A stretch of DNA of 64,000 nucleotides from an uncultured Clostridia bacterium (GTDB lineage: Bacteria > Bacillota > Clostridia > TANB77 > CAG-508). Positions 1 through 64,000 of the stretch are shown in pieces. Every line of letters starts with the position of its first letter. The stretch's first letter is position 1. The stretch spans positions 1,916 to 65,915 of the forward strand of contig CAKPDR010000001.1 in NCBI GenBank assembly GCA_934149075.1, read 5' to 3'. The notes beneath the pieces were generated by a model. It saw nothing but the letters and a program-made list of their open reading frames with translations, did no database searches and was not told where the DNA came from. The translations under genes were made by a program, and so were the position numbers.

Positions 1-994
1 TATTTTCATAGTATTTCTCGCCATAGACTTCTAATATATGTGTCTTTGCAGCAGCTCTTGCCTCTTCTGAAATTCTTGTAGAGTCTGTTCTCATATATGT
101 TATTAATCCAACAGTTCCTTTTTCAGGAATTTTTACTCCTTCATATAAACCTTGTGCTACTGACATTGTTTTCTTTAATGTAAATCCTAGTTTTCTTGAA
201 GCTTCTTGTTGCATAGTACTTGTTGTAAATGGTGGTGCTGGTGTTCTTTTCTTTTCACCTTTTTTGATGTCTTCTACTATATATTTTGCATTTTTTATGT
301 TCTCAAGTATTTCGTCTACTTGCTCTTTATTATGAATTTCTAATTTTTTTCCATCTTTTCCATAAAACCTAGCATCAAATATTTTATTAGATTTTTCATC
401 TAATAATTTTGCATATATATTCCAATATTCTTCTGGAATAAATTTTTCAATTTCTTCTTCTCTGTCTACAATTAGTTTTACTGCAACTGATTGCACTCTT
501 CCTGCTGATAGTCCTCTTCTTACTTTTTTCCATAATACAGGACTCATTTTGTATCCAACGATTCTGTCTAACACTCTTCTTGCTTGTTGGGCATCAACTA
601 AGTTGATATCAATATCTCTTGGCTCTTTTATTGCTTTTTGTACTGCAGTTTTTGTTATTTCATTAAATGTTACTCTTGTAATTTTGTCTTTATCTACATC
701 TAGTATATTTGATAGATGCCATGCTATTGCTTCTCCTTCACGATCAGGGTCAGTTGCCAAATATACTTTTTTTGCTGATTTAGCATCTTTTTTTAATTCT
801 TTTATTAAATTTCCTTTTCCCCTAATATTTATATATTGAGGCTCAAAGTTATGTTCTACATCTATTCCTAATTTTGATTTTGGTAGATCTCTAACATGTC
901 CCATTGATGCTATTACTTTTGTGCTCCCTCCCAAAAACTTCTTTATAGTATTTGCTTTTGCTGGTGATTCTACTATTATTAATTTATCTGCCAT
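1..994 (-). CDS. topA: DNA topoisomerase I, N-terminal part. The gene runs off the window start and is not in the ORF track because it has no stop in the window
   Basis: Manual translation of the minus strand from the ATG at 994 gives [23 protein letters not shown]...MGHVRDLP...[13 protein letters not shown]...[16 protein letters not shown], with the TOPRIM domain and type IA topoisomerase motifs. There is no stop before position 1. Confidence 0.9.
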
Positions 995-1058
995 TTTTAT
1001 TTTTGCTCCTTCCTGCATCGCATTTTTGTAAGCTTTTTCTTAATTGTTTTTCTATTTC

Positions 1059-1418
1059 TTATGTATTGTAGCCTAATTTTTTTATTTTGGCAAGTGTTTG
1101 TAATTTTTTTATTTCTATAATTACATCTTCAAGACCTATTGGCGTAACTTCATTTTCTTTTATTAAGCTTAATATTTTTGTTATTTCACTTTCATCATTT
1201 GTTATATGTTCAATTCTATTTTGTTCAACTCCAATTTTTTCTTTATACTCTGTTTTTATTACTTGTATTCCATATAATAATTTATTTTCTTTTTCTGGTT
1301 CGTTTGTTATTTTATAATATTCTACTTTTATTGGATAGTTTATTCCCGCTTCTAATAATTCGTCTCGATTTATAAAGATGCTTCCAAAAAAGTTCTTCAA
1401 TAACTTTCCTCCCTCCAC
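1059..1418 (-). CDS. hypothetical protein (119 aa)
   Basis: ORF in the track, upstream of topA on the same strand. No motif recognised. Confidence 0.4.
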   Translation of the reverse strand: MEGGKLLKNFFGSIFINRDELLEAGINYPIKVEYYKITNEPEKENKLLYGIQVIKTEYKEKIGVEQNRIEHITNDESEITKILSLIKENEVTPIGLEDVIIEIKKLQTLAKIKKLGYNT

Positions 1419-1707
1419 TTTTGTTATAACATTTACTATAATACTTTATATTTAAAAAAGCAAGAACTTTTCATCGCAAGATTCTCTACATTTTCTGAAA
1501 AATCGACATCTTCTTTTTTATATGTATTTAATGTTTCAATATGTCCTAAAATCTCTTTAATATTTATTACAGTTTTCTACAAACTTTTTCATAAAAATAT
1601 AGTATAATTTATTTAACATCAGAATTTTTTCATATTTTCTGAATTTGTCCGGACAATCTTTTATTCAAAAAGTATTAATAATTGTTTTTTATTCTAATTA
1701 TTAATGC

Positions 1708-1741
1708 TGAAAAGCACATCATTTTTAAGATGTGCTTTTTG
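1708..1741. terminator. intrinsic terminator hairpin overlapping the trmH-like stop
   Basis: aaagcacatc-atttttaa-gatgtgcttt followed by a T-rich run. It closes the mfd-trmH transcription unit. Confidence 0.5.
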
Positions 1742-2525
1742 TTATTTTTTGTCTTACATATTCATACATTACAATTCCTGCTGCTACTGAAGCATTAAGA
1801 CTTTCTGTTTTACCTAACATAGGAATTTTAGCTTTTTCATCTGCCATATCCTGAATCTCTTCAGATACACCATTTGATTCATTGCCTATAACTATTATCT
1901 TTTTATTGAATTCTATATCATAAATACTGTTATCTGTTTGTAAAGATGTTACCATTAATTTAAAATGATGTTTTCTCATTTCTTTTATAGATTGTACCAA
2001 ATCAGATGTTTCAATTATTTTGACTCTGAAGATTGCTCCCATCGTTGAACGTACAACTTTAGAGTTAAATGCATCAACTGTATCTTTAGTAACTATTATT
2101 TGTTTTAGTCCAATACTATCAACTGTCCTTAAAATAGTTCCAAGATTACCTGGATCTTGTACATTATCTAATGCAACTATTATATCTTCACTATAATCAA
2201 TTTCTTGCTTTTCTGTGTTTTTTTCAATAATTGCCATAACTCCCTGTGGATTTGTTACTTGTGTAATTGATGAAAAAATTTTGTCTGTTACATATACACA
2301 TTCATATTTTGCAATTTCAAGCATTACATTTGTAGGAATTTCATATGTTCTAGTTGTATCATCACATATAATAACTTTTTTAATTTTTGATTTTTCTTGA
2401 ACCGCTTCTTCTATTAATTTAACACCTTCAATAATGTATTCATTATTTTCGTCTCTATATTTTTTATCTTTTAATTTTTTTATATGTTTTATTAATTCAT
2501 TATCTTTACTTGAAATTACTTGCAT
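1725..2525 (-). CDS. SpoU/TrmH-family RNA 2'-O-methyltransferase
   Basis: 266 aa with the SPOUT motifs NLGTILRT and IGNESNGVS. It overlaps the mfd stop by 10 nt. Confidence 0.8.
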   Translation of the reverse strand: MQVISSKDNELIKHIKKLKDKKYRDENNEYIIEGVKLIEEAVQEKSKIKKVIICDDTTRTYEIPTNVMLEIAKYECVYVTDKIFSSITQVTNPQGVMAIIEKNTEKQEIDYSEDIIVALDNVQDPGNLGTILRTVDSIGLKQIIVTKDTVDAFNSKVVRSTMGAIFRVKIIETSDLVQSIKEMRKHHFKLMVTSLQTDNSIYDIEFNKKIIVIGNESNGVSEEIQDMADEKAKIPMLGKTESLNASVAAGIVMYEYVRQKITKSTS

Positions 2526-5500
2526 TCTTCTTTTTCCTTTCTATCATTCTCATCATTCATAATCTCTTTTAAAAATGTCTTAACTTCATTTAAAATTCCT
2601 TTTTCTGAATTTTCTGTCAATGCTAGTGTTACTTGTGGTTTTATTCCTTGAGTAAACTTAATTCTATTTCGATATTTTTTCAAAAGTTCATTTATATCAA
2701 TATTTATTTCTCCAGCATCAAATATAAATACTACAAAATTTCTTTTTTCTTGAACTTTACTAATTTTTAATTTCTTACACAAAGTCTTGATTCTAGCAAT
2801 ATCTAATAGATTTTCAATTTCATTAGGCATATTTCCAAATCTATCAATCATTTCATCTACAACATTTTGTATATCTTCTTCATTTTTACACAATGCAATA
2901 TCTTGATACATTTCAATTTTTTGACTTGAATCTGATATATATTCGTCTGGTATATAGCTTGTAACATCTAAATCTATTTGTACATCTATTTCAGGTATTA
3001 CAGTTTCTCCTTGGATTTCTTTTACAACTTCGTCTAATAAATTGCAATATGTATCATATCCAACTTGTTCTAAATGTCCATGTTGAATTTCTCCAAGTAA
3101 ACTTCCTGCTCCTCTAATTTCCAAATCTCTCATTGCAATTTTAAATCCTGAACCAAATTCAGTAAACTCTTTTATTGCTTTTAGTCTTTTATCTGCGACT
3201 TCTGATAATAGTTTGTCTCTTTTATATGTTATATATGCATATCCTTGTCTGTCTGACCTGCCAACTCTTCCTCTAATTTGATATAATTGTGCTAATCCCA
3301 TTCTATCTGCATTTTCTACTATTATAGTATTTGCATTTGGAATGTCAATTCCAGATTCTAATATTGTTGTACATACTAATATATCTGTCTTGTGTTCAAT
3401 AAAATCTTCCATGATATCTTCAATTTCACTTCCAGTCATTTGTCCATGTGCATAAGCAACTCTAGCTTCTGGAACAAGTGAAGATATTTCATCAGCTTTT
3501 TGCATTATTCTTTCTACATTATTGAATAGGTAAAATACTTGACCTTTTCTTTCTATCTCTCTTGTGATTGCTTCTCTTATTACTTCTCTATCATATTCTA
3601 ATACATAGGTTTGAACTGGTTTCCTATTATATGGTGGTTCATAGATTACTGACATATCTCTAACTCCAACTATTGACATATGTAATGTTCTTGGTATTGG
3701 AGTTGCAGTCATTGTCAAAACATCTACATTTGTTTTATATTGTTTTATTTTTTCCTTTGCTTTTACTCCAAATCTATGCTCTTCGTCTATTATTAAGAGT
3801 CCTAAATCTTTAAATTCTACATCATCACTTAAAATTCTATGTGTTCCTACAACAACATCAACTTCTCCTAATTTTAATTTTTTTATTATTTCATTTTGTT
3901 GTTTTTTAGTTTTAAATCTATTTAGAACTTCTACTTTTACTGCAAAGCCTGACATTCTATCTCTAAATTCTTTATATTGTTGTTCTGCAAGTACTGTTGT
4001 TGGCGCTAGATATGCAACTTGTTTTCCATCCATTACAGCTTTAAATGTTGCTCTTATTGCAACTTCTGTTTTTCCATATCCAACATCTCCACATAATAAT
4101 CTGTCCATTGGTTTGTCTGTCTCCATGTCTTTTTTTACTTCATCTATACAACGCAACTGGTCATCTGTTTCTTGATATGGAAAACTGTCTTCAAATTGAG
4201 TTTGCCATGGCGTATCTTTTGAGAATGCATATCCTTTTGCTTTTTCTCTTTTTGCATATAATTGAATTAATTCTTGTGCGACTTCTCTTAAATTTTTCTT
4301 TACTTTTGCTTTTGTTTTTAACCATTCTTTTGTGCCTAATTTATTTACTTTAAGTCCGCCTTCGTCTCCACCTACATATTTCCTAATACTATCTAATTGG
4401 TTTGTTGGAACATATAAAATATCATCTCCATAATATTTTATTTTTATATAATCTTTTGTTGTTCCATCTGCAGTTATAGTATTTACACCAATAAAAATTC
4501 CTATTCCATAATTTTTATGTACAACATAATCTCCTACTTTTAAATCTGCAAATACTACTTTTTGTCCTTCTTTAAATGCAGAATTTTTATAGTTTTTTCT
4601 TTTTTCTCCTTCTACAAGCTCTTGTGATGTTATTACAAGTTGTTTTGTGTCAAAACATTCAAATCCTGCTGATAATTTTCCGATTGATACTGTTACCAAA
4701 CTTTCATTATTTTTTACTATTATTGTTTGATTTAGTTTTTCTTCATATTTATTGATTATTTCATGTTCATCTAATAATGAACATATCTTTTTTGCTTTTT
4801 CTTTTGTTTCTGCTAATATATATATTTTCTTTTTGTCTTCTTGTGCTTTTAGTAATTCTTTTATCAATATTTCTATTTCACTTTTATAAAAGTTCTTTTC
4901 TTTATATACCCAATTGTATTTTTCTGCTTGTATTTTGATTTCATCATCATTTTTTGCTAAATATATTATTTGCTTATTTTCTAATTTTTCATCAAACTGT
5001 GAATAGTTCATTATATTTTTTATAGCATCTGGAACTATTTTTTCTTTATCAATTAATAGTTGTATTATATTTTGACTGTCTAAATTTATATTTTCGAGTC
5101 TTTGATTTATCTTATTTATTTCGTCTAATGCAATAATAAATTTTTCATTTAAGTAATCTAATATTGTTTCTTGTTCTTCATAAAAACAATTTAAATATTT
5201 CTCAATTTTGCTTATATAGTTTCCTGTTTTTATTACTTCTATATCTTGTTCAACTTGTGCTTGAAAAGTTTCTGCATATATTGTATTTCTTATTTTTTCT
5301 ACTACTGTTGATATATCTGTTTCTAATACATATTCATGTGCTGGATATATTGTTGCTTTTTCTGTATTTTCTGTTGATCTTTGGCTTACTATATTGAAAT
5401 ATCTTATTGAATCTACCTCGTCTCCCCAAAGTTCTATTCTTATTCCCATTTTTTCAGTTAAAGAAATATCTATAATTCCTCCTCTTATACTGAATTGTCC

Positions 5501-6016
5501 TCTTCCATCTATTAAATCATATCTTACATATCCTAAGTCAACAAGTTTTTGTTTGATTTTCTCTAAGTCATGTACTTCTCCAATTTTAAATTTTAGAACA
5601 TTTTTATATAAGGCTTTTTTGCTTATCATTTTTTGAGCAATAGCTTCTATTGTCGTTACAACTATTCCTGTCCTGGTTTCTTGAATTTTATTTAATGCTT
5701 CAATTCTTTCATATGGTAAGTCTTTACTTTCTGCTACATAGTCATATGTTACTATTTCTTTTTTTGGTAAATATATTATTTTATCTGTAAAATATTTTAA
5801 ATCTTCTACTATTTTTCTTGCTTGTATTTCATTATATGTAATTATACATATTGGCTTTTTGGCAAATTCTTTTGTTGCTGATAACATTTGTATCATTCCA
5901 ACGTCAGTTAAGCCCGATATGGCTATCGGACTTTTTTGGTTTTCTATATTTTTTATATATTCACAGAATTTCGAATTTTTTCCTAATTCCCCTAATATGG
6001 TGTTCATTTTTCTCAT
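2516..6016 (-). CDS. mfd: transcription-repair coupling factor Mfd
   Basis: 1166 aa. It has UvrB-homology, RNAP-interaction (D2/KOW-like) and RecG-like helicase parts: GDVGYGKTEVA, DEEHRFGV, motif VI QLYQIRGRVGRS, and a TRCF C-terminal domain. Confidence 0.95.
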   Translation of the reverse strand: MRKMNTILGELGKNSKFCEYIKNIENQKSPIAISGLTDVGMIQMLSATKEFAKKPICIITYNEIQARKIVEDLKYFTDKIIYLPKKEIVTYDYVAESKDLPYERIEALNKIQETRTGIVVTTIEAIAQKMISKKALYKNVLKFKIGEVHDLEKIKQKLVDLGYVRYDLIDGRGQFSIRGGIIDISLTEKMGIRIELWGDEVDSIRYFNIVSQRSTENTEKATIYPAHEYVLETDISTVVEKIRNTIYAETFQAQVEQDIEVIKTGNYISKIEKYLNCFYEEQETILDYLNEKFIIALDEINKINQRLENINLDSQNIIQLLIDKEKIVPDAIKNIMNYSQFDEKLENKQIIYLAKNDDEIKIQAEKYNWVYKEKNFYKSEIEILIKELLKAQEDKKKIYILAETKEKAKKICSLLDEHEIINKYEEKLNQTIIVKNNESLVTVSIGKLSAGFECFDTKQLVITSQELVEGEKRKNYKNSAFKEGQKVVFADLKVGDYVVHKNYGIGIFIGVNTITADGTTKDYIKIKYYGDDILYVPTNQLDSIRKYVGGDEGGLKVNKLGTKEWLKTKAKVKKNLREVAQELIQLYAKREKAKGYAFSKDTPWQTQFEDSFPYQETDDQLRCIDEVKKDMETDKPMDRLLCGDVGYGKTEVAIRATFKAVMDGKQVAYLAPTTVLAEQQYKEFRDRMSGFAVKVEVLNRFKTKKQQNEIIKKLKLGEVDVVVGTHRILSDDVEFKDLGLLIIDEEHRFGVKAKEKIKQYKTNVDVLTMTATPIPRTLHMSIVGVRDMSVIYEPPYNRKPVQTYVLEYDREVIREAITREIERKGQVFYLFNNVERIMQKADEISSLVPEARVAYAHGQMTGSEIEDIMEDFIEHKTDILVCTTILESGIDIPNANTIIVENADRMGLAQLYQIRGRVGRSDRQGYAYITYKRDKLLSEVADKRLKAIKEFTEFGSGFKIAMRDLEIRGAGSLLGEIQHGHLEQVGYDTYCNLLDEVVKEIQGETVIPEIDVQIDLDVTSYIPDEYISDSSQKIEMYQDIALCKNEEDIQNVVDEMIDRFGNMPNEIENLLDIARIKTLCKKLKISKVQEKRNFVVFIFDAGEINIDINELLKKYRNRIKFTQGIKPQVTLALTENSEKGILNEVKTFLKEIMNDENDRKEKEECK

Positions 6017-6084
6017 TCCTTTTGTTTTAATATGGTTTATTATACCATATCTTTTTTCTAAACGGAAGTATTTATTGGATTTTT

Positions 6085-6113
6085 TTGACTTTTTTCTTAT
6101 TTTGTGCTATACT
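6085..6113 (+). promoter_or_regulatory. near-consensus sigma-A promoter: TTGACT, 17-bp spacer, TATACT
   Basis: The -35 TTGACT is at 6085-6090, the spacer is exactly 17 nt, and the -10 TATACT is at 6108-6113. A 14-nt perfect palindrome aaacttataagttt at 6149-6162 follows, with a near-copy aacttatagtt at 6122-6132, ahead of the RBS aaagga. Confidence 0.6.
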
Positions 6114-6178
6114 AAAAGTGTAACTTATAGTTTTACATTACGAAATCCAAACTTATAAGTTTGGTGAAAGGAAAAAAG

Positions 6179-6349
6179 ATGAAATTATTTTCAGAAAACA
6201 TCTATTGTAGCAGTTGTAAAGGAACTTGCAGAAGAAAAAACTCTGCTGAAACCCAAAGAAATGCACATAAAAAGTTTGGAATTACCCCAAACAATTGTGT
6301 ACCAAATTGTGATGGTTCCAGTCGTTGCCCTTATGCTACGAGTAAGTAA
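6179..6349 (+). CDS. small Cys-rich peptide of 56 aa from the ATG. The track ORF 6161..6349 uses an upstream TTG
   Basis: MKLFSENIYCSSCKGTCRRKNSAETQRNAHKKFGITPNNCVPNCDGSSRCPYATSK has six Cys in two clusters of three. The gene has its own strong promoter, an RBS 7 nt upstream, and its own terminator. Confidence 0.5.
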   Translation: MKLFSENIYCSSCKGTCRRKNSAETQRNAHKKFGITPNNCVPNCDGSSRCPYATSK

Positions 6350-6370
6350 TTAATTTTCATCTTTTCTTGA

Positions 6371-6396
6371 GGGAACCTATCTAGGTTCCCTTTTCT
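6371..6396 (+). terminator. rho-independent terminator
   Basis: gggaacct-atct-aggttccc followed by ttttct. Confidence 0.7.
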
Positions 6397-6416
6397 ATTT
6401 CTATGCACTTTATATT

Positions 6417-7109
6417 CTACTTTAGCATTTGATAACTTGCCTTCCAATTAGGACAATAATAATTTAATAATGAATAAAATCTTTTATTATGATATTTTTC
6501 TATTAAATGCATTAGTTCATGAACTACTACATATTCTATTGCTTGATTACTTTTCTTGGCTAGTTCTGTATTAAATAAAATGGTCTGTTTAGTAATATTA
6601 CAGCTTCCCCATAAAGTTTTCATTTTTCTTAATTTGTACCCTTTTGGTTTTACCTTTAATAATAGTGACCATTTTTCCATATATTCATTTATTTTTGGGA
6701 TTAAGCTTTCTTTGTAAAAAATATTCATCAGTTTTTCTTTATATTCTGTTGTAGCATTTTCAGGTACATACATTTCAATAAAACCTGGTCTTTCTATTTT
6801 AATATATGATGTTTTTGCTTTTTCTACTGGGTATATTTTTAAAATATATCTTTTACCATTAAAATAGTGTTCTTCTTCTGATACATATTTTTTGTTTTCT
6901 TGTTGTTCTCTTTCTTTTAGTTTTTGTATTCGACTTTCTATCCAATCTAATTTATTTAAAACTATTTTCTTTACATATTCTATGTCTACTCTTCTGGGAC
7001 ATGATACATATACTTGCATGTCTGGGTGTACTTTTATATTTATATTTTTTACTTTTTTCTTTTCTATGTTTATTTTTATATTTTTTATTGTATAAGTAAT
7101 CATTGTCAT
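6417..7109 (-). CDS. YgjP/DUF45 (M48/SprT-like) zinc metallohydrolase
   Basis: 230 aa with a C-terminal HEXXH motif, VVVHELMHLIEKYHNKRFYSL. The size and motif placement are typical of the YgjP family. Confidence 0.6.
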   Translation of the reverse strand: MTMITYTIKNIKINIEKKKVKNINIKVHPDMQVYVSCPRRVDIEYVKKIVLNKLDWIESRIQKLKEREQQENKKYVSEEEHYFNGKRYILKIYPVEKAKTSYIKIERPGFIEMYVPENATTEYKEKLMNIFYKESLIPKINEYMEKWSLLLKVKPKGYKLRKMKTLWGSCNITKQTILFNTELAKKSNQAIEYVVVHELMHLIEKYHNKRFYSLLNYYCPNWKASYQMLK

Positions 7110-7119
7110 TCCTTTAAAA

Positions 7120-8094
7120 TTAATTTTGATAATTTATATGTTCACCCTTTATTAATTGATATCTAACAAGTTCTTTTCCATACAAATTTTCCTTATGCAT
7201 ATCAACAGCTGTAATTTGATGATTGTTATAAGTAGTATAATAATATATTCCTTTACTTACATTGCAACATGATGTATAAATTGTAATTTCATACTTTCCA
7301 TCTTCTAACTCACAGCAACCTCTTTGTTGGTCCACAGAATTAAGAATATGGAAAAATTGACTTACACTTTCATTTTCGTCTTTACCTGATACTGAGTTCA
7401 TCTTTATAAATGAGGCTCTAACAAATCGAGATTGAGATGATAAGTCCCCTGGAAGTCCAATTGCTCCCATTCCTCTACTATATTGCTGTAATTCTAAATT
7501 TGTTGCAAATGTATTTTTAGGTGATTTATTTGACAATTTCATATATTTGTTTAGCTCAAATAATTGCTTGTCAAATGGTGGATTATTGGTTAGTACTCCA
7601 ACTGGATTGTCATATATTTTTATACCATCTTTAACCGCTTCTACTGTTATTGATTCTTCTGCATCTGCAATTATCCAATGCAATTGTGCTAATGGTAATT
7701 GTCCATTAAATGGTGTATTTATCAGATTTATTTTTTCTATCAATTTTTGGGCTTCCTTTGTTGTAGAACATCGGCTTAATATCCATGGAATAAATTCAAA
7801 TTGTGCTATGTTGTCTTTGTTTTCTTGAATATCATTATAATACGCATTTCCCACAAAGTTGAGTCCAGCCATTCCAAGACCATTTTCATTTATAGCATCA
7901 TAATATAATGGATAATTATCAGCTACATAAGCCATTCCTATTATTGCATAATGACTACTTATTGTTTCTTCGTTTCTAAATTTAAATTCATAGTTTCTTG
8001 GTGTTATTGTTACTTCTTCTTTATACGAATATTCATAATCTAATGTTCTTCCAAAATAAAAATCCTTTGTTTTATATGTTACTGCTGTACACAT
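7120..8094 (-). CDS. bsh: choloylglycine (bile-salt) hydrolase or penicillin V acylase family Ntn hydrolase
   Basis: 324 aa starting MCTAVTY with the nucleophile Cys2. The stretches GLPGD..SRF and GIYYYTTYNNHQITAVDMHKENL match the Clostridium perfringens CBH family from memory. Confidence 0.8.
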   Translation of the reverse strand: MCTAVTYKTKDFYFGRTLDYEYSYKEEVTITPRNYEFKFRNEETISSHYAIIGMAYVADNYPLYYDAINENGLGMAGLNFVGNAYYNDIQENKDNIAQFEFIPWILSRCSTTKEAQKLIEKINLINTPFNGQLPLAQLHWIIADAEESITVEAVKDGIKIYDNPVGVLTNNPPFDKQLFELNKYMKLSNKSPKNTFATNLELQQYSRGMGAIGLPGDLSSQSRFVRASFIKMNSVSGKDENESVSQFFHILNSVDQQRGCCELEDGKYEITIYTSCCNVSKGIYYYTTYNNHQITAVDMHKENLYGKELVRYQLIKGEHINYQN

Positions 8095-8277
8095 ATTACC
8101 CTCCTTGTATTTCTATAAATTTGATTATATCATTTATTTGAAATTTTAGCGAGAAAAATCATACAATTATTAATAAAATTCATTTAATATTACTATGTCC
8201 TCAGGATTAATTTTTCAAATCTTTTACTTCTATTTTCTATCATTAAGTCATATATATTTCTTTATATTGGCCTTTTA

Positions 8278-8856
8278 CTATCTATTTTTTGCTATTACAT
8301 TAAATATATGACAATGCTTTATTTTTCCTGATCCCGTAAGACCATCTTTTTCAACTTCTTTAAATTTAATTATTTCAAAATCCTTAAACAGTTGTATTGT
8401 CTGACGTTTAGTCAAGAAAGTCATTTCTTCTTTTATATTTTTCCACTCATCATTGTTTCCAAAAAAATTTCCAACAAAATATCCATCGTTTAAAATGCTA
8501 TTTCTTATCTTATTCCATAATTTTTCAAAATCATTCTTATTGCAAAATGAAAGACTAAAATTAGATACAATTAGATCATTTTTTTCTAATTCAATACACT
8601 CAAATTTTTGTTTTGAAAATTTAAACTTCTTTAATTCATCTTTAGATAGTTTTTCTACTATTCTAGATTTAACATTTTCTTTATCTATTGCTAATACATT
8701 CCAGCCGTTTTTTATTAAATACACTGTATCTCTTCCAGCACCACACCCAAGTTCAACTGCATTTCCCGGTCTCACATTTAATTTAATGAATTCTTTTACA
8801 ATGTAATTTGGTTCTGCATTTTTTGTATTATCATAATATTTTTCTATACTTCTCAT
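8278..8856 (-). CDS. TehB-like class I SAM-dependent methyltransferase
   Basis: 192 aa with SAM motif I VELGCGAGRDTVYLIKNGWNVLAIDKE. A paralog lies at 57662..58102. Confidence 0.7.
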   Translation of the reverse strand: MRSIEKYYDNTKNAEPNYIVKEFIKLNVRPGNAVELGCGAGRDTVYLIKNGWNVLAIDKENVKSRIVEKLSKDELKKFKFSKQKFECIELEKNDLIVSNFSLSFCNKNDFEKLWNKIRNSILNDGYFVGNFFGNNDEWKNIKEEMTFLTKRQTIQLFKDFEIIKFKEVEKDGLTGSGKIKHCHIFNVIAKNR

Positions 8857-8865
8857 ATCTTTAAC

Positions 8866-9100
8866 ATTTTTCTCCTATTATATTTTCTATTCCATATTCA
8901 TCTTCTGCAGGAATTCCTATAAGTCTTCCCATTTCATGTAAAGTTACATCAACTTCAAATTCACACAAATGGTGTCCACACCTTTCAAATTAAATTTCTA
9001 TAATTGCTACCAATTCATTAAACGTTATATTTGCTGGTATTCGTAGTCTCCTCCATATTATTGGATGTGATTCCTTTATTATTACTTTTATTTCATCATA
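8866..9100 (-). pseudogene. decayed gene fragment resembling the plasmid pRiA4b ORF-3-like family
   Basis: Manual translation of the minus strand gives ..IKVIIKESHPIIWRRLRIPANITFNELVAIIEI, then a stop, then in another frame FERCGHHLCEFEVDVTLHEMGRLIGIPAEDEYGIENIIGEKC, which ends at the tehB-like start. It has the family's IWRR...HLxEF signature, at least two frame disruptions, and no intact start. Confidence 0.35.
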
Positions 9101-9286
9101 TTTTTCCTTTTTTTCGTAATTATATCATATCTTGTTGACTATTTGAATACTATTCTTGTTAATATATCTATATATTTTAATTTTCAACTCTTTTTTCAAA
9201 GAAATATGATAATTACCAAAATGCTTACTTAAAATTATTCATACTAAAATTTAGAAAATACTTTATTTTTTTCTAGACTAGCTATT

Positions 9287-9311
9287 GAACTTAATGCCTT
9301 CGGGTTATGAG
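9287..9311 (-). repeat. left att-core-like repeat (attL candidate)
   Basis: gaactta-atg-ccttcgggttatgag. It matches 22 of 25 positions at 56693-56717 with the same spacing, and lies about 100 bp downstream of the integrase stop. Confidence 0.5.
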
Positions 9312-9373
9312 GGCAGAAAGTTTTTTAAAAGAAAGCCTTTATTTCCAGTCTTTTGGAGATTTATTTTTTAGAC

Positions 9374-9397
9374 TTTCCCTTTATTTTCCCTTTATGT
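9374..9397. repeat. arm-type direct repeat (2x TTCCCTTTAT), left copy
   Basis: The 24-nt ctttccctttattttccctttatg is identical to 56548-56571. Confidence 0.55.
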
Positions 9398-9413
9398 CAT
9401 TTTAAAGTTCCAT

Positions 9414-10610
9414 TTAGTTCATATTTATATCAGTTAAATAATCTTCTAATCTATTCATTTGGGATAGTTTAACTTGTCCTAAAATATGAACATATATATC
9501 TGCTGTAGTGCTATAACTAGCATGACCTAATATTTCTTGTAATACTCTTAAATCAATTCCTGCTTCAATAGATCTTGTTGCAAAAGTATGTCTTAGTTCA
9601 TGTATTCCTACTTTTCTAAAATTGTTACTTTTACATATTCCCTGACAAGTTTTTCTTAAGTATTCAGATGTTATTGGATGATTATATTTCGTTTTAAATA
9701 TAAAATCATCATCTTTAAATCCTTCTCCTAATTCAGCAAGTTCTTCTTGCTCTGCTTGTACTTTTTTCTTGTATTCTTGTAAAATTCTTACTACTTTATC
9801 TAGCATTGGTACAACTCTATAACTATTTTCTGTTTTTACATCTGTAACCTTTCTTTCTCTTTTTACTTTATTAAAATCATCATCATAAGTTGTTATTTTT
9901 TGCATACCTCTTCTTACATATAGAGCTTTGTTTTCAAAATCAACATCTTTCCATGTTAGTCCACTTAATTCTCCTGCTCTAAGTCCAGTATTAACTAATA
10001 CTATATAAGCTGTTCCCATTCTATATTTTTTCATAAATCCTTCAAATACAAGTTGTTCTTCTTTTGTCATTATATTTAATTCTTTTCTTCTCATTGATGG
10101 CAATTTTAAATTTCTTGTTGGATTTAGTGATATATGCCTACACATAATTGCATCATCAAAACACATTTTTAAAATACTATAATAATGTCTTAAAGATTTA
10201 GGTGATTTACCTTCATTTTGTAAATCACTAATAAATTTTTGTAAATGATATAATTCTATTTTTTGTAATTGCATATTTCCTAAATGTTCTAATATTGTTT
10301 TAGATTTTTCAACATACCCCTGATAAGTTCTAGGTGATATATATGGCTTTTTATAAACTTTCATCCATTCTTTTAGCCATTCTTCCAAAGTTATATTTTT
10401 ATTTTCAATATAGTAATTGTCATCTCTCTTCTTCCTAAGCTCTTGCATTTTTTCTACAACTACTCGTTGGCTTTTATCATAGACTGAAACTTGTTTTCTT
10501 ACACCATTTACCTCAACTGTAATCCTCCCTTCATATCCATTACCTTTTTTTCTTATTGTGCCTTCTCCTTTTACTCTCCTTGTATTATCATTTTTTGTTC
10601 TTCTTCCCAT
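9414..10610 (-). CDS. int: tyrosine site-specific integrase
   Basis: 398 aa. It has a SAM-like N domain and a catalytic domain with the R..HxxR..Y residues (GIHELRHTFATRSIEAGIDLRVLQEILGHASYSTTADIYVH). Confidence 0.9.
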   Translation of the reverse strand: MGRRTKNDNTRRVKGEGTIRKKGNGYEGRITVEVNGVRKQVSVYDKSQRVVVEKMQELRKKRDDNYYIENKNITLEEWLKEWMKVYKKPYISPRTYQGYVEKSKTILEHLGNMQLQKIELYHLQKFISDLQNEGKSPKSLRHYYSILKMCFDDAIMCRHISLNPTRNLKLPSMRRKELNIMTKEEQLVFEGFMKKYRMGTAYIVLVNTGLRAGELSGLTWKDVDFENKALYVRRGMQKITTYDDDFNKVKRERKVTDVKTENSYRVVPMLDKVVRILQEYKKKVQAEQEELAELGEGFKDDDFIFKTKYNHPITSEYLRKTCQGICKSNNFRKVGIHELRHTFATRSIEAGIDLRVLQEILGHASYSTTADIYVHILGQVKLSQMNRLEDYLTDINMN

Positions 10611-10700
10611 ATTATTTCCTCCATAAAAATAGGATTCATAATATTAAGAAGTAAAATATACTACCAATATTATAAATCCTTATCTTCGTAAGTCCAAACC

Positions 10701-10886
10701 CTACACAATGATTCTTCCTGAATTTTTATTAAACCATTCAACCATCTGTGGTTTGTTTATTACAATTCTTCTTTCAAATTTAATACAAGGAAAATCTTTA
10801 AGTTTTGTTAATTCGGTCATTAATTGCTTACTAATTCCCAATATTTCTGATGCTTCTTTTATATTTATACCTATTTTTTCATCCAT
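10701..10886 (-). CDS. xis: excisionase/Xis-like small HTH DNA-binding protein
   Basis: 61 aa with an HTH, IKEASEILGISKQLMTELTK. It sits immediately upstream of int. Confidence 0.55.
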   Translation of the reverse strand: MDEKIGINIKEASEILGISKQLMTELTKLKDFPCIKFERRIVINKPQMVEWFNKNSGRIIV

Positions 10887-11098
10887 TTCACTAATCCACC
10901 TTTCGTTTTAATTTTTTCTGCTTTTTCTGTAGCCTCTCGTGGACTATATAATTTCATTGCAACATCAATTTCTGAATCAAGCATTTTTACATCAATATAG
11001 TTTGGTGTGCTTCCTAATATATCTAATGCTATAACTGCATAAGCCTTAGCCTGTTTCTTAGTTACTGTTTTTACATTATTTAATTTCATTTTAATCAA
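10871..11098 (-). CDS. hypothetical protein (75 aa)
   Basis: ORF that overlaps the xis-like start. Confidence 0.35.
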   Translation of the reverse strand: MIKMKLNNVKTVTKKQAKAYAVIALDILGSTPNYIDVKMLDSEIDVAMKLYSPREATEKAEKIKTKGGLVKWMKK

Positions 11099-11460
11099 AT
11101 CCTTTCACTTATAAACTTTTTTAATTAGTTACAAGTGAAATTGGTATCTTTCACATAGGTATTTAAACCTCTTCGTTATCCAACCAAGCAACTCCTCAAT
11201 ATAAATTAAGCCAAGCTGAAGTATCATTATTACTAATATAGATCTTCGCCAACACAAACTTACCATCGTTCGCTTTTTCCCTCATTATAGTCGCTATTTA
11301 TTTTTAATAACATTCGCCTTCTTGGAGCTCCTTATATTAGTTAAAGTCTTGTAACTAATATATTTACTTGTCAATGTGCTATCCGTTTTCTAAAAGAAAA
11401 CAAGTAAGAAAGATCATCTCCTCTCACTTGTTTTTTCAGTTAGCACATCACATTTTAGGG

Positions 11461-11961
11461 CTACTTATAAATTTTTTTTAATTTTTTTCTTAAATTTTCT
11501 AATCCTCTGTCTACACTCTCTTTTACTGTAGGAATAGAACGATTTTCTATTTTTGCTATTTTTGTATATGAAAATTCATCTACTATATACATATAAACTC
11601 GTCTATTTTGTGGTGTAGGTAATTTCCAAATTTCTTTTATTATTCTTTCTGATTCTAAATTTGAAATAGCTTGTTCTTCTAAACTAATTTCTTTATTTGT
11701 AGCTCTCTTATTCAATGAATTTTCTGTTAGTTCTGAATGTTCTATATACCTACTAAATTTAATATTTTGTGAATTTTCTTCACTTTTTCTTCTCTTATAT
11801 TCATTTCTTAATGTTTCATTTGCTCTAATAATTCTTGATTTTCCGTTTCCATCTTTAAATACAATAACATTTTTACTATCATCACTATTGCTAAAAACAA
11901 TATATGTATCTATTATCTCTCGCTTAATTTTTGAATGATTTTTCATTCTTCTTTCCTCCAT
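11461..11961 (-). CDS. sigma-70 region-4-like HTH regulator
   Basis: The C-terminus, RRVYMYIVDEFSYTKIAKIENRSIPTVKESVDRGLENLRKKL, resembles sigma-70 region 4 (ECF type). Confidence 0.5.
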   Translation of the reverse strand: MEERRMKNHSKIKREIIDTYIVFSNSDDSKNVIVFKDGNGKSRIIRANETLRNEYKRRKSEENSQNIKFSRYIEHSELTENSLNKRATNKEISLEEQAISNLESERIIKEIWKLPTPQNRRVYMYIVDEFSYTKIAKIENRSIPTVKESVDRGLENLRKKLKKIYK

Positions 11962-12530
11962 TCAATTCATTTTTGAATTGAATGTGAGGTGGAGATCTGC
12001 ATTTTACTAATCCATATAAAAACAAAAAGAGGTCAAATCTACCTTTACAGATAAATTCAACCTCTCGATTTCGTTTTTTTAACATTATTAATACACATTT
12101 GTCCAAATAACCTACACTCCTCTTTGTGTAGGCTGAGATTTATGTAATAATGCTCAAAACTACACTAACATATATCTCTTCTTTTTCATTTTTCCTTAGA
12201 TCATTTTTCTAAATTAGTGTAGTGTTTTATTGGATATTAAAATAATTGAAAAAAGCACACAAATAACTTATAAATGGTTAGTTGTGTGCTTAGTATATTT
12301 ATTTATATTGTTCAATTTATTTTGTGATATATCCATTTTCTCCCCCAACTCTTTATTACTTTTCCATCTTTGGTAGTTTAGGGATTTTTCTTTTGCTTTT
12401 ATGGATTCTATCACAATTTTTTTGCAAAGGTTGTCGAATTATGAGAAAAGGTGTAATTTATTGTATAAAATTTTATTTTTATACTTTTATATAATTTTGA
12501 TATTAAAAAAGTCTAGCCTTAAAAATAAAA

Positions 12531-12557
12531 ATAATAGGAACAGAATGCTCCTATTAT
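12531..12557 (-). terminator. terminator after the hsdM-S fusion gene
   Basis: aataggagc-attctg-ttcctatt followed by a U-rich tract on the minus strand. Confidence 0.5.
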
Positions 12558-14855
12558 TTATATTTTTGGCAATACTTTATCTAATCTCTCACTGATTCTT
12601 TTTTGTTCTTCTACTGGTGGTATTGGTATAAGCAAATTATTCAAACTTTTAGAATTTAAAGTATTCCCTTTTATTGCATTTTTTGTTTTACCATATTTAG
12701 CTAAAAATGGTAACGTTTTAAAAAGATAATCCCTTATTATTTTTTCTTCATCTATAAAAGGAAAAATAGATATAATTGCTTCATTATGAAGACACGGCTT
12801 ATCTAATATAGAAACTCTACCTATCGTTAATTTAAAACTCATTAATAAAGTTCCTGCTGGAGATAATTCTCCACCAAATTTTTTTTCAAACCCTTCTTTA
12901 CTGATTCCTTCTTTTGTAGTTGTAATATGCCCATTCTCAACCATATCCGCAATAGAAACCCAAGGATATTCAACACCCCAATATTGATTTTCGGCTCTGG
13001 GAGGAGTTTTACCAATTTTTAAATAAGCAATATCGCCTAATCTGCACCATCTCCAATTTTCAGGAATATCAAATAATTCATCTTCATCCAATATTTCTTC
13101 TATTTTTTCATTCTTTATTCTTTTATTTTTTATTAGTTCTTTTCTTTTATATCTAGAATTATTGAGTAAATCATCAACAGAACTATCGGATGATAATTGC
13201 TTAGTTATTTTTCCTTGTAAAGCTGCTTGTAATATTGAACTTCTTAAAGCTTCAGGAAATTCTTTGTCTAAATTTATACTTGTTTCATTTAGTTTTTTAA
13301 TATCTATCAAATCTATATTTTCATTACCCAAAACAAATCCTTTAAGATTATTTAATGCTAAATTCAACTTAACTTCAATTTTTTCTTTAGCTTTTAAATA
13401 ATTTGTTAAAGTTTCTTCAGGTGATAGTATTATTTTTTCTTCATCTGGAAATTTACAATAGTCTAAACTATATCTATTTTCTCTAATTTCTTCAATTGAT
13501 ACTTTTCTTGATTTCCAAGTTTCAGTCATAGATTCATCTTCTTTTATATCTTTAATCTCACCTCTATTATCCCACCACTCATCAATTTCTTTAAACTTTT
13601 CTCTAGTCATAGGATTTTTAGTTAAACTAAATTTAATTCCACCAGGCAAGTCAAATCTATAGAACCACACATTTTCTGTCTTTCCTTTATTATCAAAAAA
13701 TAATAAATTTGTAGCTATCTGGGTATATGGAGCAAAACAACTTCCTGGCATTCTAATAATTGTATGTAAATTAAACTCTTCAAGTAACTTTTTCTTTATC
13801 GCTATTTGTCCATTTTCATCTCCAAATAACAAGCTATCTGGTAATACAATTCCACATCTACCATTTTTCTTTAGCCTATACATTATCTCAATCATAAATA
13901 AATCCGCTGTTTCTGAAGTGCTAAGATCTGACGGAAAGTTTTTTTGAACAATATTTAATTCTGATCCACCATATGGAGGATTCATTAGTATTACATCAAA
14001 TTTTTCCTCTTCTGTGTATCTTCTGACATCTCTTTCTAAGGAATTTCCGTGTACAATATCAGGGACTTCAATATCATTTAACAACATATTAGTTACACAT
14101 AACATATATGGTAATTTCTTTTTTTCGACACCATAAAAAGAATGTTGCATTTGTTCCATTTGCTCTACAGTAGGATTTTGCTTTTTCATAAAATTTAATG
14201 CATCTACTAAAAAACCTCCTGTCCCACAAGCAAAATCAGCTACTTTTTCGCCTATCATAGGTTTTACTTTATCAACAATTAAACTAGTTATTGCTCTTCC
14301 AGTATAAAATTCTCCATCGTCTTTCTGCAGTCCTTTTAAAAGTTGTTCATAAATATCATTAAAGGCATGTCTTTCGTTATAATCAGAAAAATCTATTTCA
14401 TCAAATTCATTTATGAGTTGTCTTAATAAAACACCATTTTGCATAAAATTACTAGATGATTTGATAAATTCTTTAACCAACATTGCTATGTCACTTTCAT
14501 TTTGAAATAGATATATATCTTTTGAATTTTCTTTTATAGGTTCTCCTGCTAAAACCTTAAATAATTTATTATTAACAAAATCTATTAATTCTTCTCCAGT
14601 TAATTGTTCTTTATATGAAGATGATGTTGCCCAATCTCTCCATCTATATCCTATTGGTAAAATAGGCTCATAATTTGGATTCGTTATTTCCCATTCTTGT
14701 TCTTTGTAATCAAATATTTTTAAAAATAAAATCCAAACTATTTGTGATAATCTCTGTTCATTTCCCCCAACACCAGCATCATCTCTCATAATATCTTTCA
14801 TTCTTTTTAGTAATGATGATATTGCCATTTTAATTTTCCTCCTTATATAGTTCAA
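12558..14855 (-). CDS. hsdM: type I restriction-modification methyltransferase fused to a single HsdS target-recognition domain (HsdM-S fusion)
   Basis: 765 aa. The N-terminal HsdM has motif I VADFACGTGGFL and motif IV NPPYG. The C-terminal roughly 190 aa is a typical HsdS target-recognition domain with the conserved C-terminal helix (PENWRWCRLGDIAYLKIGKTP...LIPIPPVEEQKRISERLDKV). Confidence 0.8.
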   Translation of the reverse strand: MNYIRRKIKMAISSLLKRMKDIMRDDAGVGGNEQRLSQIVWILFLKIFDYKEQEWEITNPNYEPILPIGYRWRDWATSSSYKEQLTGEELIDFVNNKLFKVLAGEPIKENSKDIYLFQNESDIAMLVKEFIKSSSNFMQNGVLLRQLINEFDEIDFSDYNERHAFNDIYEQLLKGLQKDDGEFYTGRAITSLIVDKVKPMIGEKVADFACGTGGFLVDALNFMKKQNPTVEQMEQMQHSFYGVEKKKLPYMLCVTNMLLNDIEVPDIVHGNSLERDVRRYTEEEKFDVILMNPPYGGSELNIVQKNFPSDLSTSETADLFMIEIMYRLKKNGRCGIVLPDSLLFGDENGQIAIKKKLLEEFNLHTIIRMPGSCFAPYTQIATNLLFFDNKGKTENVWFYRFDLPGGIKFSLTKNPMTREKFKEIDEWWDNRGEIKDIKEDESMTETWKSRKVSIEEIRENRYSLDYCKFPDEEKIILSPEETLTNYLKAKEKIEVKLNLALNNLKGFVLGNENIDLIDIKKLNETSINLDKEFPEALRSSILQAALQGKITKQLSSDSSVDDLLNNSRYKRKELIKNKRIKNEKIEEILDEDELFDIPENWRWCRLGDIAYLKIGKTPPRAENQYWGVEYPWVSIADMVENGHITTTKEGISKEGFEKKFGGELSPAGTLLMSFKLTIGRVSILDKPCLHNEAIISIFPFIDEEKIIRDYLFKTLPFLAKYGKTKNAIKGNTLNSKSLNNLLIPIPPVEEQKRISERLDKVLPKI

Positions 14856-17217
14856 TTTCTATTTGCTTCATTATCCTTATATAATTATCTAAATCATCAT
14901 CAAATATTTCTTTTTTTACTTTTAATGCTGTATAACCCATATCTTGAATTACTGGTAAATTAAATATTTGTGGTTTTAATAATTGTGAATAGTCCTGTTT
15001 TATATATTCGTTTAAAATTGCCGTAATAATTTCTTTTTTATTTTCTTCTAAATTATTATAAACTTTTGACTTATATACCTTTTCAAGTCTTTCCTCTTTT
15101 GATAACGGTGGAATCTTGTATCCTAAAAGACTAATCACATCAAATTTGTCTATATTGTATCCTAATTGCAATTTCATTTTATTTATAAATTCTGCAGATA
15201 ATAATAATGTTCTTGTGAATTCATCTTTATCCGATGCCTTCATAAAAGATAAATAAAAATCATTAAATTTAGGATATTGATCTAATATATTGTTTTTTAC
15301 ACAGTTATCAATATTCTCTCTTACTAGTTGTCCATTTTCATCTCTATATTGCACTATTTCATTTTCAATTTTAACTTCTTTTCCTTTTATATATGCTTTT
15401 TCAAAATGTCTTTTTTCTATTTTTGTTTGATTCGTTAAGTTTTGAGAAATTCCTTTTGGAAATCTATCTTTTTCATCTATATTCATAACAGCAACTGCAT
15501 CTCCATCAAATTCAGGATCTTCAAATTTAGTATAATTCTTTCTAAAATCTAAAATTGTAAAATGCAATTTGCTTTTCTTTTCATCATCTATAACAAAATT
15601 TTCATTTATTCTAGTTCCCCTACCTATTGTTTGCTTAAATTCAGTCATAGAACCTATCGTTTTATCTAATACTATTATTTCACAAGTTTCACTATCAACT
15701 CCTGTTGACATCAACTTACTTGTTACTGCAATAACTGGATATTTTGTATTTGGATCTGTAAAATTTTCTAATTCAGCTTTTCCGATTTCATCATCTCCAG
15801 TTATTTTCATAATATATTTCGGATTTTCTGCTACTAAATCTGAATTTAAATTTTTCAATTTTAAAACCATTGCATCAACATGTTCTATATTTTCGCAAAA
15901 TACAATAGTTTTCGCATATCTGCAATTATTTTCTTTCATATACTCTGTGATTCTTTTAGCAACAATTTCTCGTCTTGAATCGATTGCAATAGTTCTATCA
16001 AATTCTTTTTGTTCATAAACTCTATTTTCTAATGGCTGACCATAGATATCTTTTTCATCTATTGAAGGTTTATAACCGTTTTTATCAATATCAAGCTCAA
16101 TTGAAATTACTCTATACGGAGCCAAAAATCCATCTTCAATACCTTGTTTAAGCGAATATGTATATAGCGGTTTGCCATCAGTTTCTGCACAAAAATACCC
16201 TATATTTGAGACATCTTCAGTTTCTTTAGGTGTCGCAGTAAGTCCTAATTGAGTTGCACTGCTAAAATATTCTAATATTTCATGCCAATTCGAATCTTCA
16301 GATGCTGAGCCTCTATGACATTCATCAACAATTATCATGTCAAAAAAATCTGGTGGTAATTCTTTATAAAAATCCTTTTCACTTGATTTTAGTTGTTGAT
16401 ATAATGCTGTATAAATTTCATACGCAGTATCTTTTTTTATTCTATCACTTTTTATTTTAACCATAACTCCTGCTTCAACGAATGGTTTAAAATCTTTTTG
16501 CATAGTTTGATCTGCTAATACATTTCTATCAACTAAATATAAAATTTTCTTTTTGGTTTTTGATTTCCATAATCTCCATACAATTTGAAAAGCAGTAAAT
16601 GTTTTTCCTGTTCCAGTTGCCATTACTAGCAACAATCTATTTTTTCCTTGCGCTATTGCTTCAATCACTCTATTAATAGCAATTCTTTGATAATAACGAG
16701 GTTTTTTAGGATTATCTCTTGTAGTATTTTCATAATAAGGTTGGTTTATTATATTTATTTCTTCCTCTGTCAATTCTTTTTCTTGTATATATCTATTCCA
16801 TAATTCTTCAGCATATGGAAAATTATTAATATTCATAATTTTATTATTACCTGAAATCATATCTTGTTCAATCAAATCTTTTCCATTGGTAGCATATGCA
16901 AACGGAATATCTAGTATATTAGCATATTCAATCACTTGTTGATAACCTTCCATTGCTGAATGTTCAATTCCTTTTGCTTCAACAAGAGCCAAAGGAATAT
17001 TATTATGATAAAGTAACAAATAATCAGCTTTTTTAGGTTCTCCTCGATATACTTGTTCTCCATTTATATTAACTCTTCCCTTTGTAAAGTAATATTCCAT
17101 TATAATATTTTCTGAATTATTTTTCCATCTTTCTTCAATGATAGGTGTTATATATTTTCTTTTTGTATTTTCTTCATTTTTTAATTGTTCTTCTAAATCT
17201 TTCCCTTCAAATTCCAT
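14830..17217 (-). CDS. hsdR: type I restriction endonuclease R subunit
   Basis: 795 aa. The HsdR_N PD-(D/E)xK region is KKADYLLLYHNNIPLALVEAKG. The SF2 helicase motifs are I MATGTGKT, II VDECHRG, III GLTATP and VI QTIGRGTRI. Confidence 0.85.
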   Translation of the reverse strand: MEFEGKDLEEQLKNEENTKRKYITPIIEERWKNNSENIIMEYYFTKGRVNINGEQVYRGEPKKADYLLLYHNNIPLALVEAKGIEHSAMEGYQQVIEYANILDIPFAYATNGKDLIEQDMISGNNKIMNINNFPYAEELWNRYIQEKELTEEEINIINQPYYENTTRDNPKKPRYYQRIAINRVIEAIAQGKNRLLLVMATGTGKTFTAFQIVWRLWKSKTKKKILYLVDRNVLADQTMQKDFKPFVEAGVMVKIKSDRIKKDTAYEIYTALYQQLKSSEKDFYKELPPDFFDMIIVDECHRGSASEDSNWHEILEYFSSATQLGLTATPKETEDVSNIGYFCAETDGKPLYTYSLKQGIEDGFLAPYRVISIELDIDKNGYKPSIDEKDIYGQPLENRVYEQKEFDRTIAIDSRREIVAKRITEYMKENNCRYAKTIVFCENIEHVDAMVLKLKNLNSDLVAENPKYIMKITGDDEIGKAELENFTDPNTKYPVIAVTSKLMSTGVDSETCEIIVLDKTIGSMTEFKQTIGRGTRINENFVIDDEKKSKLHFTILDFRKNYTKFEDPEFDGDAVAVMNIDEKDRFPKGISQNLTNQTKIEKRHFEKAYIKGKEVKIENEIVQYRDENGQLVRENIDNCVKNNILDQYPKFNDFYLSFMKASDKDEFTRTLLLSAEFINKMKLQLGYNIDKFDVISLLGYKIPPLSKEERLEKVYKSKVYNNLEENKKEIITAILNEYIKQDYSQLLKPQIFNLPVIQDMGYTALKVKKEIFDDDLDNYIRIMKQIEIELYKEEN

Positions 17218-17325
17218 TAAAATTCCCCCAATAACAAATTATAAAGATTCTATTTTATTTTATACCATAAAACGACTTTTTTCTCAATAATTACACAGAA
17301 ATTTAGTAAAAAAATACCAGTAATT

Positions 17326-17943
17326 TTACTTGTATGAATAATATTGTCTAGGAATCCTCGTATAGTCTTTATTATAATTTATTATTTTTATCTTTTTTAT
17401 TTTTTCAATATATAATTTATTAAATTGATTTAACTCATCTTTATTTTCTAATTCAATTCTATTAATCTCCTTTTCTATTTTATCAAATAATTTATTCAAT
17501 TCATAAATAACATAAGTTAATTCCATTGTATCTAAAGAAACTAACTCGTTTCTGCAATAAAATCCCATAGCACTAAAAGAAGAATGACCTGTTGAAAAAG
17601 CCCCATTTACATTGTGAGGTTCATGTTCATATTTATTTCTAATTCTTTTTATTTTAATAAAAGTTTTAGAATTTTCTTGCAATATTTTTTCCAAATCGAC
17701 TTCTAAAAAACTAATATAATCTTTTAATAAGCAAATGCCATCTTTTAAATTTAAAAATATGCTATTATCTTTTTTATTTTCTGTAAAAGGAATCAATCTT
17801 AATAATTCTGTAGAAAGATAAAAAAAATGTTCTTCAATTTCTTCATATTCCATAGTTTTTATCAGAAACTTAAATTGATTATTTATTCTATCTAAAATGA
17901 TAAAATATTTGTATATACTATTTATCCAATCAAATTTTTCCAT
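17326..17943 (-). CDS. hypothetical protein (205 aa) upstream of hsdR
   Basis: ORF with no recognisable motif and a possible abortive-infection-like architecture. This is speculative. Confidence 0.4.
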   Translation of the reverse strand: MEKFDWINSIYKYFIILDRINNQFKFLIKTMEYEEIEEHFFYLSTELLRLIPFTENKKDNSIFLNLKDGICLLKDYISFLEVDLEKILQENSKTFIKIKRIRNKYEHEPHNVNGAFSTGHSSFSAMGFYCRNELVSLDTMELTYVIYELNKLFDKIEKEINRIELENKDELNQFNKLYIEKIKKIKIINYNKDYTRIPRQYYSYK

Positions 17944-18140
17944 ATATTCTCCTATAATAAATTTATTTTTAATTATTTATAACACAAAATCCCTATTTTC
18001 TCAATATTTCATCACTTCAAAAAATTAAAATACCAGTACAAAATTATACTGGTACTACTCTTTTTTCTAATTTCACAAAATTACTTTTCACGATAAAAAT
18101 TCAATATCTAAATGTTCCCCATTCATTTAGCTAACTATGA

Positions 18141-18392
18141 CTACTTATTATTTGCATATAGCTTATCAAATGCAATTTTTTCTTGTTGTTCCATATATTC
18201 ATCAATGCTCTTTTTTCTAAGTAAAACTCTGCCGCCTACTCTAAAGTGTGGGATCTCGTTTCTTCTTATCATTTGACATACTAGCCAATATGAAACTCCT
18301 AAATATTTTGCAGTTTCTTCAATTGTTAAAGTAGTCCTCTCAATCTTTTCGTAACCCTCTAAATTTGGCACATTTTCACCTCCCATATACAA
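18141..18392 (-). CDS. excisionase-family/MerR-like HTH protein
   Basis: 83 aa with an HTH, IEETAKYLGVSYWLVCQMIRRNEIPHFRVGGRVLLRKKSIDEY. Confidence 0.6.
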   Translation of the reverse strand: MYMGGENVPNLEGYEKIERTTLTIEETAKYLGVSYWLVCQMIRRNEIPHFRVGGRVLLRKKSIDEYMEQQEKIAFDKLYANNK

Positions 18393-18438
18393 TTATATAA
18401 GAATAGTTCCATATATCCAAACCTTTTACCTAAAATAC

Positions 18439-18738
18439 TTAAATATTCCAACAAACTCTATCATTATCATTTTGAATATTACATAGACTTTTTATTTTTT
18501 CTTTTAAATACTTACCATTTTCACTAGATAATCTATTATTAACAATAGCAACATTTATTATTAAGCAAATATGATTAAATTCTTCATTTTCAGCAATGTC
18601 ATGAATAATATATTCAGGAATTTCAAAGTTTATATGCTTTTGTAAATCATTTTTTATTTTATCTATCTTTTCAATATGTTTCTTTATAATTTCAAATTTT
18701 TCTTCAGTTATTGAATAATCTTTATTATTTTTTCTCAT
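18439..18738 (-). CDS. hypothetical protein (99 aa)
   Basis: ORF divergent from the XRE gene. Confidence 0.4.
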   Translation of the reverse strand: MRKNNKDYSITEEKFEIIKKHIEKIDKIKNDLQKHINFEIPEYIIHDIAENEEFNHICLIINVAIVNNRLSSENGKYLKEKIKSLCNIQNDNDRVCWNI

Positions 18739-18799
18739 ATTACTTTTACTCCTCCCTCTTCTAGTATTATAGCATATTTGCTCATTAAAATGAATATTC

Positions 18800-18850
18800 T
18801 TTTGATATTTTGCTCATTTTGATGAGCATGTTTTGATTTATATTTTGCTA
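18800..18850. promoter_or_regulatory. operator region with direct and inverted repeats between divergent regulatory genes
   Basis: Direct repeats tttgatattttgct and tttgatttatattttgct, plus the palindrome gctcattttgatgagc at 18812-18827, lie just upstream of the XRE gene RBS. Confidence 0.45.
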
Positions 18851-18858
18851 AAATTATT

Positions 18859-19137
18859 TTGAAAGGAGCCAATATTATGGATTTTTCAGATTTAGTAGCC
18901 TTAAAAATCAAGGAGTTAATGAAAGAAAAAAATATAAATTCAAATCAGCTTTCTAAATTAACTGGAATTTATAGTTCTACTATTGCAATGTTTTTAACTA
19001 GAAAAAACAGAACTATTAGATTAGAAAATTTATTATATATTTGTGATGCTTTAGGAATTAAATTATCAGAATTCTTTTCAGATGAAAGATTTGACGAAGC
19101 CGAAGCAAATGAATGGAGAAAAAAGCCTGAACAATAA
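18859..19137 (+). CDS. XRE-family HTH transcriptional regulator. The likely start is the ATG at 18877
   Basis: Cro/C1-type HTH: INSNQLSKLTGIYSSTIAMFLTRKNRTIRLENLLYICDALG. Confidence 0.75.
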   Translation: MKGANIMDFSDLVALKIKELMKEKNINSNQLSKLTGIYSSTIAMFLTRKNRTIRLENLLYICDALGIKLSEFFSDERFDEAEANEWRKKPEQ

Positions 19138-19178
19138 AAGATGTATATTATTAATTATTTAATATACATCTTTTATTG
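19138..19178. terminator. bidirectional terminator hairpin
   Basis: aagatgtatatta-ttaattatt-taatatacatctt, with T-runs on both sides. It sits between the convergent XRE and adhesin genes. Confidence 0.6.
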
Positions 19179-19343
19179 TATCAGGATTTTAATAATAATT
19201 TTAGGACAAAAAAAATAGAGGTACAGAATTTTTAATATTCCATACCTCAAACATTTAGTAAATAAAATAATAATTCAATATAAATATATGAACTCTAAAT
19301 TATTATTTTCTCCATTATATAGTTTTTTCTCTAAATATCAATA

Positions 19344-22300
19344 CTAACAACCTGTTCTAGGAAGTTTTTTCGTTGTTTCTATTTCTTTATAATAAGTAAT
19401 TGTAGTCCAATCATCTTTATCTTCAACATTAATATCTTTATAATTTCCAGATACTTTCGTGTGATTTACAAATATAAATCCATTTGGTAAATCATCCAAC
19501 ATATCACAGTATAATCTAGGTTGTTCAACTTCTCTGAAATCTGCTTTTACTGTTCCAAATCTAAATTCAAAGTCTGTTATGAATTCTCCCTCCTGTAATG
19601 TAGCATCTGTAAATTTCACTTCATTATTTACTAATGTACTTAAACCATCTTTTAACATTATATAATCATCGCTTAAATTAGTTTTATACCATACAGAATA
19701 TGTTAAATCTTCATTCCAAGTTCCTGTATAAATCTTATTTGCTCTTAGAGCATTTGTTGGTAATGAATCACTCCATGTAAAATTGTCTAATGCAATATTG
19801 GATTTATTATGAATATTTGAAAAATCATAGTATATACTATCTTTACTTTGAGTCTCTTTAAAGCCTTCTTTGTTAACTTCAATATCAATATCTACATTGT
19901 CATTTTCTACTTCTACATCAACAATTTCTTGATGTTTTACTATTTCTGCTTCAAATATTTCATCTGTAAGTATATAATAATCAGGGCTTTCAACCTCTTT
20001 TAAAGTATATTTTCCTTTTAGTAGTTCTTTTGTTGTAGCTTCGCCATTCTCATCTGTAACTAAAGTATCTACTAAATTATTGTTTTCATCATATACTTCA
20101 AATTTAGCATTTTCAAGTCTTTTACCTTTTACATCTCCATTATATTGATTATCTTCTTTACTTACTTTTGTTACTCTTATATAACCTTTTATTAGTTCAT
20201 TTTCAAAAGTCAAATCAGTAATTTGGTCTTGCGTTAATGTTATTGTTTGTGGTGTTTCATTTAATAAATAATTTTCTAATGTCTTTGATTCTTGTATTGT
20301 GTATTTTTTATCTATTCTCAATCTTTTACTTGTAGCTTCTCCATTTTCATCTGTAATTAAAGTATCTACTATGTTGTTCTCTTCATCATATATTTTAAAT
20401 TCTACACCTTGTAACTTCACTTCGTTATTGTCTTTATCAACTTTTATTACTTTTACTTGTCCTTTTTTTAGTTCATTTGTAAAAGTAATATCTGTAATTT
20501 GATCTTGTGCTAATGTCACTGTTTGTGGTGTTTCATTTAATACATAATTTTCTAATGTTTTTGATTCTTGTACTGTGTATTTTTTATCTATTCTCAATCT
20601 TTTACTTGTAGCTTCTCCGTTTTCATCTGTAATTAGAGTATCTACTAAGTTTTTATCTTCATCATATACTTTAAATTCTACACCTTTTAATTTAACTTCA
20701 TTATTATCTTGATCAACTTTTATTACTTTTATTTTACCTTTCTTTAATTCATTTGTAAAAGTAACTGTTCTTATTTGTTCTGCTTCTAATGCTACTGTTT
20801 GTGGAGTATCATTTAATACATAATTTTGTAAAGTTTCTTTTTCTCTAATTGTTAGTTTTGAATAATCTCTTATTGCATATCTTGATGTATATGCTTCTCC
20901 ATTTTCATCTGTTGTTATTGTTTCTAAAATTTTTCCGTTTTCATCTAAAACATCAAATTTTACTCCTTGCAATTTTACTTCGTTATTGTCTTTATCAACT
21001 TTTATTACTTTAACTTGACCTTTCTTTAATTCATTTTCAATAGTATTTTCTTCTGTTGTATTCCACTTAACTTCAACAGTTGTATCTTCTGCGAGATTAT
21101 ACCATTTTCCTGTATTTTTTTCGATTAGTTTATAATTTCCAGTTCTTAAATTTTCAATGCTAATTTCTCCATTTACATCTGTTGTATAAGTTCCAATTAC
21201 TTTTTGAAATTCTTCTGAATATAGATCAAATTGTACATTTCCTAGTGCAATTTTGTGATTATCTTTATCTACTTTGTATATTTTTAAATTTCCTTTTTTA
21301 TGATCATTTATTATATTTTGAGTAGTAGATTTGTTATACTCTACATTTACATCAAAAGTAGCTTTATTTATAACATAATTATCATTAGTAGAAATTTCCG
21401 TTAATTTATAATTATCTTGATATAGTCCACTAAATGTTGCTAAACCATTTGAATTTGTAGTAGCATTTGCGACTACTGTTCCATCTGTCTTTGTTAATTG
21501 AAATGTTACTCCTTGTATTGGTTTTGAAGTATCGCTATCTGTTTTATTTATTTGTATTTTTCCAGTATTAGTTTTTACATTTAATGTAGCTCTACCTACT
21601 CCATCTCCAAAAGGATCATAAGTAACTGCGTAATTTTGTGTTGCATTAATTCTTGTCTTTCCATAAAATACTGGATATGTTTTGCATTTTCCTTGAACAT
21701 TTATAATTGCATTACTTATATCTTTATTCATTGAAGATTTAGGAATTTTTAAATATACGCTTTCGCTTCCTGTAAACGAATTTGTTTGAGTTCCATTTCC
21801 GTTTGTTATTATAGATCCATTAGGTAAGTTGGCTGTTGATGTAACATTATAAGATGCCATATCAACACTACTACTAACATTAAATTTTTGTACCCAATAA
21901 TTACCTTCTTCATATATACTTCCTGAAGTTCTCATTGTAATTGTTCCATCTGAAGGTGTTTGATTTCCGTATCTTCCTATATTTACTAGATTTACTACTG
22001 CATTTGCTATTTTTGTTCCTCTTTCATCTCCCCCACGATATCTAGTAGCAGGATCATAACCATATAAAATACTATATACTGCTTGTTTAGTTGCAACAAA
22101 TGCATCATATTTGTTTTCAACTCCTAGCTCTGCTGGAGTCTTATATGGATATCCATTTATTATTGTTCTCCAAATTTGAACATTATCTAATACTGCATCT
22201 ATATCTACTGTGTAATCATCATATTCTCCCACACCTGGATATTCTTTATTCAAACAGTATGCTGGATACTCAACACCATTTTTTTGATATGTAACAAAAG

Positions 22301-22520
22301 TTGTAATTATATAATACCATCCATTTTTATCTGCATTCCAATATTGCAAGTGATATCCACAATCTCCTTTATCTTGCAAATTTGCTTCACTTATTTCTGT
22401 TGCAAATGAAAATCCACTAAATGTAGAACACAATGTTAAAATTAATAATAACATTGCTATTACTTTTTTTTCTTTTACTTTTATCATATTACCTCTTTCC
22501 TTTCCCATCAAAAAAAGCAC
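19344..22520 (-). CDS. LPXTG-type surface adhesin with tandem Cna-B/SpaA-like isopeptide domains (PrgB-like mating adhesin candidate)
   Basis: 1058 aa with a signal peptide, MIKVKEKKVIAMLLLILTLCSTFSGFSFA. It has at least 5 tandem 92-aa repeats of the form KKGxVKVIKVDKDNNEVKLQGVEFK.YDE.....TLITDENGEA. The C-terminus is ..KKLPRTGC, then stop. Confidence 0.8.
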   Translation of the reverse strand: MLFLMGKERGNMIKVKEKKVIAMLLLILTLCSTFSGFSFATEISEANLQDKGDCGYHLQYWNADKNGWYYIITTFVTYQKNGVEYPAYCLNKEYPGVGEYDDYTVDIDAVLDNVQIWRTIINGYPYKTPAELGVENKYDAFVATKQAVYSILYGYDPATRYRGGDERGTKIANAVVNLVNIGRYGNQTPSDGTITMRTSGSIYEEGNYWVQKFNVSSSVDMASYNVTSTANLPNGSIITNGNGTQTNSFTGSESVYLKIPKSSMNKDISNAIINVQGKCKTYPVFYGKTRINATQNYAVTYDPFGDGVGRATLNVKTNTGKIQINKTDSDTSKPIQGVTFQLTKTDGTVVANATTNSNGLATFSGLYQDNYKLTEISTNDNYVINKATFDVNVEYNKSTTQNIINDHKKGNLKIYKVDKDNHKIALGNVQFDLYSEEFQKVIGTYTTDVNGEISIENLRTGNYKLIEKNTGKWYNLAEDTTVEVKWNTTEENTIENELKKGQVKVIKVDKDNNEVKLQGVKFDVLDENGKILETITTDENGEAYTSRYAIRDYSKLTIREKETLQNYVLNDTPQTVALEAEQIRTVTFTNELKKGKIKVIKVDQDNNEVKLKGVEFKVYDEDKNLVDTLITDENGEATSKRLRIDKKYTVQESKTLENYVLNETPQTVTLAQDQITDITFTNELKKGQVKVIKVDKDNNEVKLQGVEFKIYDEENNIVDTLITDENGEATSKRLRIDKKYTIQESKTLENYLLNETPQTITLTQDQITDLTFENELIKGYIRVTKVSKEDNQYNGDVKGKRLENAKFEVYDENNNLVDTLVTDENGEATTKELLKGKYTLKEVESPDYYILTDEIFEAEIVKHQEIVDVEVENDNVDIDIEVNKEGFKETQSKDSIYYDFSNIHNKSNIALDNFTWSDSLPTNALRANKIYTGTWNEDLTYSVWYKTNLSDDYIMLKDGLSTLVNNEVKFTDATLQEGEFITDFEFRFGTVKADFREVEQPRLYCDMLDDLPNGFIFVNHTKVSGNYKDINVEDKDDWTTITYYKEIETTKKLPRTGC
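20013..20850. repeat. 276-bp tandem repeats inside the adhesin gene
   Basis: Near-identical DNA copies are offset by 276 bp, for example 20281 versus 20561. Diverged copies extend to about 21.1 kb. Confidence 0.8.
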
Positions 22521-22546
22521 CTATAAAAGTGCCTTTTAAAATAATG

Positions 22547-22729
22547 TTAATTATCTTCATATTCTGAAAATTCAACTCCCTTAAAGTCATTTTCATCTAA
22601 TACATATTCTTCATTTCTATATTTTTCTTTTGCTTTACTAATTGCTTCATTAACATTTTCTGCTTCAATTTCAACAACTCTTTGTAATAATTCTTCAATC
22701 TCAATTTTATAAATTCTTTTCATGTTCAC
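22547..22729 (-). CDS. small acidic hypothetical protein (60 aa)
   Basis: ORF in the track. Confidence 0.35.
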   Translation of the reverse strand: MNMKRIYKIEIEELLQRVVEIEAENVNEAISKAKEKYRNEEYVLDENDFKGVEFSEYEDN

Positions 22730-22735
22730 CTCCCT

Positions 22736-23455
22736 TTATATTAAATAACATTCTGTTGTTATATATTGTCCATTTCTATAATAATCTTGTGCATATATTC
22801 TTATATTTCCAAATTTCCAAGCTATTTTATCTTTCACTCTTTTTTCTGTAAATGTAAATTGTGTTGTAACTTCTGTAATTGAACTATCTACGACGATTTC
22901 ATATCCATAAAGTTTCATATCTTCTGAAGGATTGCTATTTATTATATTTCTTATTTCGGCAATCTTCTTTTCATTTATTCTATATTCTTCAACAGGTATT
23001 TTATTATCTTCTACTACTATCTTTTCTTGTGATATATCTTTATTTATAGCAGAGCCTATATTATCATTTTTAATTTCATCTTGTTTTACTATATCTGTGT
23101 TTACTTTCTCTACAACTTGATTATTATTTTCTTGAACGATATTTTTTTGATTATTTGCTTCTTTTTTTATTGTATTTGTTACACTATATGTAGCAACTTC
23201 TGAAACTTCTTGTTTAGTATTATTTACTTCATCTTCTATTATAGAATTATTTTCTTTTGTTTCATTAATATCTGCAATATTTAAGTCTTTTTCTTTTTCT
23301 TCAATTATAGCATTATCATTTTGAACATTTTCAAAATTTGTTACAGATAACTCTTGTTCTGATTTTTTTTCTGCATTCTGTCCCATATAATATAAATTTA
23401 CAAAGTTTCCTACTAAAATTATTAAAACTATAATTATTTTTTTCATAGTAATCAT
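22736..23455 (-). CDS. secreted or membrane-anchored hypothetical protein
   Basis: 239 aa with an N-terminal TM or signal segment and an acidic low-complexity linker. Confidence 0.45.
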   Translation of the reverse strand: MITMKKIIIVLIILVGNFVNLYYMGQNAEKKSEQELSVTNFENVQNDNAIIEEKEKDLNIADINETKENNSIIEDEVNNTKQEVSEVATYSVTNTIKKEANNQKNIVQENNNQVVEKVNTDIVKQDEIKNDNIGSAINKDISQEKIVVEDNKIPVEEYRINEKKIAEIRNIINSNPSEDMKLYGYEIVVDSSITEVTTQFTFTEKRVKDKIAWKFGNIRIYAQDYYRNGQYITTECYLI

Positions 23456-23522
23456 CTCCTACTATCATTATAAAACCTTAATAGTAAGATCACCAAACCC
23501 TTTTAGGAAATTTCACTAAAAT

Positions 23523-24128
23523 TTATTGTCCATAATTCATTCCATCTATAGATTCTATAGCTTGAACACATAGTCTTTTATCTTTTTGACCTGCAACACA
23601 AGTAATCAAAGTAATTCTATTATCTTCTGTTGCTCCTAAATAACTCCAGTCCTCATCATTTATTATTTTCTTTGTTGTTACTACATATCTTTTAGTTCCA
23701 TAGTTTGTTTGATAATAAATTTCACTACCTATTTTAATATTCTTTAAATTTTTAAAGAAGTCTCCATTACTTCCTGAATTATGAGAAGCTAGACCTACAT
23801 TTCCCTCATAAATACTGGTTGATGGGAAGTGTCCTATTGTCCCAGATAAAGTAGTTAATTCTACGCTTTCTCTTATTGGTGCATTATCCAGTAAAATATC
23901 AGGAATTGTTAATGTTCCTATTTCATCATTGTAATGTATAATATCTTGTTCTATATTTTCGAGTGGTGTAGCTTCTAATTCTTCATTATCTCCAACTTCA
24001 ATACTTTCTGCATTTTTATTAGCTTTATAAATTGGATATTTATATGCAAAAAAAATAACTCCTATAAGAACTATAATTGCAACTATAACAACTGTTATTA
24101 TAAATTTATTTTCTTTTTTCATAAGCAA
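23523..24128 (-). CDS. sortase (cysteine transpeptidase)
   Basis: 201 aa with an N-terminal TM, an active-site TLITC Cys motif (RITLITCVAGQ) and a His in GLASHNSG. Confidence 0.8.
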   Translation of the reverse strand: MLMKKENKFIITVVIVAIIVLIGVIFFAYKYPIYKANKNAESIEVGDNEELEATPLENIEQDIIHYNDEIGTLTIPDILLDNAPIRESVELTTLSGTIGHFPSTSIYEGNVGLASHNSGSNGDFFKNLKNIKIGSEIYYQTNYGTKRYVVTTKKIINDEDWSYLGATEDNRITLITCVAGQKDKRLCVQAIESIDGMNYGQ

Positions 24129-24134
24129 ATCCTC

Positions 24135-25205
24135 CTATATTCTAACTTCAATAATATATCTTTCTTTTTCATTGCTATTTACTAGCATTTTTATAGTTGT
24201 TCCATTCTTACTTACAGTTATCATTTTTCCTTTCAATTTTTTTGTTAAATTCTTAGATAACTCTAATTTGTATTTATCAGTTGTTTCAAAAAAACTAAAT
24301 CTATCTAATTTTATCCTTCCATCTCTTGTAGCCCTTACTTTTCCTACTTTTTTATATTTTCCATCTTTATAGTTATAAACTGTTACATTTCTTGTTAAAA
24401 AGAATACAATTACTAAAATGATTCCTGTTGTTCCTCCAACTACTGGCAACACATTATTCTCTTGTTTTTCTTCTACTTGTTCAGGTTGTTCTTTTTCATA
24501 TTTTATAACATAAGTAATTGGATTTTCTTCAGTCTTAGTTGCTATTCCAAGATATTCAGCTGTTACTGTATATGTATTAGGATAATCAACTCTTTGCTTA
24601 GTAGCATAATAGCATTTAGCAGTATATGTATTAGCAACCTCATATTCTCCAATCATCTTTGTAGATTCTACTTGCCATTCAACATCTAGAAGATCCAATG
24701 TTAATCCATTTTTTACTGTTTGTTTTGGTATAAAATCTAAATCATTTTTTTCTAGGTTATTATAATTTATCGTCTCTTCAATCAAATCTTCTCTAAATCC
24801 ATTGTAGTTTGTCTTAATTTTTAGAGTATTAGGATTCAAAATATATTCTCCTATATATCCATCTTTTTCATATTTGATTGTATTTCCTAATTGTTCAATA
24901 ATTTTATCTTTTTTATTTGTTTTTGATAATATAGTTTTAGTTGTATTTATATCTATCGTTTCTAATGTATTTCCTCCTTCAGCAGTATAATCTACATACT
25001 TGTATTTGCTTCCATCAACTTCTATTTCTTTTGATAACATTTCTAAAAATGTATCTTTCTCTGATTCCATAACTTGATATGTTTTATAACAATTTAACTC
25101 ATCTTCAGTAATTTCTGTTTTTTCCATCGTTATTGCAAAACAATTTACTGTTGTAAGTAAGATGCAAAAACTGCAAACTGCTAATATCTTTTTTAACCAC
25201 TTCAT
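24135..25205 (-). CDS. secreted protein with a C-proximal TM segment
   Basis: 356 aa with a signal peptide, MKWLKKILAVCSFCILLTTVNCFA, and the hydrophobic segment LPVVGGTTGIILVIVFFL followed by about 85 aa. Confidence 0.45.
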   Translation of the reverse strand: MKWLKKILAVCSFCILLTTVNCFAITMEKTEITEDELNCYKTYQVMESEKDTFLEMLSKEIEVDGSKYKYVDYTAEGGNTLETIDINTTKTILSKTNKKDKIIEQLGNTIKYEKDGYIGEYILNPNTLKIKTNYNGFREDLIEETINYNNLEKNDLDFIPKQTVKNGLTLDLLDVEWQVESTKMIGEYEVANTYTAKCYYATKQRVDYPNTYTVTAEYLGIATKTEENPITYVIKYEKEQPEQVEEKQENNVLPVVGGTTGIILVIVFFLTRNVTVYNYKDGKYKKVGKVRATRDGRIKLDRFSFFETTDKYKLELSKNLTKKLKGKMITVSKNGTTIKMLVNSNEKERYIIEVRI

Positions 25206-25214
25206 TTTAACCTC

Positions 25215-25439
25215 CTAAAATTTGAATATTCCTAATTTATTTGCTATATAAGTTGCTCCAATAGAGCATAAAATTAATATTCCTATATAAAATAATACAT
25301 GAAATATTCTTATAATTATTTCAAATAAAAAAAGTAGTATTTTAATAAACGATTTTTGTTCATTAACTACTACTTCTTCATCATATTTTTGTCTTACTTT
25401 TTGTCTTTTTAAATATTCTTTATAGATATTTTTGCTCAC
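25215..25439 (-). CDS. small membrane protein (74 aa)
   Basis: It has two hydrophobic segments and overlaps the upstream gene by 4 nt. Confidence 0.4.
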   Translation of the reverse strand: MSKNIYKEYLKRQKVRQKYDEEVVVNEQKSFIKILLFLFEIIIRIFHVLFYIGILILCSIGATYIANKLGIFKF

Positions 25440-26539
25440 TTTTTACCTCTTTTCAAAAAGTTAAATATACTATTTTTTTCTATTACTTCTATTTTGTTTG
25501 ATTTCTCTGCTATATAATCTTTAAAAATTTCGTGATAAATTTCTGTATTTACATTATCATTAAAAGTATCTGAAGTATATTCTGAAAAAAATATATTTTT
25601 CACTATTCCTCTTAATGTTCTTTTAAATTTAGCCTTTTCTTCATCACTAGAAAAATTGAATATATAATTTACTTCAGGAATCTTCTCTAATAAACTTAAA
25701 ACTCTAAATGTTTCATCTGTTTCCCATGCCTTTGTTCCTCCTACTACTATTTTAACTTCTTTTGACAAAAAATTATCTAGTGTATTTTCATTTAAAGTCC
25801 CATAATCATAAATATAGAAATCATAGCCATATTGCATTGCATCAATTTTATTTGTATTACTATAAAGATCAATTCCTCTATGCGAATACATATTATCTTT
25901 TTTAGTTACTCCTTCTAATGTTTCAATATTTTTTATTTCATCTTTATCTGTACTGCAAATATAACAGGCATTCATATTTAAACTTTTCAAAAACATTGTA
26001 ATTAAAATAGCTTGTGTTGTAACTCCTATATGCTTTTCAGTTCCTGCTACTGCTATATTTACAAATTGTTTTAATGTCTTATATTCCTTCTTTACAATTA
26101 CTTTATTTTTCTTTGTTTCTTCAACTTTTTGCCTAAACCTTATAGCATCTTTGTATTGACATCCTTCAGCACATAAGCAATTTCTAAATTGCTCTTTTTG
26201 TTCATAGTAGGTTTTGGCATTTACAAAATTATAAATACCTTCATTAAATAGTTTTGAAAGTAATCTATCTCCCTCTTCATGACCTAAAGCAACTACAATA
26301 ACTCTAATATTATACATACTTTTTATTGCTACAATAGATTGTATGATTTCATCTTCATTTTCCTTTGTTGAATCAACATCTATAATTATTTGTTTATAAT
26401 TATTTAGGTTCTTCAGTTCCTGAATTGCAAATCTTTTTAAACTATCAACTCCTGTTAATACTTGTGGTATTTCGAATCCATTTTCTTTGCATACTTCGTA
26501 AATTATTTTTTCATTTTCTCTAGTAATTGCTAAAATCAA
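25436..26539 (-). CDS. hypothetical protein with a receiver-like N-domain and a degenerate ParA/CpaE-like P-loop
   Basis: 367 aa. VNIAVAGTEKHIGVTTQAI resembles a deviant Walker A, so the protein may be a pseudo-ATPase. Confidence 0.35.
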   Translation of the reverse strand: MILAITRENEKIIYEVCKENGFEIPQVLTGVDSLKRFAIQELKNLNNYKQIIIDVDSTKENEDEIIQSIVAIKSMYNIRVIVVALGHEEGDRLLSKLFNEGIYNFVNAKTYYEQKEQFRNCLCAEGCQYKDAIRFRQKVEETKKNKVIVKKEYKTLKQFVNIAVAGTEKHIGVTTQAILITMFLKSLNMNACYICSTDKDEIKNIETLEGVTKKDNMYSHRGIDLYSNTNKIDAMQYGYDFYIYDYGTLNENTLDNFLSKEVKIVVGGTKAWETDETFRVLSLLEKIPEVNYIFNFSSDEEKAKFKRTLRGIVKNIFFSEYTSDTFNDNVNTEIYHEIFKDYIAEKSNKIEVIEKNSIFNFLKRGKK

Positions 26540-26559
26540 ATTTAACCCTCCTTTGCAAC

Positions 26560-26592
26560 AAAAAAGACTTTGAACTTACAAAGTCTTTTTTA
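26560..26592 (-). terminator. strong intrinsic terminator after the S8 peptidase gene
   Basis: aaaagactttg-aactta-caaagtcttttttt. Confidence 0.7.
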
Positions 26593-26596
26593 TATG

Positions 26597-28813
26597 TTAT
26601 TCAAATTTTATTATTTCTTCTGCTGATGCATATATGTCTAATCTATTTTCTATGTTTACTCTATTGACAATCCAATTTCTCATAGTACATTGATCAATAA
26701 ATTCTTGCATTCTATTTTTTCCAAACATTTCTTTTAATGTTATTACTACACCAAATTTTAATCCCCTATCTCTTTCTAATCTTTCTTTATTAGTTAATTT
26801 TATTCCCCATAAATTAGAATTAAAACTTTTTCTTGGTACCTTTGTATCTTTTATTTCATCTACTACAATTTTAACATTATCCCATTTTCTATATAGCTCT
26901 CGAGCAGTTGCTTCATTGGTTGCTCTATCTAATTCCCCGCCTTGAGTATTTCTATTAATTGATCTTATATCTTTCACACCCATTCTGCCAAATTGTAAAT
27001 CTAATTCCGTATTGGTATAATCAACTCCTTGACTTCTAGTACATTTAGGAAAATAACATAAAACAGCCTTAGCATAAAATGGAAATTTTTCATTTACCAC
27101 TGGTACAGGCAAATTGTATGTATATGTATAATACGAATTTGCATTTCCTTCTATATAAAATTTAATTTCATCTTTTTGACCTAACATTACCTCTGATATC
27201 TTTGTTGGAACTACTCCATATCCTAAATATTCTTCATCTTTGTTGGTTTTATTCCAGCCTACTGCGGAATCAATTATTAAAGCTTTAGCAATTTCTCTAG
27301 ATAAATTCATTTTATCTATCAGGTAACTCAATTTTCTAGAAATCCAAGGTGCAGCAAATGATGTTCCTCGTTGAATATCTAGTCCAGTAGGAGTACATAC
27401 ATTTATATATTCATTTGTATCTCCGCCAAAAGCACAAACATCTGGTTTAACAAAAAAAGATAATACCTTTCCTTTTCTAGCATATGATGCTTTGTCTCCA
27501 TTTTTATCTACAGCATTGACAACTAATGAATTTATAGAATCAGCAGGAGCACCTATTCTCACTATTTCTTTTGAATTTTTTTTATTAGTTCCAGCTACAA
27601 CAAATATAACATTATTTTCATACTGTATTTCATCTAAAGCTGCTGCTTCTGGTGATATATAATTTTGACTTATTTCAAATTTTGAGCCCAATGAAATATT
27701 CCATACATGAATATCTTTATTTTCTTTTACGATTCTTTTTATTTGATTAATTATGTCATATGAATTATTAACTCCTGCTTTTGCGACTCCAAAGTGTCTT
27801 ACTTTAAAAAGACCACATTCATCATCCCATTTTGTATTTGTTCTAGCTCCATCTACAATTATTGAAGATACTTCCGTTCCATGGACATAATCTTCAGCTT
27901 CTCTCGGCATATCTTTATTTAAGCAATCTGTATAATCAACCCATTTGCTGAAATATACATTTTCATCAAATAATGTATCTATAACACCAATAGTTGGTTC
28001 ACTCGTTGGTAATGGCATATCTAAAAAATTTATGTTTGTGTCTATTTTATTTTCTGTTTCTTGATAGTATGTTGCAAAATCTGTCATAGCCATAGAAACT
28101 AAATATGAAGCATTTTGTCTAATTTTAAATAATATTGATGAATTATTAACATATATTGTATCATTTGAAAACACTTCATATTCTGTATTCTTCAAACCAA
28201 TTCTATTCATTAGTTCTACTATATTAATTCCTGTATCAAAAATGGTTATATAAGATTTTACTTCATCAATAATATCTCCATTTTCATATACATCAAACTT
28301 TTCAATATCTATCAAATCTGTTACATACTTTTTAAATGCACTTTTAACCATATTATGCTTTTTTAATAAAGTTTCTTTTTTGTCTATTAAACTAAAATTT
28401 TCCGAATTTATAACGCCATCAAAGCCATTATTTATAATATCTATTAGTATATTTATTCTTTCTATGCTTTTATTTAAAGTCTTTTTATCAATATAATATG
28501 TAATTATATGCTTTTTATTCTTAATGTCAGAAAACCTTACTCCTCTAACATAATTATTTGATGGTTCACTTCCAATAGAGAAAAATCCTTTTAGTCTTGA
28601 TGACTTTGGAATCACTCTATTGTAATATACACTAACTAATGCTCCTGGTATTATAGTTTTATCTTTCCAAAATTCATTTAATCTCTCTAAATCTTTTTTC
28701 AACTTAATCAAATCATCAGATTTTACCTCTTTTGACTTAGCTATTGAATAATTTATTGGTCCTTTGTATTTTGATGATTCTAATCTTCCTTTTAATTCTA
28801 ATAAATCATTCAT
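26597..28813 (-). CDS. subtilisin-like S8 serine peptidase (IetS-like)
   Basis: 738 aa with a catalytic triad: Asp in IGVIDTLFDE, His in HGTEVSSII and Ser in GTSFAAPWIS. It overlaps the upstream ATPase gene by 8 nt. Confidence 0.8.
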   Translation of the reverse strand: MNDLLELKGRLESSKYKGPINYSIAKSKEVKSDDLIKLKKDLERLNEFWKDKTIIPGALVSVYYNRVIPKSSRLKGFFSIGSEPSNNYVRGVRFSDIKNKKHIITYYIDKKTLNKSIERINILIDIINNGFDGVINSENFSLIDKKETLLKKHNMVKSAFKKYVTDLIDIEKFDVYENGDIIDEVKSYITIFDTGINIVELMNRIGLKNTEYEVFSNDTIYVNNSSILFKIRQNASYLVSMAMTDFATYYQETENKIDTNINFLDMPLPTSEPTIGVIDTLFDENVYFSKWVDYTDCLNKDMPREAEDYVHGTEVSSIIVDGARTNTKWDDECGLFKVRHFGVAKAGVNNSYDIINQIKRIVKENKDIHVWNISLGSKFEISQNYISPEAAALDEIQYENNVIFVVAGTNKKNSKEIVRIGAPADSINSLVVNAVDKNGDKASYARKGKVLSFFVKPDVCAFGGDTNEYINVCTPTGLDIQRGTSFAAPWISRKLSYLIDKMNLSREIAKALIIDSAVGWNKTNKDEEYLGYGVVPTKISEVMLGQKDEIKFYIEGNANSYYTYTYNLPVPVVNEKFPFYAKAVLCYFPKCTRSQGVDYTNTELDLQFGRMGVKDIRSINRNTQGGELDRATNEATARELYRKWDNVKIVVDEIKDTKVPRKSFNSNLWGIKLTNKERLERDRGLKFGVVITLKEMFGKNRMQEFIDQCTMRNWIVNRVNIENRLDIYASAEEIIKFE

Positions 28814-29855
28814 TGTTTATCCCCCTTGATACACTACTTTTTGAAATTCCCGTTAATTTTTCAATTTCTCTAACAGAAAAACCTTGCTCTTGAAGTTTTT
28901 TCAGATCATTTGTTAATTTTTCATTTGTTATAGTTTCATAAATTTTTGACAGATATCCATATTCCATAGTCATATCACTAAAAGCTATTGAACTCCTTAT
29001 TATATTTTTAAGATCTCCTGGATATGGTAATGTTTCTACCAAACTATAAATTTTATTAAGTATTTTATATTCAGGTTTAACATTTGAATATTTTTTAAGT
29101 TCAGAAGTAATTATTGTATCCGCTATTTCCTCTAAATCTTCTTTACTATATCTATTAAAATCAACAATATAATCAAATCGTCTTAATAATGCTTTATCAA
29201 ACTGTTTATATAAATTTGTAGTTGCAATCAATAATATTTTTTCATTTAAATTATCAAATTCTTTTAATAAAGTAGATGTTACCCTTCCCATTTCTCTTAA
29301 ATCATTAGAATTAATCCTATCTAATGAAATAGCATCAATTTCATCAAATAAAATAATTACTTTATCTGGTTGTTTTAGACAATTTATATCATCAAAAACT
29401 TGAATCAAATTTTTAGAAGTCTGACCAAGTTTACTATCTACTATTCTATCAAATTGCACTGAATATAATTCTCTATCTAAAATTCTTGCAATTTGTTTGG
29501 CTGCTTCTGTCTTTCCTGTTCCAGAGTCTCCAACAAATAAAAATTTATTTACATTAGATTTTTTATTAACAGCATTTAATATTCCCATTATATCTATTTC
29601 TATAGGTTTTGGTACTTTAAATGTATTTGATGGATTATTCATCTTTACAAAAAATTCTGAATAATCATCAACGAATTGAGGACTAAAAGTATTGGCATTT
29701 GATAATAGTGCCATTATATATCTTGCCAACTCTTCATCCCCACTATTTTGAAAATCTGTTGCAATTTCATAAGCTTCATTTCTAAATTCTTTATCATTTC
29801 CATCTATGTGATATTTTATTAAATTAATTACATTCTTCTTTTTCATATCAATCAA
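28806..29855 (-). CDS. AAA-family ATPase with a C-terminal HTH (IetA-like)
   Basis: 349 aa with Walker A FVGDSGTGKTEAAK and Walker B IILFDEIDA. The C-terminus, REIEKLTGISKSSVSRGI, is an HTH. Confidence 0.75.
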   Translation of the reverse strand: MIDMKKKNVINLIKYHIDGNDKEFRNEAYEIATDFQNSGDEELARYIMALLSNANTFSPQFVDDYSEFFVKMNNPSNTFKVPKPIEIDIMGILNAVNKKSNVNKFLFVGDSGTGKTEAAKQIARILDRELYSVQFDRIVDSKLGQTSKNLIQVFDDINCLKQPDKVIILFDEIDAISLDRINSNDLREMGRVTSTLLKEFDNLNEKILLIATTNLYKQFDKALLRRFDYIVDFNRYSKEDLEEIADTIITSELKKYSNVKPEYKILNKIYSLVETLPYPGDLKNIIRSSIAFSDMTMEYGYLSKIYETITNEKLTNDLKKLQEQGFSVREIEKLTGISKSSVSRGINNE

Positions 29856-29932
29856 TCCTTTCTACTTTTAGTAGTATATCATTATGGGACAAATTATGCA
29901 ATAGTTGGGACAATATTTTATAAATTTATAAT

Positions 29933-30481
29933 TTACACCTCATTTCCCCAACAATCCCAACCATCTACTGTTTGTCTTGCAAATAATTCTATTCTAGGCA
30001 TATCTCCTACAAGTTCAACTATTTTATCTCTTACTATTGCTGGTTTTTTGCTATGTTCTTCTATATGAGTGTCAATTATTTGTGATACTTTATTTGATTT
30101 TCTTTTTATAGTTCCTTTTGTTCCAATTAAGCAGATTTCTGAATTTGCCCTAGTCCAATGTCCTAATCCGAAAAACCATGTATCACTTATTTTATTTCTT
30201 TTTACCCAATTAAATCCACAAGTTTTGTACTTAAATCCCCATTCTTTCATAACTTTTAGTCCATCTAATAAGCAGGGAAAAGTTACCCATAAGAAAAGGA
30301 CACAATCTTTTTCCGATATATTCTTGATTGTATCCTTCATATTAACTATTTCTTCAACTTTCATTGTCTTATAATGTTTTTCTGCTGTTCCCATTCCATC
30401 TCTCCATGTATTATAATGCCATGGAGGATCTGCATAAATTATATTATATTTATTTTCCGTATTATTTATATCTATTACCAA
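29933..30481 (-). CDS. MT-A70-family DNA N6-adenine methyltransferase (orphan)
   Basis: 182 aa with the DPPW catalytic motif, IIYADPPWHY. Confidence 0.8.
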   Translation of the reverse strand: MVIDINNTENKYNIIYADPPWHYNTWRDGMGTAEKHYKTMKVEEIVNMKDTIKNISEKDCVLFLWVTFPCLLDGLKVMKEWGFKYKTCGFNWVKRNKISDTWFFGLGHWTRANSEICLIGTKGTIKRKSNKVSQIIDTHIEEHSKKPAIVRDKIVELVGDMPRIELFARQTVDGWDCWGNEV

Positions 30482-31210
30482 TTAAACCTCCTTGTTTCCA
30501 AATAAATATTCTCTAGGATTTATAAAATCTCCATTTTTCGATTTTCTAATTTCAAAATGCAAATGTGAGCCTGTGCTATATCCAGGATTAGGATCACGAT
30601 TAGGATCTCCTCCTTGAATTCCAACAACAGTCCCTTGCTGTATTTCTTGTCCTTCTATCACATCAATCCTAGCCAAATGTGCATAGAAGGTATAATAAAT
30701 TGTTCCATTCTCAGTACTATGTTTTATTTCTACACAATTTCCATAGCCTTGTTGTACTCTCGCAAATACAATAGTTCCTTTTTCAACTGCTGTAATATTT
30801 GAGTGCCAAGCTCCTGCTAAGTCTATTCCTGTATGAAAACTCTGCTTTCCAGTTACAGGATGAATTCTTGTTCCAAATTCACTTGTTACAGTTGCATTTT
30901 GAACAGGCATAGGAAATGTTCCATTATATTCTAAATCTTCAATAGTTACAGTAGGAGCATAAGTGTCGTGCATTTCAACTAATGAATAATAAGAACTATC
31001 TGTAGCTTGTCCATCATCTTCAAATCCAAAGAAACTTTTTATTTTATCTATTGTTGATGTTAAAGCAAATAGTGGTATCATTATTATAAATGTAAATACC
31101 ACTATCCCTATAATTATTCCTATAATTAATCTTTGTCTTTTTTCTTCATCTGTTATTTGACTTATTACTATCTTTGCGATTAATTTTGCTGTAGCAGGAT
31201 CTAAAGCCAT
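30482..31210 (-). CDS. M23/LytM peptidoglycan endopeptidase with an N-terminal TM, acting as the T4SS cell-wall hydrolase
   Basis: 242 aa with HTGIDLA...HLHFEI. Confidence 0.8.
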   Translation of the reverse strand: MALDPATAKLIAKIVISQITDEEKRQRLIIGIIIGIVVFTFIIMIPLFALTSTIDKIKSFFGFEDDGQATDSSYYSLVEMHDTYAPTVTIEDLEYNGTFPMPVQNATVTSEFGTRIHPVTGKQSFHTGIDLAGAWHSNITAVEKGTIVFARVQQGYGNCVEIKHSTENGTIYYTFYAHLARIDVIEGQEIQQGTVVGIQGGDPNRDPNPGYSTGSHLHFEIRKSKNGDFINPREYLFGNKEV

Positions 31211-33036
31211 TACCTACCACCACCTTTACCAAAATACTCAAACTCAATAGGAAATATATCAAACCTAACAAATATTCTGTTTGAGCCTATGATAAATAAA
31301 GCCAAACCTCTTTTCTTTTTATATAAAAACTCTGATTGTCCCTCACTTAACTTAAATAGCTCCGTTGTTTCTTCTAAATTCACTCCATCAGTTCCCATCA
31401 ATATTTTATATGTAGCCATATCAAGTATAGCTTGTCCATACATTTTTATTGAATCATCAAGAAAATCTACAATAGAATGTGAAATTATAACTAAACTTCC
31501 TTCATATTTTCTACATCTTTTTGCTACATTTCTTAAAAATATTGTTGTTTCAGGAACTCTAGAATCAATTAACAAATAAGCTTCATCACAAACTAGCATC
31601 GTTTTTTCTTCTTTATCTCTACTCATTATCTCCCAACAATAAGTTAGAATATTAAAATATTGAGCTCTTTTTACTTTGTCATCTGCATTTTGTAAATTAA
31701 AGGTATCAAAACATACGATTTTTGCATTATCATCTATTGAAGTATAACCATTAAATAAGCCTTTTTCAGCACCAATGCTAATACCTCTTAATAGACTTCT
31801 TAATGTTTCATATATTTTTTGTTTTTCCTCATCAATTTCATTACTTGCTTTCTCTCTTAAAAGATTATATAAATCTGTCATAATAGGAAATTTATTATTT
31901 GGTATTCCTGAAATATCTGTATCCCAATCAATATTAAATCTGTTATATAATTCTTCTAATACTTCCTCTAATCGAGCTATATGTATTGAATCAAGTTCAG
32001 GATATAACAATTTAAAAAATGTTCTTAATGTTTGAAAATGTAGAGCCATTGCTCCCATTCCTTTACTTTTATATTCAACTTCATCTGCTTCTTCATCATC
32101 TAAAGGAACTTTTTTAATTTGTAATGGATTTATTATTCCACCTTTACCACTCCCTACATCTATCCATTTTTCTCCTAGTTTCTCAACCATTTCTTTTTCT
32201 TCTCTTTCAGGATCTATCAAAATTACTTTCGTATTAGTCATATATTCATTTAATATTAAGTGCTTAGCAACTGTAGATTTTCCAACTCCTGCTGTACCCA
32301 TAATTACAAAGTTTGAGTTTGTTCTATCTCCTCCTCTTTTCCAAGGATCAAGTATTACAATTCCTCCCTTTGTATCTCTAGCAAAATAATATTTATTTCC
32401 ATCATTAAATCCTGAACTTGAAAAAGGTAATCCACCAATCCATGTACTCTCTAGCATATTTCTATCTGCAATACTTTTTACAACTGGATCTGTAATAGAA
32501 AAAGGCGACATTAACTTCAATGAGTTTTTACTCAAATTCGTTAATAATCGCCCTTTCATTTGCATTGATGTAAGCCTTGTCAAAACTGCCTTAGATCTTT
32601 GTTTTAACTCTTCTTCATCTTCTGCAATTACCATTATTGCTATTGTTACATATACTACTGTTTCTCCGTTTAAATCTACCTTTTCAATTAAATTTCTTGC
32701 ATCTTGTATTTCTCTTTCTGTTCTTTGTCTTAATATTTCATCTGTTATTCCTTCATATTGTGATTCATTTTGTTTTATTCCCCTACTTATGTTTTGCATT
32801 AATGTATCTTTTTCTGTTGGAGAAATATTTAAGCAACATACTGTATTAGGTATATTTGCAATACTTTCAAGCCATCCTATTCTTACTTTTTGAGGATATT
32901 TTGTTATTACATATACTCTTCCTAAATAATCGCCCACTCTTATATAGTTTTTCTTATATTCTATTCCACCTATTGGACTTAAAATATTAAGTAATGTTTT
33001 ATTTTCCATTATTCCATCAATTTCTTTTTTCTTCAA
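31210..33036 (-). CDS. virB4: VirB4/TrsE-family conjugal transfer ATPase
   Basis: 608 aa with Walker A VIMGTAGVGKST and Walker B LVCDEAYLL. The N-terminus is TraE/TrsE-like. Confidence 0.85.
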   Translation of the reverse strand: MKKKEIDGIMENKTLLNILSPIGGIEYKKNYIRVGDYLGRVYVITKYPQKVRIGWLESIANIPNTVCCLNISPTEKDTLMQNISRGIKQNESQYEGITDEILRQRTEREIQDARNLIEKVDLNGETVVYVTIAIMVIAEDEEELKQRSKAVLTRLTSMQMKGRLLTNLSKNSLKLMSPFSITDPVVKSIADRNMLESTWIGGLPFSSSGFNDGNKYYFARDTKGGIVILDPWKRGGDRTNSNFVIMGTAGVGKSTVAKHLILNEYMTNTKVILIDPEREEKEMVEKLGEKWIDVGSGKGGIINPLQIKKVPLDDEEADEVEYKSKGMGAMALHFQTLRTFFKLLYPELDSIHIARLEEVLEELYNRFNIDWDTDISGIPNNKFPIMTDLYNLLREKASNEIDEEKQKIYETLRSLLRGISIGAEKGLFNGYTSIDDNAKIVCFDTFNLQNADDKVKRAQYFNILTYCWEIMSRDKEEKTMLVCDEAYLLIDSRVPETTIFLRNVAKRCRKYEGSLVIISHSIVDFLDDSIKMYGQAILDMATYKILMGTDGVNLEETTELFKLSEGQSEFLYKKKRGLALFIIGSNRIFVRFDIFPIEFEYFGKGGGR

Positions 33037-33152
33037 ATAAACTATCCCTCCTTATTTGCAACAAAAAAAGACTATCATTACTGATAATCTTTTAATATAG
33101 CCTAACTATTAAATTTGTTTTTTTTAATTGTGTGTGTTATAATTGTTATGTT

Positions 33153-33215
33153 CAATGAAATATGTGACCCCCTTATAGTACTATCATTACTGGGTTGCAC
33201 CATTTCATTGAACCA
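33153..33215. promoter_or_regulatory. 12-bp perfect inverted repeat with a 39-bp spacer upstream of virB4
   Basis: gttcaatgaaat ... atttcattgaac. The motif actatcattactg also recurs at 33084-33096 and 33179-33191. Confidence 0.4.
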
Positions 33216-33279
33216 TATTAATCGTATGTAAGAGATATGTGATAGGTATCTCTTTTATTCTATAACTTGTAAGTTATCG

Positions 33280-33999
33280 TTATTCTTCAAATAATACCTT
33301 TTGCATTCCATAAGGATTATTTAAAAAATCTTTATATATTTTATAAATTTCTGTATCTTCATATTTGATTTCTTTCATATTATTATTCATATCAATTATT
33401 TTTCCATATTTATACGATAGTAATATTGGAGAATGTGTTGCTATTAAAAATTGTGAGCCATTTTTAGCTAATTCGTGTATATAACAAAGCAAAGTCATTT
33501 GTCTTTGTGGAGATAAAGCTGCCTCTGGCTCATCCAAAATGTATAAACCATTATCCCAAAATCTATGTTCAACCAGTTTCAAAAAAGATTCTCCGTGTGA
33601 ACAAGAATGCAAATCTTCTCCTCCATAAGTTGTATAGATCAAATCACTATTATTACTAATATCCGTTGCAACATTATAAAAAGATTCTGCTCTTAAAAAA
33701 AATTTTGTTTTAGGTACTCCAAACTTGCTAATTGTTACATATTTATATAATTCTGAATAATCATCATAGTTCGAAAATTGCATATTATTACTACCGCCTT
33801 CTGGATTTAATCCTAAAGCAATAGCAATAGCTTCTATAAGTGTAGATTTTCCAACTCCGTTTTCTCCATAAAATAATGTAACAGAATTATCTATTTTTAA
33901 TTCATCAAAATTACTTAAACATTTTATATTAAAAGGATATTTACTATTATCTACATTCCCCTTATTTAATCTTACTCTATTTACAAATAAATTTTCCAT
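33280..33999 (-). CDS. small ABC-type (AAA_21/OLD/RecF-like) ATPase
   Basis: 239 aa with Walker A FYGENGVGKSTL, a signature-like SHGES, Walker B and D-loop ILDEPEAALSP, and H-loop ATHSP. Its own terminator hairpins lie downstream. Confidence 0.7.
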   Translation of the reverse strand: MENLFVNRVRLNKGNVDNSKYPFNIKCLSNFDELKIDNSVTLFYGENGVGKSTLIEAIAIALGLNPEGGSNNMQFSNYDDYSELYKYVTISKFGVPKTKFFLRAESFYNVATDISNNSDLIYTTYGGEDLHSCSHGESFLKLVEHRFWDNGLYILDEPEAALSPQRQMTLLCYIHELAKNGSQFLIATHSPILLSYKYGKIIDMNNNMKEIKYEDTEIYKIYKDFLNNPYGMQKVLFEE

Positions 34000-34063
34000 T
34001 CAACCTCACTCGCAAATTACTATTTCTAGCTTAGATTATATCACTTTATATTTTATTATACAA

Positions 34064-34720
34064 TCATTTAAGCATTACAACTTTATCTTCAATATCAGAA
34101 TCTTCTCTATATGCATAATTCATATTTAAAAAACTATTACATAATTGTATTAATGAAGCTTCATCTAATATCTCTGTTTTTATATCGCATCTTTCAAACT
34201 TATTACTTAATTCCATACACCTCTTTAATAAGTCTTTCTCACAATTATCAGTTCTTTTAGAATTAATCATTATAAAACTTTGCCTTTCAACTATTTCTCC
34301 ATTTAAAGACATTCTTTGAACTTCTTTCAAGTGTGTTTTTAATAATCTTTTTTGAATTGCATTATCGGTTGTACCTATTATCTCTGACAAATATTCTTGC
34401 AACGGAGAAATATCAACTGCTCTTGCAATATTAAAATATTTGATATCTTCTTGTTCTGAAGATAGTTCAGCTGATAAATCATTTATTAAATTTTCTTTTT
34501 CTTTATCTGTTAAAAGTTGTGTATTTATTGAATATATTTTTATTCCTGTAATTACATTTCCATCTCGTGTATAAATATAATTATTTCTAATATCTAATAT
34601 GCCAACTTCTTCATTACAAGTTTTTTCTTTATCCTTTTTCTTAAATAGACTAAACAATATCATCCCTCCATTTATTGTAATATTTATATCTATATTGTTT
34701 TTGAATTTTACTAAACTCAA
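34064..34720 (-). CDS. hypothetical protein (218 aa)
   Basis: ORF. The real start may be the internal Met at 34663. Confidence 0.4.
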   Translation of the reverse strand: MSLVKFKNNIDINITINGGMILFSLFKKKDKEKTCNEEVGILDIRNNYIYTRDGNVITGIKIYSINTQLLTDKEKENLINDLSAELSSEQEDIKYFNIARAVDISPLQEYLSEIIGTTDNAIQKRLLKTHLKEVQRMSLNGEIVERQSFIMINSKRTDNCEKDLLKRCMELSNKFERCDIKTEILDEASLIQLCNSFLNMNYAYREDSDIEDKVVMLK

Positions 34721-34985
34721 TCATGTATTTTATCTGACTTACAACACATAAGTTATTATCATCTTTTGTAGTTGCTATTATTGTTCCTGCTACTCCTATG
34801 AATTCAATTACAACTGGTAGCAAAAAATTATCTTTTAATTTATAAACTATGAAACTAATCGGTAGTAAAGCAACTAAAACTATTACTGTAGATATAAGTT
34901 CTTTTATTCCATAACCTTTAAAAAATTCTAATCTAGTTTTCACATTAGTTGGTATATATAGCTTATATTCATTATTTTCATCCAT
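34650..34985 (-). CDS. small 2-TM membrane protein (VirB3-like candidate)
   Basis: 111 aa with two hydrophobic helices. It lies in the T4SS gene string. Confidence 0.4.
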   Translation of the reverse strand: MDENNEYKLYIPTNVKTRLEFFKGYGIKELISTVIVLVALLPISFIVYKLKDNFLLPVVIEFIGVAGTIIATTKDDNNLCVVSQIKYMIEFSKIQKQYRYKYYNKWRDDIV

Positions 34986-35245
34986 TAAAAATCTCGACCT
35001 CCTCCACCGTGTGGAATACCACTACTTCCTGAATATCCATAATAATTTTGAACTAATGTTAAAATTACAAATATTAATTCTGCAATAATTCCAAAAACTA
35101 TGGTGTTCTTTATTTTCTTTTTATATGTCCCTTGAGCATCTTCATCATATATCATCTTTGTTAAACAAAATATCACTCGGAATGTAACTCCAAGTGGTAT
35201 TATCACAACTCTCAATAAACTTATTATTTCATTTAGTATTTCCAT
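34985..35245 (-). CDS. small membrane protein (86 aa)
   Basis: Two TM segments and a Gly-rich C-terminus. Confidence 0.4.
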   Translation of the reverse strand: MEILNEIISLLRVVIIPLGVTFRVIFCLTKMIYDEDAQGTYKKKIKNTIVFGIIAELIFVILTLVQNYYGYSGSSGIPHGGGGRDF

Positions 35246-35247
35246 AC

Positions 35248-36105
35248 TTATCCTTTCTTTAATTGACTAAACTTTCTTTTTATTTGACTAGACAATTCCA
35301 TTGTCTTACTTGTAGTAACTATTACATTACTAATACCTCCTGTTCCTCCACCAAGCATAAACTCTTGTATGAATTTAGGAGTTTTTATCGCCATTATAAT
35401 TGCTGCAATACCAAATAACATTTTTACATTTAGAATTAATATTATTGCTATCTTGCATAATATAATTTGCACTAAAACTGTTAGCACACTTTTAAATAAT
35501 TTCTCTGAATAGGATTTAAAAACTCCTCCATCAGGATTTACTAGCCCAACACAAGCTAAAGGAAATCCTAATTTTAATACAAACATTTCTAAACTTCTCA
35601 TAAGAAATTGTATGTATAAAACAAATAACAATATCATTGCTATTAGAGCTACTATTGCTGTAAATAACCCTGTTGTTGCTATATTTGCAATAGCTGTTGT
35701 TAAAGATACATTATCAGTAAAGTTCATCGCAGTCAGTATTGAATTTCCAAATGAAGTAGCAACTTGAATAACCCAGTCATATAGTACGGAAAAACTTACT
35801 GCCACTACTATTGCTCTTATAAAATAAACAATGTATGTAAGTGGTGGAGTATCTGATTCTCCATCAGTCCACATTACATACATATCAAAACCTTTTTTCA
35901 AAAATTTTAACACTATCAAAGAAATTGATAAGCTTAAAATTAGTGCTTTTAAATTAGAAAAACTTATTACATTACTTCCAAAGTTTGTAGTTAAATAGTT
36001 TTCCGAATTAAAACACATATCAATTAAGCCATTAAAAGCTGAATTTATAACATTATCTGCTCCACCAATTATACTGGTTATTAGTCCAGTTAAAATTGAT
36101 TCCAA
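35248..36105 (-). CDS. polytopic membrane protein, VirB6/TrbL-like
   Basis: 285 aa with at least 6 predicted TM segments. Its position is between the pilin-like and VirB3-like genes. Confidence 0.5.
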   Translation of the reverse strand: MESILTGLITSIIGGADNVINSAFNGLIDMCFNSENYLTTNFGSNVISFSNLKALILSLSISLIVLKFLKKGFDMYVMWTDGESDTPPLTYIVYFIRAIVVAVSFSVLYDWVIQVATSFGNSILTAMNFTDNVSLTTAIANIATTGLFTAIVALIAMILLFVLYIQFLMRSLEMFVLKLGFPLACVGLVNPDGGVFKSYSEKLFKSVLTVLVQIILCKIAIILILNVKMLFGIAAIIMAIKTPKFIQEFMLGGGTGGISNVIVTTSKTMELSSQIKRKFSQLKKG

Positions 36106-36120
36106 AAAATGTACCTCCCT

Positions 36121-36471
36121 TTATCTATAATATCCTATGATTAAGTTAATTAATCCACTTGCAACGACTACACCTACACAACAAATTATTGCTATTTTTA
36201 TTCTATTGTCCCATCTCTTTCCGTCCATATCATCACTAGATGATTTTCTTAATAAATAGTATCCCACTAATAAAATTGTTAATGTTGGAGCTAAAATTAA
36301 TAACCAATTAGTTAAATCTGTTATTAAATTTTGTGTACCTGTTGCAATTTTGCTGTCTTGCACTCCTGCAAAACAAGTACTTGTGCAACATAAAAGACTT
36401 GTTATAACAAGTCCTGCTTTTCCTATTTTTCTTGTATATTTTTTTATTTTTTCTGTTATCTTTTCTCTCAT
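36121..36471 (-). CDS. VirB2/TrbC-like pilin-type membrane protein
   Basis: 116 aa with a signal peptide and two hydrophobic segments. Confidence 0.4.
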   Translation of the reverse strand: MREKITEKIKKYTRKIGKAGLVITSLLCCTSTCFAGVQDSKIATGTQNLITDLTNWLLILAPTLTILLVGYYLLRKSSSDDMDGKRWDNRIKIAIICCVGVVVASGLINLIIGYYR

Positions 36472-36483
36472 ACATAAATTCTC

Positions 36484-38289
36484 CTATCTATATAAATTCC
36501 ATATTCCCCATAGTTTTATATCTTCAATTTCTTTTTGTTCTCTTGCTTGTTCTCGTTTTAATCTTAGTTGCCTATTTTCTTCTTGATTTCCCATTCCAAA
36601 CAATTTATTAAATCTCCACTTAGAAATATCAGGCAATTTTGTTATTATAGGATATAATCCTGCTTGAATGACTAAAACATAAGGTCTTTCTATTCTTAAA
36701 ATTTCATCTTCTGTCAGTAATGCTCTGCTTATTAAGTTCATTGATTCTGAATTACTACCACTTTGATATTTTGTATAGCTACTAGATCTGCTATAACTAG
36801 AAGTAGTATAAGTTCCTAATTTTTTTGAAATTATACTTGCTGTTTCATTACTTGCTGTTTTTAAATATATCCAAGTTTGGCAGTTATCTCTAATATTTTC
36901 TGCGACTTCTTTTCCATACTTGTTATCCAGTTGTGAAAAAGATTGAAGAAATAAATTAAATCTTATTTTTCTCCCTCCTGCAACAGTAAGCATATTGCTA
37001 AAAGCAGGTATTGTTGTAAAATTTCCAAACTCATCTAATATGTAATTTACTCTTGTTTTTAATTCTCCTCCTCGTTCATCGGCACTTTCTACAAGTGATA
37101 CATAATTTTGATAAATAAATAAACTTGCTAAAGAATAATAAGTCGTTTTTTCATCAGGAAGAATAATATAAGTAACTGTTTTTTCTTCTCCTGCTTGTTT
37201 TAAACTAAAATCACTTTTGCAAGTCATTCCGTATATGCTTTTACTTGTAAATAATCTTAATGTTGTTAAAGCAGATGTAAAAAAAGAGCCTCTAGTTTTT
37301 TCAGGTGCAATCCTTGCAATATTAAATATTGTACTTGAAGGATGATCAGGTGGTAAATTTTCAATATATTTATTTATCGGCATTGTCTGTCCAACTGTTC
37401 TACACATTTCTGAAATAAAAGAATACACATTTGTTAAATTTTGATATTCAGAATGCTCTTTATTGTCAAAAACAACACTCATTATTGCTCCTGCAATAAC
37501 TGACATCTCTCCATCTCTCCATATTTTTTCCATTTTTGTATCTTCATTTCCTACTAAACTTTGAGTAATATCCCAAGTGTACTCTTCAGCTTTTCTAAAA
37601 TCTCCGTTATTTACTGCATCTATAACAGGTTGTAAAAAATTATATCTTGTACTTTTTGTTGGATTTTTAAAATCTAAGGTTATTATTTTATAACCTTGTT
37701 TTTTCAAAAACTCTGAAGTGTAATGATAAATTTCAGCTTTAGGATCTGAAATAATCATACTCTCTCCTGCTAATCCTAAGTTTCCAACTGTCTGTAATAC
37801 TATACTTCTTGTTTTACCACTTCTTGTAGCTCCTACAACTAAACTATGAATATTATCATCAATGTAATAAATCCTTTCTTGCTTTTTGTCCTTTTCATAT
37901 CCTACAATAATTCCACCTGAATTGAATTCCTCTGTATTTTCCTTTGATAGTGAATTACATTTAAAAAATTTTTTAAATTCTTTTTTACTCAGCCATCTTG
38001 CCGTTCCATGTTGCCCTTGTCCCATAACTTCTGGAGTCTTTAATTTATCTGTTATATTTACTATTCCACTTTCAAAAACATTTTTACTTCCAAATCCGAA
38101 AAGAATTATAATTGTTGTTTCAATTAGCATATAGATAAGAAAAAATAGTAGTAAAATCTGTTTATTTACTACTATTTGTGAAAATTCCATATTAGAAAGT
38201 TTCAAATGAATTATCGTACTCAAAACAATACTAACAGAAATATTTAATATAGATAAAAAAGCTATTATTCCGATTTTTCTTTTTCTCAT
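36484..38289 (-). CDS. virD4: type IV coupling protein (VirD4/TraG/TraD family)
   Basis: 601 aa with N-terminal TMs and Walker A SLVVGATRSGKTRS. Confidence 0.85.
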   Translation of the reverse strand: MRKRKIGIIAFLSILNISVSIVLSTIIHLKLSNMEFSQIVVNKQILLLFFLIYMLIETTIIILFGFGSKNVFESGIVNITDKLKTPEVMGQGQHGTARWLSKKEFKKFFKCNSLSKENTEEFNSGGIIVGYEKDKKQERIYYIDDNIHSLVVGATRSGKTRSIVLQTVGNLGLAGESMIISDPKAEIYHYTSEFLKKQGYKIITLDFKNPTKSTRYNFLQPVIDAVNNGDFRKAEEYTWDITQSLVGNEDTKMEKIWRDGEMSVIAGAIMSVVFDNKEHSEYQNLTNVYSFISEMCRTVGQTMPINKYIENLPPDHPSSTIFNIARIAPEKTRGSFFTSALTTLRLFTSKSIYGMTCKSDFSLKQAGEEKTVTYIILPDEKTTYYSLASLFIYQNYVSLVESADERGGELKTRVNYILDEFGNFTTIPAFSNMLTVAGGRKIRFNLFLQSFSQLDNKYGKEVAENIRDNCQTWIYLKTASNETASIISKKLGTYTTSSYSRSSSYTKYQSGSNSESMNLISRALLTEDEILRIERPYVLVIQAGLYPIITKLPDISKWRFNKLFGMGNQEENRQLRLKREQAREQKEIEDIKLWGIWNLYR

Positions 38290-38645
38290 TCTAATTCTTC
38301 TCCTTCTTCCATTTGATTTTCTTGTTCTAATTGAAATTTTTTAGTATATTCTTCTATTTGCTCTTTGGTTAAATCTTTAAAATCCTGATTTTTCTTATCA
38401 TTACCTGTAACAATAAAAGTTCCCCTTATATTTAAACCATCAAGAGTTCTGTTTATTGGTAGTAATTTTTTATAAGCTTCTTCATCAAAAATTATTAAAA
38501 CATCTTTATATTTAATAACATCTATATATTCATTACCTACAATTTTTCTTAATGTTTCAAGTCTGTTTGGAATTCTTTTTAATTCAGGATTTTTTTCATT
38601 TTCTATTATAAGAACATACATATTTTGCTTTTCAATTACTACCAC
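38286..38645 (-). CDS. hypothetical protein (119 aa)
   Basis: ORF coupled to virD4. Confidence 0.4.
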   Translation of the reverse strand: MVVIEKQNMYVLIIENEKNPELKRIPNRLETLRKIVGNEYIDVIKYKDVLIIFDEEAYKKLLPINRTLDGLNIRGTFIVTGNDKKNQDFKDLTKEQIEEYTKKFQLEQENQMEEGEELE

Positions 38646-38648
38646 CTC

Positions 38649-39596
38649 CTACATTTCCATATCTTCTAATTCTTCTAAGCTATAATGCATTTCCATTGCA
38701 TATTGTTTTTTAGCACTTTCATTTAATTCATAATGATGTGTAATATCTTTTTCATGTTCTTTTCTTTGAAACTGTTTGATTAATTCAGCCAAAGATAAAG
38801 ACATACTCCTATATTGAGTATGCCTTTCGTATTTTTTTACACCTTTAATTCTTGCTTTATATTTTTTTTTAAAATATGCTTCCATATTTTCTTTTAAATA
38901 CTTTTCATTATGCAATTTTCTATCTCTGCATTTATAACCTTCTGAAGTTGTATATGTAATATTTTTTCTTTCTTTAATCCATGTAACTTTATATCCCATT
39001 TCGTTCATCACTTTAAAAAATTCAAATTTATTATTTGATTTTTCCATAGCAATATCAATACTTTTTTCTAACTTTTCTTTCCAACTAATCCCCTTTTGTT
39101 TTGCTTTATATTCATTAATTCTTATATCATCTACACTTGATTTTTCTCTTGTTATAGATAATCCTTGCTTAATGCATAATTTATTAGAATATGCTTTTAA
39201 GCTTTCTAAATCTTTATTAGAAAATTGTATCTTTTTACCTGTTTCAAAATTTACTGTATTCACAACAAAGTGTGAATGTATATGTTCCTTATCTTGATGA
39301 GTTGCTACAACAACTTGATAACCTTTAAAATATTTTTCTGCTATTTTCATTGCTATTTCGTGTGCTGTTTCATAACTCAACTCATCATTTGGACTAAATG
39401 CTTGAACAAAATGTAATTTTTCTCTACCTTTTGTTTTACCATACATATTTTTTATAGCCATCATTTCTTCATAAGCATTTTCTACCATGCAATCTTTTCC
39501 TGAAATAAACTTGTTATTAGTTTTCTCTTCTTTGCAAATATAATTTAAAGTTTTCTTTAATCCGACCTTGTTATTAATGAATTTAATGATTGCCAT
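38649..39596 (-). CDS. relaxase/mobilization nuclease (MobA/VirD2-like)
   Basis: 315 aa with the His triad HQDKEHIHSHFVVN and a relaxase-type N-terminus. Confidence 0.8.
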   Translation of the reverse strand: MAIIKFINNKVGLKKTLNYICKEEKTNNKFISGKDCMVENAYEEMMAIKNMYGKTKGREKLHFVQAFSPNDELSYETAHEIAMKIAEKYFKGYQVVVATHQDKEHIHSHFVVNTVNFETGKKIQFSNKDLESLKAYSNKLCIKQGLSITREKSSVDDIRINEYKAKQKGISWKEKLEKSIDIAMEKSNNKFEFFKVMNEMGYKVTWIKERKNITYTTSEGYKCRDRKLHNEKYLKENMEAYFKKKYKARIKGVKKYERHTQYRSMSLSLAELIKQFQRKEHEKDITHHYELNESAKKQYAMEMHYSLEELEDMEM

Positions 39597-39865
39597 ATTT
39601 TACTTAACTCCTTTTTTACTCCTCCCAATTCAACACAAGTTATAACTCTTCCATTTGCTAGTTTTGTTAATTGATTTACATTATTTCCTAGCTTTCTTAA
39701 TTGAATTACTAATTTATCAAGATCATTGATAACTACAATTTCTTTTTTAGTAGCACTTTTAATTAGATACTCTGAAATTGTTGTATTAGCTTTTACACTA
39801 TTGTTTATAATCATTGTTTTTTCTTCAGGAGTTAATCTAATTTCAATTCTTTCAGTTTTTTTCAA
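39557..39865 (-). CDS. mobC: MobC-family relaxosome accessory protein
   Basis: 102 aa, LRKLGNNVNQLTKLANG. Confidence 0.7.
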   Translation of the reverse strand: MKKTERIEIRLTPEEKTMIINNSVKANTTISEYLIKSATKKEIVVINDLDKLVIQLRKLGNNVNQLTKLANGRVITCVELGGVKKELSKIWQSLNSLITRSD

Positions 39866-39974
39866 TTACTCTCCTCTCCACCTAAAAATTTTATGAAGGG
39901 TTTGGGGACACCTCCCCTTAAATAAGAAAAGTTATACTTTTCGTTCTATTTGTACTTACAAATAGGAATCTTGC
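39866..39974. promoter_or_regulatory. candidate oriT
   Basis: Intergenic region upstream of mobC with the hairpin ggggacacctcccc at 39904-39917 and the near-palindrome aaaagttatactttt. Confidence 0.4.
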
Positions 39975-40862
39975 TTAACTTATCGCTTCGCTACTAAAGT
40001 ATTCATCTAATAATTTGATTACTAAATCAGAAAATTCTTTATCGTTTTTAAATCTATCTTTGTAGATTTTCATTGCTCTTTTTTCTATTTTTCCTGTAAA
40101 CTTTTCTACTTTAATTTTTTCGTTTTTGATAATTTTAAGCATAATTTCATAACTAATATTATTTTTCTTTAATCTAATTTTCTGTGCTTGTGCAACAGTT
40201 ATTTTTATTTGTTCATCTTCAATAACTTGATTAACAATTTCCTGTTCTTCTATATTTAAGTATGATATTTCTACTCCTGCTTTTATAGGTATTTGCTCTT
40301 TATTTACTTTTTCTTGTAAAGGTTTAATTAGTTCCGTTAGTCTTATATAGTTATAAATTTGTGATTTTCCTTCTTCATTCCACTCGGTGGAATTATCGTT
40401 AAATTCGTTTATATTACTGCTTTTTTGTCTATTTTTTATAATATTATTTCTTTGCTTATAAGCATAGCCTTTTTCAACAGGTAGTATTTTTTCTCTATTG
40501 TTTAGATTTGTGTCTAACATTATTAATGTTGCTTTTTCATCATCACAATCCACAATCTGAGATGGAATTGTGGAAAATCCTAGTTCTTTTGCACATTCTG
40601 TTCTATTATGTCCTGATATAATTTCGTATTTGTCATTTTCTATTTTTCTAACTATAATAGGTACTAGAATTCCATTTTCTTTCATGCTTTCTTTCATATC
40701 TTCTTTTTTATTTTCATCATACATTGAAAAAGGTTGCCCTTTTCTAAAAGCAACCAACTTACTTATTTCTATATTAGTTATATTTTTATTTTCTTCCCTT
40801 TCATTTTTTTCAGATATTTTATCAACTACAAATTTTGATCTTATTTCATCAATACTACTCAA
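39975..40862 (-). CDS. ParB-like nuclease/partition domain protein
   Basis: 295 aa, LVPIIVRKIENDKYEIISGHNRTECAKELG. Confidence 0.7.
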   Translation of the reverse strand: MSSIDEIRSKFVVDKISEKNEREENKNITNIEISKLVAFRKGQPFSMYDENKKEDMKESMKENGILVPIIVRKIENDKYEIISGHNRTECAKELGFSTIPSQIVDCDDEKATLIMLDTNLNNREKILPVEKGYAYKQRNNIIKNRQKSSNINEFNDNSTEWNEEGKSQIYNYIRLTELIKPLQEKVNKEQIPIKAGVEISYLNIEEQEIVNQVIEDEQIKITVAQAQKIRLKKNNISYEIMLKIIKNEKIKVEKFTGKIEKRAMKIYKDRFKNDKEFSDLVIKLLDEYFSSEAIS

Positions 40863-40864
40863 AT

Positions 40865-41284
40865 TTACATCTCCATTTCTTCTTCATATTCTAATTCTTT
40901 ATTAAATTTTTCTATTTTATTTATTGATTCAAATAAATCTGTATCTCTATCTATTTCTATATATGGTATTTTATCTTTTAAATTGTTATATATAAAAAGA
41001 GAGCCATTTTTAGGATCTAGAACTACTGCATAATATGATACATTTTTATTTTTTAAATCTTGACTAGTTTCTTTCCATACAAACTCATCATCTTCAGTTA
41101 TTCCTATTTTTGAAAAATAAATCATATTGTTTATTTTCTTTAATATTGTTGGATTTCTAAATATATTATCTTCAGGTAATTCAGAATAATTATTTACAAT
41201 ATAATTATATAAATAACTATCATCTGAAAAAGCTTTTAACATATCTAGTTTATTACTCTCTATGAATAATCTTATATTTTTCAA
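40865..41284 (-). CDS. hypothetical protein (139 aa)
   Basis: ORF in the leading region. Confidence 0.4.
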   Translation of the reverse strand: MKNIRLFIESNKLDMLKAFSDDSYLYNYIVNNYSELPEDNIFRNPTILKKINNMIYFSKIGITEDDEFVWKETSQDLKNKNVSYYAVVLDPKNGSLFIYNNLKDKIPYIEIDRDTDLFESINKIEKFNKELEYEEEMEM

Positions 41285-41330
41285 TTCATCCCTCCTTTGT
41301 ATAAAAAAGAGCTAGGTTTTACTCTAACCC

Positions 41331-41624
41331 TTAGCTTACACATTCTACTATTAAATTAACTCCATCTTTAAAGCCTTGCTTGTAATATTTTTCTAAACTA
41401 GCACAATATCTTTTTGAAATATCTTCAAGTGCATAATCAAGCATCTCTTCTATTTTATTTCTTAGTCTATCTTCTTTAACTTGCTCTATTAATTTTCTTA
41501 ATTTATCTTCATTTCCATCTCGTTTAATTTCTAAAATTACATTTTTTTCTTCATCAGAAACATTCGCAAGTACTCTTTGCTCTCTGTCAAAAAAAATAGA
41601 TTCTAATATTGTTTCTTCTCCCAT
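41331..41624 (-). CDS. hypothetical protein (97 aa)
   Basis: ORF in the leading region. Confidence 0.4.
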   Translation of the reverse strand: MGEETILESIFFDREQRVLANVSDEEKNVILEIKRDGNEDKLRKLIEQVKEDRLRNKIEEMLDYALEDISKRYCASLEKYYKQGFKDGVNLIVECVS

Positions 41625-41684
41625 ATCTTATACCTCCTGTATAAGATTATACTATGGTGTTTTTATATATCCAAACCTTTTATT

Positions 41685-42260
41685 TTAAAATTCCATATCA
41701 TTTTCTTCAGCCATTTCTTTATTCTCTAATTTATAATTTAGTTCTTTTATTTCATTTTTTAATTTAGTATTTTCTTCTACTAATAATGCTTTTTCTAATA
41801 AATTTATATCTTCATTTTTGAATTCTTTATCTATATTTTTAGTTTTATTCATACTTATATAACTTGTTTCTGTAACAATAACATGATCTAATAGTTCAAT
41901 ATTAAATGTTTTCAATAATTTATTAGTAATATTAGTTATATGTATATCTTCTTTACTAGGATGTAGAGAATTTGAAGGATGATTGTGTACTAAGATAACT
42001 CTATCACTCGTGCTCATCAATGCAGTTCTTATTATATTTTTTGTATCTACTAAAATTCCACAACTTGATCCAACACCTAAAAGACTTATCTTTCTGATAT
42101 TGTTACTTTTATCTAAACCTATAAATATCAAATGCTCTTGAATTGCATCTTTTATTTCTTGAACTTCCTCTAAATCATAAATATCATTTGTATTGCTTAC
42201 TTTTATATCCTTTATAATTTCCTTTTTGGGTTTTTTATCTATTTCTAATTCTATACTCAT
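41685..42260 (-). CDS. radC: RadC-like JAB/MPN domain protein
   Basis: 191 aa, ILVHNHPSNSLHPSKEDIHITNI. Confidence 0.8.
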   Translation of the reverse strand: MSIELEIDKKPKKEIIKDIKVSNTNDIYDLEEVQEIKDAIQEHLIFIGLDKSNNIRKISLLGVGSSCGILVDTKNIIRTALMSTSDRVILVHNHPSNSLHPSKEDIHITNITNKLLKTFNIELLDHVIVTETSYISMNKTKNIDKEFKNEDINLLEKALLVEENTKLKNEIKELNYKLENKEMAEENDMEF

Positions 42261-42272
42261 TATTCCTCCAAA

Positions 42273-43235
42273 TTAAAATTCCATATCATCTTCCTCAATT
42301 TTTTCTATTTCACTAACTTCAATACTTCTATCTTTCAAATCTTGTTTTATTTCTTCTATTTGTTCTTCACTAACAGATTTAAAACCTGCATTTTCAAAGT
42401 CATCTCCTACAACAAAACAATTTCCTACAATATAATCATATCCAAAATCGAGATTAGGTTTTTGATTAAGAATCTTCCCTTCTTCATTACAAACTAATAA
42501 TAAATCTTCTTTATAAGGTACTACTTCAATTAATCCTCCAACTAACTTTTGCTTAGCTTCTAATGTGTCATCTATTTTCATTACTATTGGATCTTTTCCT
42601 ACTTGTTTGTATATAACTTTTAACTTTTTCTCTGTTTCTTCTTCCATATCATACATTTCTATTATTTCTTGTAGTGAATATTTATTTAAATCTATACTTT
42701 CACTTTTATCTATATAACCGTCATCTAATAATTCAACATATCCACTCATTTCAGCATCTCTACCATAACTTCCAAAGTCAAAATATCCTTCAATTCCATG
42801 TTGTTTTAATACATCTAATAAACCTGTATCTTCAGCAAATCTATATCCATATTTTTCTTCTGCTGACATAGTCCAACTATCTATTTGATAAGAATAATAA
42901 GGTAGCTCATCTTCTTGAATAATTATATTCATTAATTCTTCAATGCTTAAATCTCCTTCTGAATTTGCATATCCTTCTATTGCTTCCATATTATAGATAT
43001 TTTCTGATACTTTTGCTAATAAATTAAGCATCTTTATGCTTTCATATTCATTAACTTTACATGGTAAATCTGTTTCAAAATCATTTATCATATATTCTTC
43101 GTATTCATCATTAAGTCCAACTACTTCTTTTAAGAATTCATCAATTTCTTCTTTTTCTTTTGGTAATTCTAGCCATCCTCCTTTTAATTCTCCTTCATTA
43201 TATTTTTCTAAATTACCAACCCATATATTAAGCAT
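42273..43235 (-). CDS. ardA: antirestriction protein ArdA with a C-terminal extension
   Basis: 320 aa. The N-terminus, MLNIWVGNLEKYNEGELKGGWLELP, is typical of ArdA, and the protein is very acidic. Confidence 0.85.
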   Translation of the reverse strand: MLNIWVGNLEKYNEGELKGGWLELPKEKEEIDEFLKEVVGLNDEYEEYMINDFETDLPCKVNEYESIKMLNLLAKVSENIYNMEAIEGYANSEGDLSIEELMNIIIQEDELPYYSYQIDSWTMSAEEKYGYRFAEDTGLLDVLKQHGIEGYFDFGSYGRDAEMSGYVELLDDGYIDKSESIDLNKYSLQEIIEMYDMEEETEKKLKVIYKQVGKDPIVMKIDDTLEAKQKLVGGLIEVVPYKEDLLLVCNEEGKILNQKPNLDFGYDYIVGNCFVVGDDFENAGFKSVSEEQIEEIKQDLKDRSIEVSEIEKIEEDDMEF

Positions 43236-43296
43236 ATTTTCTCTCCTTCCTTATACCAAAAAGAGCTAGTAATTTTATGTTTTACTAACTCTCCTC

Positions 43297-43572
43297 TTAT
43301 ATTTTTACTAAAACTTCCTTCATTAGAATTTCATCAACTAAACCATCAATCATTTGTTGATATTTCGCTATAACATACATTTCACTTGTTTTAGGTTCTT
43401 TATATTCTGTTTTTATTTCATTTTCTAATTTTTCTTTTAATTTTAAAATATATTGTTCTCTTTCATATATTTTCACATTTAATTCGCCTGTTAATTCTAA
43501 TTCTTGTTTTCTGTATGGATAATTTTTCTCCATATTACTTAAAATCATCTGCCCATATTTTCCAAAAATCAT
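43297..43572 (-). CDS. hypothetical protein (91 aa)
   Basis: ORF. Confidence 0.4.
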   Translation of the reverse strand: MIFGKYGQMILSNMEKNYPYRKQELELTGELNVKIYEREQYILKLKEKLENEIKTEYKEPKTSEMYVIAKYQQMIDGLVDEILMKEVLVKI

Positions 43573-43781
43573 TGTTTTCTACCTTCTTTCATTTATATTG
43601 TACTTTACCAATATCAGGTTTTCCAAACCCAAAAAGAAAAGAGATACAAAGTTTTTCTCTGCATCTCTACAAATATTTCATTATACATATTATAACACCT
43701 ATTTTTAGCTTTTCAAGGTGGTCTTTTTTTGGTACTCTTTTTTGTGTGTACTTTTTTTGTTACTATTTTAGTTAAACTTTT

Positions 43782-44498
43782 TTATTTTAGTAATTCATTT
43801 AAGTTAGTTATTATTGTCCTTCTAATATCTTCACTTGTTAATCTTTCAAATATATAATTTTCTTTTCCATTTTCTACTTCTTTTATTTTATTTCTTATTT
43901 TATCTTTCTTTAACCAACACTCACTTAAATCAGCCATTTCTTTTTTTAATTCTTTGTTCTCTTTCAATAATTTTCCTCTATCACTATTCATAAATTCAAA
44001 AATTTCTTGATCTTTATATTGTATTTCTAATTTCAATTCATCAGTTTCATCTTCTAAAGTTTCTAATCTTTGAAATTCTTTAACTAATGTTGCTGTTGGA
44101 ATATTCAAATCTAATATAGACTTTAACATATTTTCTAATTCAATTATTTTTTCATCTTTCTCTTTTAGTTGATATTCAAGTTGTTTAGTATATTCATCAA
44201 CTCTATCTTCATTTATTAAATAAGTTTTTTCTCTCTCAAATTTTATTCCATTTATTTCGCAACTTTTGTCCCAATTAGGATTTTCATATTGCTTACTTTC
44301 CTCATTAAAATTTATTCTATGTTGTAATAATAATATTCTTAATAAAAATTCTGTATCGCGATTTACTTCATCAAATGCTGTTTCTGTGGCTATATATACT
44401 AAATCCTTATACATATTTTTCAAAACATCTATACTAAGATTTTCTATTGGTTGTTCCTTATAATTATTGTAATTTTTCTTAAAATCATCCCAAAGCAT
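43782..44498 (-). CDS. hypothetical coiled-coil protein (238 aa)
   Basis: ORF. Confidence 0.4.
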   Translation of the reverse strand: MLWDDFKKNYNNYKEQPIENLSIDVLKNMYKDLVYIATETAFDEVNRDTEFLLRILLLQHRINFNEESKQYENPNWDKSCEINGIKFEREKTYLINEDRVDEYTKQLEYQLKEKDEKIIELENMLKSILDLNIPTATLVKEFQRLETLEDETDELKLEIQYKDQEIFEFMNSDRGKLLKENKELKKEMADLSECWLKKDKIRNKIKEVENGKENYIFERLTSEDIRRTIITNLNELLK

Positions 44499-44515
44499 AT
44501 TATTAGACTCCTTCC

Positions 44516-45259
44516 TTATTTAATATTTTTCTCATAATACTCAAAGATATCATCAATTTTTTTACCACCGAATGATCTTTTATAGTCTTCTTGTTCATTT
44601 TCTTTCCACCATTCAAATTTTTCTTTAATTTTATTTCTTATCTCTGTAGTATCAATATCAGAATTCTTTTCTATTGCAAATAAAACTTTTATAATATCTC
44701 CTCCACAAATAAAAAAATCAAAATTTCTTACTTCATCATTACCATATTTTCCTGTGATTCCTTCTATTTTCTTATCATAAGAAATATATAAATAATCATC
44801 TTTAAATAAATGATTTTCTTTTATATATGTATAATATAAATCTTTTACTCCTGATGTTCTTAGATATCCAGTCAAATACCATATTGTTCTACTTCTAATT
44901 TTAATATAATCTTTTGGTAAATCTATTTCTTTTATTTTAGTAATATATTTTCCTTCCGAATACAAAAATTCATTTTCTTGATCTTCTAACTTCCATGTTT
45001 TTCTATCTAACCTTCCTCTTGTATACCAATTAGACATTATTTTTTTATTAATTATTTCTTCACAATAATCAAATAAATATTTAAACTGTTTTCCATCGTT
45101 TCTGTCAATCCATTCTATATTTTCTTTTTCTCCTCCTACTCTGCAATAATCATCTCCTCCATCTATATAACAAGATCCACATTTACACATTTGAAAATCA
45201 TGTCTATATTTACTTTGTAATATATCTCCACATTTTCTACATCTGATTCTTTCTCCCAT
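44516..45259 (-). CDS. hypothetical protein with an N-terminal zinc ribbon
   Basis: CRKCGD...CKCGSC...C. Confidence 0.4.
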   Translation of the reverse strand: MGERIRCRKCGDILQSKYRHDFQMCKCGSCYIDGGDDYCRVGGEKENIEWIDRNDGKQFKYLFDYCEEIINKKIMSNWYTRGRLDRKTWKLEDQENEFLYSEGKYITKIKEIDLPKDYIKIRSRTIWYLTGYLRTSGVKDLYYTYIKENHLFKDDYLYISYDKKIEGITGKYGNDEVRNFDFFICGGDIIKVLFAIEKNSDIDTTEIRNKIKEKFEWWKENEQEDYKRSFGGKKIDDIFEYYEKNIK

Positions 45260-45272
45260 TTATATCCTCCAT

Positions 45273-45614
45273 CTATATTTTTAACATATCCATTGATTCA
45301 AAATAAATATAAGCTTCCTTAAATCCTAGTTTAAAAGCCTCTTTTAATTCAATCAAATTAATCTCTTCTTGTAACTTTAGTATTTCTATAATTGCATTTT
45401 CTTCTTCATCATTTAATTTAGTTTTCTCTCCATCTTCTAATAAAGTTACTACATTAGGATATTTATTTTTGATTTCACAAATAGCCTTCTCTATTTCTTT
45501 ATATTCATTTCTTAATCTTATTCTACCTACTCTTTGATTTTCAAAATAATCTGCGAAGTAATCAGACCACTCACATGTATATTGATTTAAAAGTTCTTCG
45601 TTCAAATTTTCCAA
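45273..45614 (-). CDS. hypothetical protein (113 aa)
   Basis: ORF. Confidence 0.4.
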   Translation of the reverse strand: MENLNEELLNQYTCEWSDYFADYFENQRVGRIRLRNEYKEIEKAICEIKNKYPNVVTLLEDGEKTKLNDEEENAIIEILKLQEEINLIELKEAFKLGFKEAYIYFESMDMLKI

Positions 45615-45851
45615 CTTTTTTCCTCCCTTTCTTTATTTTCGATCATTATATAGTGAGCATATATCAGATTCCAAACCCTTTTTATAAAAAAATTTAAAAA
45701 ATAACCTAGTACATAAAATTTGTACTAAGTTACCATCTACAGCTTGTAATTTGTGTTTTACTTATTCTTTAATATTTCTAAATAATTATCTGCTTATTCT
45801 CTTGTTTTAAAAATAATGATATTTTTATTCATTTTGTATTTTTCTAGCAAT

Positions 45852-46691
45852 TCATATAATTGAACCATTTTCTTTAAGAGCATCCCATAAATCATCATCT
45901 TCAAATTCGTTATCTGGATCAAAATGTTTTAATAATATATCTAAATTTTTCCTTACAAAATCACATATTTTATCAAAATCTTCTTTTGAAAGCTTATTTT
46001 TCCCTATAATTACTCTTGGATTTTCTTCTAATGTAATGCTAAATGTATCTCTATATTTATTTTCAGTATTTGCAACACGAATTCTAGGTAAATCATTATG
46101 AACACGGACATTACTACTTTTAGACCTATTCTTTTCTGGATATATGTTAGTTTTTAATCCTGTTATACGTTCAGTAAGTGCTGTAGAATACCATCCCCAA
46201 TTATCACAATCATCAAAAGTTGCTTCCTCAAAAGTACTGATATTTAATGGCGTTTTTCCAACTTTAATTTCATTCCAATAATCTCTTTTTGATATTTCTA
46301 AATCTCCTTTTACAATTCTACCTAATAAATCATATTCTGAATCTTCTTCAATTACTCCATTATATTTTTCTATGTCTTTTTCAAAGTATTCAAATGTAAA
46401 CAATTCTTTATTTTTCCATTGATTGTTACTCATCTTATAGAAGGAAATTAAGGCATATTTATTTTCAAAATATTTTTCTCCATTAAATTTTCTTGGTAGC
46501 CATCGCACAACATATATTCTATCTGTATTGTCGTCTATATAACCTTCACCTTTTTCTAAATTATGCTTTAACTTTACAATATCTCCAATTTTAAATTTTT
46601 CACTTGCCTCTTCTTCTAAATCTTCTGGATATAATTCAATACTATGTTTTGTATCTGTCAAACTATTTTTATATCGATATTCATACATCAT
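45852..46691 (-). CDS. hypothetical protein (279 aa)
   Basis: ORF. Confidence 0.4.
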   Translation of the reverse strand: MMYEYRYKNSLTDTKHSIELYPEDLEEEASEKFKIGDIVKLKHNLEKGEGYIDDNTDRIYVVRWLPRKFNGEKYFENKYALISFYKMSNNQWKNKELFTFEYFEKDIEKYNGVIEEDSEYDLLGRIVKGDLEISKRDYWNEIKVGKTPLNISTFEEATFDDCDNWGWYSTALTERITGLKTNIYPEKNRSKSSNVRVHNDLPRIRVANTENKYRDTFSITLEENPRVIIGKNKLSKEDFDKICDFVRKNLDILLKHFDPDNEFEDDDLWDALKENGSII

Positions 46692-46809
46692 ATATAAAAT
46701 ATTTCCTGCATAATTTAAATGATATACCTTATGTGTAGGTTCTAATTTATTATATTCTTCTTTATGATAAGCATCATAATCAATATCAAAGTTTTCTGCA
46801 TATTCTAAA

Positions 46810-47043
46810 TTATCTATTCCGTATTATATTAAAAATATAATCAACTTGTTTATTTTTTAAAATCTCTTCAAATGTTTTATTTTGATTTGCTTCTATATCT
46901 TTCATGGTTGTTTTTAAGTGTTTCAATCCCTCTTTTCTAGCTTGTTCAAAACTGCTATATACATTGGAATAGTAACTTGTATCAAATACAATATCACAAT
47001 CTAATAAAGTAAATACGCTTACTTCTACTAAATATAATTTCAT
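46810..47043 (-). CDS. hypothetical protein (77 aa)
   Basis: ORF. Confidence 0.35.
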   Translation of the reverse strand: MKLYLVEVSVFTLLDCDIVFDTSYYSNVYSSFEQARKEGLKHLKTTMKDIEANQNKTFEEILKNKQVDYIFNIIRNR

Positions 47044-47082
47044 TTTTTTGTTTCTCCCTATTTTTTTAGTATGATAACAATA

Positions 47083-47520
47083 TTAATCCATCAATATTAT
47101 AATTCTTATATCTTTATTTTCTTTTAAATCTCTACTTTTGGCAATAATCTCTTTCATTGAATTTTCTACAGTATCATCTATATAAATTTCTTTTTCTGAA
47201 AGTGTTTCTATTATTTTTGTAAGTCCATCCCATTCTTCACTATTTATCTGTCCACTTTCTATTTTGCTATAATCAATATTTGAATCATTCGTTAAGATTT
47301 TATTTATAATTTGCTTTTTGTTTATCTTTGAACTAAAAATTGCAATTGGATTATTTATTTTTTGTAACACATTAGAAATGACATCCAATGCTACATCTTT
47401 TGTATAATCCTTTAAGTTTAATATAACCATTTCTTCTTTATCTGACTTTTTTATACTATCATCTATGTTTGAGATTTCCATTAAAATTTTGTTAACCTCA
47501 CTAATTTCTTTTATTTTCAT
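47083..47520 (-). CDS. hypothetical protein (145 aa)
   Basis: ORF. Confidence 0.4.
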   Translation of the reverse strand: MKIKEISEVNKILMEISNIDDSIKKSDKEEMVILNLKDYTKDVALDVISNVLQKINNPIAIFSSKINKKQIINKILTNDSNIDYSKIESGQINSEEWDGLTKIIETLSEKEIYIDDTVENSMKEIIAKSRDLKENKDIRIIILMD

Positions 47521-47538
47521 TATAATTTCTCTCCTTCT

Positions 47539-48417
47539 CTATATGCTTGTTTCTATTTTAATAACTTCCCATTTTCTATTAAATATCACTTTACAATAAG
47601 CATATTCATTAGAAAAATAATGTTTTTCTATTATTATTTGTAAATCTCCAAATTGATTTGGAGATTTTATTGGTGATTCTTTTTTTAATGCTTCTATTGT
47701 TTCTTCAATTGTCATATAACCATTTCTGTTTAATATATTTAACTTATCTTCTGAAAAATATATGCTATAAAAATAGACTGAATTAGGACTAGCAAAAGAG
47801 TCAAAGTCAAGCATTTCGTTATTATCTTTCATAAACTCTTCTACTGCTTTCTTTTCTTTCATGAAATCCACTTTATTTGATTGTTCTTTTTCTCTTTTTA
47901 GAAGATATTTATCAGAAGCAAGTTCAAATTCCGAATCTATAATCGCTATTTCAAAGGACATATCCATCATCAAATAAATTGTATCTTCTGTCATTCTTTT
48001 ACGAATGTACACATCTGTATTTGGTGTATCTATATCTGTATATTTGTAAAAAACATGATATTTATCATATTGCTTTAAATCTTGGTTCAATAAAAATAGG
48101 TCTTGAATACATATATGTTGTTTATTATCTATTAATTTCGTAATCGTTTCTCTTTCTTCTATTGGTATTCTGCCTTTTGGATCATAATCATATTCTAATA
48201 ACTTATTATCACAATATTCTTTATTTAATTCTAATCTAAATTTTAATACACTCTTTTCATTAAACCTACCACCTGTCAAAATAGTATCTATTTCAAATTT
48301 TCTGATTGCTTTTCTTTCTATAATTGCTGTGTCTAAATTTGAAAAACCTAAAGCCAAATATTCAAACTTCTTATTTTTCAATATATCTTGACTTATTTTT
48401 TGTATTACATAACTCAT
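47539..48417 (-). CDS. hypothetical protein (292 aa)
   Basis: ORF immediately downstream of the AAA+ gene. Confidence 0.4.
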   Translation of the reverse strand: MSYVIQKISQDILKNKKFEYLALGFSNLDTAIIERKAIRKFEIDTILTGGRFNEKSVLKFRLELNKEYCDNKLLEYDYDPKGRIPIEERETITKLIDNKQHICIQDLFLLNQDLKQYDKYHVFYKYTDIDTPNTDVYIRKRMTEDTIYLMMDMSFEIAIIDSEFELASDKYLLKREKEQSNKVDFMKEKKAVEEFMKDNNEMLDFDSFASPNSVYFYSIYFSEDKLNILNRNGYMTIEETIEALKKESPIKSPNQFGDLQIIIEKHYFSNEYAYCKVIFNRKWEVIKIETSI

Positions 48418-48503
48418 CTTATATACATCCCTTTCATATTTTTTTAATTATCTTTAAATCTAGTTAATAATAAGCATTAACTATTAAATAATCAGTCAAG
48501 GTC

Positions 48504-50117
48504 CTAGACGCCGAATCCTATTCTTCTTTTATTTTCTACAGTTTTAATTTTATCTACCACATTTTTTATGTCTTGTGGTATTATTGTATACAAATCATCA
48601 CTATTGTTTTCTTTGATTCGCACAGCTTGTTCAAATTTTATTTTTTCTACTAGATTTCTGACTAAACGACCATTTCCAAAATTTTCTTTTTTTAATTTTA
48701 CTTCGTTTTCAAAATACTGGGTTACAATTTCTTTACAACCTTTTTTTAATTTAAGAAAATCTTCTTTAAGTTGTTTTAAAAATATTTCATATAATTCTTC
48801 TACATTATAATCTGGAAAATCTATAAAAAATTGTATTCTGCTTTTGAAACCTGAATTTGCATTAATCAGTCTTTCCATTTCTTCTGGATAACCTGCTAAT
48901 ATAACACACAAATCTTCTCTATGATTTTCCATTTCTTTTATTAATGTTGCTATACATTCATAGCCATAGTCATTCCTTCGTCCATCTGAGCCTTGTATTA
49001 GTGAATATGCTTCATCTATAAACAATATCCCACCTATTGCTTGCTCAATAACCTTTTTTGTTTTTGCTGCTGTATGTCCTACATATTCACCAATTAAGTC
49101 TTCTCGACAAACTTCTACAAAAATTTTTTTAGTGCTTAATATTTCATTTTCTGCAAATATATCGCCGATTATTCTTGCTACAGTAGATTTTCCTGTACCA
49201 GGATTTCCACTCATACACATGTGTAGCATAGTTCTTCCTTGCCCGCCTCGCTTGCCATCTACTTCAATGTAGCTTAATATTTTCCTTATTTGTTCTTTTA
49301 TATCATTTAATCCAATTAAAGAATTTAATTGGCATAATCCATGTTCGGATTTTTTATCTGTTTTAAGATTATCCCATTTAAACAATATATCGTCTAAATC
49401 AAAACAATCTGTATTTATTTCTTTTAATTCTCGTTTATTGGCTTTAATACAAGCTCTAATAAGTGTTTTATCCAATTCTATCATTGAATTTTTTGCAATA
49501 GATTCTATTATCCAATCTTCTAAATTTATTTTTAAACCATTTTGTTTTGCTACATTGTTTATATATTGTATCTTTTCTTCTTGCGTAGGTTCTATTATAT
49601 TTAGCTCCCAATAAAAGTTTCTTTGTAACATTTCTAGTGTGTTATCTTTATCTCTCTTTGACATTAATTTTGAATCTTTTATTATAACAATAAATATACA
49701 AAATGGATTCTTCTTAATTATTGATTCTAACTTTCTATCAATCTTATTTTCATCATCTATAATATACAGTTTATTTTTCTCAAATTCAGTATTTTTTAAA
49801 GTATATAAATCAGTAATAATTGTTATTCTATTATCTTCTATTATGTTCTCTTTTATCAATATTTTATTAATTATCTCTACTTCTTTTTCATAATCTTTAG
49901 AATCGTTATCGCAGAACAGTATAATATTATTATTTCCTATATTTATCTTATTTTCTTTTTTTAGTCTAATATATTCTACATACTCTTTTAGTTTATTTCT
50001 AAAAAAAGTTACACCATAACACTTATCTAAACTTTTTAAAATATCTTCTGTAGTTTCTTCTTTCTTTATTATGCTATGTTTTTCTAAATTTTCCATTTTA
50101 ATTCCAATTCCCTTCAC
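48504..50117 (-). CDS. AAA+ ATPase of the SpoVK/CbbX type with an unknown N-terminal domain of about 280 aa
   Basis: 537 aa with Walker A MSGNPGTGKSTVAR, Walker B ILFIDEAYSL, and the SpoVK-like context LIGEYVGHTAAKT. Confidence 0.7.
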   Translation of the reverse strand: MKGIGIKMENLEKHSIIKKEETTEDILKSLDKCYGVTFFRNKLKEYVEYIRLKKENKINIGNNNIILFCDNDSKDYEKEVEIINKILIKENIIEDNRITIITDLYTLKNTEFEKNKLYIIDDENKIDRKLESIIKKNPFCIFIVIIKDSKLMSKRDKDNTLEMLQRNFYWELNIIEPTQEEKIQYINNVAKQNGLKINLEDWIIESIAKNSMIELDKTLIRACIKANKRELKEINTDCFDLDDILFKWDNLKTDKKSEHGLCQLNSLIGLNDIKEQIRKILSYIEVDGKRGGQGRTMLHMCMSGNPGTGKSTVARIIGDIFAENEILSTKKIFVEVCREDLIGEYVGHTAAKTKKVIEQAIGGILFIDEAYSLIQGSDGRRNDYGYECIATLIKEMENHREDLCVILAGYPEEMERLINANSGFKSRIQFFIDFPDYNVEELYEIFLKQLKEDFLKLKKGCKEIVTQYFENEVKLKKENFGNGRLVRNLVEKIKFEQAVRIKENNSDDLYTIIPQDIKNVVDKIKTVENKRRIGFGV

Positions 50118-50217
50118 AATTTTAAAAAATCCTATCTACATTATTAGTATATAGGATTTTTTATTCATTGTAAAACATATTGGTCATATTATGTATTTAT
50201 ACTACATTTAATTCTAT

Positions 50218-51195
50218 TTAATATCTTTTTAGTATTTCTTCTAAATTATTTTTTAATTCTTCTCGAATTGATGTTGGTTCTAAAACTTCCACATAATTCA
50301 AATATTGCATAATCCACATTTTTAGTCCTTTAGGACAAACATATAATTTCACTTTAAAATGATTATCATCTATTTTTTGAATTTCTATATTGGTTCCGAA
50401 TTTTTCTATTACAGCATCTAATATTAACATATCACATTTTAACTCTATTACTTCTCTCTCTCCACCAAACATATATACAGAACTTTGTACAAAATCTTTA
50501 ATTGATTGATTAGTTTTAACACTTGGTATTTCAGTTGATTTAATATTTTTAATTCTATCTAATCTAAAATATGATAATTCATTAAATTTTTCGTTATATG
50601 CTATTAAGTAATAAAATTCATTTTCGCAAAGAATAGCATAGGGACTTACTCTTTTTGTTTTTTCTAATTTTAATTTTTTATTTATATCATATTTATAATA
50701 TTCAAATTCAACTTTTGTTTTAGATTTTATACTATATGATAATACTTCTATATTATTTAATACATCTTTGTTTATTGTTTTTATATTTTTGCTGTATACT
50801 TCTATTTTTTCTGTTTTGTTAATGGTTTCTTGTTCATATATGCTTAATAAACCCTTTAATTTTTCTATTATTTCAACTGAAAATGCTTCTTCCATAAATT
50901 TTGAATAATGTAGTAAATCTATCATCATTTTTATTTCACTAAATTCAAAATCTTTTGTTCTTAAATAGTACCCCTGTCTATTTTCTTTAAATGTTTCTAT
51001 ATCTATATCTAATTTCTCTATTAGCACTCTTATGTTTCTTCTTACCGTTCTGTCTTCTATTTCTTCATCAAATTCTTCTTTTACATATTTTATAATATCT
51101 TTTACACTTAAAACATGATCTACATCTGAATACTTCTTTAGAACATCATAAATATAAATTATATTTCCTAAATTTGTATGTAGTTTATCTTTCAT
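50218..51195 (-). CDS. WYL-domain transcriptional regulator (BrxR/CapW-like)
   Basis: 325 aa with an N-terminal wHTH and the WYL core AYNEKFNELSYFRLDRIKNI. Confidence 0.65.
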   Translation of the reverse strand: MKDKLHTNLGNIIYIYDVLKKYSDVDHVLSVKDIIKYVKEEFDEEIEDRTVRRNIRVLIEKLDIDIETFKENRQGYYLRTKDFEFSEIKMMIDLLHYSKFMEEAFSVEIIEKLKGLLSIYEQETINKTEKIEVYSKNIKTINKDVLNNIEVLSYSIKSKTKVEFEYYKYDINKKLKLEKTKRVSPYAILCENEFYYLIAYNEKFNELSYFRLDRIKNIKSTEIPSVKTNQSIKDFVQSSVYMFGGEREVIELKCDMLILDAVIEKFGTNIEIQKIDDNHFKVKLYVCPKGLKMWIMQYLNYVEVLEPTSIREELKNNLEEILKRY

Positions 51196-51238
51196 ATATT
51201 ATTCCTCTTTTATTGTAATTACTATATATTATAATTTT

Positions 51239-52519
51239 CTATTCTTCAAATACAGAATCAATCTTTTTACAGTACTCTTTATCTATACTTTCTAATCTAT
51301 TTATTATCTTTTCTATTGATTGATTTATAAATTTCTCATTCGAAAAATTATATTTTTCTGTATATCTTACTTTTTCATCTTTTTCGTAATCATAAGCACT
51401 TATTCTATCTTCATTATCATTTATTCTATCTTTTGGCATTTTTCCTATATTAATTTCTTTCAATTTTTCTAATTCTTTATTATTAATATTCCCCTCAATA
51501 TGTAATGCTATGCTTAATTCTACATTCTCAAAACCTAATATATTATTTTTTAGGCTAACTTCATAATGTATACCATTAAATAATCCATTTTTATTTTCAT
51601 TTTTCCAAGTAATTCTACCGATTTGAATCAAAGTGTCATTATTTTTTTTATTGATTTCATATCGATTATCTTTATTAAATAAGTTTTCTATTTCTGTTAC
51701 TATTTTTTGAACTAAAATTTTATTATTATTACTATATTGTTCTTCTATAGATGCTATTTCTTTACTATAATTGATATAAGTTTTTATAGCTATATTACTC
51801 AAATCAAATTCTTCTTCTTTCATATAATTTTTCATCATTCTTTCTAACTCCTCTAAATATTTATATTTATACATTTCTTTTTCGTTATAATCATGTTCAT
51901 TTATTTTACATATTTGCATAAATAATTGACTGTATGTAAGTGGTATAAAATTTTCATCGCTAGGTTCTGACTTGTTATAATTTGGTTTTAAATAAATAAA
52001 AATCACATTAATTTTACCAGATGTTAATTCTTTTTCTGTTTCTTTCTTCTTTTTCATTATATACCTATAATAATTTCTTGTTTGTGTTCCGTTTTCCTTT
52101 GAATTTATTTTATTCTCTATTATAATCCAAGTATTTGAATATTTAATTAGCACATCTATTCTTTTATTATCATCAATGACTTTTTCTCTTTCTATACCAA
52201 TAAATTTTTGTTCATTCACTGTATCTTTAAATTCTTTTATGTCATTACTCCATCCTATTTTAATATCTTCATTTTGAACATTACTTTTAGATATGTCTAA
52301 TGAATTTATTAGAGAACAAATAGGCTTGTTTCCCATTCCATTTATTTCCGAATTAAATATAAATGCAAGCCAATCAGATATAAAATTTTCATCATAATGA
52401 CTTTTATTCAAAATGTCAAGAACTGTAATTTCGGAACCTTTTATATCTATTTTTTTCAAATTTTCTATTAGTTCTTCTATACTTTTCATTTTTAACCTTC
52501 TTTCTATTATTATGCACAT
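51239..52519 (-). CDS. PD-(D/E)xK nuclease-like protein (predicted)
   Basis: 426 aa with the core GIEREKVIDDNKRIDVLIKYSNTWIIIENK, which supplies the E, D and ExK residues. Confidence 0.45.
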   Translation of the reverse strand: MCIIIERRLKMKSIEELIENLKKIDIKGSEITVLDILNKSHYDENFISDWLAFIFNSEINGMGNKPICSLINSLDISKSNVQNEDIKIGWSNDIKEFKDTVNEQKFIGIEREKVIDDNKRIDVLIKYSNTWIIIENKINSKENGTQTRNYYRYIMKKKKETEKELTSGKINVIFIYLKPNYNKSEPSDENFIPLTYSQLFMQICKINEHDYNEKEMYKYKYLEELERMMKNYMKEEEFDLSNIAIKTYINYSKEIASIEEQYSNNNKILVQKIVTEIENLFNKDNRYEINKKNNDTLIQIGRITWKNENKNGLFNGIHYEVSLKNNILGFENVELSIALHIEGNINNKELEKLKEINIGKMPKDRINDNEDRISAYDYEKDEKVRYTEKYNFSNEKFINQSIEKIINRLESIDKEYCKKIDSVFEE

Positions 52520-52529
52520 ACTTTTTTGC

Positions 52530-54020
52530 TTATATATCTTTCAATTTTTCCCATATCTTAACCATCGCATAAGTATCTAATTTGCAATAAACTAAAAGTC
52601 CTTGCCTTATTTTTTCTTGTTCTTCTTTTGTTTTTTGGTCAAGTGATGCAAATACACTCATTGCCTCTCCACCATTATGTACTAACGGTAAATTATGATA
52701 ATCCAGTTCTGGATCATCTGGAAATAATGCTGGTAAAACATATTTAATTGAATAAGAACCTTGCATCTCTTTACAATAATACATTCTATCTACAAAAGGA
52801 ATCATTAAGTCTTTTATATTGTTATGTATTATTAATAAATCTTCTCTTAAATCTTCATATAATTCTGCTAGATTTTTTATTACCATTTTTTCAAATTGCA
52901 TATTATATGCTAATACACAAGCATTTTCTGGAATATCATTTACTAACTTTTCAGCTAGTTTTCTTCTTGGATCAATTCCTGCCTCTGCTAAAAATTCTTT
53001 ATGTTTGAGTTCTCCATTTTCATTTTCTATATAATGCAATGAATATTGAAAAGGTATTTGCATATATGGTCTTATTCCATCATATTTTGGAATTGGTTGT
53101 TGGAATGTTTCAAAATCCAAAAAGTATAATGGATAGTATAAATTTTTCATAAAAGCTCTAATTTTTTCTTTATCGATTACAGGCTCTTTATTTAATTCTT
53201 CAAATTCCACTTGTTGCTTAAACTTCCAATCTATATCTTGATTTAATAAATCTTTAAATGTATAAATACCTTTCTTATATAAATTAAGTTTTTGGTCTTT
53301 TCTCATCCTTCTAATTTTGAATACATTGTTTTCTGGTAGCTTTCTTGTACAATAATTCCAATACTCACAATTATATGGATTAAAACAATGTTTTCCAATA
53401 TCTTGTATTGGCTCGCTTTCTTGTTCCATATATTTATTAATTTCATTGATTTTATCTTTGATTTCTTCTTGTTTTGAAAATGCAATTTCTGTTACATCTT
53501 CTATATTAAACAACTTGTCTAATTCAAGTTCTCCATTTCTTACATATTGATTGTTAATGTACACTATACTTGCTTCTTTTACTTTATATCCTAAGTTAAG
53601 AAGTATATATACTTGATATGAAATATCATCTAAATAGATATCATTTATTGAAGTAGAACTTTTTACTTCATATATTTCTATTCCATCTACATCATTTTTT
53701 AAAATATCTATACTACAAAAATTATTGTTATAATCAAAAGATGCTTCTGTAATAATATTAGGCTTTTTTTCTATATATTGTTTTGTTTGTTCTATCATTT
53801 TATATAAATCACTTTGATATTCAATATTGATATATTCCCCAAATAGTTTTCTTGCAAGTTCACCTACTTCTGTTCCATTCTCTAAAACTGATTCACTTGC
53901 TGTTTCTTCTGCACATTCTGGTTTGTATTTATTTAACCATAATATTTTATTACATTGTTTTGCTTTGCAGTATTTAGATTTAGACAAATGTACATTCTCC
54001 ATATAATCCCTTTCTTTCAT
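52530..54020 (-). CDS. RecB/Cas4-like Fe-S nuclease with a DUF2779-type C-terminal domain (TM0106-family-like)
   Basis: 496 aa with an N-terminal Cys, then DILK...EIYEVKSST (the D..ExK motif), and the cluster HCFNPYNCEYWNYC (Cx5Cx4C). Confidence 0.55.
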   Translation of the reverse strand: MKERDYMENVHLSKSKYCKAKQCNKILWLNKYKPECAEETASESVLENGTEVGELARKLFGEYINIEYQSDLYKMIEQTKQYIEKKPNIITEASFDYNNNFCSIDILKNDVDGIEIYEVKSSTSINDIYLDDISYQVYILLNLGYKVKEASIVYINNQYVRNGELELDKLFNIEDVTEIAFSKQEEIKDKINEINKYMEQESEPIQDIGKHCFNPYNCEYWNYCTRKLPENNVFKIRRMRKDQKLNLYKKGIYTFKDLLNQDIDWKFKQQVEFEELNKEPVIDKEKIRAFMKNLYYPLYFLDFETFQQPIPKYDGIRPYMQIPFQYSLHYIENENGELKHKEFLAEAGIDPRRKLAEKLVNDIPENACVLAYNMQFEKMVIKNLAELYEDLREDLLIIHNNIKDLMIPFVDRMYYCKEMQGSYSIKYVLPALFPDDPELDYHNLPLVHNGGEAMSVFASLDQKTKEEQEKIRQGLLVYCKLDTYAMVKIWEKLKDI

Positions 54021-54253
54021 TTTATTTCTTTTATTTTATCAAACTTTATATATTCCGTCCACTATTTTGGTCATAAAATGTATCTATACTTTTAAAACCA
54101 CATTTATTTTTCCTTTTGCATATTATTACATGTTCTCTATAATTATATTTTATTATTTTGGAATGTATTTATTTGAAAAAGATTTATTTATATTTTCAAA
54201 TTTTAGATATTCATCTACAAATTACTATCTTGTATTTCGATTATATCATATTT

Positions 54254-54697
54254 TCAAATATTGAGTATACTTTTAGCTATTAAATTATTCAAAGTAGCAA
54301 TTATTCCTATTTCAAAATAAATATCATTTATATAAGCTCTTACTGTCGACTTTGAAACATATAATTCATCTGCAATAATATCTTCAGTAATATTACCAAA
54401 AAACTTATATTCAACTATTTTTAGTTTAGTTTTATCGCATTTTCTAAAATCTTGAAGCACATTATCTATTAACTCTTTCCATTTTTTATATTCATTTATT
54501 TTGCAATCTATGTTGATATTTTTTATACCTTGTGATTCTACTGCTCTACTAATTTTGTTTTTACTTCTTATTGAGGAATTAATATCTCTTCCGATTATTG
54601 TCTCTTTTTCAAGCTCTAACTCATTTATTAATCTATCATATATAGGGTATTCATATAATTTTTTTCTAATAATCTTTTTTACCTTTTTAGTAATCAC
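54254..54697 (-). CDS. ArpU/RinA-like sigma-related transcriptional regulator
   Basis: 147 aa with a C-terminal HTH, ELYVSKSTVRAYINDIY. Confidence 0.45.
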   Translation of the reverse strand: MITKKVKKIIRKKLYEYPIYDRLINELELEKETIIGRDINSSIRSKNKISRAVESQGIKNINIDCKINEYKKWKELIDNVLQDFRKCDKTKLKIVEYKFFGNITEDIIADELYVSKSTVRAYINDIYFEIGIIATLNNLIAKSILNI

Positions 54698-54740
54698 TTT
54701 GTACCTCCTAAAATAAAAAAATCACAACTCTTTAGTTGTG

Positions 54741-55520
54741 TTACATATCTAAATCCATTTCATCTTCTTCAGTATTTACTGAAGTAAAATTATTATTTTC
54801 ATATAAACTATCTAAAAATTCTTTAGGATATTCTCTTTGTTCATAATTATTAAAGCTTTTATTTTTAGTAATTTTTTTATCTTTTCTTGCTTCTAATTCT
54901 TCAACCCTTATAATTACCCATCTTTTTATTGTTGCATAATCGCTCTCATACTCTACTCCCTTTGATTTCTTATATAAAGATAATTCTTCAATACATTTTT
55001 TTGTTTTGTTTTCTCCGTATTCTTCTAGTAATTTTTTATATTCATAATCATAAAGAAATACATTTTCATTAAATTTTTCTTTGCTGACTGTGTGTGTATT
55101 TATATTATTATCTATTATATTATTATCTTTGACTTTTTCATCAATACCCTCTTGATTTTTTAGTATATAGGGGTATTGATTATTTAGTCTATAGGGTACA
55201 TCATTTGGAAATATTCTCCTACAAATTATCTCTTTTTTCTCGTTTCTCATTATATCTACAAAAACATAATTGTTCCTCCTTAAATCAGTTATCCATCTTG
55301 AAACTGTTACAGGATCTACTCCTAACTTTTCTCCTAAATATTTATTAGAAGCATAACAATAGCCTTCTTTATTTGATAAAGCTGTTATAAGAGCATAAAG
55401 CAATTTTTCATTAGGTTTTAATCGTTCATTAAATAGAACAGTAGCAGGTATTACTGCATAATATCCTATTCTTTGTATCTCTTCATCTCTCACAATGGCT
55501 ATCACTTTCCTTTCCTGCAA
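54741..55520 (-). CDS. Rep-like replication initiator with an HTH_36-type N-terminal domain
   Basis: 259 aa, LYALITALSNKEGYCYASNKYLGEKLGVDPVTVSRWITDL. Confidence 0.5.
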   Translation of the reverse strand: MQERKVIAIVRDEEIQRIGYYAVIPATVLFNERLKPNEKLLYALITALSNKEGYCYASNKYLGEKLGVDPVTVSRWITDLRRNNYVFVDIMRNEKKEIICRRIFPNDVPYRLNNQYPYILKNQEGIDEKVKDNNIIDNNINTHTVSKEKFNENVFLYDYEYKKLLEEYGENKTKKCIEELSLYKKSKGVEYESDYATIKRWVIIRVEELEARKDKKITKNKSFNNYEQREYPKEFLDSLYENNNFTSVNTEEDEMDLDM

Positions 55521-55610
55521 TTATACAAGCATATAATATCAAACTTATATTTGCTCCTACTATTAGTCCTATAATTAATCCTATCCAAAACATTTTTATT
55601 ACCTCCATAT

Positions 55611-56027
55611 TTAAACCAAATTTCTTATTTTCGCATTTTTATATACGAACTCAATTAACTTGTCCTTTATTATTTTTTGTTTCTTAAAATCGAATTTAAG
55701 AGTTCTCTCAATCTCATCTTTAGATTTCTTTTGAAAATATTTTTGAGTTATAAAATCATAATATTTCGGATATTTTTGCAACAAAAAAACAAGTACCTTT
55801 TTTATAAGTACTTGCCATCTCTTAAATTCTAGTATTTTTTTATTTTCTATTATCTTAATAACTTGATTTTCTAAAGTATTATTACATACTGTTATTCCTT
55901 TTCTCCATGCACTTCCACTTACATTAACACTATTTATCAAGCCATCTTTTATCTCATCAATTAGTTTATCTATATTACTATAGTTATATAAATAATACTC
56001 TATCTTTTTGTAATCAGTTTTATTCAT
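55611..56027 (-). CDS. ArpU-like small transcriptional regulator
   Basis: 138 aa. Its size and C-terminal HTH are similar to the protein at 54254..54697. Confidence 0.4.
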   Translation of the reverse strand: MNKTDYKKIEYYLYNYSNIDKLIDEIKDGLINSVNVSGSAWRKGITVCNNTLENQVIKIIENKKILEFKRWQVLIKKVLVFLLQKYPKYYDFITQKYFQKKSKDEIERTLKFDFKKQKIIKDKLIEFVYKNAKIRNLV

Positions 56028-56472
56028 ACTGCCCTATTCCTCCTTCTAGTAACTTTTCTAGTTCAAGAAATAGGTAATCTTCATCTATCTCATACATATT
56101 ATTTTTAATAAAATTCATTATTGTATCTTTTATATAATTGTCATTATATAGCTCAAAGTCATTTATATAGTCTCCTAATTGTTTCTTATTATATGCTAAT
56201 ATAGAATTGCATATAATATCAACTTTATCTTCAGCATTATAAATTGCAATTTCTATTTCTTCTAGTATTTGTTCAAATAACTCTAACATATTATTTAATT
56301 CTTCTATTTGTGTTATTCCATCTTGTGACATCCTAAGCCATTCCATAAAGTAATAATTCTCAATATACTCATCATATTCTTCATATATATTTTCTAATTT
56401 ATATGATATTCTTTTTAATCTTGTAATTTTGTTTATTTCATTAATTAATTTATCAATTTTCCCTTTATACAT
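56020..56472 (-). CDS. hypothetical protein (150 aa)
   Basis: Acidic ORF. Confidence 0.4.
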   Translation of the reverse strand: MYKGKIDKLINEINKITRLKRISYKLENIYEEYDEYIENYYFMEWLRMSQDGITQIEELNNMLELFEQILEEIEIAIYNAEDKVDIICNSILAYNKKQLGDYINDFELYNDNYIKDTIMNFIKNNMYEIDEDYLFLELEKLLEGGIGQYE

Positions 56473-56547
56473 ATAAAACCTCCAAAAAAAATAATCCCAA
56501 ATACCTTGAGATTACTTAGTATATTTCACTTCACTTTAATATTATTT

Positions 56548-56571
56548 CTTTCCCTTTATTTTCCCTTTATG
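56548..56571. repeat. arm-type direct repeat (2x TTCCCTTTAT), right copy
   Basis: Identical over 24 nt to 9374-9397. Confidence 0.55.
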
Positions 56572-56672
56572 AAACAAATTTTAATGATTTTTAACGGTTT
56601 TTAATGTACTTAAATGGATTACTTCAAAATTTATAAAAGTCCCTATTTTTCAACGAAAATGGGACTTTTCAA

Positions 56673-56720
56673 TGGTTGCGGGGGTAAGACTCGAACTTAC
56701 GACCTTCGGGTTATGAGCCC
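56673..56720 (-). pseudogene. 3' half of a tRNA-Met gene, from the anticodon loop through the CCA; the 5' half is missing (attR candidate)
   Basis: The reverse complement reads gggctcataacccgaaggtcgtaagttcgagtcttacccccgcaacca, with a CAT anticodon loop, an intact T-arm (gtaag-ttcgagt-cttac) and the acceptor 3' end plus CCA. Upstream at 56721-56760 there is no D-arm or 5' acceptor. Confidence 0.7.
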
Positions 56721-56804
56721 TACCAAACAACTCAATAATACTGAATATAATTAAAATAAAAAAATATTCAATTCATATTGTTATCTAACTCACATATAAA
56801 ATTA

Positions 56805-57227
56805 TCATGATTCATTCCTATCCTTAAACTTTTTATATCCCCAATATCCGCCTCCGCCAAGTAATCCAAACGTTATAATATTGGAAAATATATTTGAATC
56901 ATCCTTATTTTCTGTTGTTATATTATTAGTAGCATTATTATTATCTGTTGATGCAGTTATTACATCACTATTTTCTGCCTTGGGCACATCCTTTACATTT
57001 ATCGTCATTGTACTTGTTTTACCATTAGAGGAAGAAACAGTTATATCCACTGTTCCATACTTTTTAGCAACAATTTCTCCTATTTCATTAACAGTTGCAA
57101 TACTTTCATCACTTGATTTCCATGTAACACTTTTGTCAGTTGCATCATCTGGTGTAATTGTAGCAGTTAATTGTTTTGTTTCCCCTTCTCCCATATCCGT
57201 TATATTTTCATTTATTCTAATATCCAT
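56805..57227 (-). CDS. Big_2 (bacterial Ig-like) surface protein with a C-terminal membrane anchor. The signal-peptide exon is out of frame upstream, up to 57525
   Basis: The track ORF is 140 aa. In-frame sequence without a Met continues upstream to a TAA. A frame-shifted ATG at 57525 encodes [12 protein letters not shown]..., and the frames switch at the A8 tract at 57487-57494. Confidence 0.6.
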
Positions 57228-57661
57228 TACTTCTACTGTTGCTGGTACTGTAGCTGTTGTTGTAACATTAGATGATGAAGATGAATCATTGCTCTCACTT
57301 GATGATGAACTCGATGAATATGGACAAACTCCGTTGGTATGTAAATGTGCTGTATTTCCACCACAATGATAATGATAACTTCCTAGTCCACTCTTATTTT
57401 CATTATCTCTATGCCCACCATTTGAATCTGTTTTTCCTGAATGTGCATAAGCATTGACTCCTATTGAAATTATAGTTAAAATAACTAAAAAAAATTGATA
57501 TTAATTTCTTCTTGATTTTTCTCATATATATCCCACTGAACTATAATATCAACTTTTTATTACAAAGTTTGTCGAATTTTGTAATAAAATTATAAATTTA
57601 GACAAATTTTGTAATATAGACTCCTAAAATTTAATTTTCTATTTTATAGCATCTTCTCAAA

Positions 57662-58102
57662 TTATTTTTTCCTTGCAATAACATCAAATATATGCCAATG
57701 CTTCATTTTGCCTAATGCGGTGGCAGAATCTTTTTCAATGCAATTATTTATTTTGTTCCAGAACTCTTTAAATTTATCTTTCTTGCAAAAAGGTAAACAA
57801 TAATTAGCTATAAGTAAATTAGCTTTTTCTAATTTAATATTCTCAAAATTTTGCTTTTGAAATCTAAATTTTTTAATTTCTTCATCATTTAATCTCCTAG
57901 AAATTCTTCCTTCTACATCTTCTCTATCAATTGCAAGCACATTCCAATTATTCTTTATTAAATACACTGTTGAATCTCCTGCACCACACCCTAATTCAAT
58001 TGCTTTACCATGATTACATTGTATATTTTCGATAAAATACTTAACATTTTTTCTAGGTATATCTATTTCGGTTTTGTCATAATATTTTTCTATATCTCTC
58101 AT
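57662..58102 (-). CDS. TehB-like SAM methyltransferase paralog with an internal deletion of about 48 aa
   Basis: 146 aa that aligns to the 8278..8856 product over residues 1-122 and the C-terminal 24 aa (IELGCGAGDSTVYLIKNNWNVLAIDRE). It lacks the segment GYFVGNFF...EVEKDG. Confidence 0.6.
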   Translation of the reverse strand: MRDIEKYYDKTEIDIPRKNVKYFIENIQCNHGKAIELGCGAGDSTVYLIKNNWNVLAIDREDVEGRISRRLNDEEIKKFRFQKQNFENIKLEKANLLIANYCLPFCKKDKFKEFWNKINNCIEKDSATALGKMKHWHIFDVIARKK

Positions 58103-58236
58103 TAAATTCTCCTTTTATCTATTTGATTTTTTTATTTAAATAGGAATAGATAGGAAATAATCTCCTATCTATCCAAAATCTTATTTGTAAATTTTATTAC
58201 ATTATCAATATATTCAACATTTTTGATAAAAAAATA

Positions 58237-58578
58237 TTATAAATCTTCTTCAGTTCTTTTGGTCATAATAGTATGTGGATTTCTCGTGCTTACTTGTTTA
58301 GGTTCTACATTATCGATATCAATACTTTTAATTTTATAATGTCTTTTTAAAATTTTAATGATATCTTCAATAATGTCTCCTTTAGCATTCTCAATCATCA
58401 CAAAACTTCTTTCAAAGTCAATTTTTAATCTGCAAGATACTTCATCTATTTCTTTTATTAAAGAAATCACTGAATTATCGTTTTGCTTTTCAACATAAAA
58501 TGTTATTTTTTTCATTTTTTCCCTCCATTTACTTAATTGTAAACATAGTTTATGTTGCAAAATTGATAGTAATATCAC
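58237..58578 (-). CDS. hypothetical protein. The likely start is MKKITFYV at 58512
   Basis: ORF. Confidence 0.35.
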   Translation of the reverse strand: MILLSILQHKLCLQLSKWREKMKKITFYVEKQNDNSVISLIKEIDEVSCRLKIDFERSFVMIENAKGDIIEDIIKILKRHYKIKSIDIDNVEPKQVSTRNPHTIMTKRTEEDL

Positions 58579-58695
58579 TTACTTTTATTGATTTTGTTAA
58601 TATCATGAAATTATCAAATTCATGATTTCACAAATTAATATATATGATATTATCATAATTTATAAGCAAAATCAACATTAAGATATGACCTATTA

Positions 58696-59193
58696 TTATT
58701 TCAAGTCACAATTTATTTTATGTATAGGAAATTTGCCTTGCTTCAAAACTTCTTTTACAGCTTCTGGTAATAATGGATATTGATCTATCTTGCTTAATTC
58801 AATCCATTCATATTGCAAGTAATCTTTTCCCTCAATGTTCTTCATTGTATATTCAATCTTTTTATCTTCCTCATCTGTAAACTCGATTCTATGAACAAAC
58901 ATTATCTCATGATATTTTGAGCCTTTCATTTCAAAAAAGTTTTCAATTGTTGATACATATCCTGTTATTTGAACGTCTTTTCCTAATTCTTCTTTAATTT
59001 CTCTTCTTACAGTATCTGCTGAATTTTCTCCTATTTCTACTCTTCCTCCAATTAAAGCATAATGATTTGAATTCATATTTTTGTGTACTAAAACTTTTCC
59101 ATTATGAATCATTACTCCTGCCGCTCTTACATTTAATTTGTATTCTCCTACATCAATTGTTATATCCATCAAAATTTCTCCTTTCTTTTCCAC
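58696..59193 (-). CDS. NUDIX hydrolase
   Basis: Nudix box GGRVEIGENSADTVRREIKEELG. Confidence 0.8.
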   Translation of the reverse strand: MEKKGEILMDITIDVGEYKLNVRAAGVMIHNGKVLVHKNMNSNHYALIGGRVEIGENSADTVRREIKEELGKDVQITGYVSTIENFFEMKGSKYHEIMFVHRIEFTDEEDKKIEYTMKNIEGKDYLQYEWIELSKIDQYPLLPEAVKEVLKQGKFPIHKINCDLK

Positions 59194-59342
59194 AATTATA
59201 ACACTTTATGTGGATTATTCAAATGTTTTCTCTTATTTTTCTACATTTTATATAGCTTAATCAGAAAGATAATTAAAAAAATTCCGTAAAATGTATTGAC
59301 AACTATTATATATAAGATGTATAATTGTATTTGTCAATACAT

Positions 59343-59418
59343 CGCGGGGTGGAGCAGTTGGCAGCTCGTTGGGCTCATAACCCAAAGGTCGGAGGTTCGA
59401 GTCCTCCCCCCGCAACCA
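59343..59418 (+). tRNA. initiator tRNA-fMet (CAT)
   Basis: 76-nt cloverleaf with a C1:A72 mismatch and three G-C pairs in the anticodon stem (ttggg-ctcataa-cccaa). The T-arm is ggagg-ttcgagt-cctcc and the CCA is encoded. Confidence 0.9.
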
Positions 59419-59563
59419 AATATTATTAGGGTGCCTGCATTAAGCAAGCATCTTTTTTTATCTCTTTTTTAATTCAATATAATTTTATAACTATATTATT
59501 GACTTATGTGAAAAATTCGATAAAATGATAAAGAAATAATTATGATAATATGGGAGAAAATAA

Positions 59564-59866
59564 ATGTATTATACATATATGATAAGATGTAAAGATAATT
59601 CTATATATACAGGTATGACAAACAACTTAGAAAGAAGAGTTAATCAACATTTATTAAATAAAGGTGCTAAATATACAAAATCACACAGTGCAATTAAGCT
59701 TGAAGCTGCTTGGAAAAGTAAAGATAAATCATTAGCTTGTAAATTAGAATATCAAATTAAAAATTTAACTAAAAAACAAAAAGAAAATTTAATACTTGGA
59801 GAAAAGTTATCTACATATTTGTCCGGAAAAGTGGATTGTAGAAGATATAAATCAATATTAAAATAA
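59564..59866 (+). CDS. GIY-YIG nuclease-family small protein (UPF0213-like)
   Basis: MYYTYMIRCKDNSIYTGMTNNLERRVNQH. Confidence 0.7.
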   Translation: MYYTYMIRCKDNSIYTGMTNNLERRVNQHLLNKGAKYTKSHSAIKLEAAWKSKDKSLACKLEYQIKNLTKKQKENLILGEKLSTYLSGKVDCRRYKSILK

Positions 59867-59884
59867 TCTTATGCCTCATAATAA

Positions 59885-60984
59885 CATTAATCGAGTAGAG
59901 GATAATTCTTAATGAATTTCTCCCCTCCCACACCACCGTACGTACCGTTCGGTATACGGCGGTTCAATCTGTACATTCAATATGTACTTTTGTATATTGG
60001 TCTAGTAGAAATACTAGACCTCTTTTTCTTAATCTCTCTGTATTAATTTCGAATTGTATATATGTTGTTTTGCATATTTGATAATATCCTTTTCTAGTAT
60101 TAGCACAAGTAAATGCTATTTCGTACGATACTCCAAGTTGTCTTAAGGCTTTATATCTTTTTGTTATTAGTCTGTCTTGATTTACTGTATCAAAGAATTT
60201 TTCTAAATCAATGTCTATTATCCAGTCATACCAGTCGTTTAAATATTCTAATGCCTTTATTACTGCTTGCTCACAGCTTCTTCCTGGTCTGAACCCATAA
60301 CTGTTATTGTTGAACTGCTTTTCATATATTGGACTTATTACTTGAACCATTGCTTGTTGTATTATTCTATCCATAACTGTTGGTATCCCTAGATTTCTTT
60401 TCTTTCCATTTTCTTTTGGAATTTGAACTCTTCGTACTGGTTGGGGTTTATATTTTCTATTTCTTATTTGGTTTGTTATTCTTTCCTTATTTTCTTTTAT
60501 ATAATCAGCTATTTCTTCTACTGTTATACCATCAACCCACGATGCTCCCTTGTTTTGATATACTTTCTTATATGCCTTGTTTAGATTTTCTGGATTAAGA
60601 ATTTCCTCTAAAAGTTCCATGTCTGTTTCCTCTTTCCTTTCCGAAGATAGATAAATCATTTATTTTGAGTAACCCTTTAAGATATGCTCATACTCTCCTC
60701 ATTATGTTCACAATACCTCACAGGGTAAGTCATTTAACTTTCCTCTTTTACTCGCTTGATTTACTACTTAAGGTTACGCATATCTTTGGGGCTATAACTT
60801 GTTTAGTAATCTTACCCTTTTAAACAGCCTTAGTATCAAATTTTTATACATCCAGCCAAGATTTTGATACACACTTCCTTCACTTCCATCTCACAATGGA
60901 TAGCTTGTGCTTCTCTATGTGGTTGGCGATATATACCTCCACTACGGACTTTCACCGATTAGTTAAACGACATGCCTGTCGCAC
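59885..60984 (-). mobile_element. degenerate group II intron (class-C-like, ORF-truncated), about 1.1 kb
   Basis: The 5' GUGCG lies at 60984-60980 on the minus strand. An RT ORF follows, and a domain V-like hairpin gaaccgccgtataccgaacggtacgtacggtgg plus a domain VI-like segment lie at 59893-59960. The insertion is immediately 3' of a terminator hairpin and U-run. Confidence 0.6.
59964..60659 (-). CDS. group II intron reverse transcriptase, C-terminally truncated (RT domains 0-4 only)
   Basis: 231 aa, LLEEILNPENLNKAYKKVYQNKGASWVDGITVEEI...RRVQIPKENGKKRNLGIPTVMDRIIQQAMVQVI...YGFRPGRSCEQAV...IDIDLEKFFDTVNQDRL. It lacks YADD, the X domain and the En domain. Confidence 0.8.
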   Translation of the reverse strand: MIYLSSERKEETDMELLEEILNPENLNKAYKKVYQNKGASWVDGITVEEIADYIKENKERITNQIRNRKYKPQPVRRVQIPKENGKKRNLGIPTVMDRIIQQAMVQVISPIYEKQFNNNSYGFRPGRSCEQAVIKALEYLNDWYDWIIDIDLEKFFDTVNQDRLITKRYKALRQLGVSYEIAFTCANTRKGYYQICKTTYIQFEINTERLRKRGLVFLLDQYTKVHIECTD

Positions 60985-60994
60985 TAAAAAAACG

Positions 60995-61016
60995 ACTGGT
61001 TATAATTATATAACCA
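60995..61016 (-). terminator. intrinsic terminator of the 186-aa gene, and the group II intron target
   Basis: The perfect hairpin ggttatataattataacc followed by a U7 run on the minus strand. Confidence 0.6.
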
Positions 61017-61027
61017 ATCGTGAAATG

Positions 61028-61588
61028 TTAAGTTTCATCATTGTCAACTTTCAAAAACATGAAACAATCGTTATCATTAGAGCACTTTGTTAATTCATGC
61101 TCTTGTTTTTCTTTAAATTCTTCATAAGATTTACCACTAATTTCTTCATAACTAAAAGTCTTATAAACTTTAGCTTTATAAATTTTATGCAATTTCTCAA
61201 GCGGATATTGATTAGAACTATATGTATCAAAAGCCCAACCATTGTTTACATATAAAACATGCATTATAAAATTTTTTTCATCGTCATCTTCTTTATCATG
61301 TAAAGAAAACTTTTTTACTGCAAGAAATTCTATAGAACCCTTTTTTAGAACTTTACATATTCTAAAACAAATTGAATAGCAATATCCTCGACATCTTTGC
61401 ATTGAAATAAGTTCATATAACTTTTCATTTACCTGCTTGATAATTTTAAAGTCACTTTTGGAAATAGCTTTGCCTTTTGTTGTGCATATTAAAAAGTATA
61501 TTTTTTTTGCCAACAAATATGAAAATCCAAATATTTCTCTTTTAAATACCCTCATTAATGCAAGTAATACAAAAAAGTATATCATCAT
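61028..61588 (-). CDS. hypothetical protein (186 aa) with an N-terminal hydrophobic segment
   Basis: ORF preceded by a structured GC-rich leader with a terminator at about 61617-61650. Confidence 0.4.
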   Translation of the reverse strand: MMIYFFVLLALMRVFKREIFGFSYLLAKKIYFLICTTKGKAISKSDFKIIKQVNEKLYELISMQRCRGYCYSICFRICKVLKKGSIEFLAVKKFSLHDKEDDDEKNFIMHVLYVNNGWAFDTYSSNQYPLEKLHKIYKAKVYKTFSYEEISGKSYEEFKEKQEHELTKCSNDNDCFMFLKVDNDET

Positions 61589-61989
61589 AAAAGCTATATT
61601 TGAATAATTAAAACAAAAAAATCAACCTTTTACAGTTGATTTTCTTGTTTTATTGTCTGGTGCGTTAGCGGAGGACGTATTCGAAAAATGTCTCGCACAA
61701 AAGCACCTTATTATCCGTTTCAAAATCAGTTATAGCAATAGTTTCAAAAAATGTATATATAAATGTGATTTTTTTGCTATTAACTATATTTTTAATTTAA
61801 CATAACTTTTAAAGTTTGGCAATACTTTTTTCTATTTTTTATCTTACACTTAAATATAAAAGAAAATTCCTCTTGTTATTTTTATAAATTTTACTTTTAG
61901 ACTTGCTAAATTTTGACAAAATTTGCTAAATAACTAAATTAGTGCTATAATGATTTAGATTTATTTTATTGAGGGGTAATATAAAATAT

Positions 61990-62913
61990 ATGAAAAGTAC
62001 AATTGATATTAGTAATGATTTATCCATTCCATTAAGAAATGCAAATGTAGAATGGAATTTATATGTATATAAGAAAAGATATAAAGATAAAATTATCAAT
62101 ACATATGATGTGTATAAAATAGATACAATTTCTATAGATACACTCTATAGTGATATTCACAACTATCTTATTAAAAATTTTCTTAATAAGTTAGACATGT
62201 GTGATTATTCATCAGAAATGCCAAAAAATAAAATAGGTTTTATTGATTTACAGAAAGATGATAATGTTTTAAAACATGGTCTAAATCTATTGAATGAATG
62301 TATAAGTACTTATACTCAGTTTGCTTCTAAAGATTTAGCATTACATGGATATGTATTGGAATGTAATATCAATGGACAAACATATATGAAAGTATTAAGT
62401 AGTTCTAATCCTATAAAATATTACAAACATAAATTTTCTTTTATAATAAATAATTTTACAGAATTGACAGATCCTATTCTTTCATTAAATGTTTCTTGCG
62501 ATTGTATTATTTTTAATGACTATGCTTTATTTTTTACAGGAAAAGCTGAAAGCATTTTTGATTTAGAAAAACATTATAAAGTATTAGCTTCAAAATGTCT
62601 AACTCAATTACAAGAAAAAGGCATAATTGAGGACTTTGATTCTTTCAAAAATTATGCCTGTTGCTGGCCTAAGGCTGCAAAATTTGAGAGCTTCGATATT
62701 GATAGAATTAATAGTTTTGCTGAACTAGATATTCCTACCAAGGCAAAAATACTTAATAATTTTTCTATTTTACTAAATAGTCAAGGTGCTATAGTAGCTA
62801 ATAGTCCCGAAGAAAGAGAGCAAGTTTTAAATTTTGCATGTGGAAAATTACTAATAGACTTTAATAACGATGGATATGAAGTAGCATATCCTAAAAAAAT
62901 CAATCCTCAATAA
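61990..62913 (+). CDS. hypothetical protein of about 307 aa. The ATG is at 61990, and the track begins at an upstream TTG
   Basis: ORF. Confidence 0.45.
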   Translation: MKSTIDISNDLSIPLRNANVEWNLYVYKKRYKDKIINTYDVYKIDTISIDTLYSDIHNYLIKNFLNKLDMCDYSSEMPKNKIGFIDLQKDDNVLKHGLNLLNECISTYTQFASKDLALHGYVLECNINGQTYMKVLSSSNPIKYYKHKFSFIINNFTELTDPILSLNVSCDCIIFNDYALFFTGKAESIFDLEKHYKVLASKCLTQLQEKGIIEDFDSFKNYACCWPKAAKFESFDIDRINSFAELDIPTKAKILNNFSILLNSQGAIVANSPEEREQVLNFACGKLLIDFNNDGYEVAYPKKINPQ

Positions 62914-63463
62914 TCTTTGTAACAAAAAATAAATCACTGTCTAGTTCAATGCTTTTGACATTATTATAAGTATTTTGGTGTATAAATTTACATTTGCTTA
63001 AAATTGTTGTGTCTCTTACTTTTTTATCGTTTTTATATAGTTCTGCTGAATAATTAGTATAACCTAATAGTTCAGTAGTTGGATTATAAGTAATAAGACT
63101 ATATTTGACATACATAAGTAATAATACAAAAAAGATAATTAAAAAGCTAATTATTTGTTGTTTATTAGTAAAATCAAATGCTATTAAAGGAATTATATTA
63201 CTTAATAAATATGTCAGATTTGATTCCTTTAATTTTTTTACATTTCTTACTTCTATCGTTTTTATTATATTATTTGTGCTAGATATATATTTAATAAATA
63301 GAATTAACATAAAAAAAGATAGTATTATTATACTTAATAAAGTAACTAATAATGGTTGTTTTAATAGATTTTTAGAAAAGTCGCAGTACTGCACAAACAA
63401 TATAATGTATAAAGGTATATATGAACTAATAAATATTATTGTTTTTGATATTACTGTTAACAT
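62900..63463 (-). CDS. 4-TM membrane protein (187 aa)
   Basis: Hydrophobic N-terminal two-thirds and a soluble C-terminus. It lies downstream of the DinD/Bro-like gene on the same strand. Confidence 0.45.
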   Translation of the reverse strand: MLTVISKTIIFISSYIPLYIILFVQYCDFSKNLLKQPLLVTLLSIIILSFFMLILFIKYISSTNNIIKTIEVRNVKKLKESNLTYLLSNIIPLIAFDFTNKQQIISFLIIFFVLLLMYVKYSLITYNPTTELLGYTNYSAELYKNDKKVRDTTILSKCKFIHQNTYNNVKSIELDSDLFFVTKIIED

Positions 63464-63524
63464 ACTACTCAGCTCCTATTTTAGATATTTCTTCTTTTCT
63501 TTTTCCAACTGTTTCAAACTCTTT

Positions 63525-64000
63525 TTAGGTGTAGGCAATTCTTCTGGCATAGTTCCGTCCTGCTTGTCTAATTGCTTTTCTGACTATTTTTCCAATTTTA
63601 TTATGAGTATCACAGGCTTTCTTTTCAGTATCAACTTTATCTCTTTTTAATCTTGATTCTGTTTGCGTAATACGAAATAAATTAGCTGCAAGTTCTTCAC
63701 TTCCCATATTGTCTAAAATATCTTCTCTATATCTTAATCCTTTTCTTTTAGCAATATCATCTGCTGTTTCTCCATTGTATAAACCTTTATATCCAGAATT
63801 ATGAAATTTATCAAAATTTTTAACTCCTGCATTTTTAGCTGCTTGATTAAGTGAATAATTTCCTTTTTTTGTTAAATTTCTTTGGTAAAATCTTTTTTCA
63901 TCTTCCGTTAATGAACTATACTCTTTTTCACTAATTTCTTGTTTTCTAGTTTGAATTGCAAAATATGTTTGTGCAAGAGCAACAATTTTTAATCTTGGAT
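63525..64000 (-). CDS. DinD-like DNA-damage-inducible protein (Bro-N), partial. It runs off the window end
   Basis: The in-frame open sequence to position 64000 translates as ...GVKNFDKFHNSGYKGLYNGETADDIAKRKGLRYREDILDNMGSEELAANLFRITQTESRLKRDKV... Confidence 0.5.
   Translation of the reverse strand, partial: PRLKIVALAQTYFAIQTRKQEISEKEYSSLTEDEKRFYQRNLTKKGNYSLNQAAKNAGVKNFDKFHNSGYKGLYNGETADDIAKRKGLRYREDILDNMGSEELAANLFRITQTESRLKRDKVDTEKKACDTHNKIGKIVRKAIRQAGRNYARRIAYT

Follow-up and report, generated by a model that had tools for sequence, protein, structure and literature searches.

The locus described here raises the question of whether four neighbouring genes of a gut Clostridium, which encode a Cas4-like nuclease (A), a second nuclease (B), a WYL-domain regulator (C) and an AAA+ ATPase (D), form a single regulated unit that acts in defence or anti-defence, as the original prediction proposed. 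All four ORFs were found on the minus strand at the coordinates predicted, separated in this order by gaps of 10, 43 and 100 bp, and family searches bore out the domain assigned to each (nuclease, PD-(D/E)xK, WYL and AAA+). HMM searches assigned none of the genes to a housekeeping pathway, and a named system matching the block, which had not been recognised at first either, was found neither in PADLOC v2 nor in the literature searched. Three small ORFs had been placed downstream of D at 47083-48417; only two (E and F) lie there, and a 77-aa ORF lies at 46810-47043. IetAS and a type I R-M system accompany the block on a ~47-kb ICE (Table 1).

Table 1 Features of the block and its element; positions refer to the window, i.e. 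the whole 64-kb stretch of DNA analysed.
Feature	Position	Strand	Basis or remark
Gene A, Fe-S Cas4/RecB-like PD-(D/E)xK nuclease with DUF2779 DEDDy 3'-5' exonuclease-like domain	52530..54002	-	Pfam, PADLOC, NCBIfam
Gene B, PDDEXK_4-type nuclease, exchangeable cassette in slot 1	51239..52489	-	Pfam, PADLOC family matches
Gene C, (w)HTH-WYL-WCX transcription factor, closest to DriD	50218..51195	-	Pfam WYL and WCX
Gene D, tandem AAA+ ATPase	48504..50096	-	Family matches, hhalign, AF2 model, Foldseek
Gene E, 292-aa protein of unknown fold	47539..48417	-	Kept in close family only
Gene F, 145-aa DnaB C-terminal-domain fragment, last gene of shared block	47083..47520	-	DnaB_C E 2.6e-18
Box A, 26-nt operator-like box GTATAGATACATTTTATGACCAAAAT	54064..54089	-	6 nt upstream of -35 of P_A; also kept in front of A in related loci
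Box D, second copy of the 26-nt box GTATAAATACATAATATGACCAATAT	50177..50202	-	6 nt upstream of -35 of P_D
Putative promoter P_A, -35 TGGACG, 17-nt spacer, extended -10 TG-n-TAAAAT	54033..54061	-	Consensus scan
Putative promoter P_D, -35 TTTACA, 17-nt spacer, -10 TATACT	50146..50174	-	Scan
Stable hairpin and U-run, overlapping -10/start region of P_D	50123..50163	-	RNA fold -22.3 kcal/mol, z -6.3
24-bp direct repeat bounding ICE, right copy	56548..56571	+	Left copy 9373-9396, beside integrase gene

The ORF of A spans 52530-54020, and translation probably starts at the second ATG (54002; 490 aa) because related sequences lack the first one and an RBS precedes the second. A matched DUF2779 (E 4e-46), Cas_Cas4 (E 2.5e-5) and the PADLOC Cas4 family (1e-9). 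The predicted Cas4-type cysteines are present, but the triad is Cx5Cx5C (C212, C218, C224) and not Cx5Cx4C; the long C-terminal domain also exists and can now be identified as DEDDy 3'-5' exonuclease-like, with its motifs intact (PMC3985635; PMC13621843). Besides the triad, C23, D105, E118, K120, Q136, D302, E304, E377, Y478 and D482 are near-invariant, and from this conservation of catalytic residues A looks enzymatically active. The same combination of a Cas4-like PD-(D/E)xK and a DEDD exonuclease domain, with catalytic residues likewise kept, occurs in solo-Cas4/DUF2779 proteins (MMSYN1_0389 of JCVI-syn3.0 and the UU173 family). In contrast to these, A belongs to mobile elements, where WYL and AAA+ genes are its linked partners; it has all four Fe-S cysteines where the Mycoplasma protein has two, and its score against NCBIfam UU173 was 52, far below the cut-off of 225.

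The ORF of D extends over 48504-50117 with a likely start at 50096 (M8; 530 aa). D carries AAA and AAA_lid_6 domains and is SpoVK/CbbX/EccA-like (CbbX match 1e-49) while remaining under every curated cut-off, including those of three NCBIfam equivalogs. Its N-terminal domain, regarded as unknown in the original prediction, proved to be a degenerate AAA+ module: the N-terminal half aligned with the C-terminal half by hhalign (E 2.6e-4), and the AF2 model (pLDDT 79) retrieved CbbX first in Foldseek, followed by Cdc48/Rix7/Pex1-6/ClpA over 570-620 columns. The first module thus appears to be degenerate and without a P-loop; the second, with Walker A GNPGTGKS and Walker B FIDEA, looks like an active CbbX/EccA/SpoVK-type module. 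This second module, which carries AAA_lid_6 as CbbX does, shares 39% identity with CbbX across 275 columns; unlike CbbX, EccA and SpoVK, D does not lie in a Rubisco, type VII secretion or sporulation context. The full-length model aligns with the tandem D1-D2 of type II AAA+ unfoldases (Cdc48/p97, Rix7 and ClpA), from which D differs by the lost P-loop of its first module.

C carries the predicted WYL domain, but its assignment to the BrxR/CapW type was not sustained. In a profile search against the PDB, 7qfz, which we take to be BrxR, gave E 0.44, PafBC entries gave 0.02-0.04, and DriD entries were closest at E ~1e-8. The identity of these best matches as DriD follows PMC10853764. ssDNA is the ligand of DriD, PafBC, CapW and SiwR (PMC9186387, PMC11804915, PMC11662680, PMC10693628).

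The ORF of B covers 51239-52519, and its true start is likely to be 52489 (M11; 416 aa). B matched PDDEXK_4 (E 1e-13) and five PADLOC PDC-S26 models (best E 7e-13), and it looks enzymatically active, to judge from its invariant catalytic residues (E102, D112, E125-x-K127, Q136). No counterpart of B was found in 23 related loci, and in elements 87-95% identical in A, C and D the slot of B holds PDC-S02, PDC-M15A, unknown genes or nothing. DNA homology around B stops at 52517-52533 and returns at 51246-51256, which gives sharp breakpoints on gene boundaries. The four genes are thus not the fixed unit that had been proposed: B is swapped gene for gene between conserved flanks and is a precisely exchanged cassette. 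Across loci, the cassette slots are occupied by PDC-S26, PDC-S02, PDC-M15A, PDC-M10A, PDC-M13 and type II REase/LlaJI-McrBC-like genes. Control flanking genes also matched PADLOC families, so no slot-specific enrichment of defence genes was demonstrated; the PADLOC PDC families are guilt-by-association candidates only. B resembles PDC-S26, an unvalidated candidate consisting of a single-gene PDDEXK_4 nuclease, in matching its models, and a distant relative of B (33% identity) stands alone beside a type I R-M system. B differs from PDC-S26 in that its place is a defined slot of a larger module that is conserved, and B-family proteins also adjoin DUF2779 genes in another phylum, with WYL nearby, on Arcobacter plasmids.

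The genes that do stay together were identified by an unbiased count, in which every gene up to 6 kb away from an A relative was clustered across 121 loci (99 dereplicated groups). WYL genes (27/99 groups) and D-type AAA+ ATPases (16/99) ranked first and second, and the next families reached at most 8 groups. Many of the sampled loci belong to related gut Clostridia. In a branch whose A is 46-55% identical, WYL lies directly upstream of A. The conserved unit is A, C and D, together with E and F in close relatives; the expected conservation of gene order was therefore found for A-WYL-AAA+, across genomes and in defence-type islands, but not for B, and the four-gene boundary fell short of the downstream end of the block. 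E matched no family in four HMM libraries and has relatives in just 7 representative clusters among 1.84e9 proteins. F, which lacks Walker A and terminates at Walker B, covers positions 211-311 of the 435 of TIGR00665, far under the cut-off, and block homology stops at 47085. Purifying selection acts on all block genes, with dN/dS values of 0.11-0.15 for A, 0.08-0.17 for C, ~0.3 for E and ~0.34 for F.

The block reads as two transcription units with one common operator-like box and not as the one WYL-gated operon that had been predicted. The 26-nt box, in which no clear palindrome was found, has exactly two matches in the window (0 expected), one in front of A and the other in front of D. A search for its core, CAT-N3-ATGACC, across 3.09 Mb of loci gave 50 matches: 39 precede an A or D gene by at most 200 nt, none lies upstream of other genes, and the remaining 11 are approximately the number expected by chance. 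The core occupies the same two positions in lineages whose A is only 56-72% identical. The distance from box to -35 is equal at P_A and P_D, also in two related loci (L003 and L010), where the position of P_D reads TTGAAA/TATAAT, and P_A lies within an upstream stretch of ~100 bp conserved together with the block. Judging from adjacency, C may bind the box, although two loci (L001 and L017) keep the box and lack the WYL gene. The hairpin upstream of D is kept in the close family and likely terminates the A-B-C transcript.

The A-C-D block with a swappable nuclease is a previously undescribed gene set. From what was observed (the genes present, their intact motifs and conserved linkage, the exchange of the cassette, the box common to both promoters and the promoter geometry), we infer the binder of the box, its ligand, the substrates and the phenotype, and propose, with a probability of about 0.5, a two-operon WYL-controlled nuclease/ATPase module for ssDNA- or damage-inducible defence against phages or other mobile DNA. 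The block also occurs outside conjugative elements in chromosomal defence-type islands, and the neighbours of related loci include McrBC/LlaJI, type I R-M, AbiEii, RhuM and PADLOC candidate genes. A WYL gene beside a variable defence hotspot has a precedent in SXT ICEs (PMC9122589). As in such hotspots (SXT ICE hotspot 5 with its BrxR-type WYL, BrxR-BREX and CapW-CBASS), a wHTH-WYL-WCX regulator adjoins exchangeable defence-type genes and an operator-like box is placed at the -35 or before it; as in SXT, the locus is on an ICE, and cargo differs between otherwise near-identical elements. Unlike the regulators there, C is not the first gene but comes after the cassette and a nuclease that is conserved, has ties to two conserved partners without regulatory function (the DUF2779 nuclease and the tandem AAA+ protein), the promoters of which share the box, and is nearer to DriD than to 7qfz by sequence; BREX and CBASS genes are absent here.

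According to the main rival, mobile elements carry here a regulon for the DNA-damage response or for repair, in which a DriD-like activator would sense ssDNA and induce an end-processing double nuclease and a remodelling ATPase for element or host DNA, the cassette genes being unrelated hitch-hikers. DriD, the closest characterised relative of C, regulates an SOS-independent DNA-damage response and not immunity (PMC10853764); the DEDD domain of A is similar to MrfB, a mitomycin-repair exonuclease, and one member of the DUF2779 family is quasi-essential in the minimal Mycoplasma JCVI-syn3.0 (PMC13621843). For a defence gene, A shows unusual conservation (relatives 67-76% identical over thousands of clusters, low dN/dS), some related loci adjoin ruvAB or polA, and DnaB-like, DnaD-like and PolIII-alpha-like genes recur nearby. 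The regulons of DriD, PafBC and SiwR share with this locus the regulator architecture, with the WYL-WCX region of C most like DriD, and nucleic-acid enzymes as targets, and the box has the position immediately before the -35 that would be expected for an activator. In contrast, the box is unlike the DriD site ATACGAC-N7-GTCGTAT, the genes of the SOS-independent regulon (didA, recA, recJ etc.) are not involved, and the locus, a compact mobile block of Clostridia, has cassette slots and neighbours of the restriction type. The module occurs patchily, on an ICE, on plasmids and in variable islands and not at core repair loci, it lies repeatedly amid restriction and candidate defence genes with effector-like cassette swaps, and immunity is also controlled by an ssDNA-sensing WYL factor, CapW (PMC11662680). 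A repair role thus appears rather doubtful, if still credible.

It is improbable that A, C and D are functionally independent and merely use one recombination hotspot of mobile elements, their adjacency being due to the common descent of a single island. The mosaicism of the region is high (at least four cassette slots), D-type ATPases occur without A or C, many sampled loci come from related gut Clostridia, and many A relatives lack both partners; most distant ones (30-65% identity) had neither WYL nor D within the available flanks, and WYL was found in 20 of 87 groups. However, A and D share the box at equal spacing even where A has diverged, and WYL and D lead the unbiased count. Moreover, Lachnospiraceae carry the trio in a different order with other genes bracketed (D at 44% identity), and A is also paired with WYL in Oscillospiraceae and on Campylobacterota plasmids, including an Aliarcobacter plasmid that combines DUF2779 and WYL with a DnaB_C protein and a nuclease of the B family. 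That the block serves anti-defence or establishment as part of the leading region of the ICE, with early expression after transfer to neutralise recipient defences or process the incoming strand, is very improbable, since, although it is found to the ArdA/RadC/ParB side of the relaxase gene, has the orientation of those genes and lies directly downstream of a DnaD-like replication initiator, copies 91-96% identical occur in chromosomal islands without conjugation genes (by tRNA-Met, RhuM and radC-mreB, or between ruvB and polA), and no known anti-defence family was among the matches.

In the proposed defence module, operon 1 would run from P_A through A, an exchangeable nuclease cassette (here B) and C to the hairpin terminator, and operon 2, from P_D overlapping that terminator, would comprise D, E and F. 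C would bind the box of both promoters and, by analogy with all characterised WYL regulators of its architecture (DriD, PafBC, CapW and SiwR), respond to ssDNA arising from DNA damage or from replication or entry of foreign DNA, and so induce the two operons jointly. DNA ends or ssDNA would then be degraded by A, and by the cassette nuclease if present, with the assistance of D as a CbbX/Cdc48-like unfoldase. The A-C-D core would be the functional unit and B one of several alternative plug-in nucleases, which may be swapped by homologous recombination through the conserved flanks.

The original prediction placed four co-directional ORFs on the minus strand between 48504 and 54020, and these were borne out by the ORF listing, with gaps of 10, 43 and 100 bp. 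HMM scans with Pfam, PADLOC and NCBIfam-type equivalog models also bore out all the domain assignments: a DUF2779/Cas4-like nuclease (A), a PDDEXK_4 nuclease (B), a WYL-WCX regulator (C) and an AAA+ ATPase (D). Start sites at 54002, 52489 and 50096 appear likely, and more plausible, for A, B and D, respectively. Three small ORFs had been expected in 47083-48417; just two are present there, one of which encodes F, a 145-aa C-terminal fragment of DnaB. With E, a 292-aa protein, these genes form the minus-strand block A-F. DNA comparison showed that the homology common to relatives extends from 54116 to 47085, and ca. 100 bp 5' of A is conserved along with the block.

Positions of the features discussed (in the window unless a fetched locus, L, is named; -, minus strand)
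Feature	Position	Description
A	52530-54020 (-)	DUF2779 (E 4e-46); Cas4-like N-terminal domain (Pfam 2.5e-5, PADLOC Cas4 1e-9)
B	51239-52519 (-)	PDDEXK_4 (1e-13); PADLOC candidate family PDC-S26 (7e-13)
C	50218-51195 (-)	WYL and WCX
D	48504-50117 (-)	AAA and AAA_lid_6; resembles SpoVK, CbbX and EccA
F	47083-47520 (-)	Small DnaB_C protein
Other small DnaB_C proteins	L007 17510-18217; L010 14288-15073; L128 4250-4840	
Box copies	54064-54089; 50177-50202	Upstream of A; upstream of D
163-aa cassette	L030 11995-12501	No family match; also in L002, L014, L020
349-aa cassette	L030 13397-14446	No family match; also in L002, L014, L020
Ca. 280-aa family	L093 11507-12346	Relatives in L054, L069, L088, L092, L105, L114
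Direct repeats, 24 bp	9373-9396; 56548-56571	Putative att sites
Integrase gene	9414-10610	Beside the first repeat
Type I R-M	12558-17217 (-)	Fused methylase and specificity subunit (765 aa), then HsdR (795 aa)
IetAS pair	26597-29855 (-)	IetS-type S8 protease (PADLOC 2e-60); IetA-type AAA ATPase (2e-45)
239-aa ATPase	33280-33999 (-)	ABC/AAA_15 type
SAM-methyltransferase paralogues	8278-8856; 57662-58102 (-)	Just beyond both ICE ends; second internally deleted
tRNA-Met	59343-59418	
Group II intron domain	59890-60659 (-)	Rfam RF00029, 43.5 bits

Conservation of the gene order across genomes held for part of the cluster. In tblastn searches with the window proteins, A and C were linked in almost all of the first 23 related loci, and D, E and F came next in many, but a relative of B was absent from all 23. 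We then fetched 88 further loci whose A relatives were 31-64% identical and clustered all genes within 6 kb of A, giving 121 loci with a placeable A in 99 dereplicated groups. WYL was the commonest neighbour family (27 of the 99 groups), followed by D-type AAA+ proteins (16 of 99), and all others occurred in at most 8. At an A identity of at least 65%, WYL was present in 9 and D in 8 of 12 groups; the corresponding numbers were 3 and 3 of 22 groups at 55-65%, and 17 and 5 of 65 groups at 30-55%. In the distant A branch, WYL lies mostly immediately upstream of A. A Lachnospiraceae locus with D at 44% identity carries McrBC, D, WYL, five other genes, DUF2779 and type I R-M in this order, and D-type genes were also found without A or C. 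An Aliarcobacter butzleri plasmid has the order DnaB_C protein, PD-(D/E)XK, DUF2779 and WYL, and its PD-(D/E)XK protein is in the family of B (BLASTP 8e-6; hhalign 93% probability). B-type nucleases are therefore facultative partners of A that recur in a second phylum. Separately, a ca. 280-aa family without a Pfam match adjoins DUF2779 or WYL in seven dereplicated distant loci and may be a further partner.

A and D also share an operator-like sequence. In the 64-kb window there are exactly two copies of the 26-nt box GTATARATACATWWTATGACCAAWAT (0 expected), one upstream of A and one upstream of D, and it is found at the same two positions in close relatives. Its core, CAT-N3-ATGACC, had 50 matches in 3.09 Mb of fetched loci, of which 18 lay within 200 nt upstream of A genes, 21 upstream of D genes and none upstream of any other gene; the remaining 11 lay elsewhere, against ca. 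12 by chance. Box-bearing loci include lineages in which A is just 56-72% identical (L003, L010, L018, L049 and L069); the shared A/D box was not detected upstream of A in L003, nor the core in the distant branch in which WYL precedes A. The end of the box lies 6 nt upstream of the -35 hexamer of both putative promoters, P_A (-35 TGGACG, -10 TAAAAT) and P_D (TTTACA, TATACT; in L003 and L010 TTGAAA, TATAAT). A generic promoter scan of this AT-rich region was uninformative overall (78 sites against 74.5 expected), and its sites were used only where they coincided with the box. A stable, AT-rich hairpin carrying a U-run (-22.3 kcal/mol, z -6.3), missed by a generic terminator scan, spans the -10/start region of P_D and should halt transcripts coming from C, not those begun at P_D. 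Since only the RBS region is conserved 5' of C, C is probably co-transcribed with A and the cassette. An Rfam search of the block returned no regulatory RNA. We conclude that there are two units, one running from P_A through A and the cassette to C and the other from P_D through D, E and F, both with the box.

C is a candidate for the box-binding protein, which would give it a site at both promoters. Both its domains exceeded the Pfam cut-offs (WYL, 42.7 against 21.8 bits; WCX, 31.6 against 23.9), and for a putative N-terminal winged HTH the only match was HTH_12 at 16.2 bits, under the 21.4 cut-off. The original comparison with BrxR/CapW held for the WYL-WCX architecture but not for the rest: no BREX or CBASS families were present among the neighbours (the BrxC_BrxD Pfam match of D, 17.0 bits, is below the 22.2 cut-off), and the nearest structural matches of the C WYL-WCX profile were to DriD (E ca. 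1e-8; structures 8TP8 and 7TZV, PMC10853764), followed by PafBC (0.02-0.04) and 7qfz (0.44). By analogy with DriD, PafBC, CapW and SiwR, which sense ssDNA (PMC9186387, PMC11804915, PMC11662680, PMC10693628), the WYL domain of C would take ssDNA as its signal. The dN/dS of C was 0.08-0.17, indicating purifying selection. L001 and L017 have no WYL gene and carry A, D preceded by the box, and a PDC-S02 cassette; the regulator there either has to work in trans or was lost.

The position between A and C, filled by B in the window, is an exchangeable slot. In elements with other cargo, homology at 87-95% identity runs up to the A stop codon (52517-52533) and restarts ca. 50 bp ahead of C (51246-51256). 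The slot is filled there by PDC-S02 proteins, a PDC-M15A protein with a small ORF, uncharacterised proteins or four small genes, or holds nothing. Between C and D, one lineage has a McrBC/LlaJI-like pair in a second slot, and in relatives a 163-aa gene lies between D and E and a 349-aa gene between E and F, both absent from the window. The cassette junctions are plain gene boundaries, and searches for repeats revealed neither att-like nor integron-like sites at them; an apparent 39-bp duplication at the slot between E and F is merely the common RBS and start region. Matches to defence or candidate families of PADLOC were obtained for about one-third of the slot occupants. The flanking genes hold defence-type matches too, so no clean PADLOC contrast between slot cargo and flanks was obtained.

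B itself matched PDDEXK_4 (PF14281) with 52.1 bits (cut-off 22.3) and PDC-S26 with an E of 7e-13, the PADLOC PDC families being computational candidates only. As predicted, the catalytic residues of both nucleases were retained on alignment; in B, the D...ExK core (E102, D112, E125-x-K127) is invariant and Q136 is also kept. B is under purifying selection (dN/dS 0.24-0.32). Its relatives at 82-99% identity always lie within the same block, there in a chromosomal island with the order tRNA-Met ... RhuM, block, DUF4321, RadC and MreB, and a relative at 33% identity stands alone, adjoining a type I R-M system. The idea that all occupants of this slot are divergent B-family nucleases was rejected: kinship was clear in the Arcobacter proteins only, the occupants of L016 and L003 were marginal cases, and the PDC-S02 types and others were unrelated.

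A matched DUF2779 (PF11074) over the entire model (1-126) with 156.8 bits (cut-off 23.3) and the Cas4 Pfam model PF01930 with 24.9 bits (cut-off 22.7). In an alignment of 26 sequences, the RecB-type PD-(D/E)xK motif (D105, E118-x-K120, Y135 and Q136) and the Cas4-type four-cysteine pattern (C23 plus C212-x5-C218-x5-C224) were near-invariant. The triad is thus Cx5Cx5C and not Cx5Cx4C as first read, and A carries the residues of a predicted Fe-S cluster site. Among the scanned proteins no cas family, cas1/cas2 included, was found beyond the Cas4-like and WYL matches, and the TRF output contained no CRISPR-like array; since neither accompanies A, it is regarded as a 'solo' Cas4-like domain and not a Cas protein. 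The DEDDy residues D302, E304, E377 (replacing D), Y478 and D482, assigned after the DUF2779 motifs of PMC13621843, are also near-invariant. From its sequence, A is predicted to combine the activities of a Cas4-like nuclease and a domain of the DEDD 3'-5' exonuclease superfamily, in line with the literature, which treats DUF2779 as uncharacterised and predicts a 3'-5' exonuclease joined to a Cas4-like domain (PMC3985635, PMC13621843). The dN/dS of A was 0.11-0.15 (purifying selection). Close relatives of A number in the thousands, against just 27 for B; an exact-protein look-up and tblastn against cultured phage genomes returned nothing. An A relative at 49% identity, preceded by WYL, is present on two IMG/VR contigs classed as viral, L120 and L121, and in L121 an AAA+ gene lies downstream as well.

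D scored far below the equivalog cut-offs for SpoVK (TIGR02881, 256.9 against 422.95), CbbX (TIGR02880, 212.1 against 459.25) and EccA (TIGR03922, 203.2 against 466.65). Judged by these scores, D is a member of the SpoVK/CbbX/EccA clade of AAA+ proteins, yet belongs to none of the three families. Its second module (AAA, PF00004, 65.7 bits; AAA_lid_6, 51.1 bits; CbbX match 1e-49) has invariant GNPGTGK and FID motifs. The N-terminal half, initially taken for an unknown domain, is collinear with the AAA+ half of D itself (hhalign E 2.6e-4); this first module is degenerate at the Walker A position, which it lacks, and keeps a Walker-B-like LYIIDDE. The full-length AlphaFold model (pLDDT 79) matches CbbX and, across 570-620 columns, the tandem D1-D2 unfoldases Cdc48/p97, Rix7, Pex1/6 and ClpA. 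D was rejected as an IetA, given a partial match only (E 1.9e-7, residues 300-370) and no adjoining S8 protease. No full-length D-type protein was found on plasmids by tblastn of D. Purifying selection was indicated for D (dN/dS 0.13-0.27), E (ca. 0.3) and F (ca. 0.34, despite the lost Walker A). E had no family match in four libraries and only 7 related clusters among 1.84 billion representatives. F was rejected as the replicative helicase DnaB: it scored 72.9 bits against a cut-off of 385, covers model positions 211-311 of 435, has no P-loop and is 145 aa long. Small proteins with the DnaB C-terminal domain are found repeatedly near DUF2779 and WYL, either downstream or alongside, both in Clostridia and on the Aliarcobacter plasmid.

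The window (G+C ca. 25%, all genes in one direction) holds chromosomal genes, e.g. mfd, and a conjugative element with integrase, type I R-M, adhesin, sortase, VirB4-/VirD4-like ATPase, relaxase and ParB-/RadC-/ArdA-like genes. A 24-bp exact direct repeat, CTTTCCCTTTATTTTCCCTTTATG, lies beside the integrase gene and again 47 kb away; these copies are likely the att sites of an ICE of ca. 47.2 kb that encloses the cluster. As at SXT hotspot 5, variable genes lie amid conserved ICE genes with WYL adjoining; here the cassettes replace one another between flanks 87-95% identical. A DnaD-like replication initiator is immediately upstream of the cluster, and a complete IetAS pair lies amid the conjugation genes. 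The conjugation module also holds a 239-aa ATPase that matches the GajA, PtuA and AriA ATPase models, with no visible nuclease partner. The group II intron domain adjoins a truncated reverse-transcriptase-like ORF and looks like an intron remnant near tRNA-Met. The nearest relatives are uncultured gut Clostridia; megablast of the region against phages and plasmids returned essentially nothing. The block is also found outside ICEs.

The evidence fits best an inducible module of two operons, in which C, once it has sensed ssDNA as DriD, PafBC, CapW and SiwR do, would control A with the cassette nuclease, and D-E-F, via the common box. A defence role is favoured by the share of slot occupants in PADLOC defence or candidate families, by the restriction systems inside or next to the module, by its presence on an ICE, plasmids and variable islands and, by analogy, by a nuclease gene exchanged like the effector modules of defence systems. 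Also counted in its favour is that WYL genes are known to adjoin variable defence hotspots of SXT ICEs (PMC9122589). On this evidence we tentatively propose, with a probability of roughly one in three, that DUF2779, a DriD-like ssDNA-sensing WYL protein and a tandem AAA+ unfoldase form a so far unrecognised immune system, inducible and widespread in gut Firmicutes and with relatives on plasmids of Campylobacterota, in which one operator fires two operons and the platform swaps effector nucleases (PDDEXK_4, PDC-S02, PDC-M15A and McrBC/LlaJI). The main rival is a damage-repair regulon, since the very high conservation of A, a quasi-essential DUF2779 member in a minimal Mycoplasma genome (PMC13621843) and the likeness of C to DriD, a controller of a damage response, all count against defence. 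Anti-defence is an unlikely role, given that non-conjugative chromosomal islands carry the same block, and a pure coincidence of neighbours is unlikely because A and D share the box at their promoters.

We class the locus among WYL-controlled islands of defence type on mobile elements, a known kind; its conserved core is new, and it has a defined operator. The literature searched contained no paper joining DUF2779 to WYL or to a D-type ATPase, and the models of PADLOC v2 cover A only as Cas4. The DUF2779 family is large; close relatives in gut Clostridia run into the thousands, and members also occur in Campylobacterota and Mycoplasma. The locus gives the family testable handles: a dedicated WYL regulator, an AAA+ partner and a 26-nt box at two promoters. 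On either reading, the cassette slots, with their sharp boundaries, lend themselves to mining for new nucleases. Should the module prove to be a repair regulon, Firmicutes would have an SOS-independent damage response of the DriD type that mobile elements spread. If it is defensive, it would be a new system of several genes whose effectors are exchanged as modules, and the second case after CapW of immunity controlled by an ssDNA-sensing WYL protein, here on conjugative elements from the gut microbiota of humans and animals; DUF2779, large and uncharacterised as a family, would thereby gain a first biological role.
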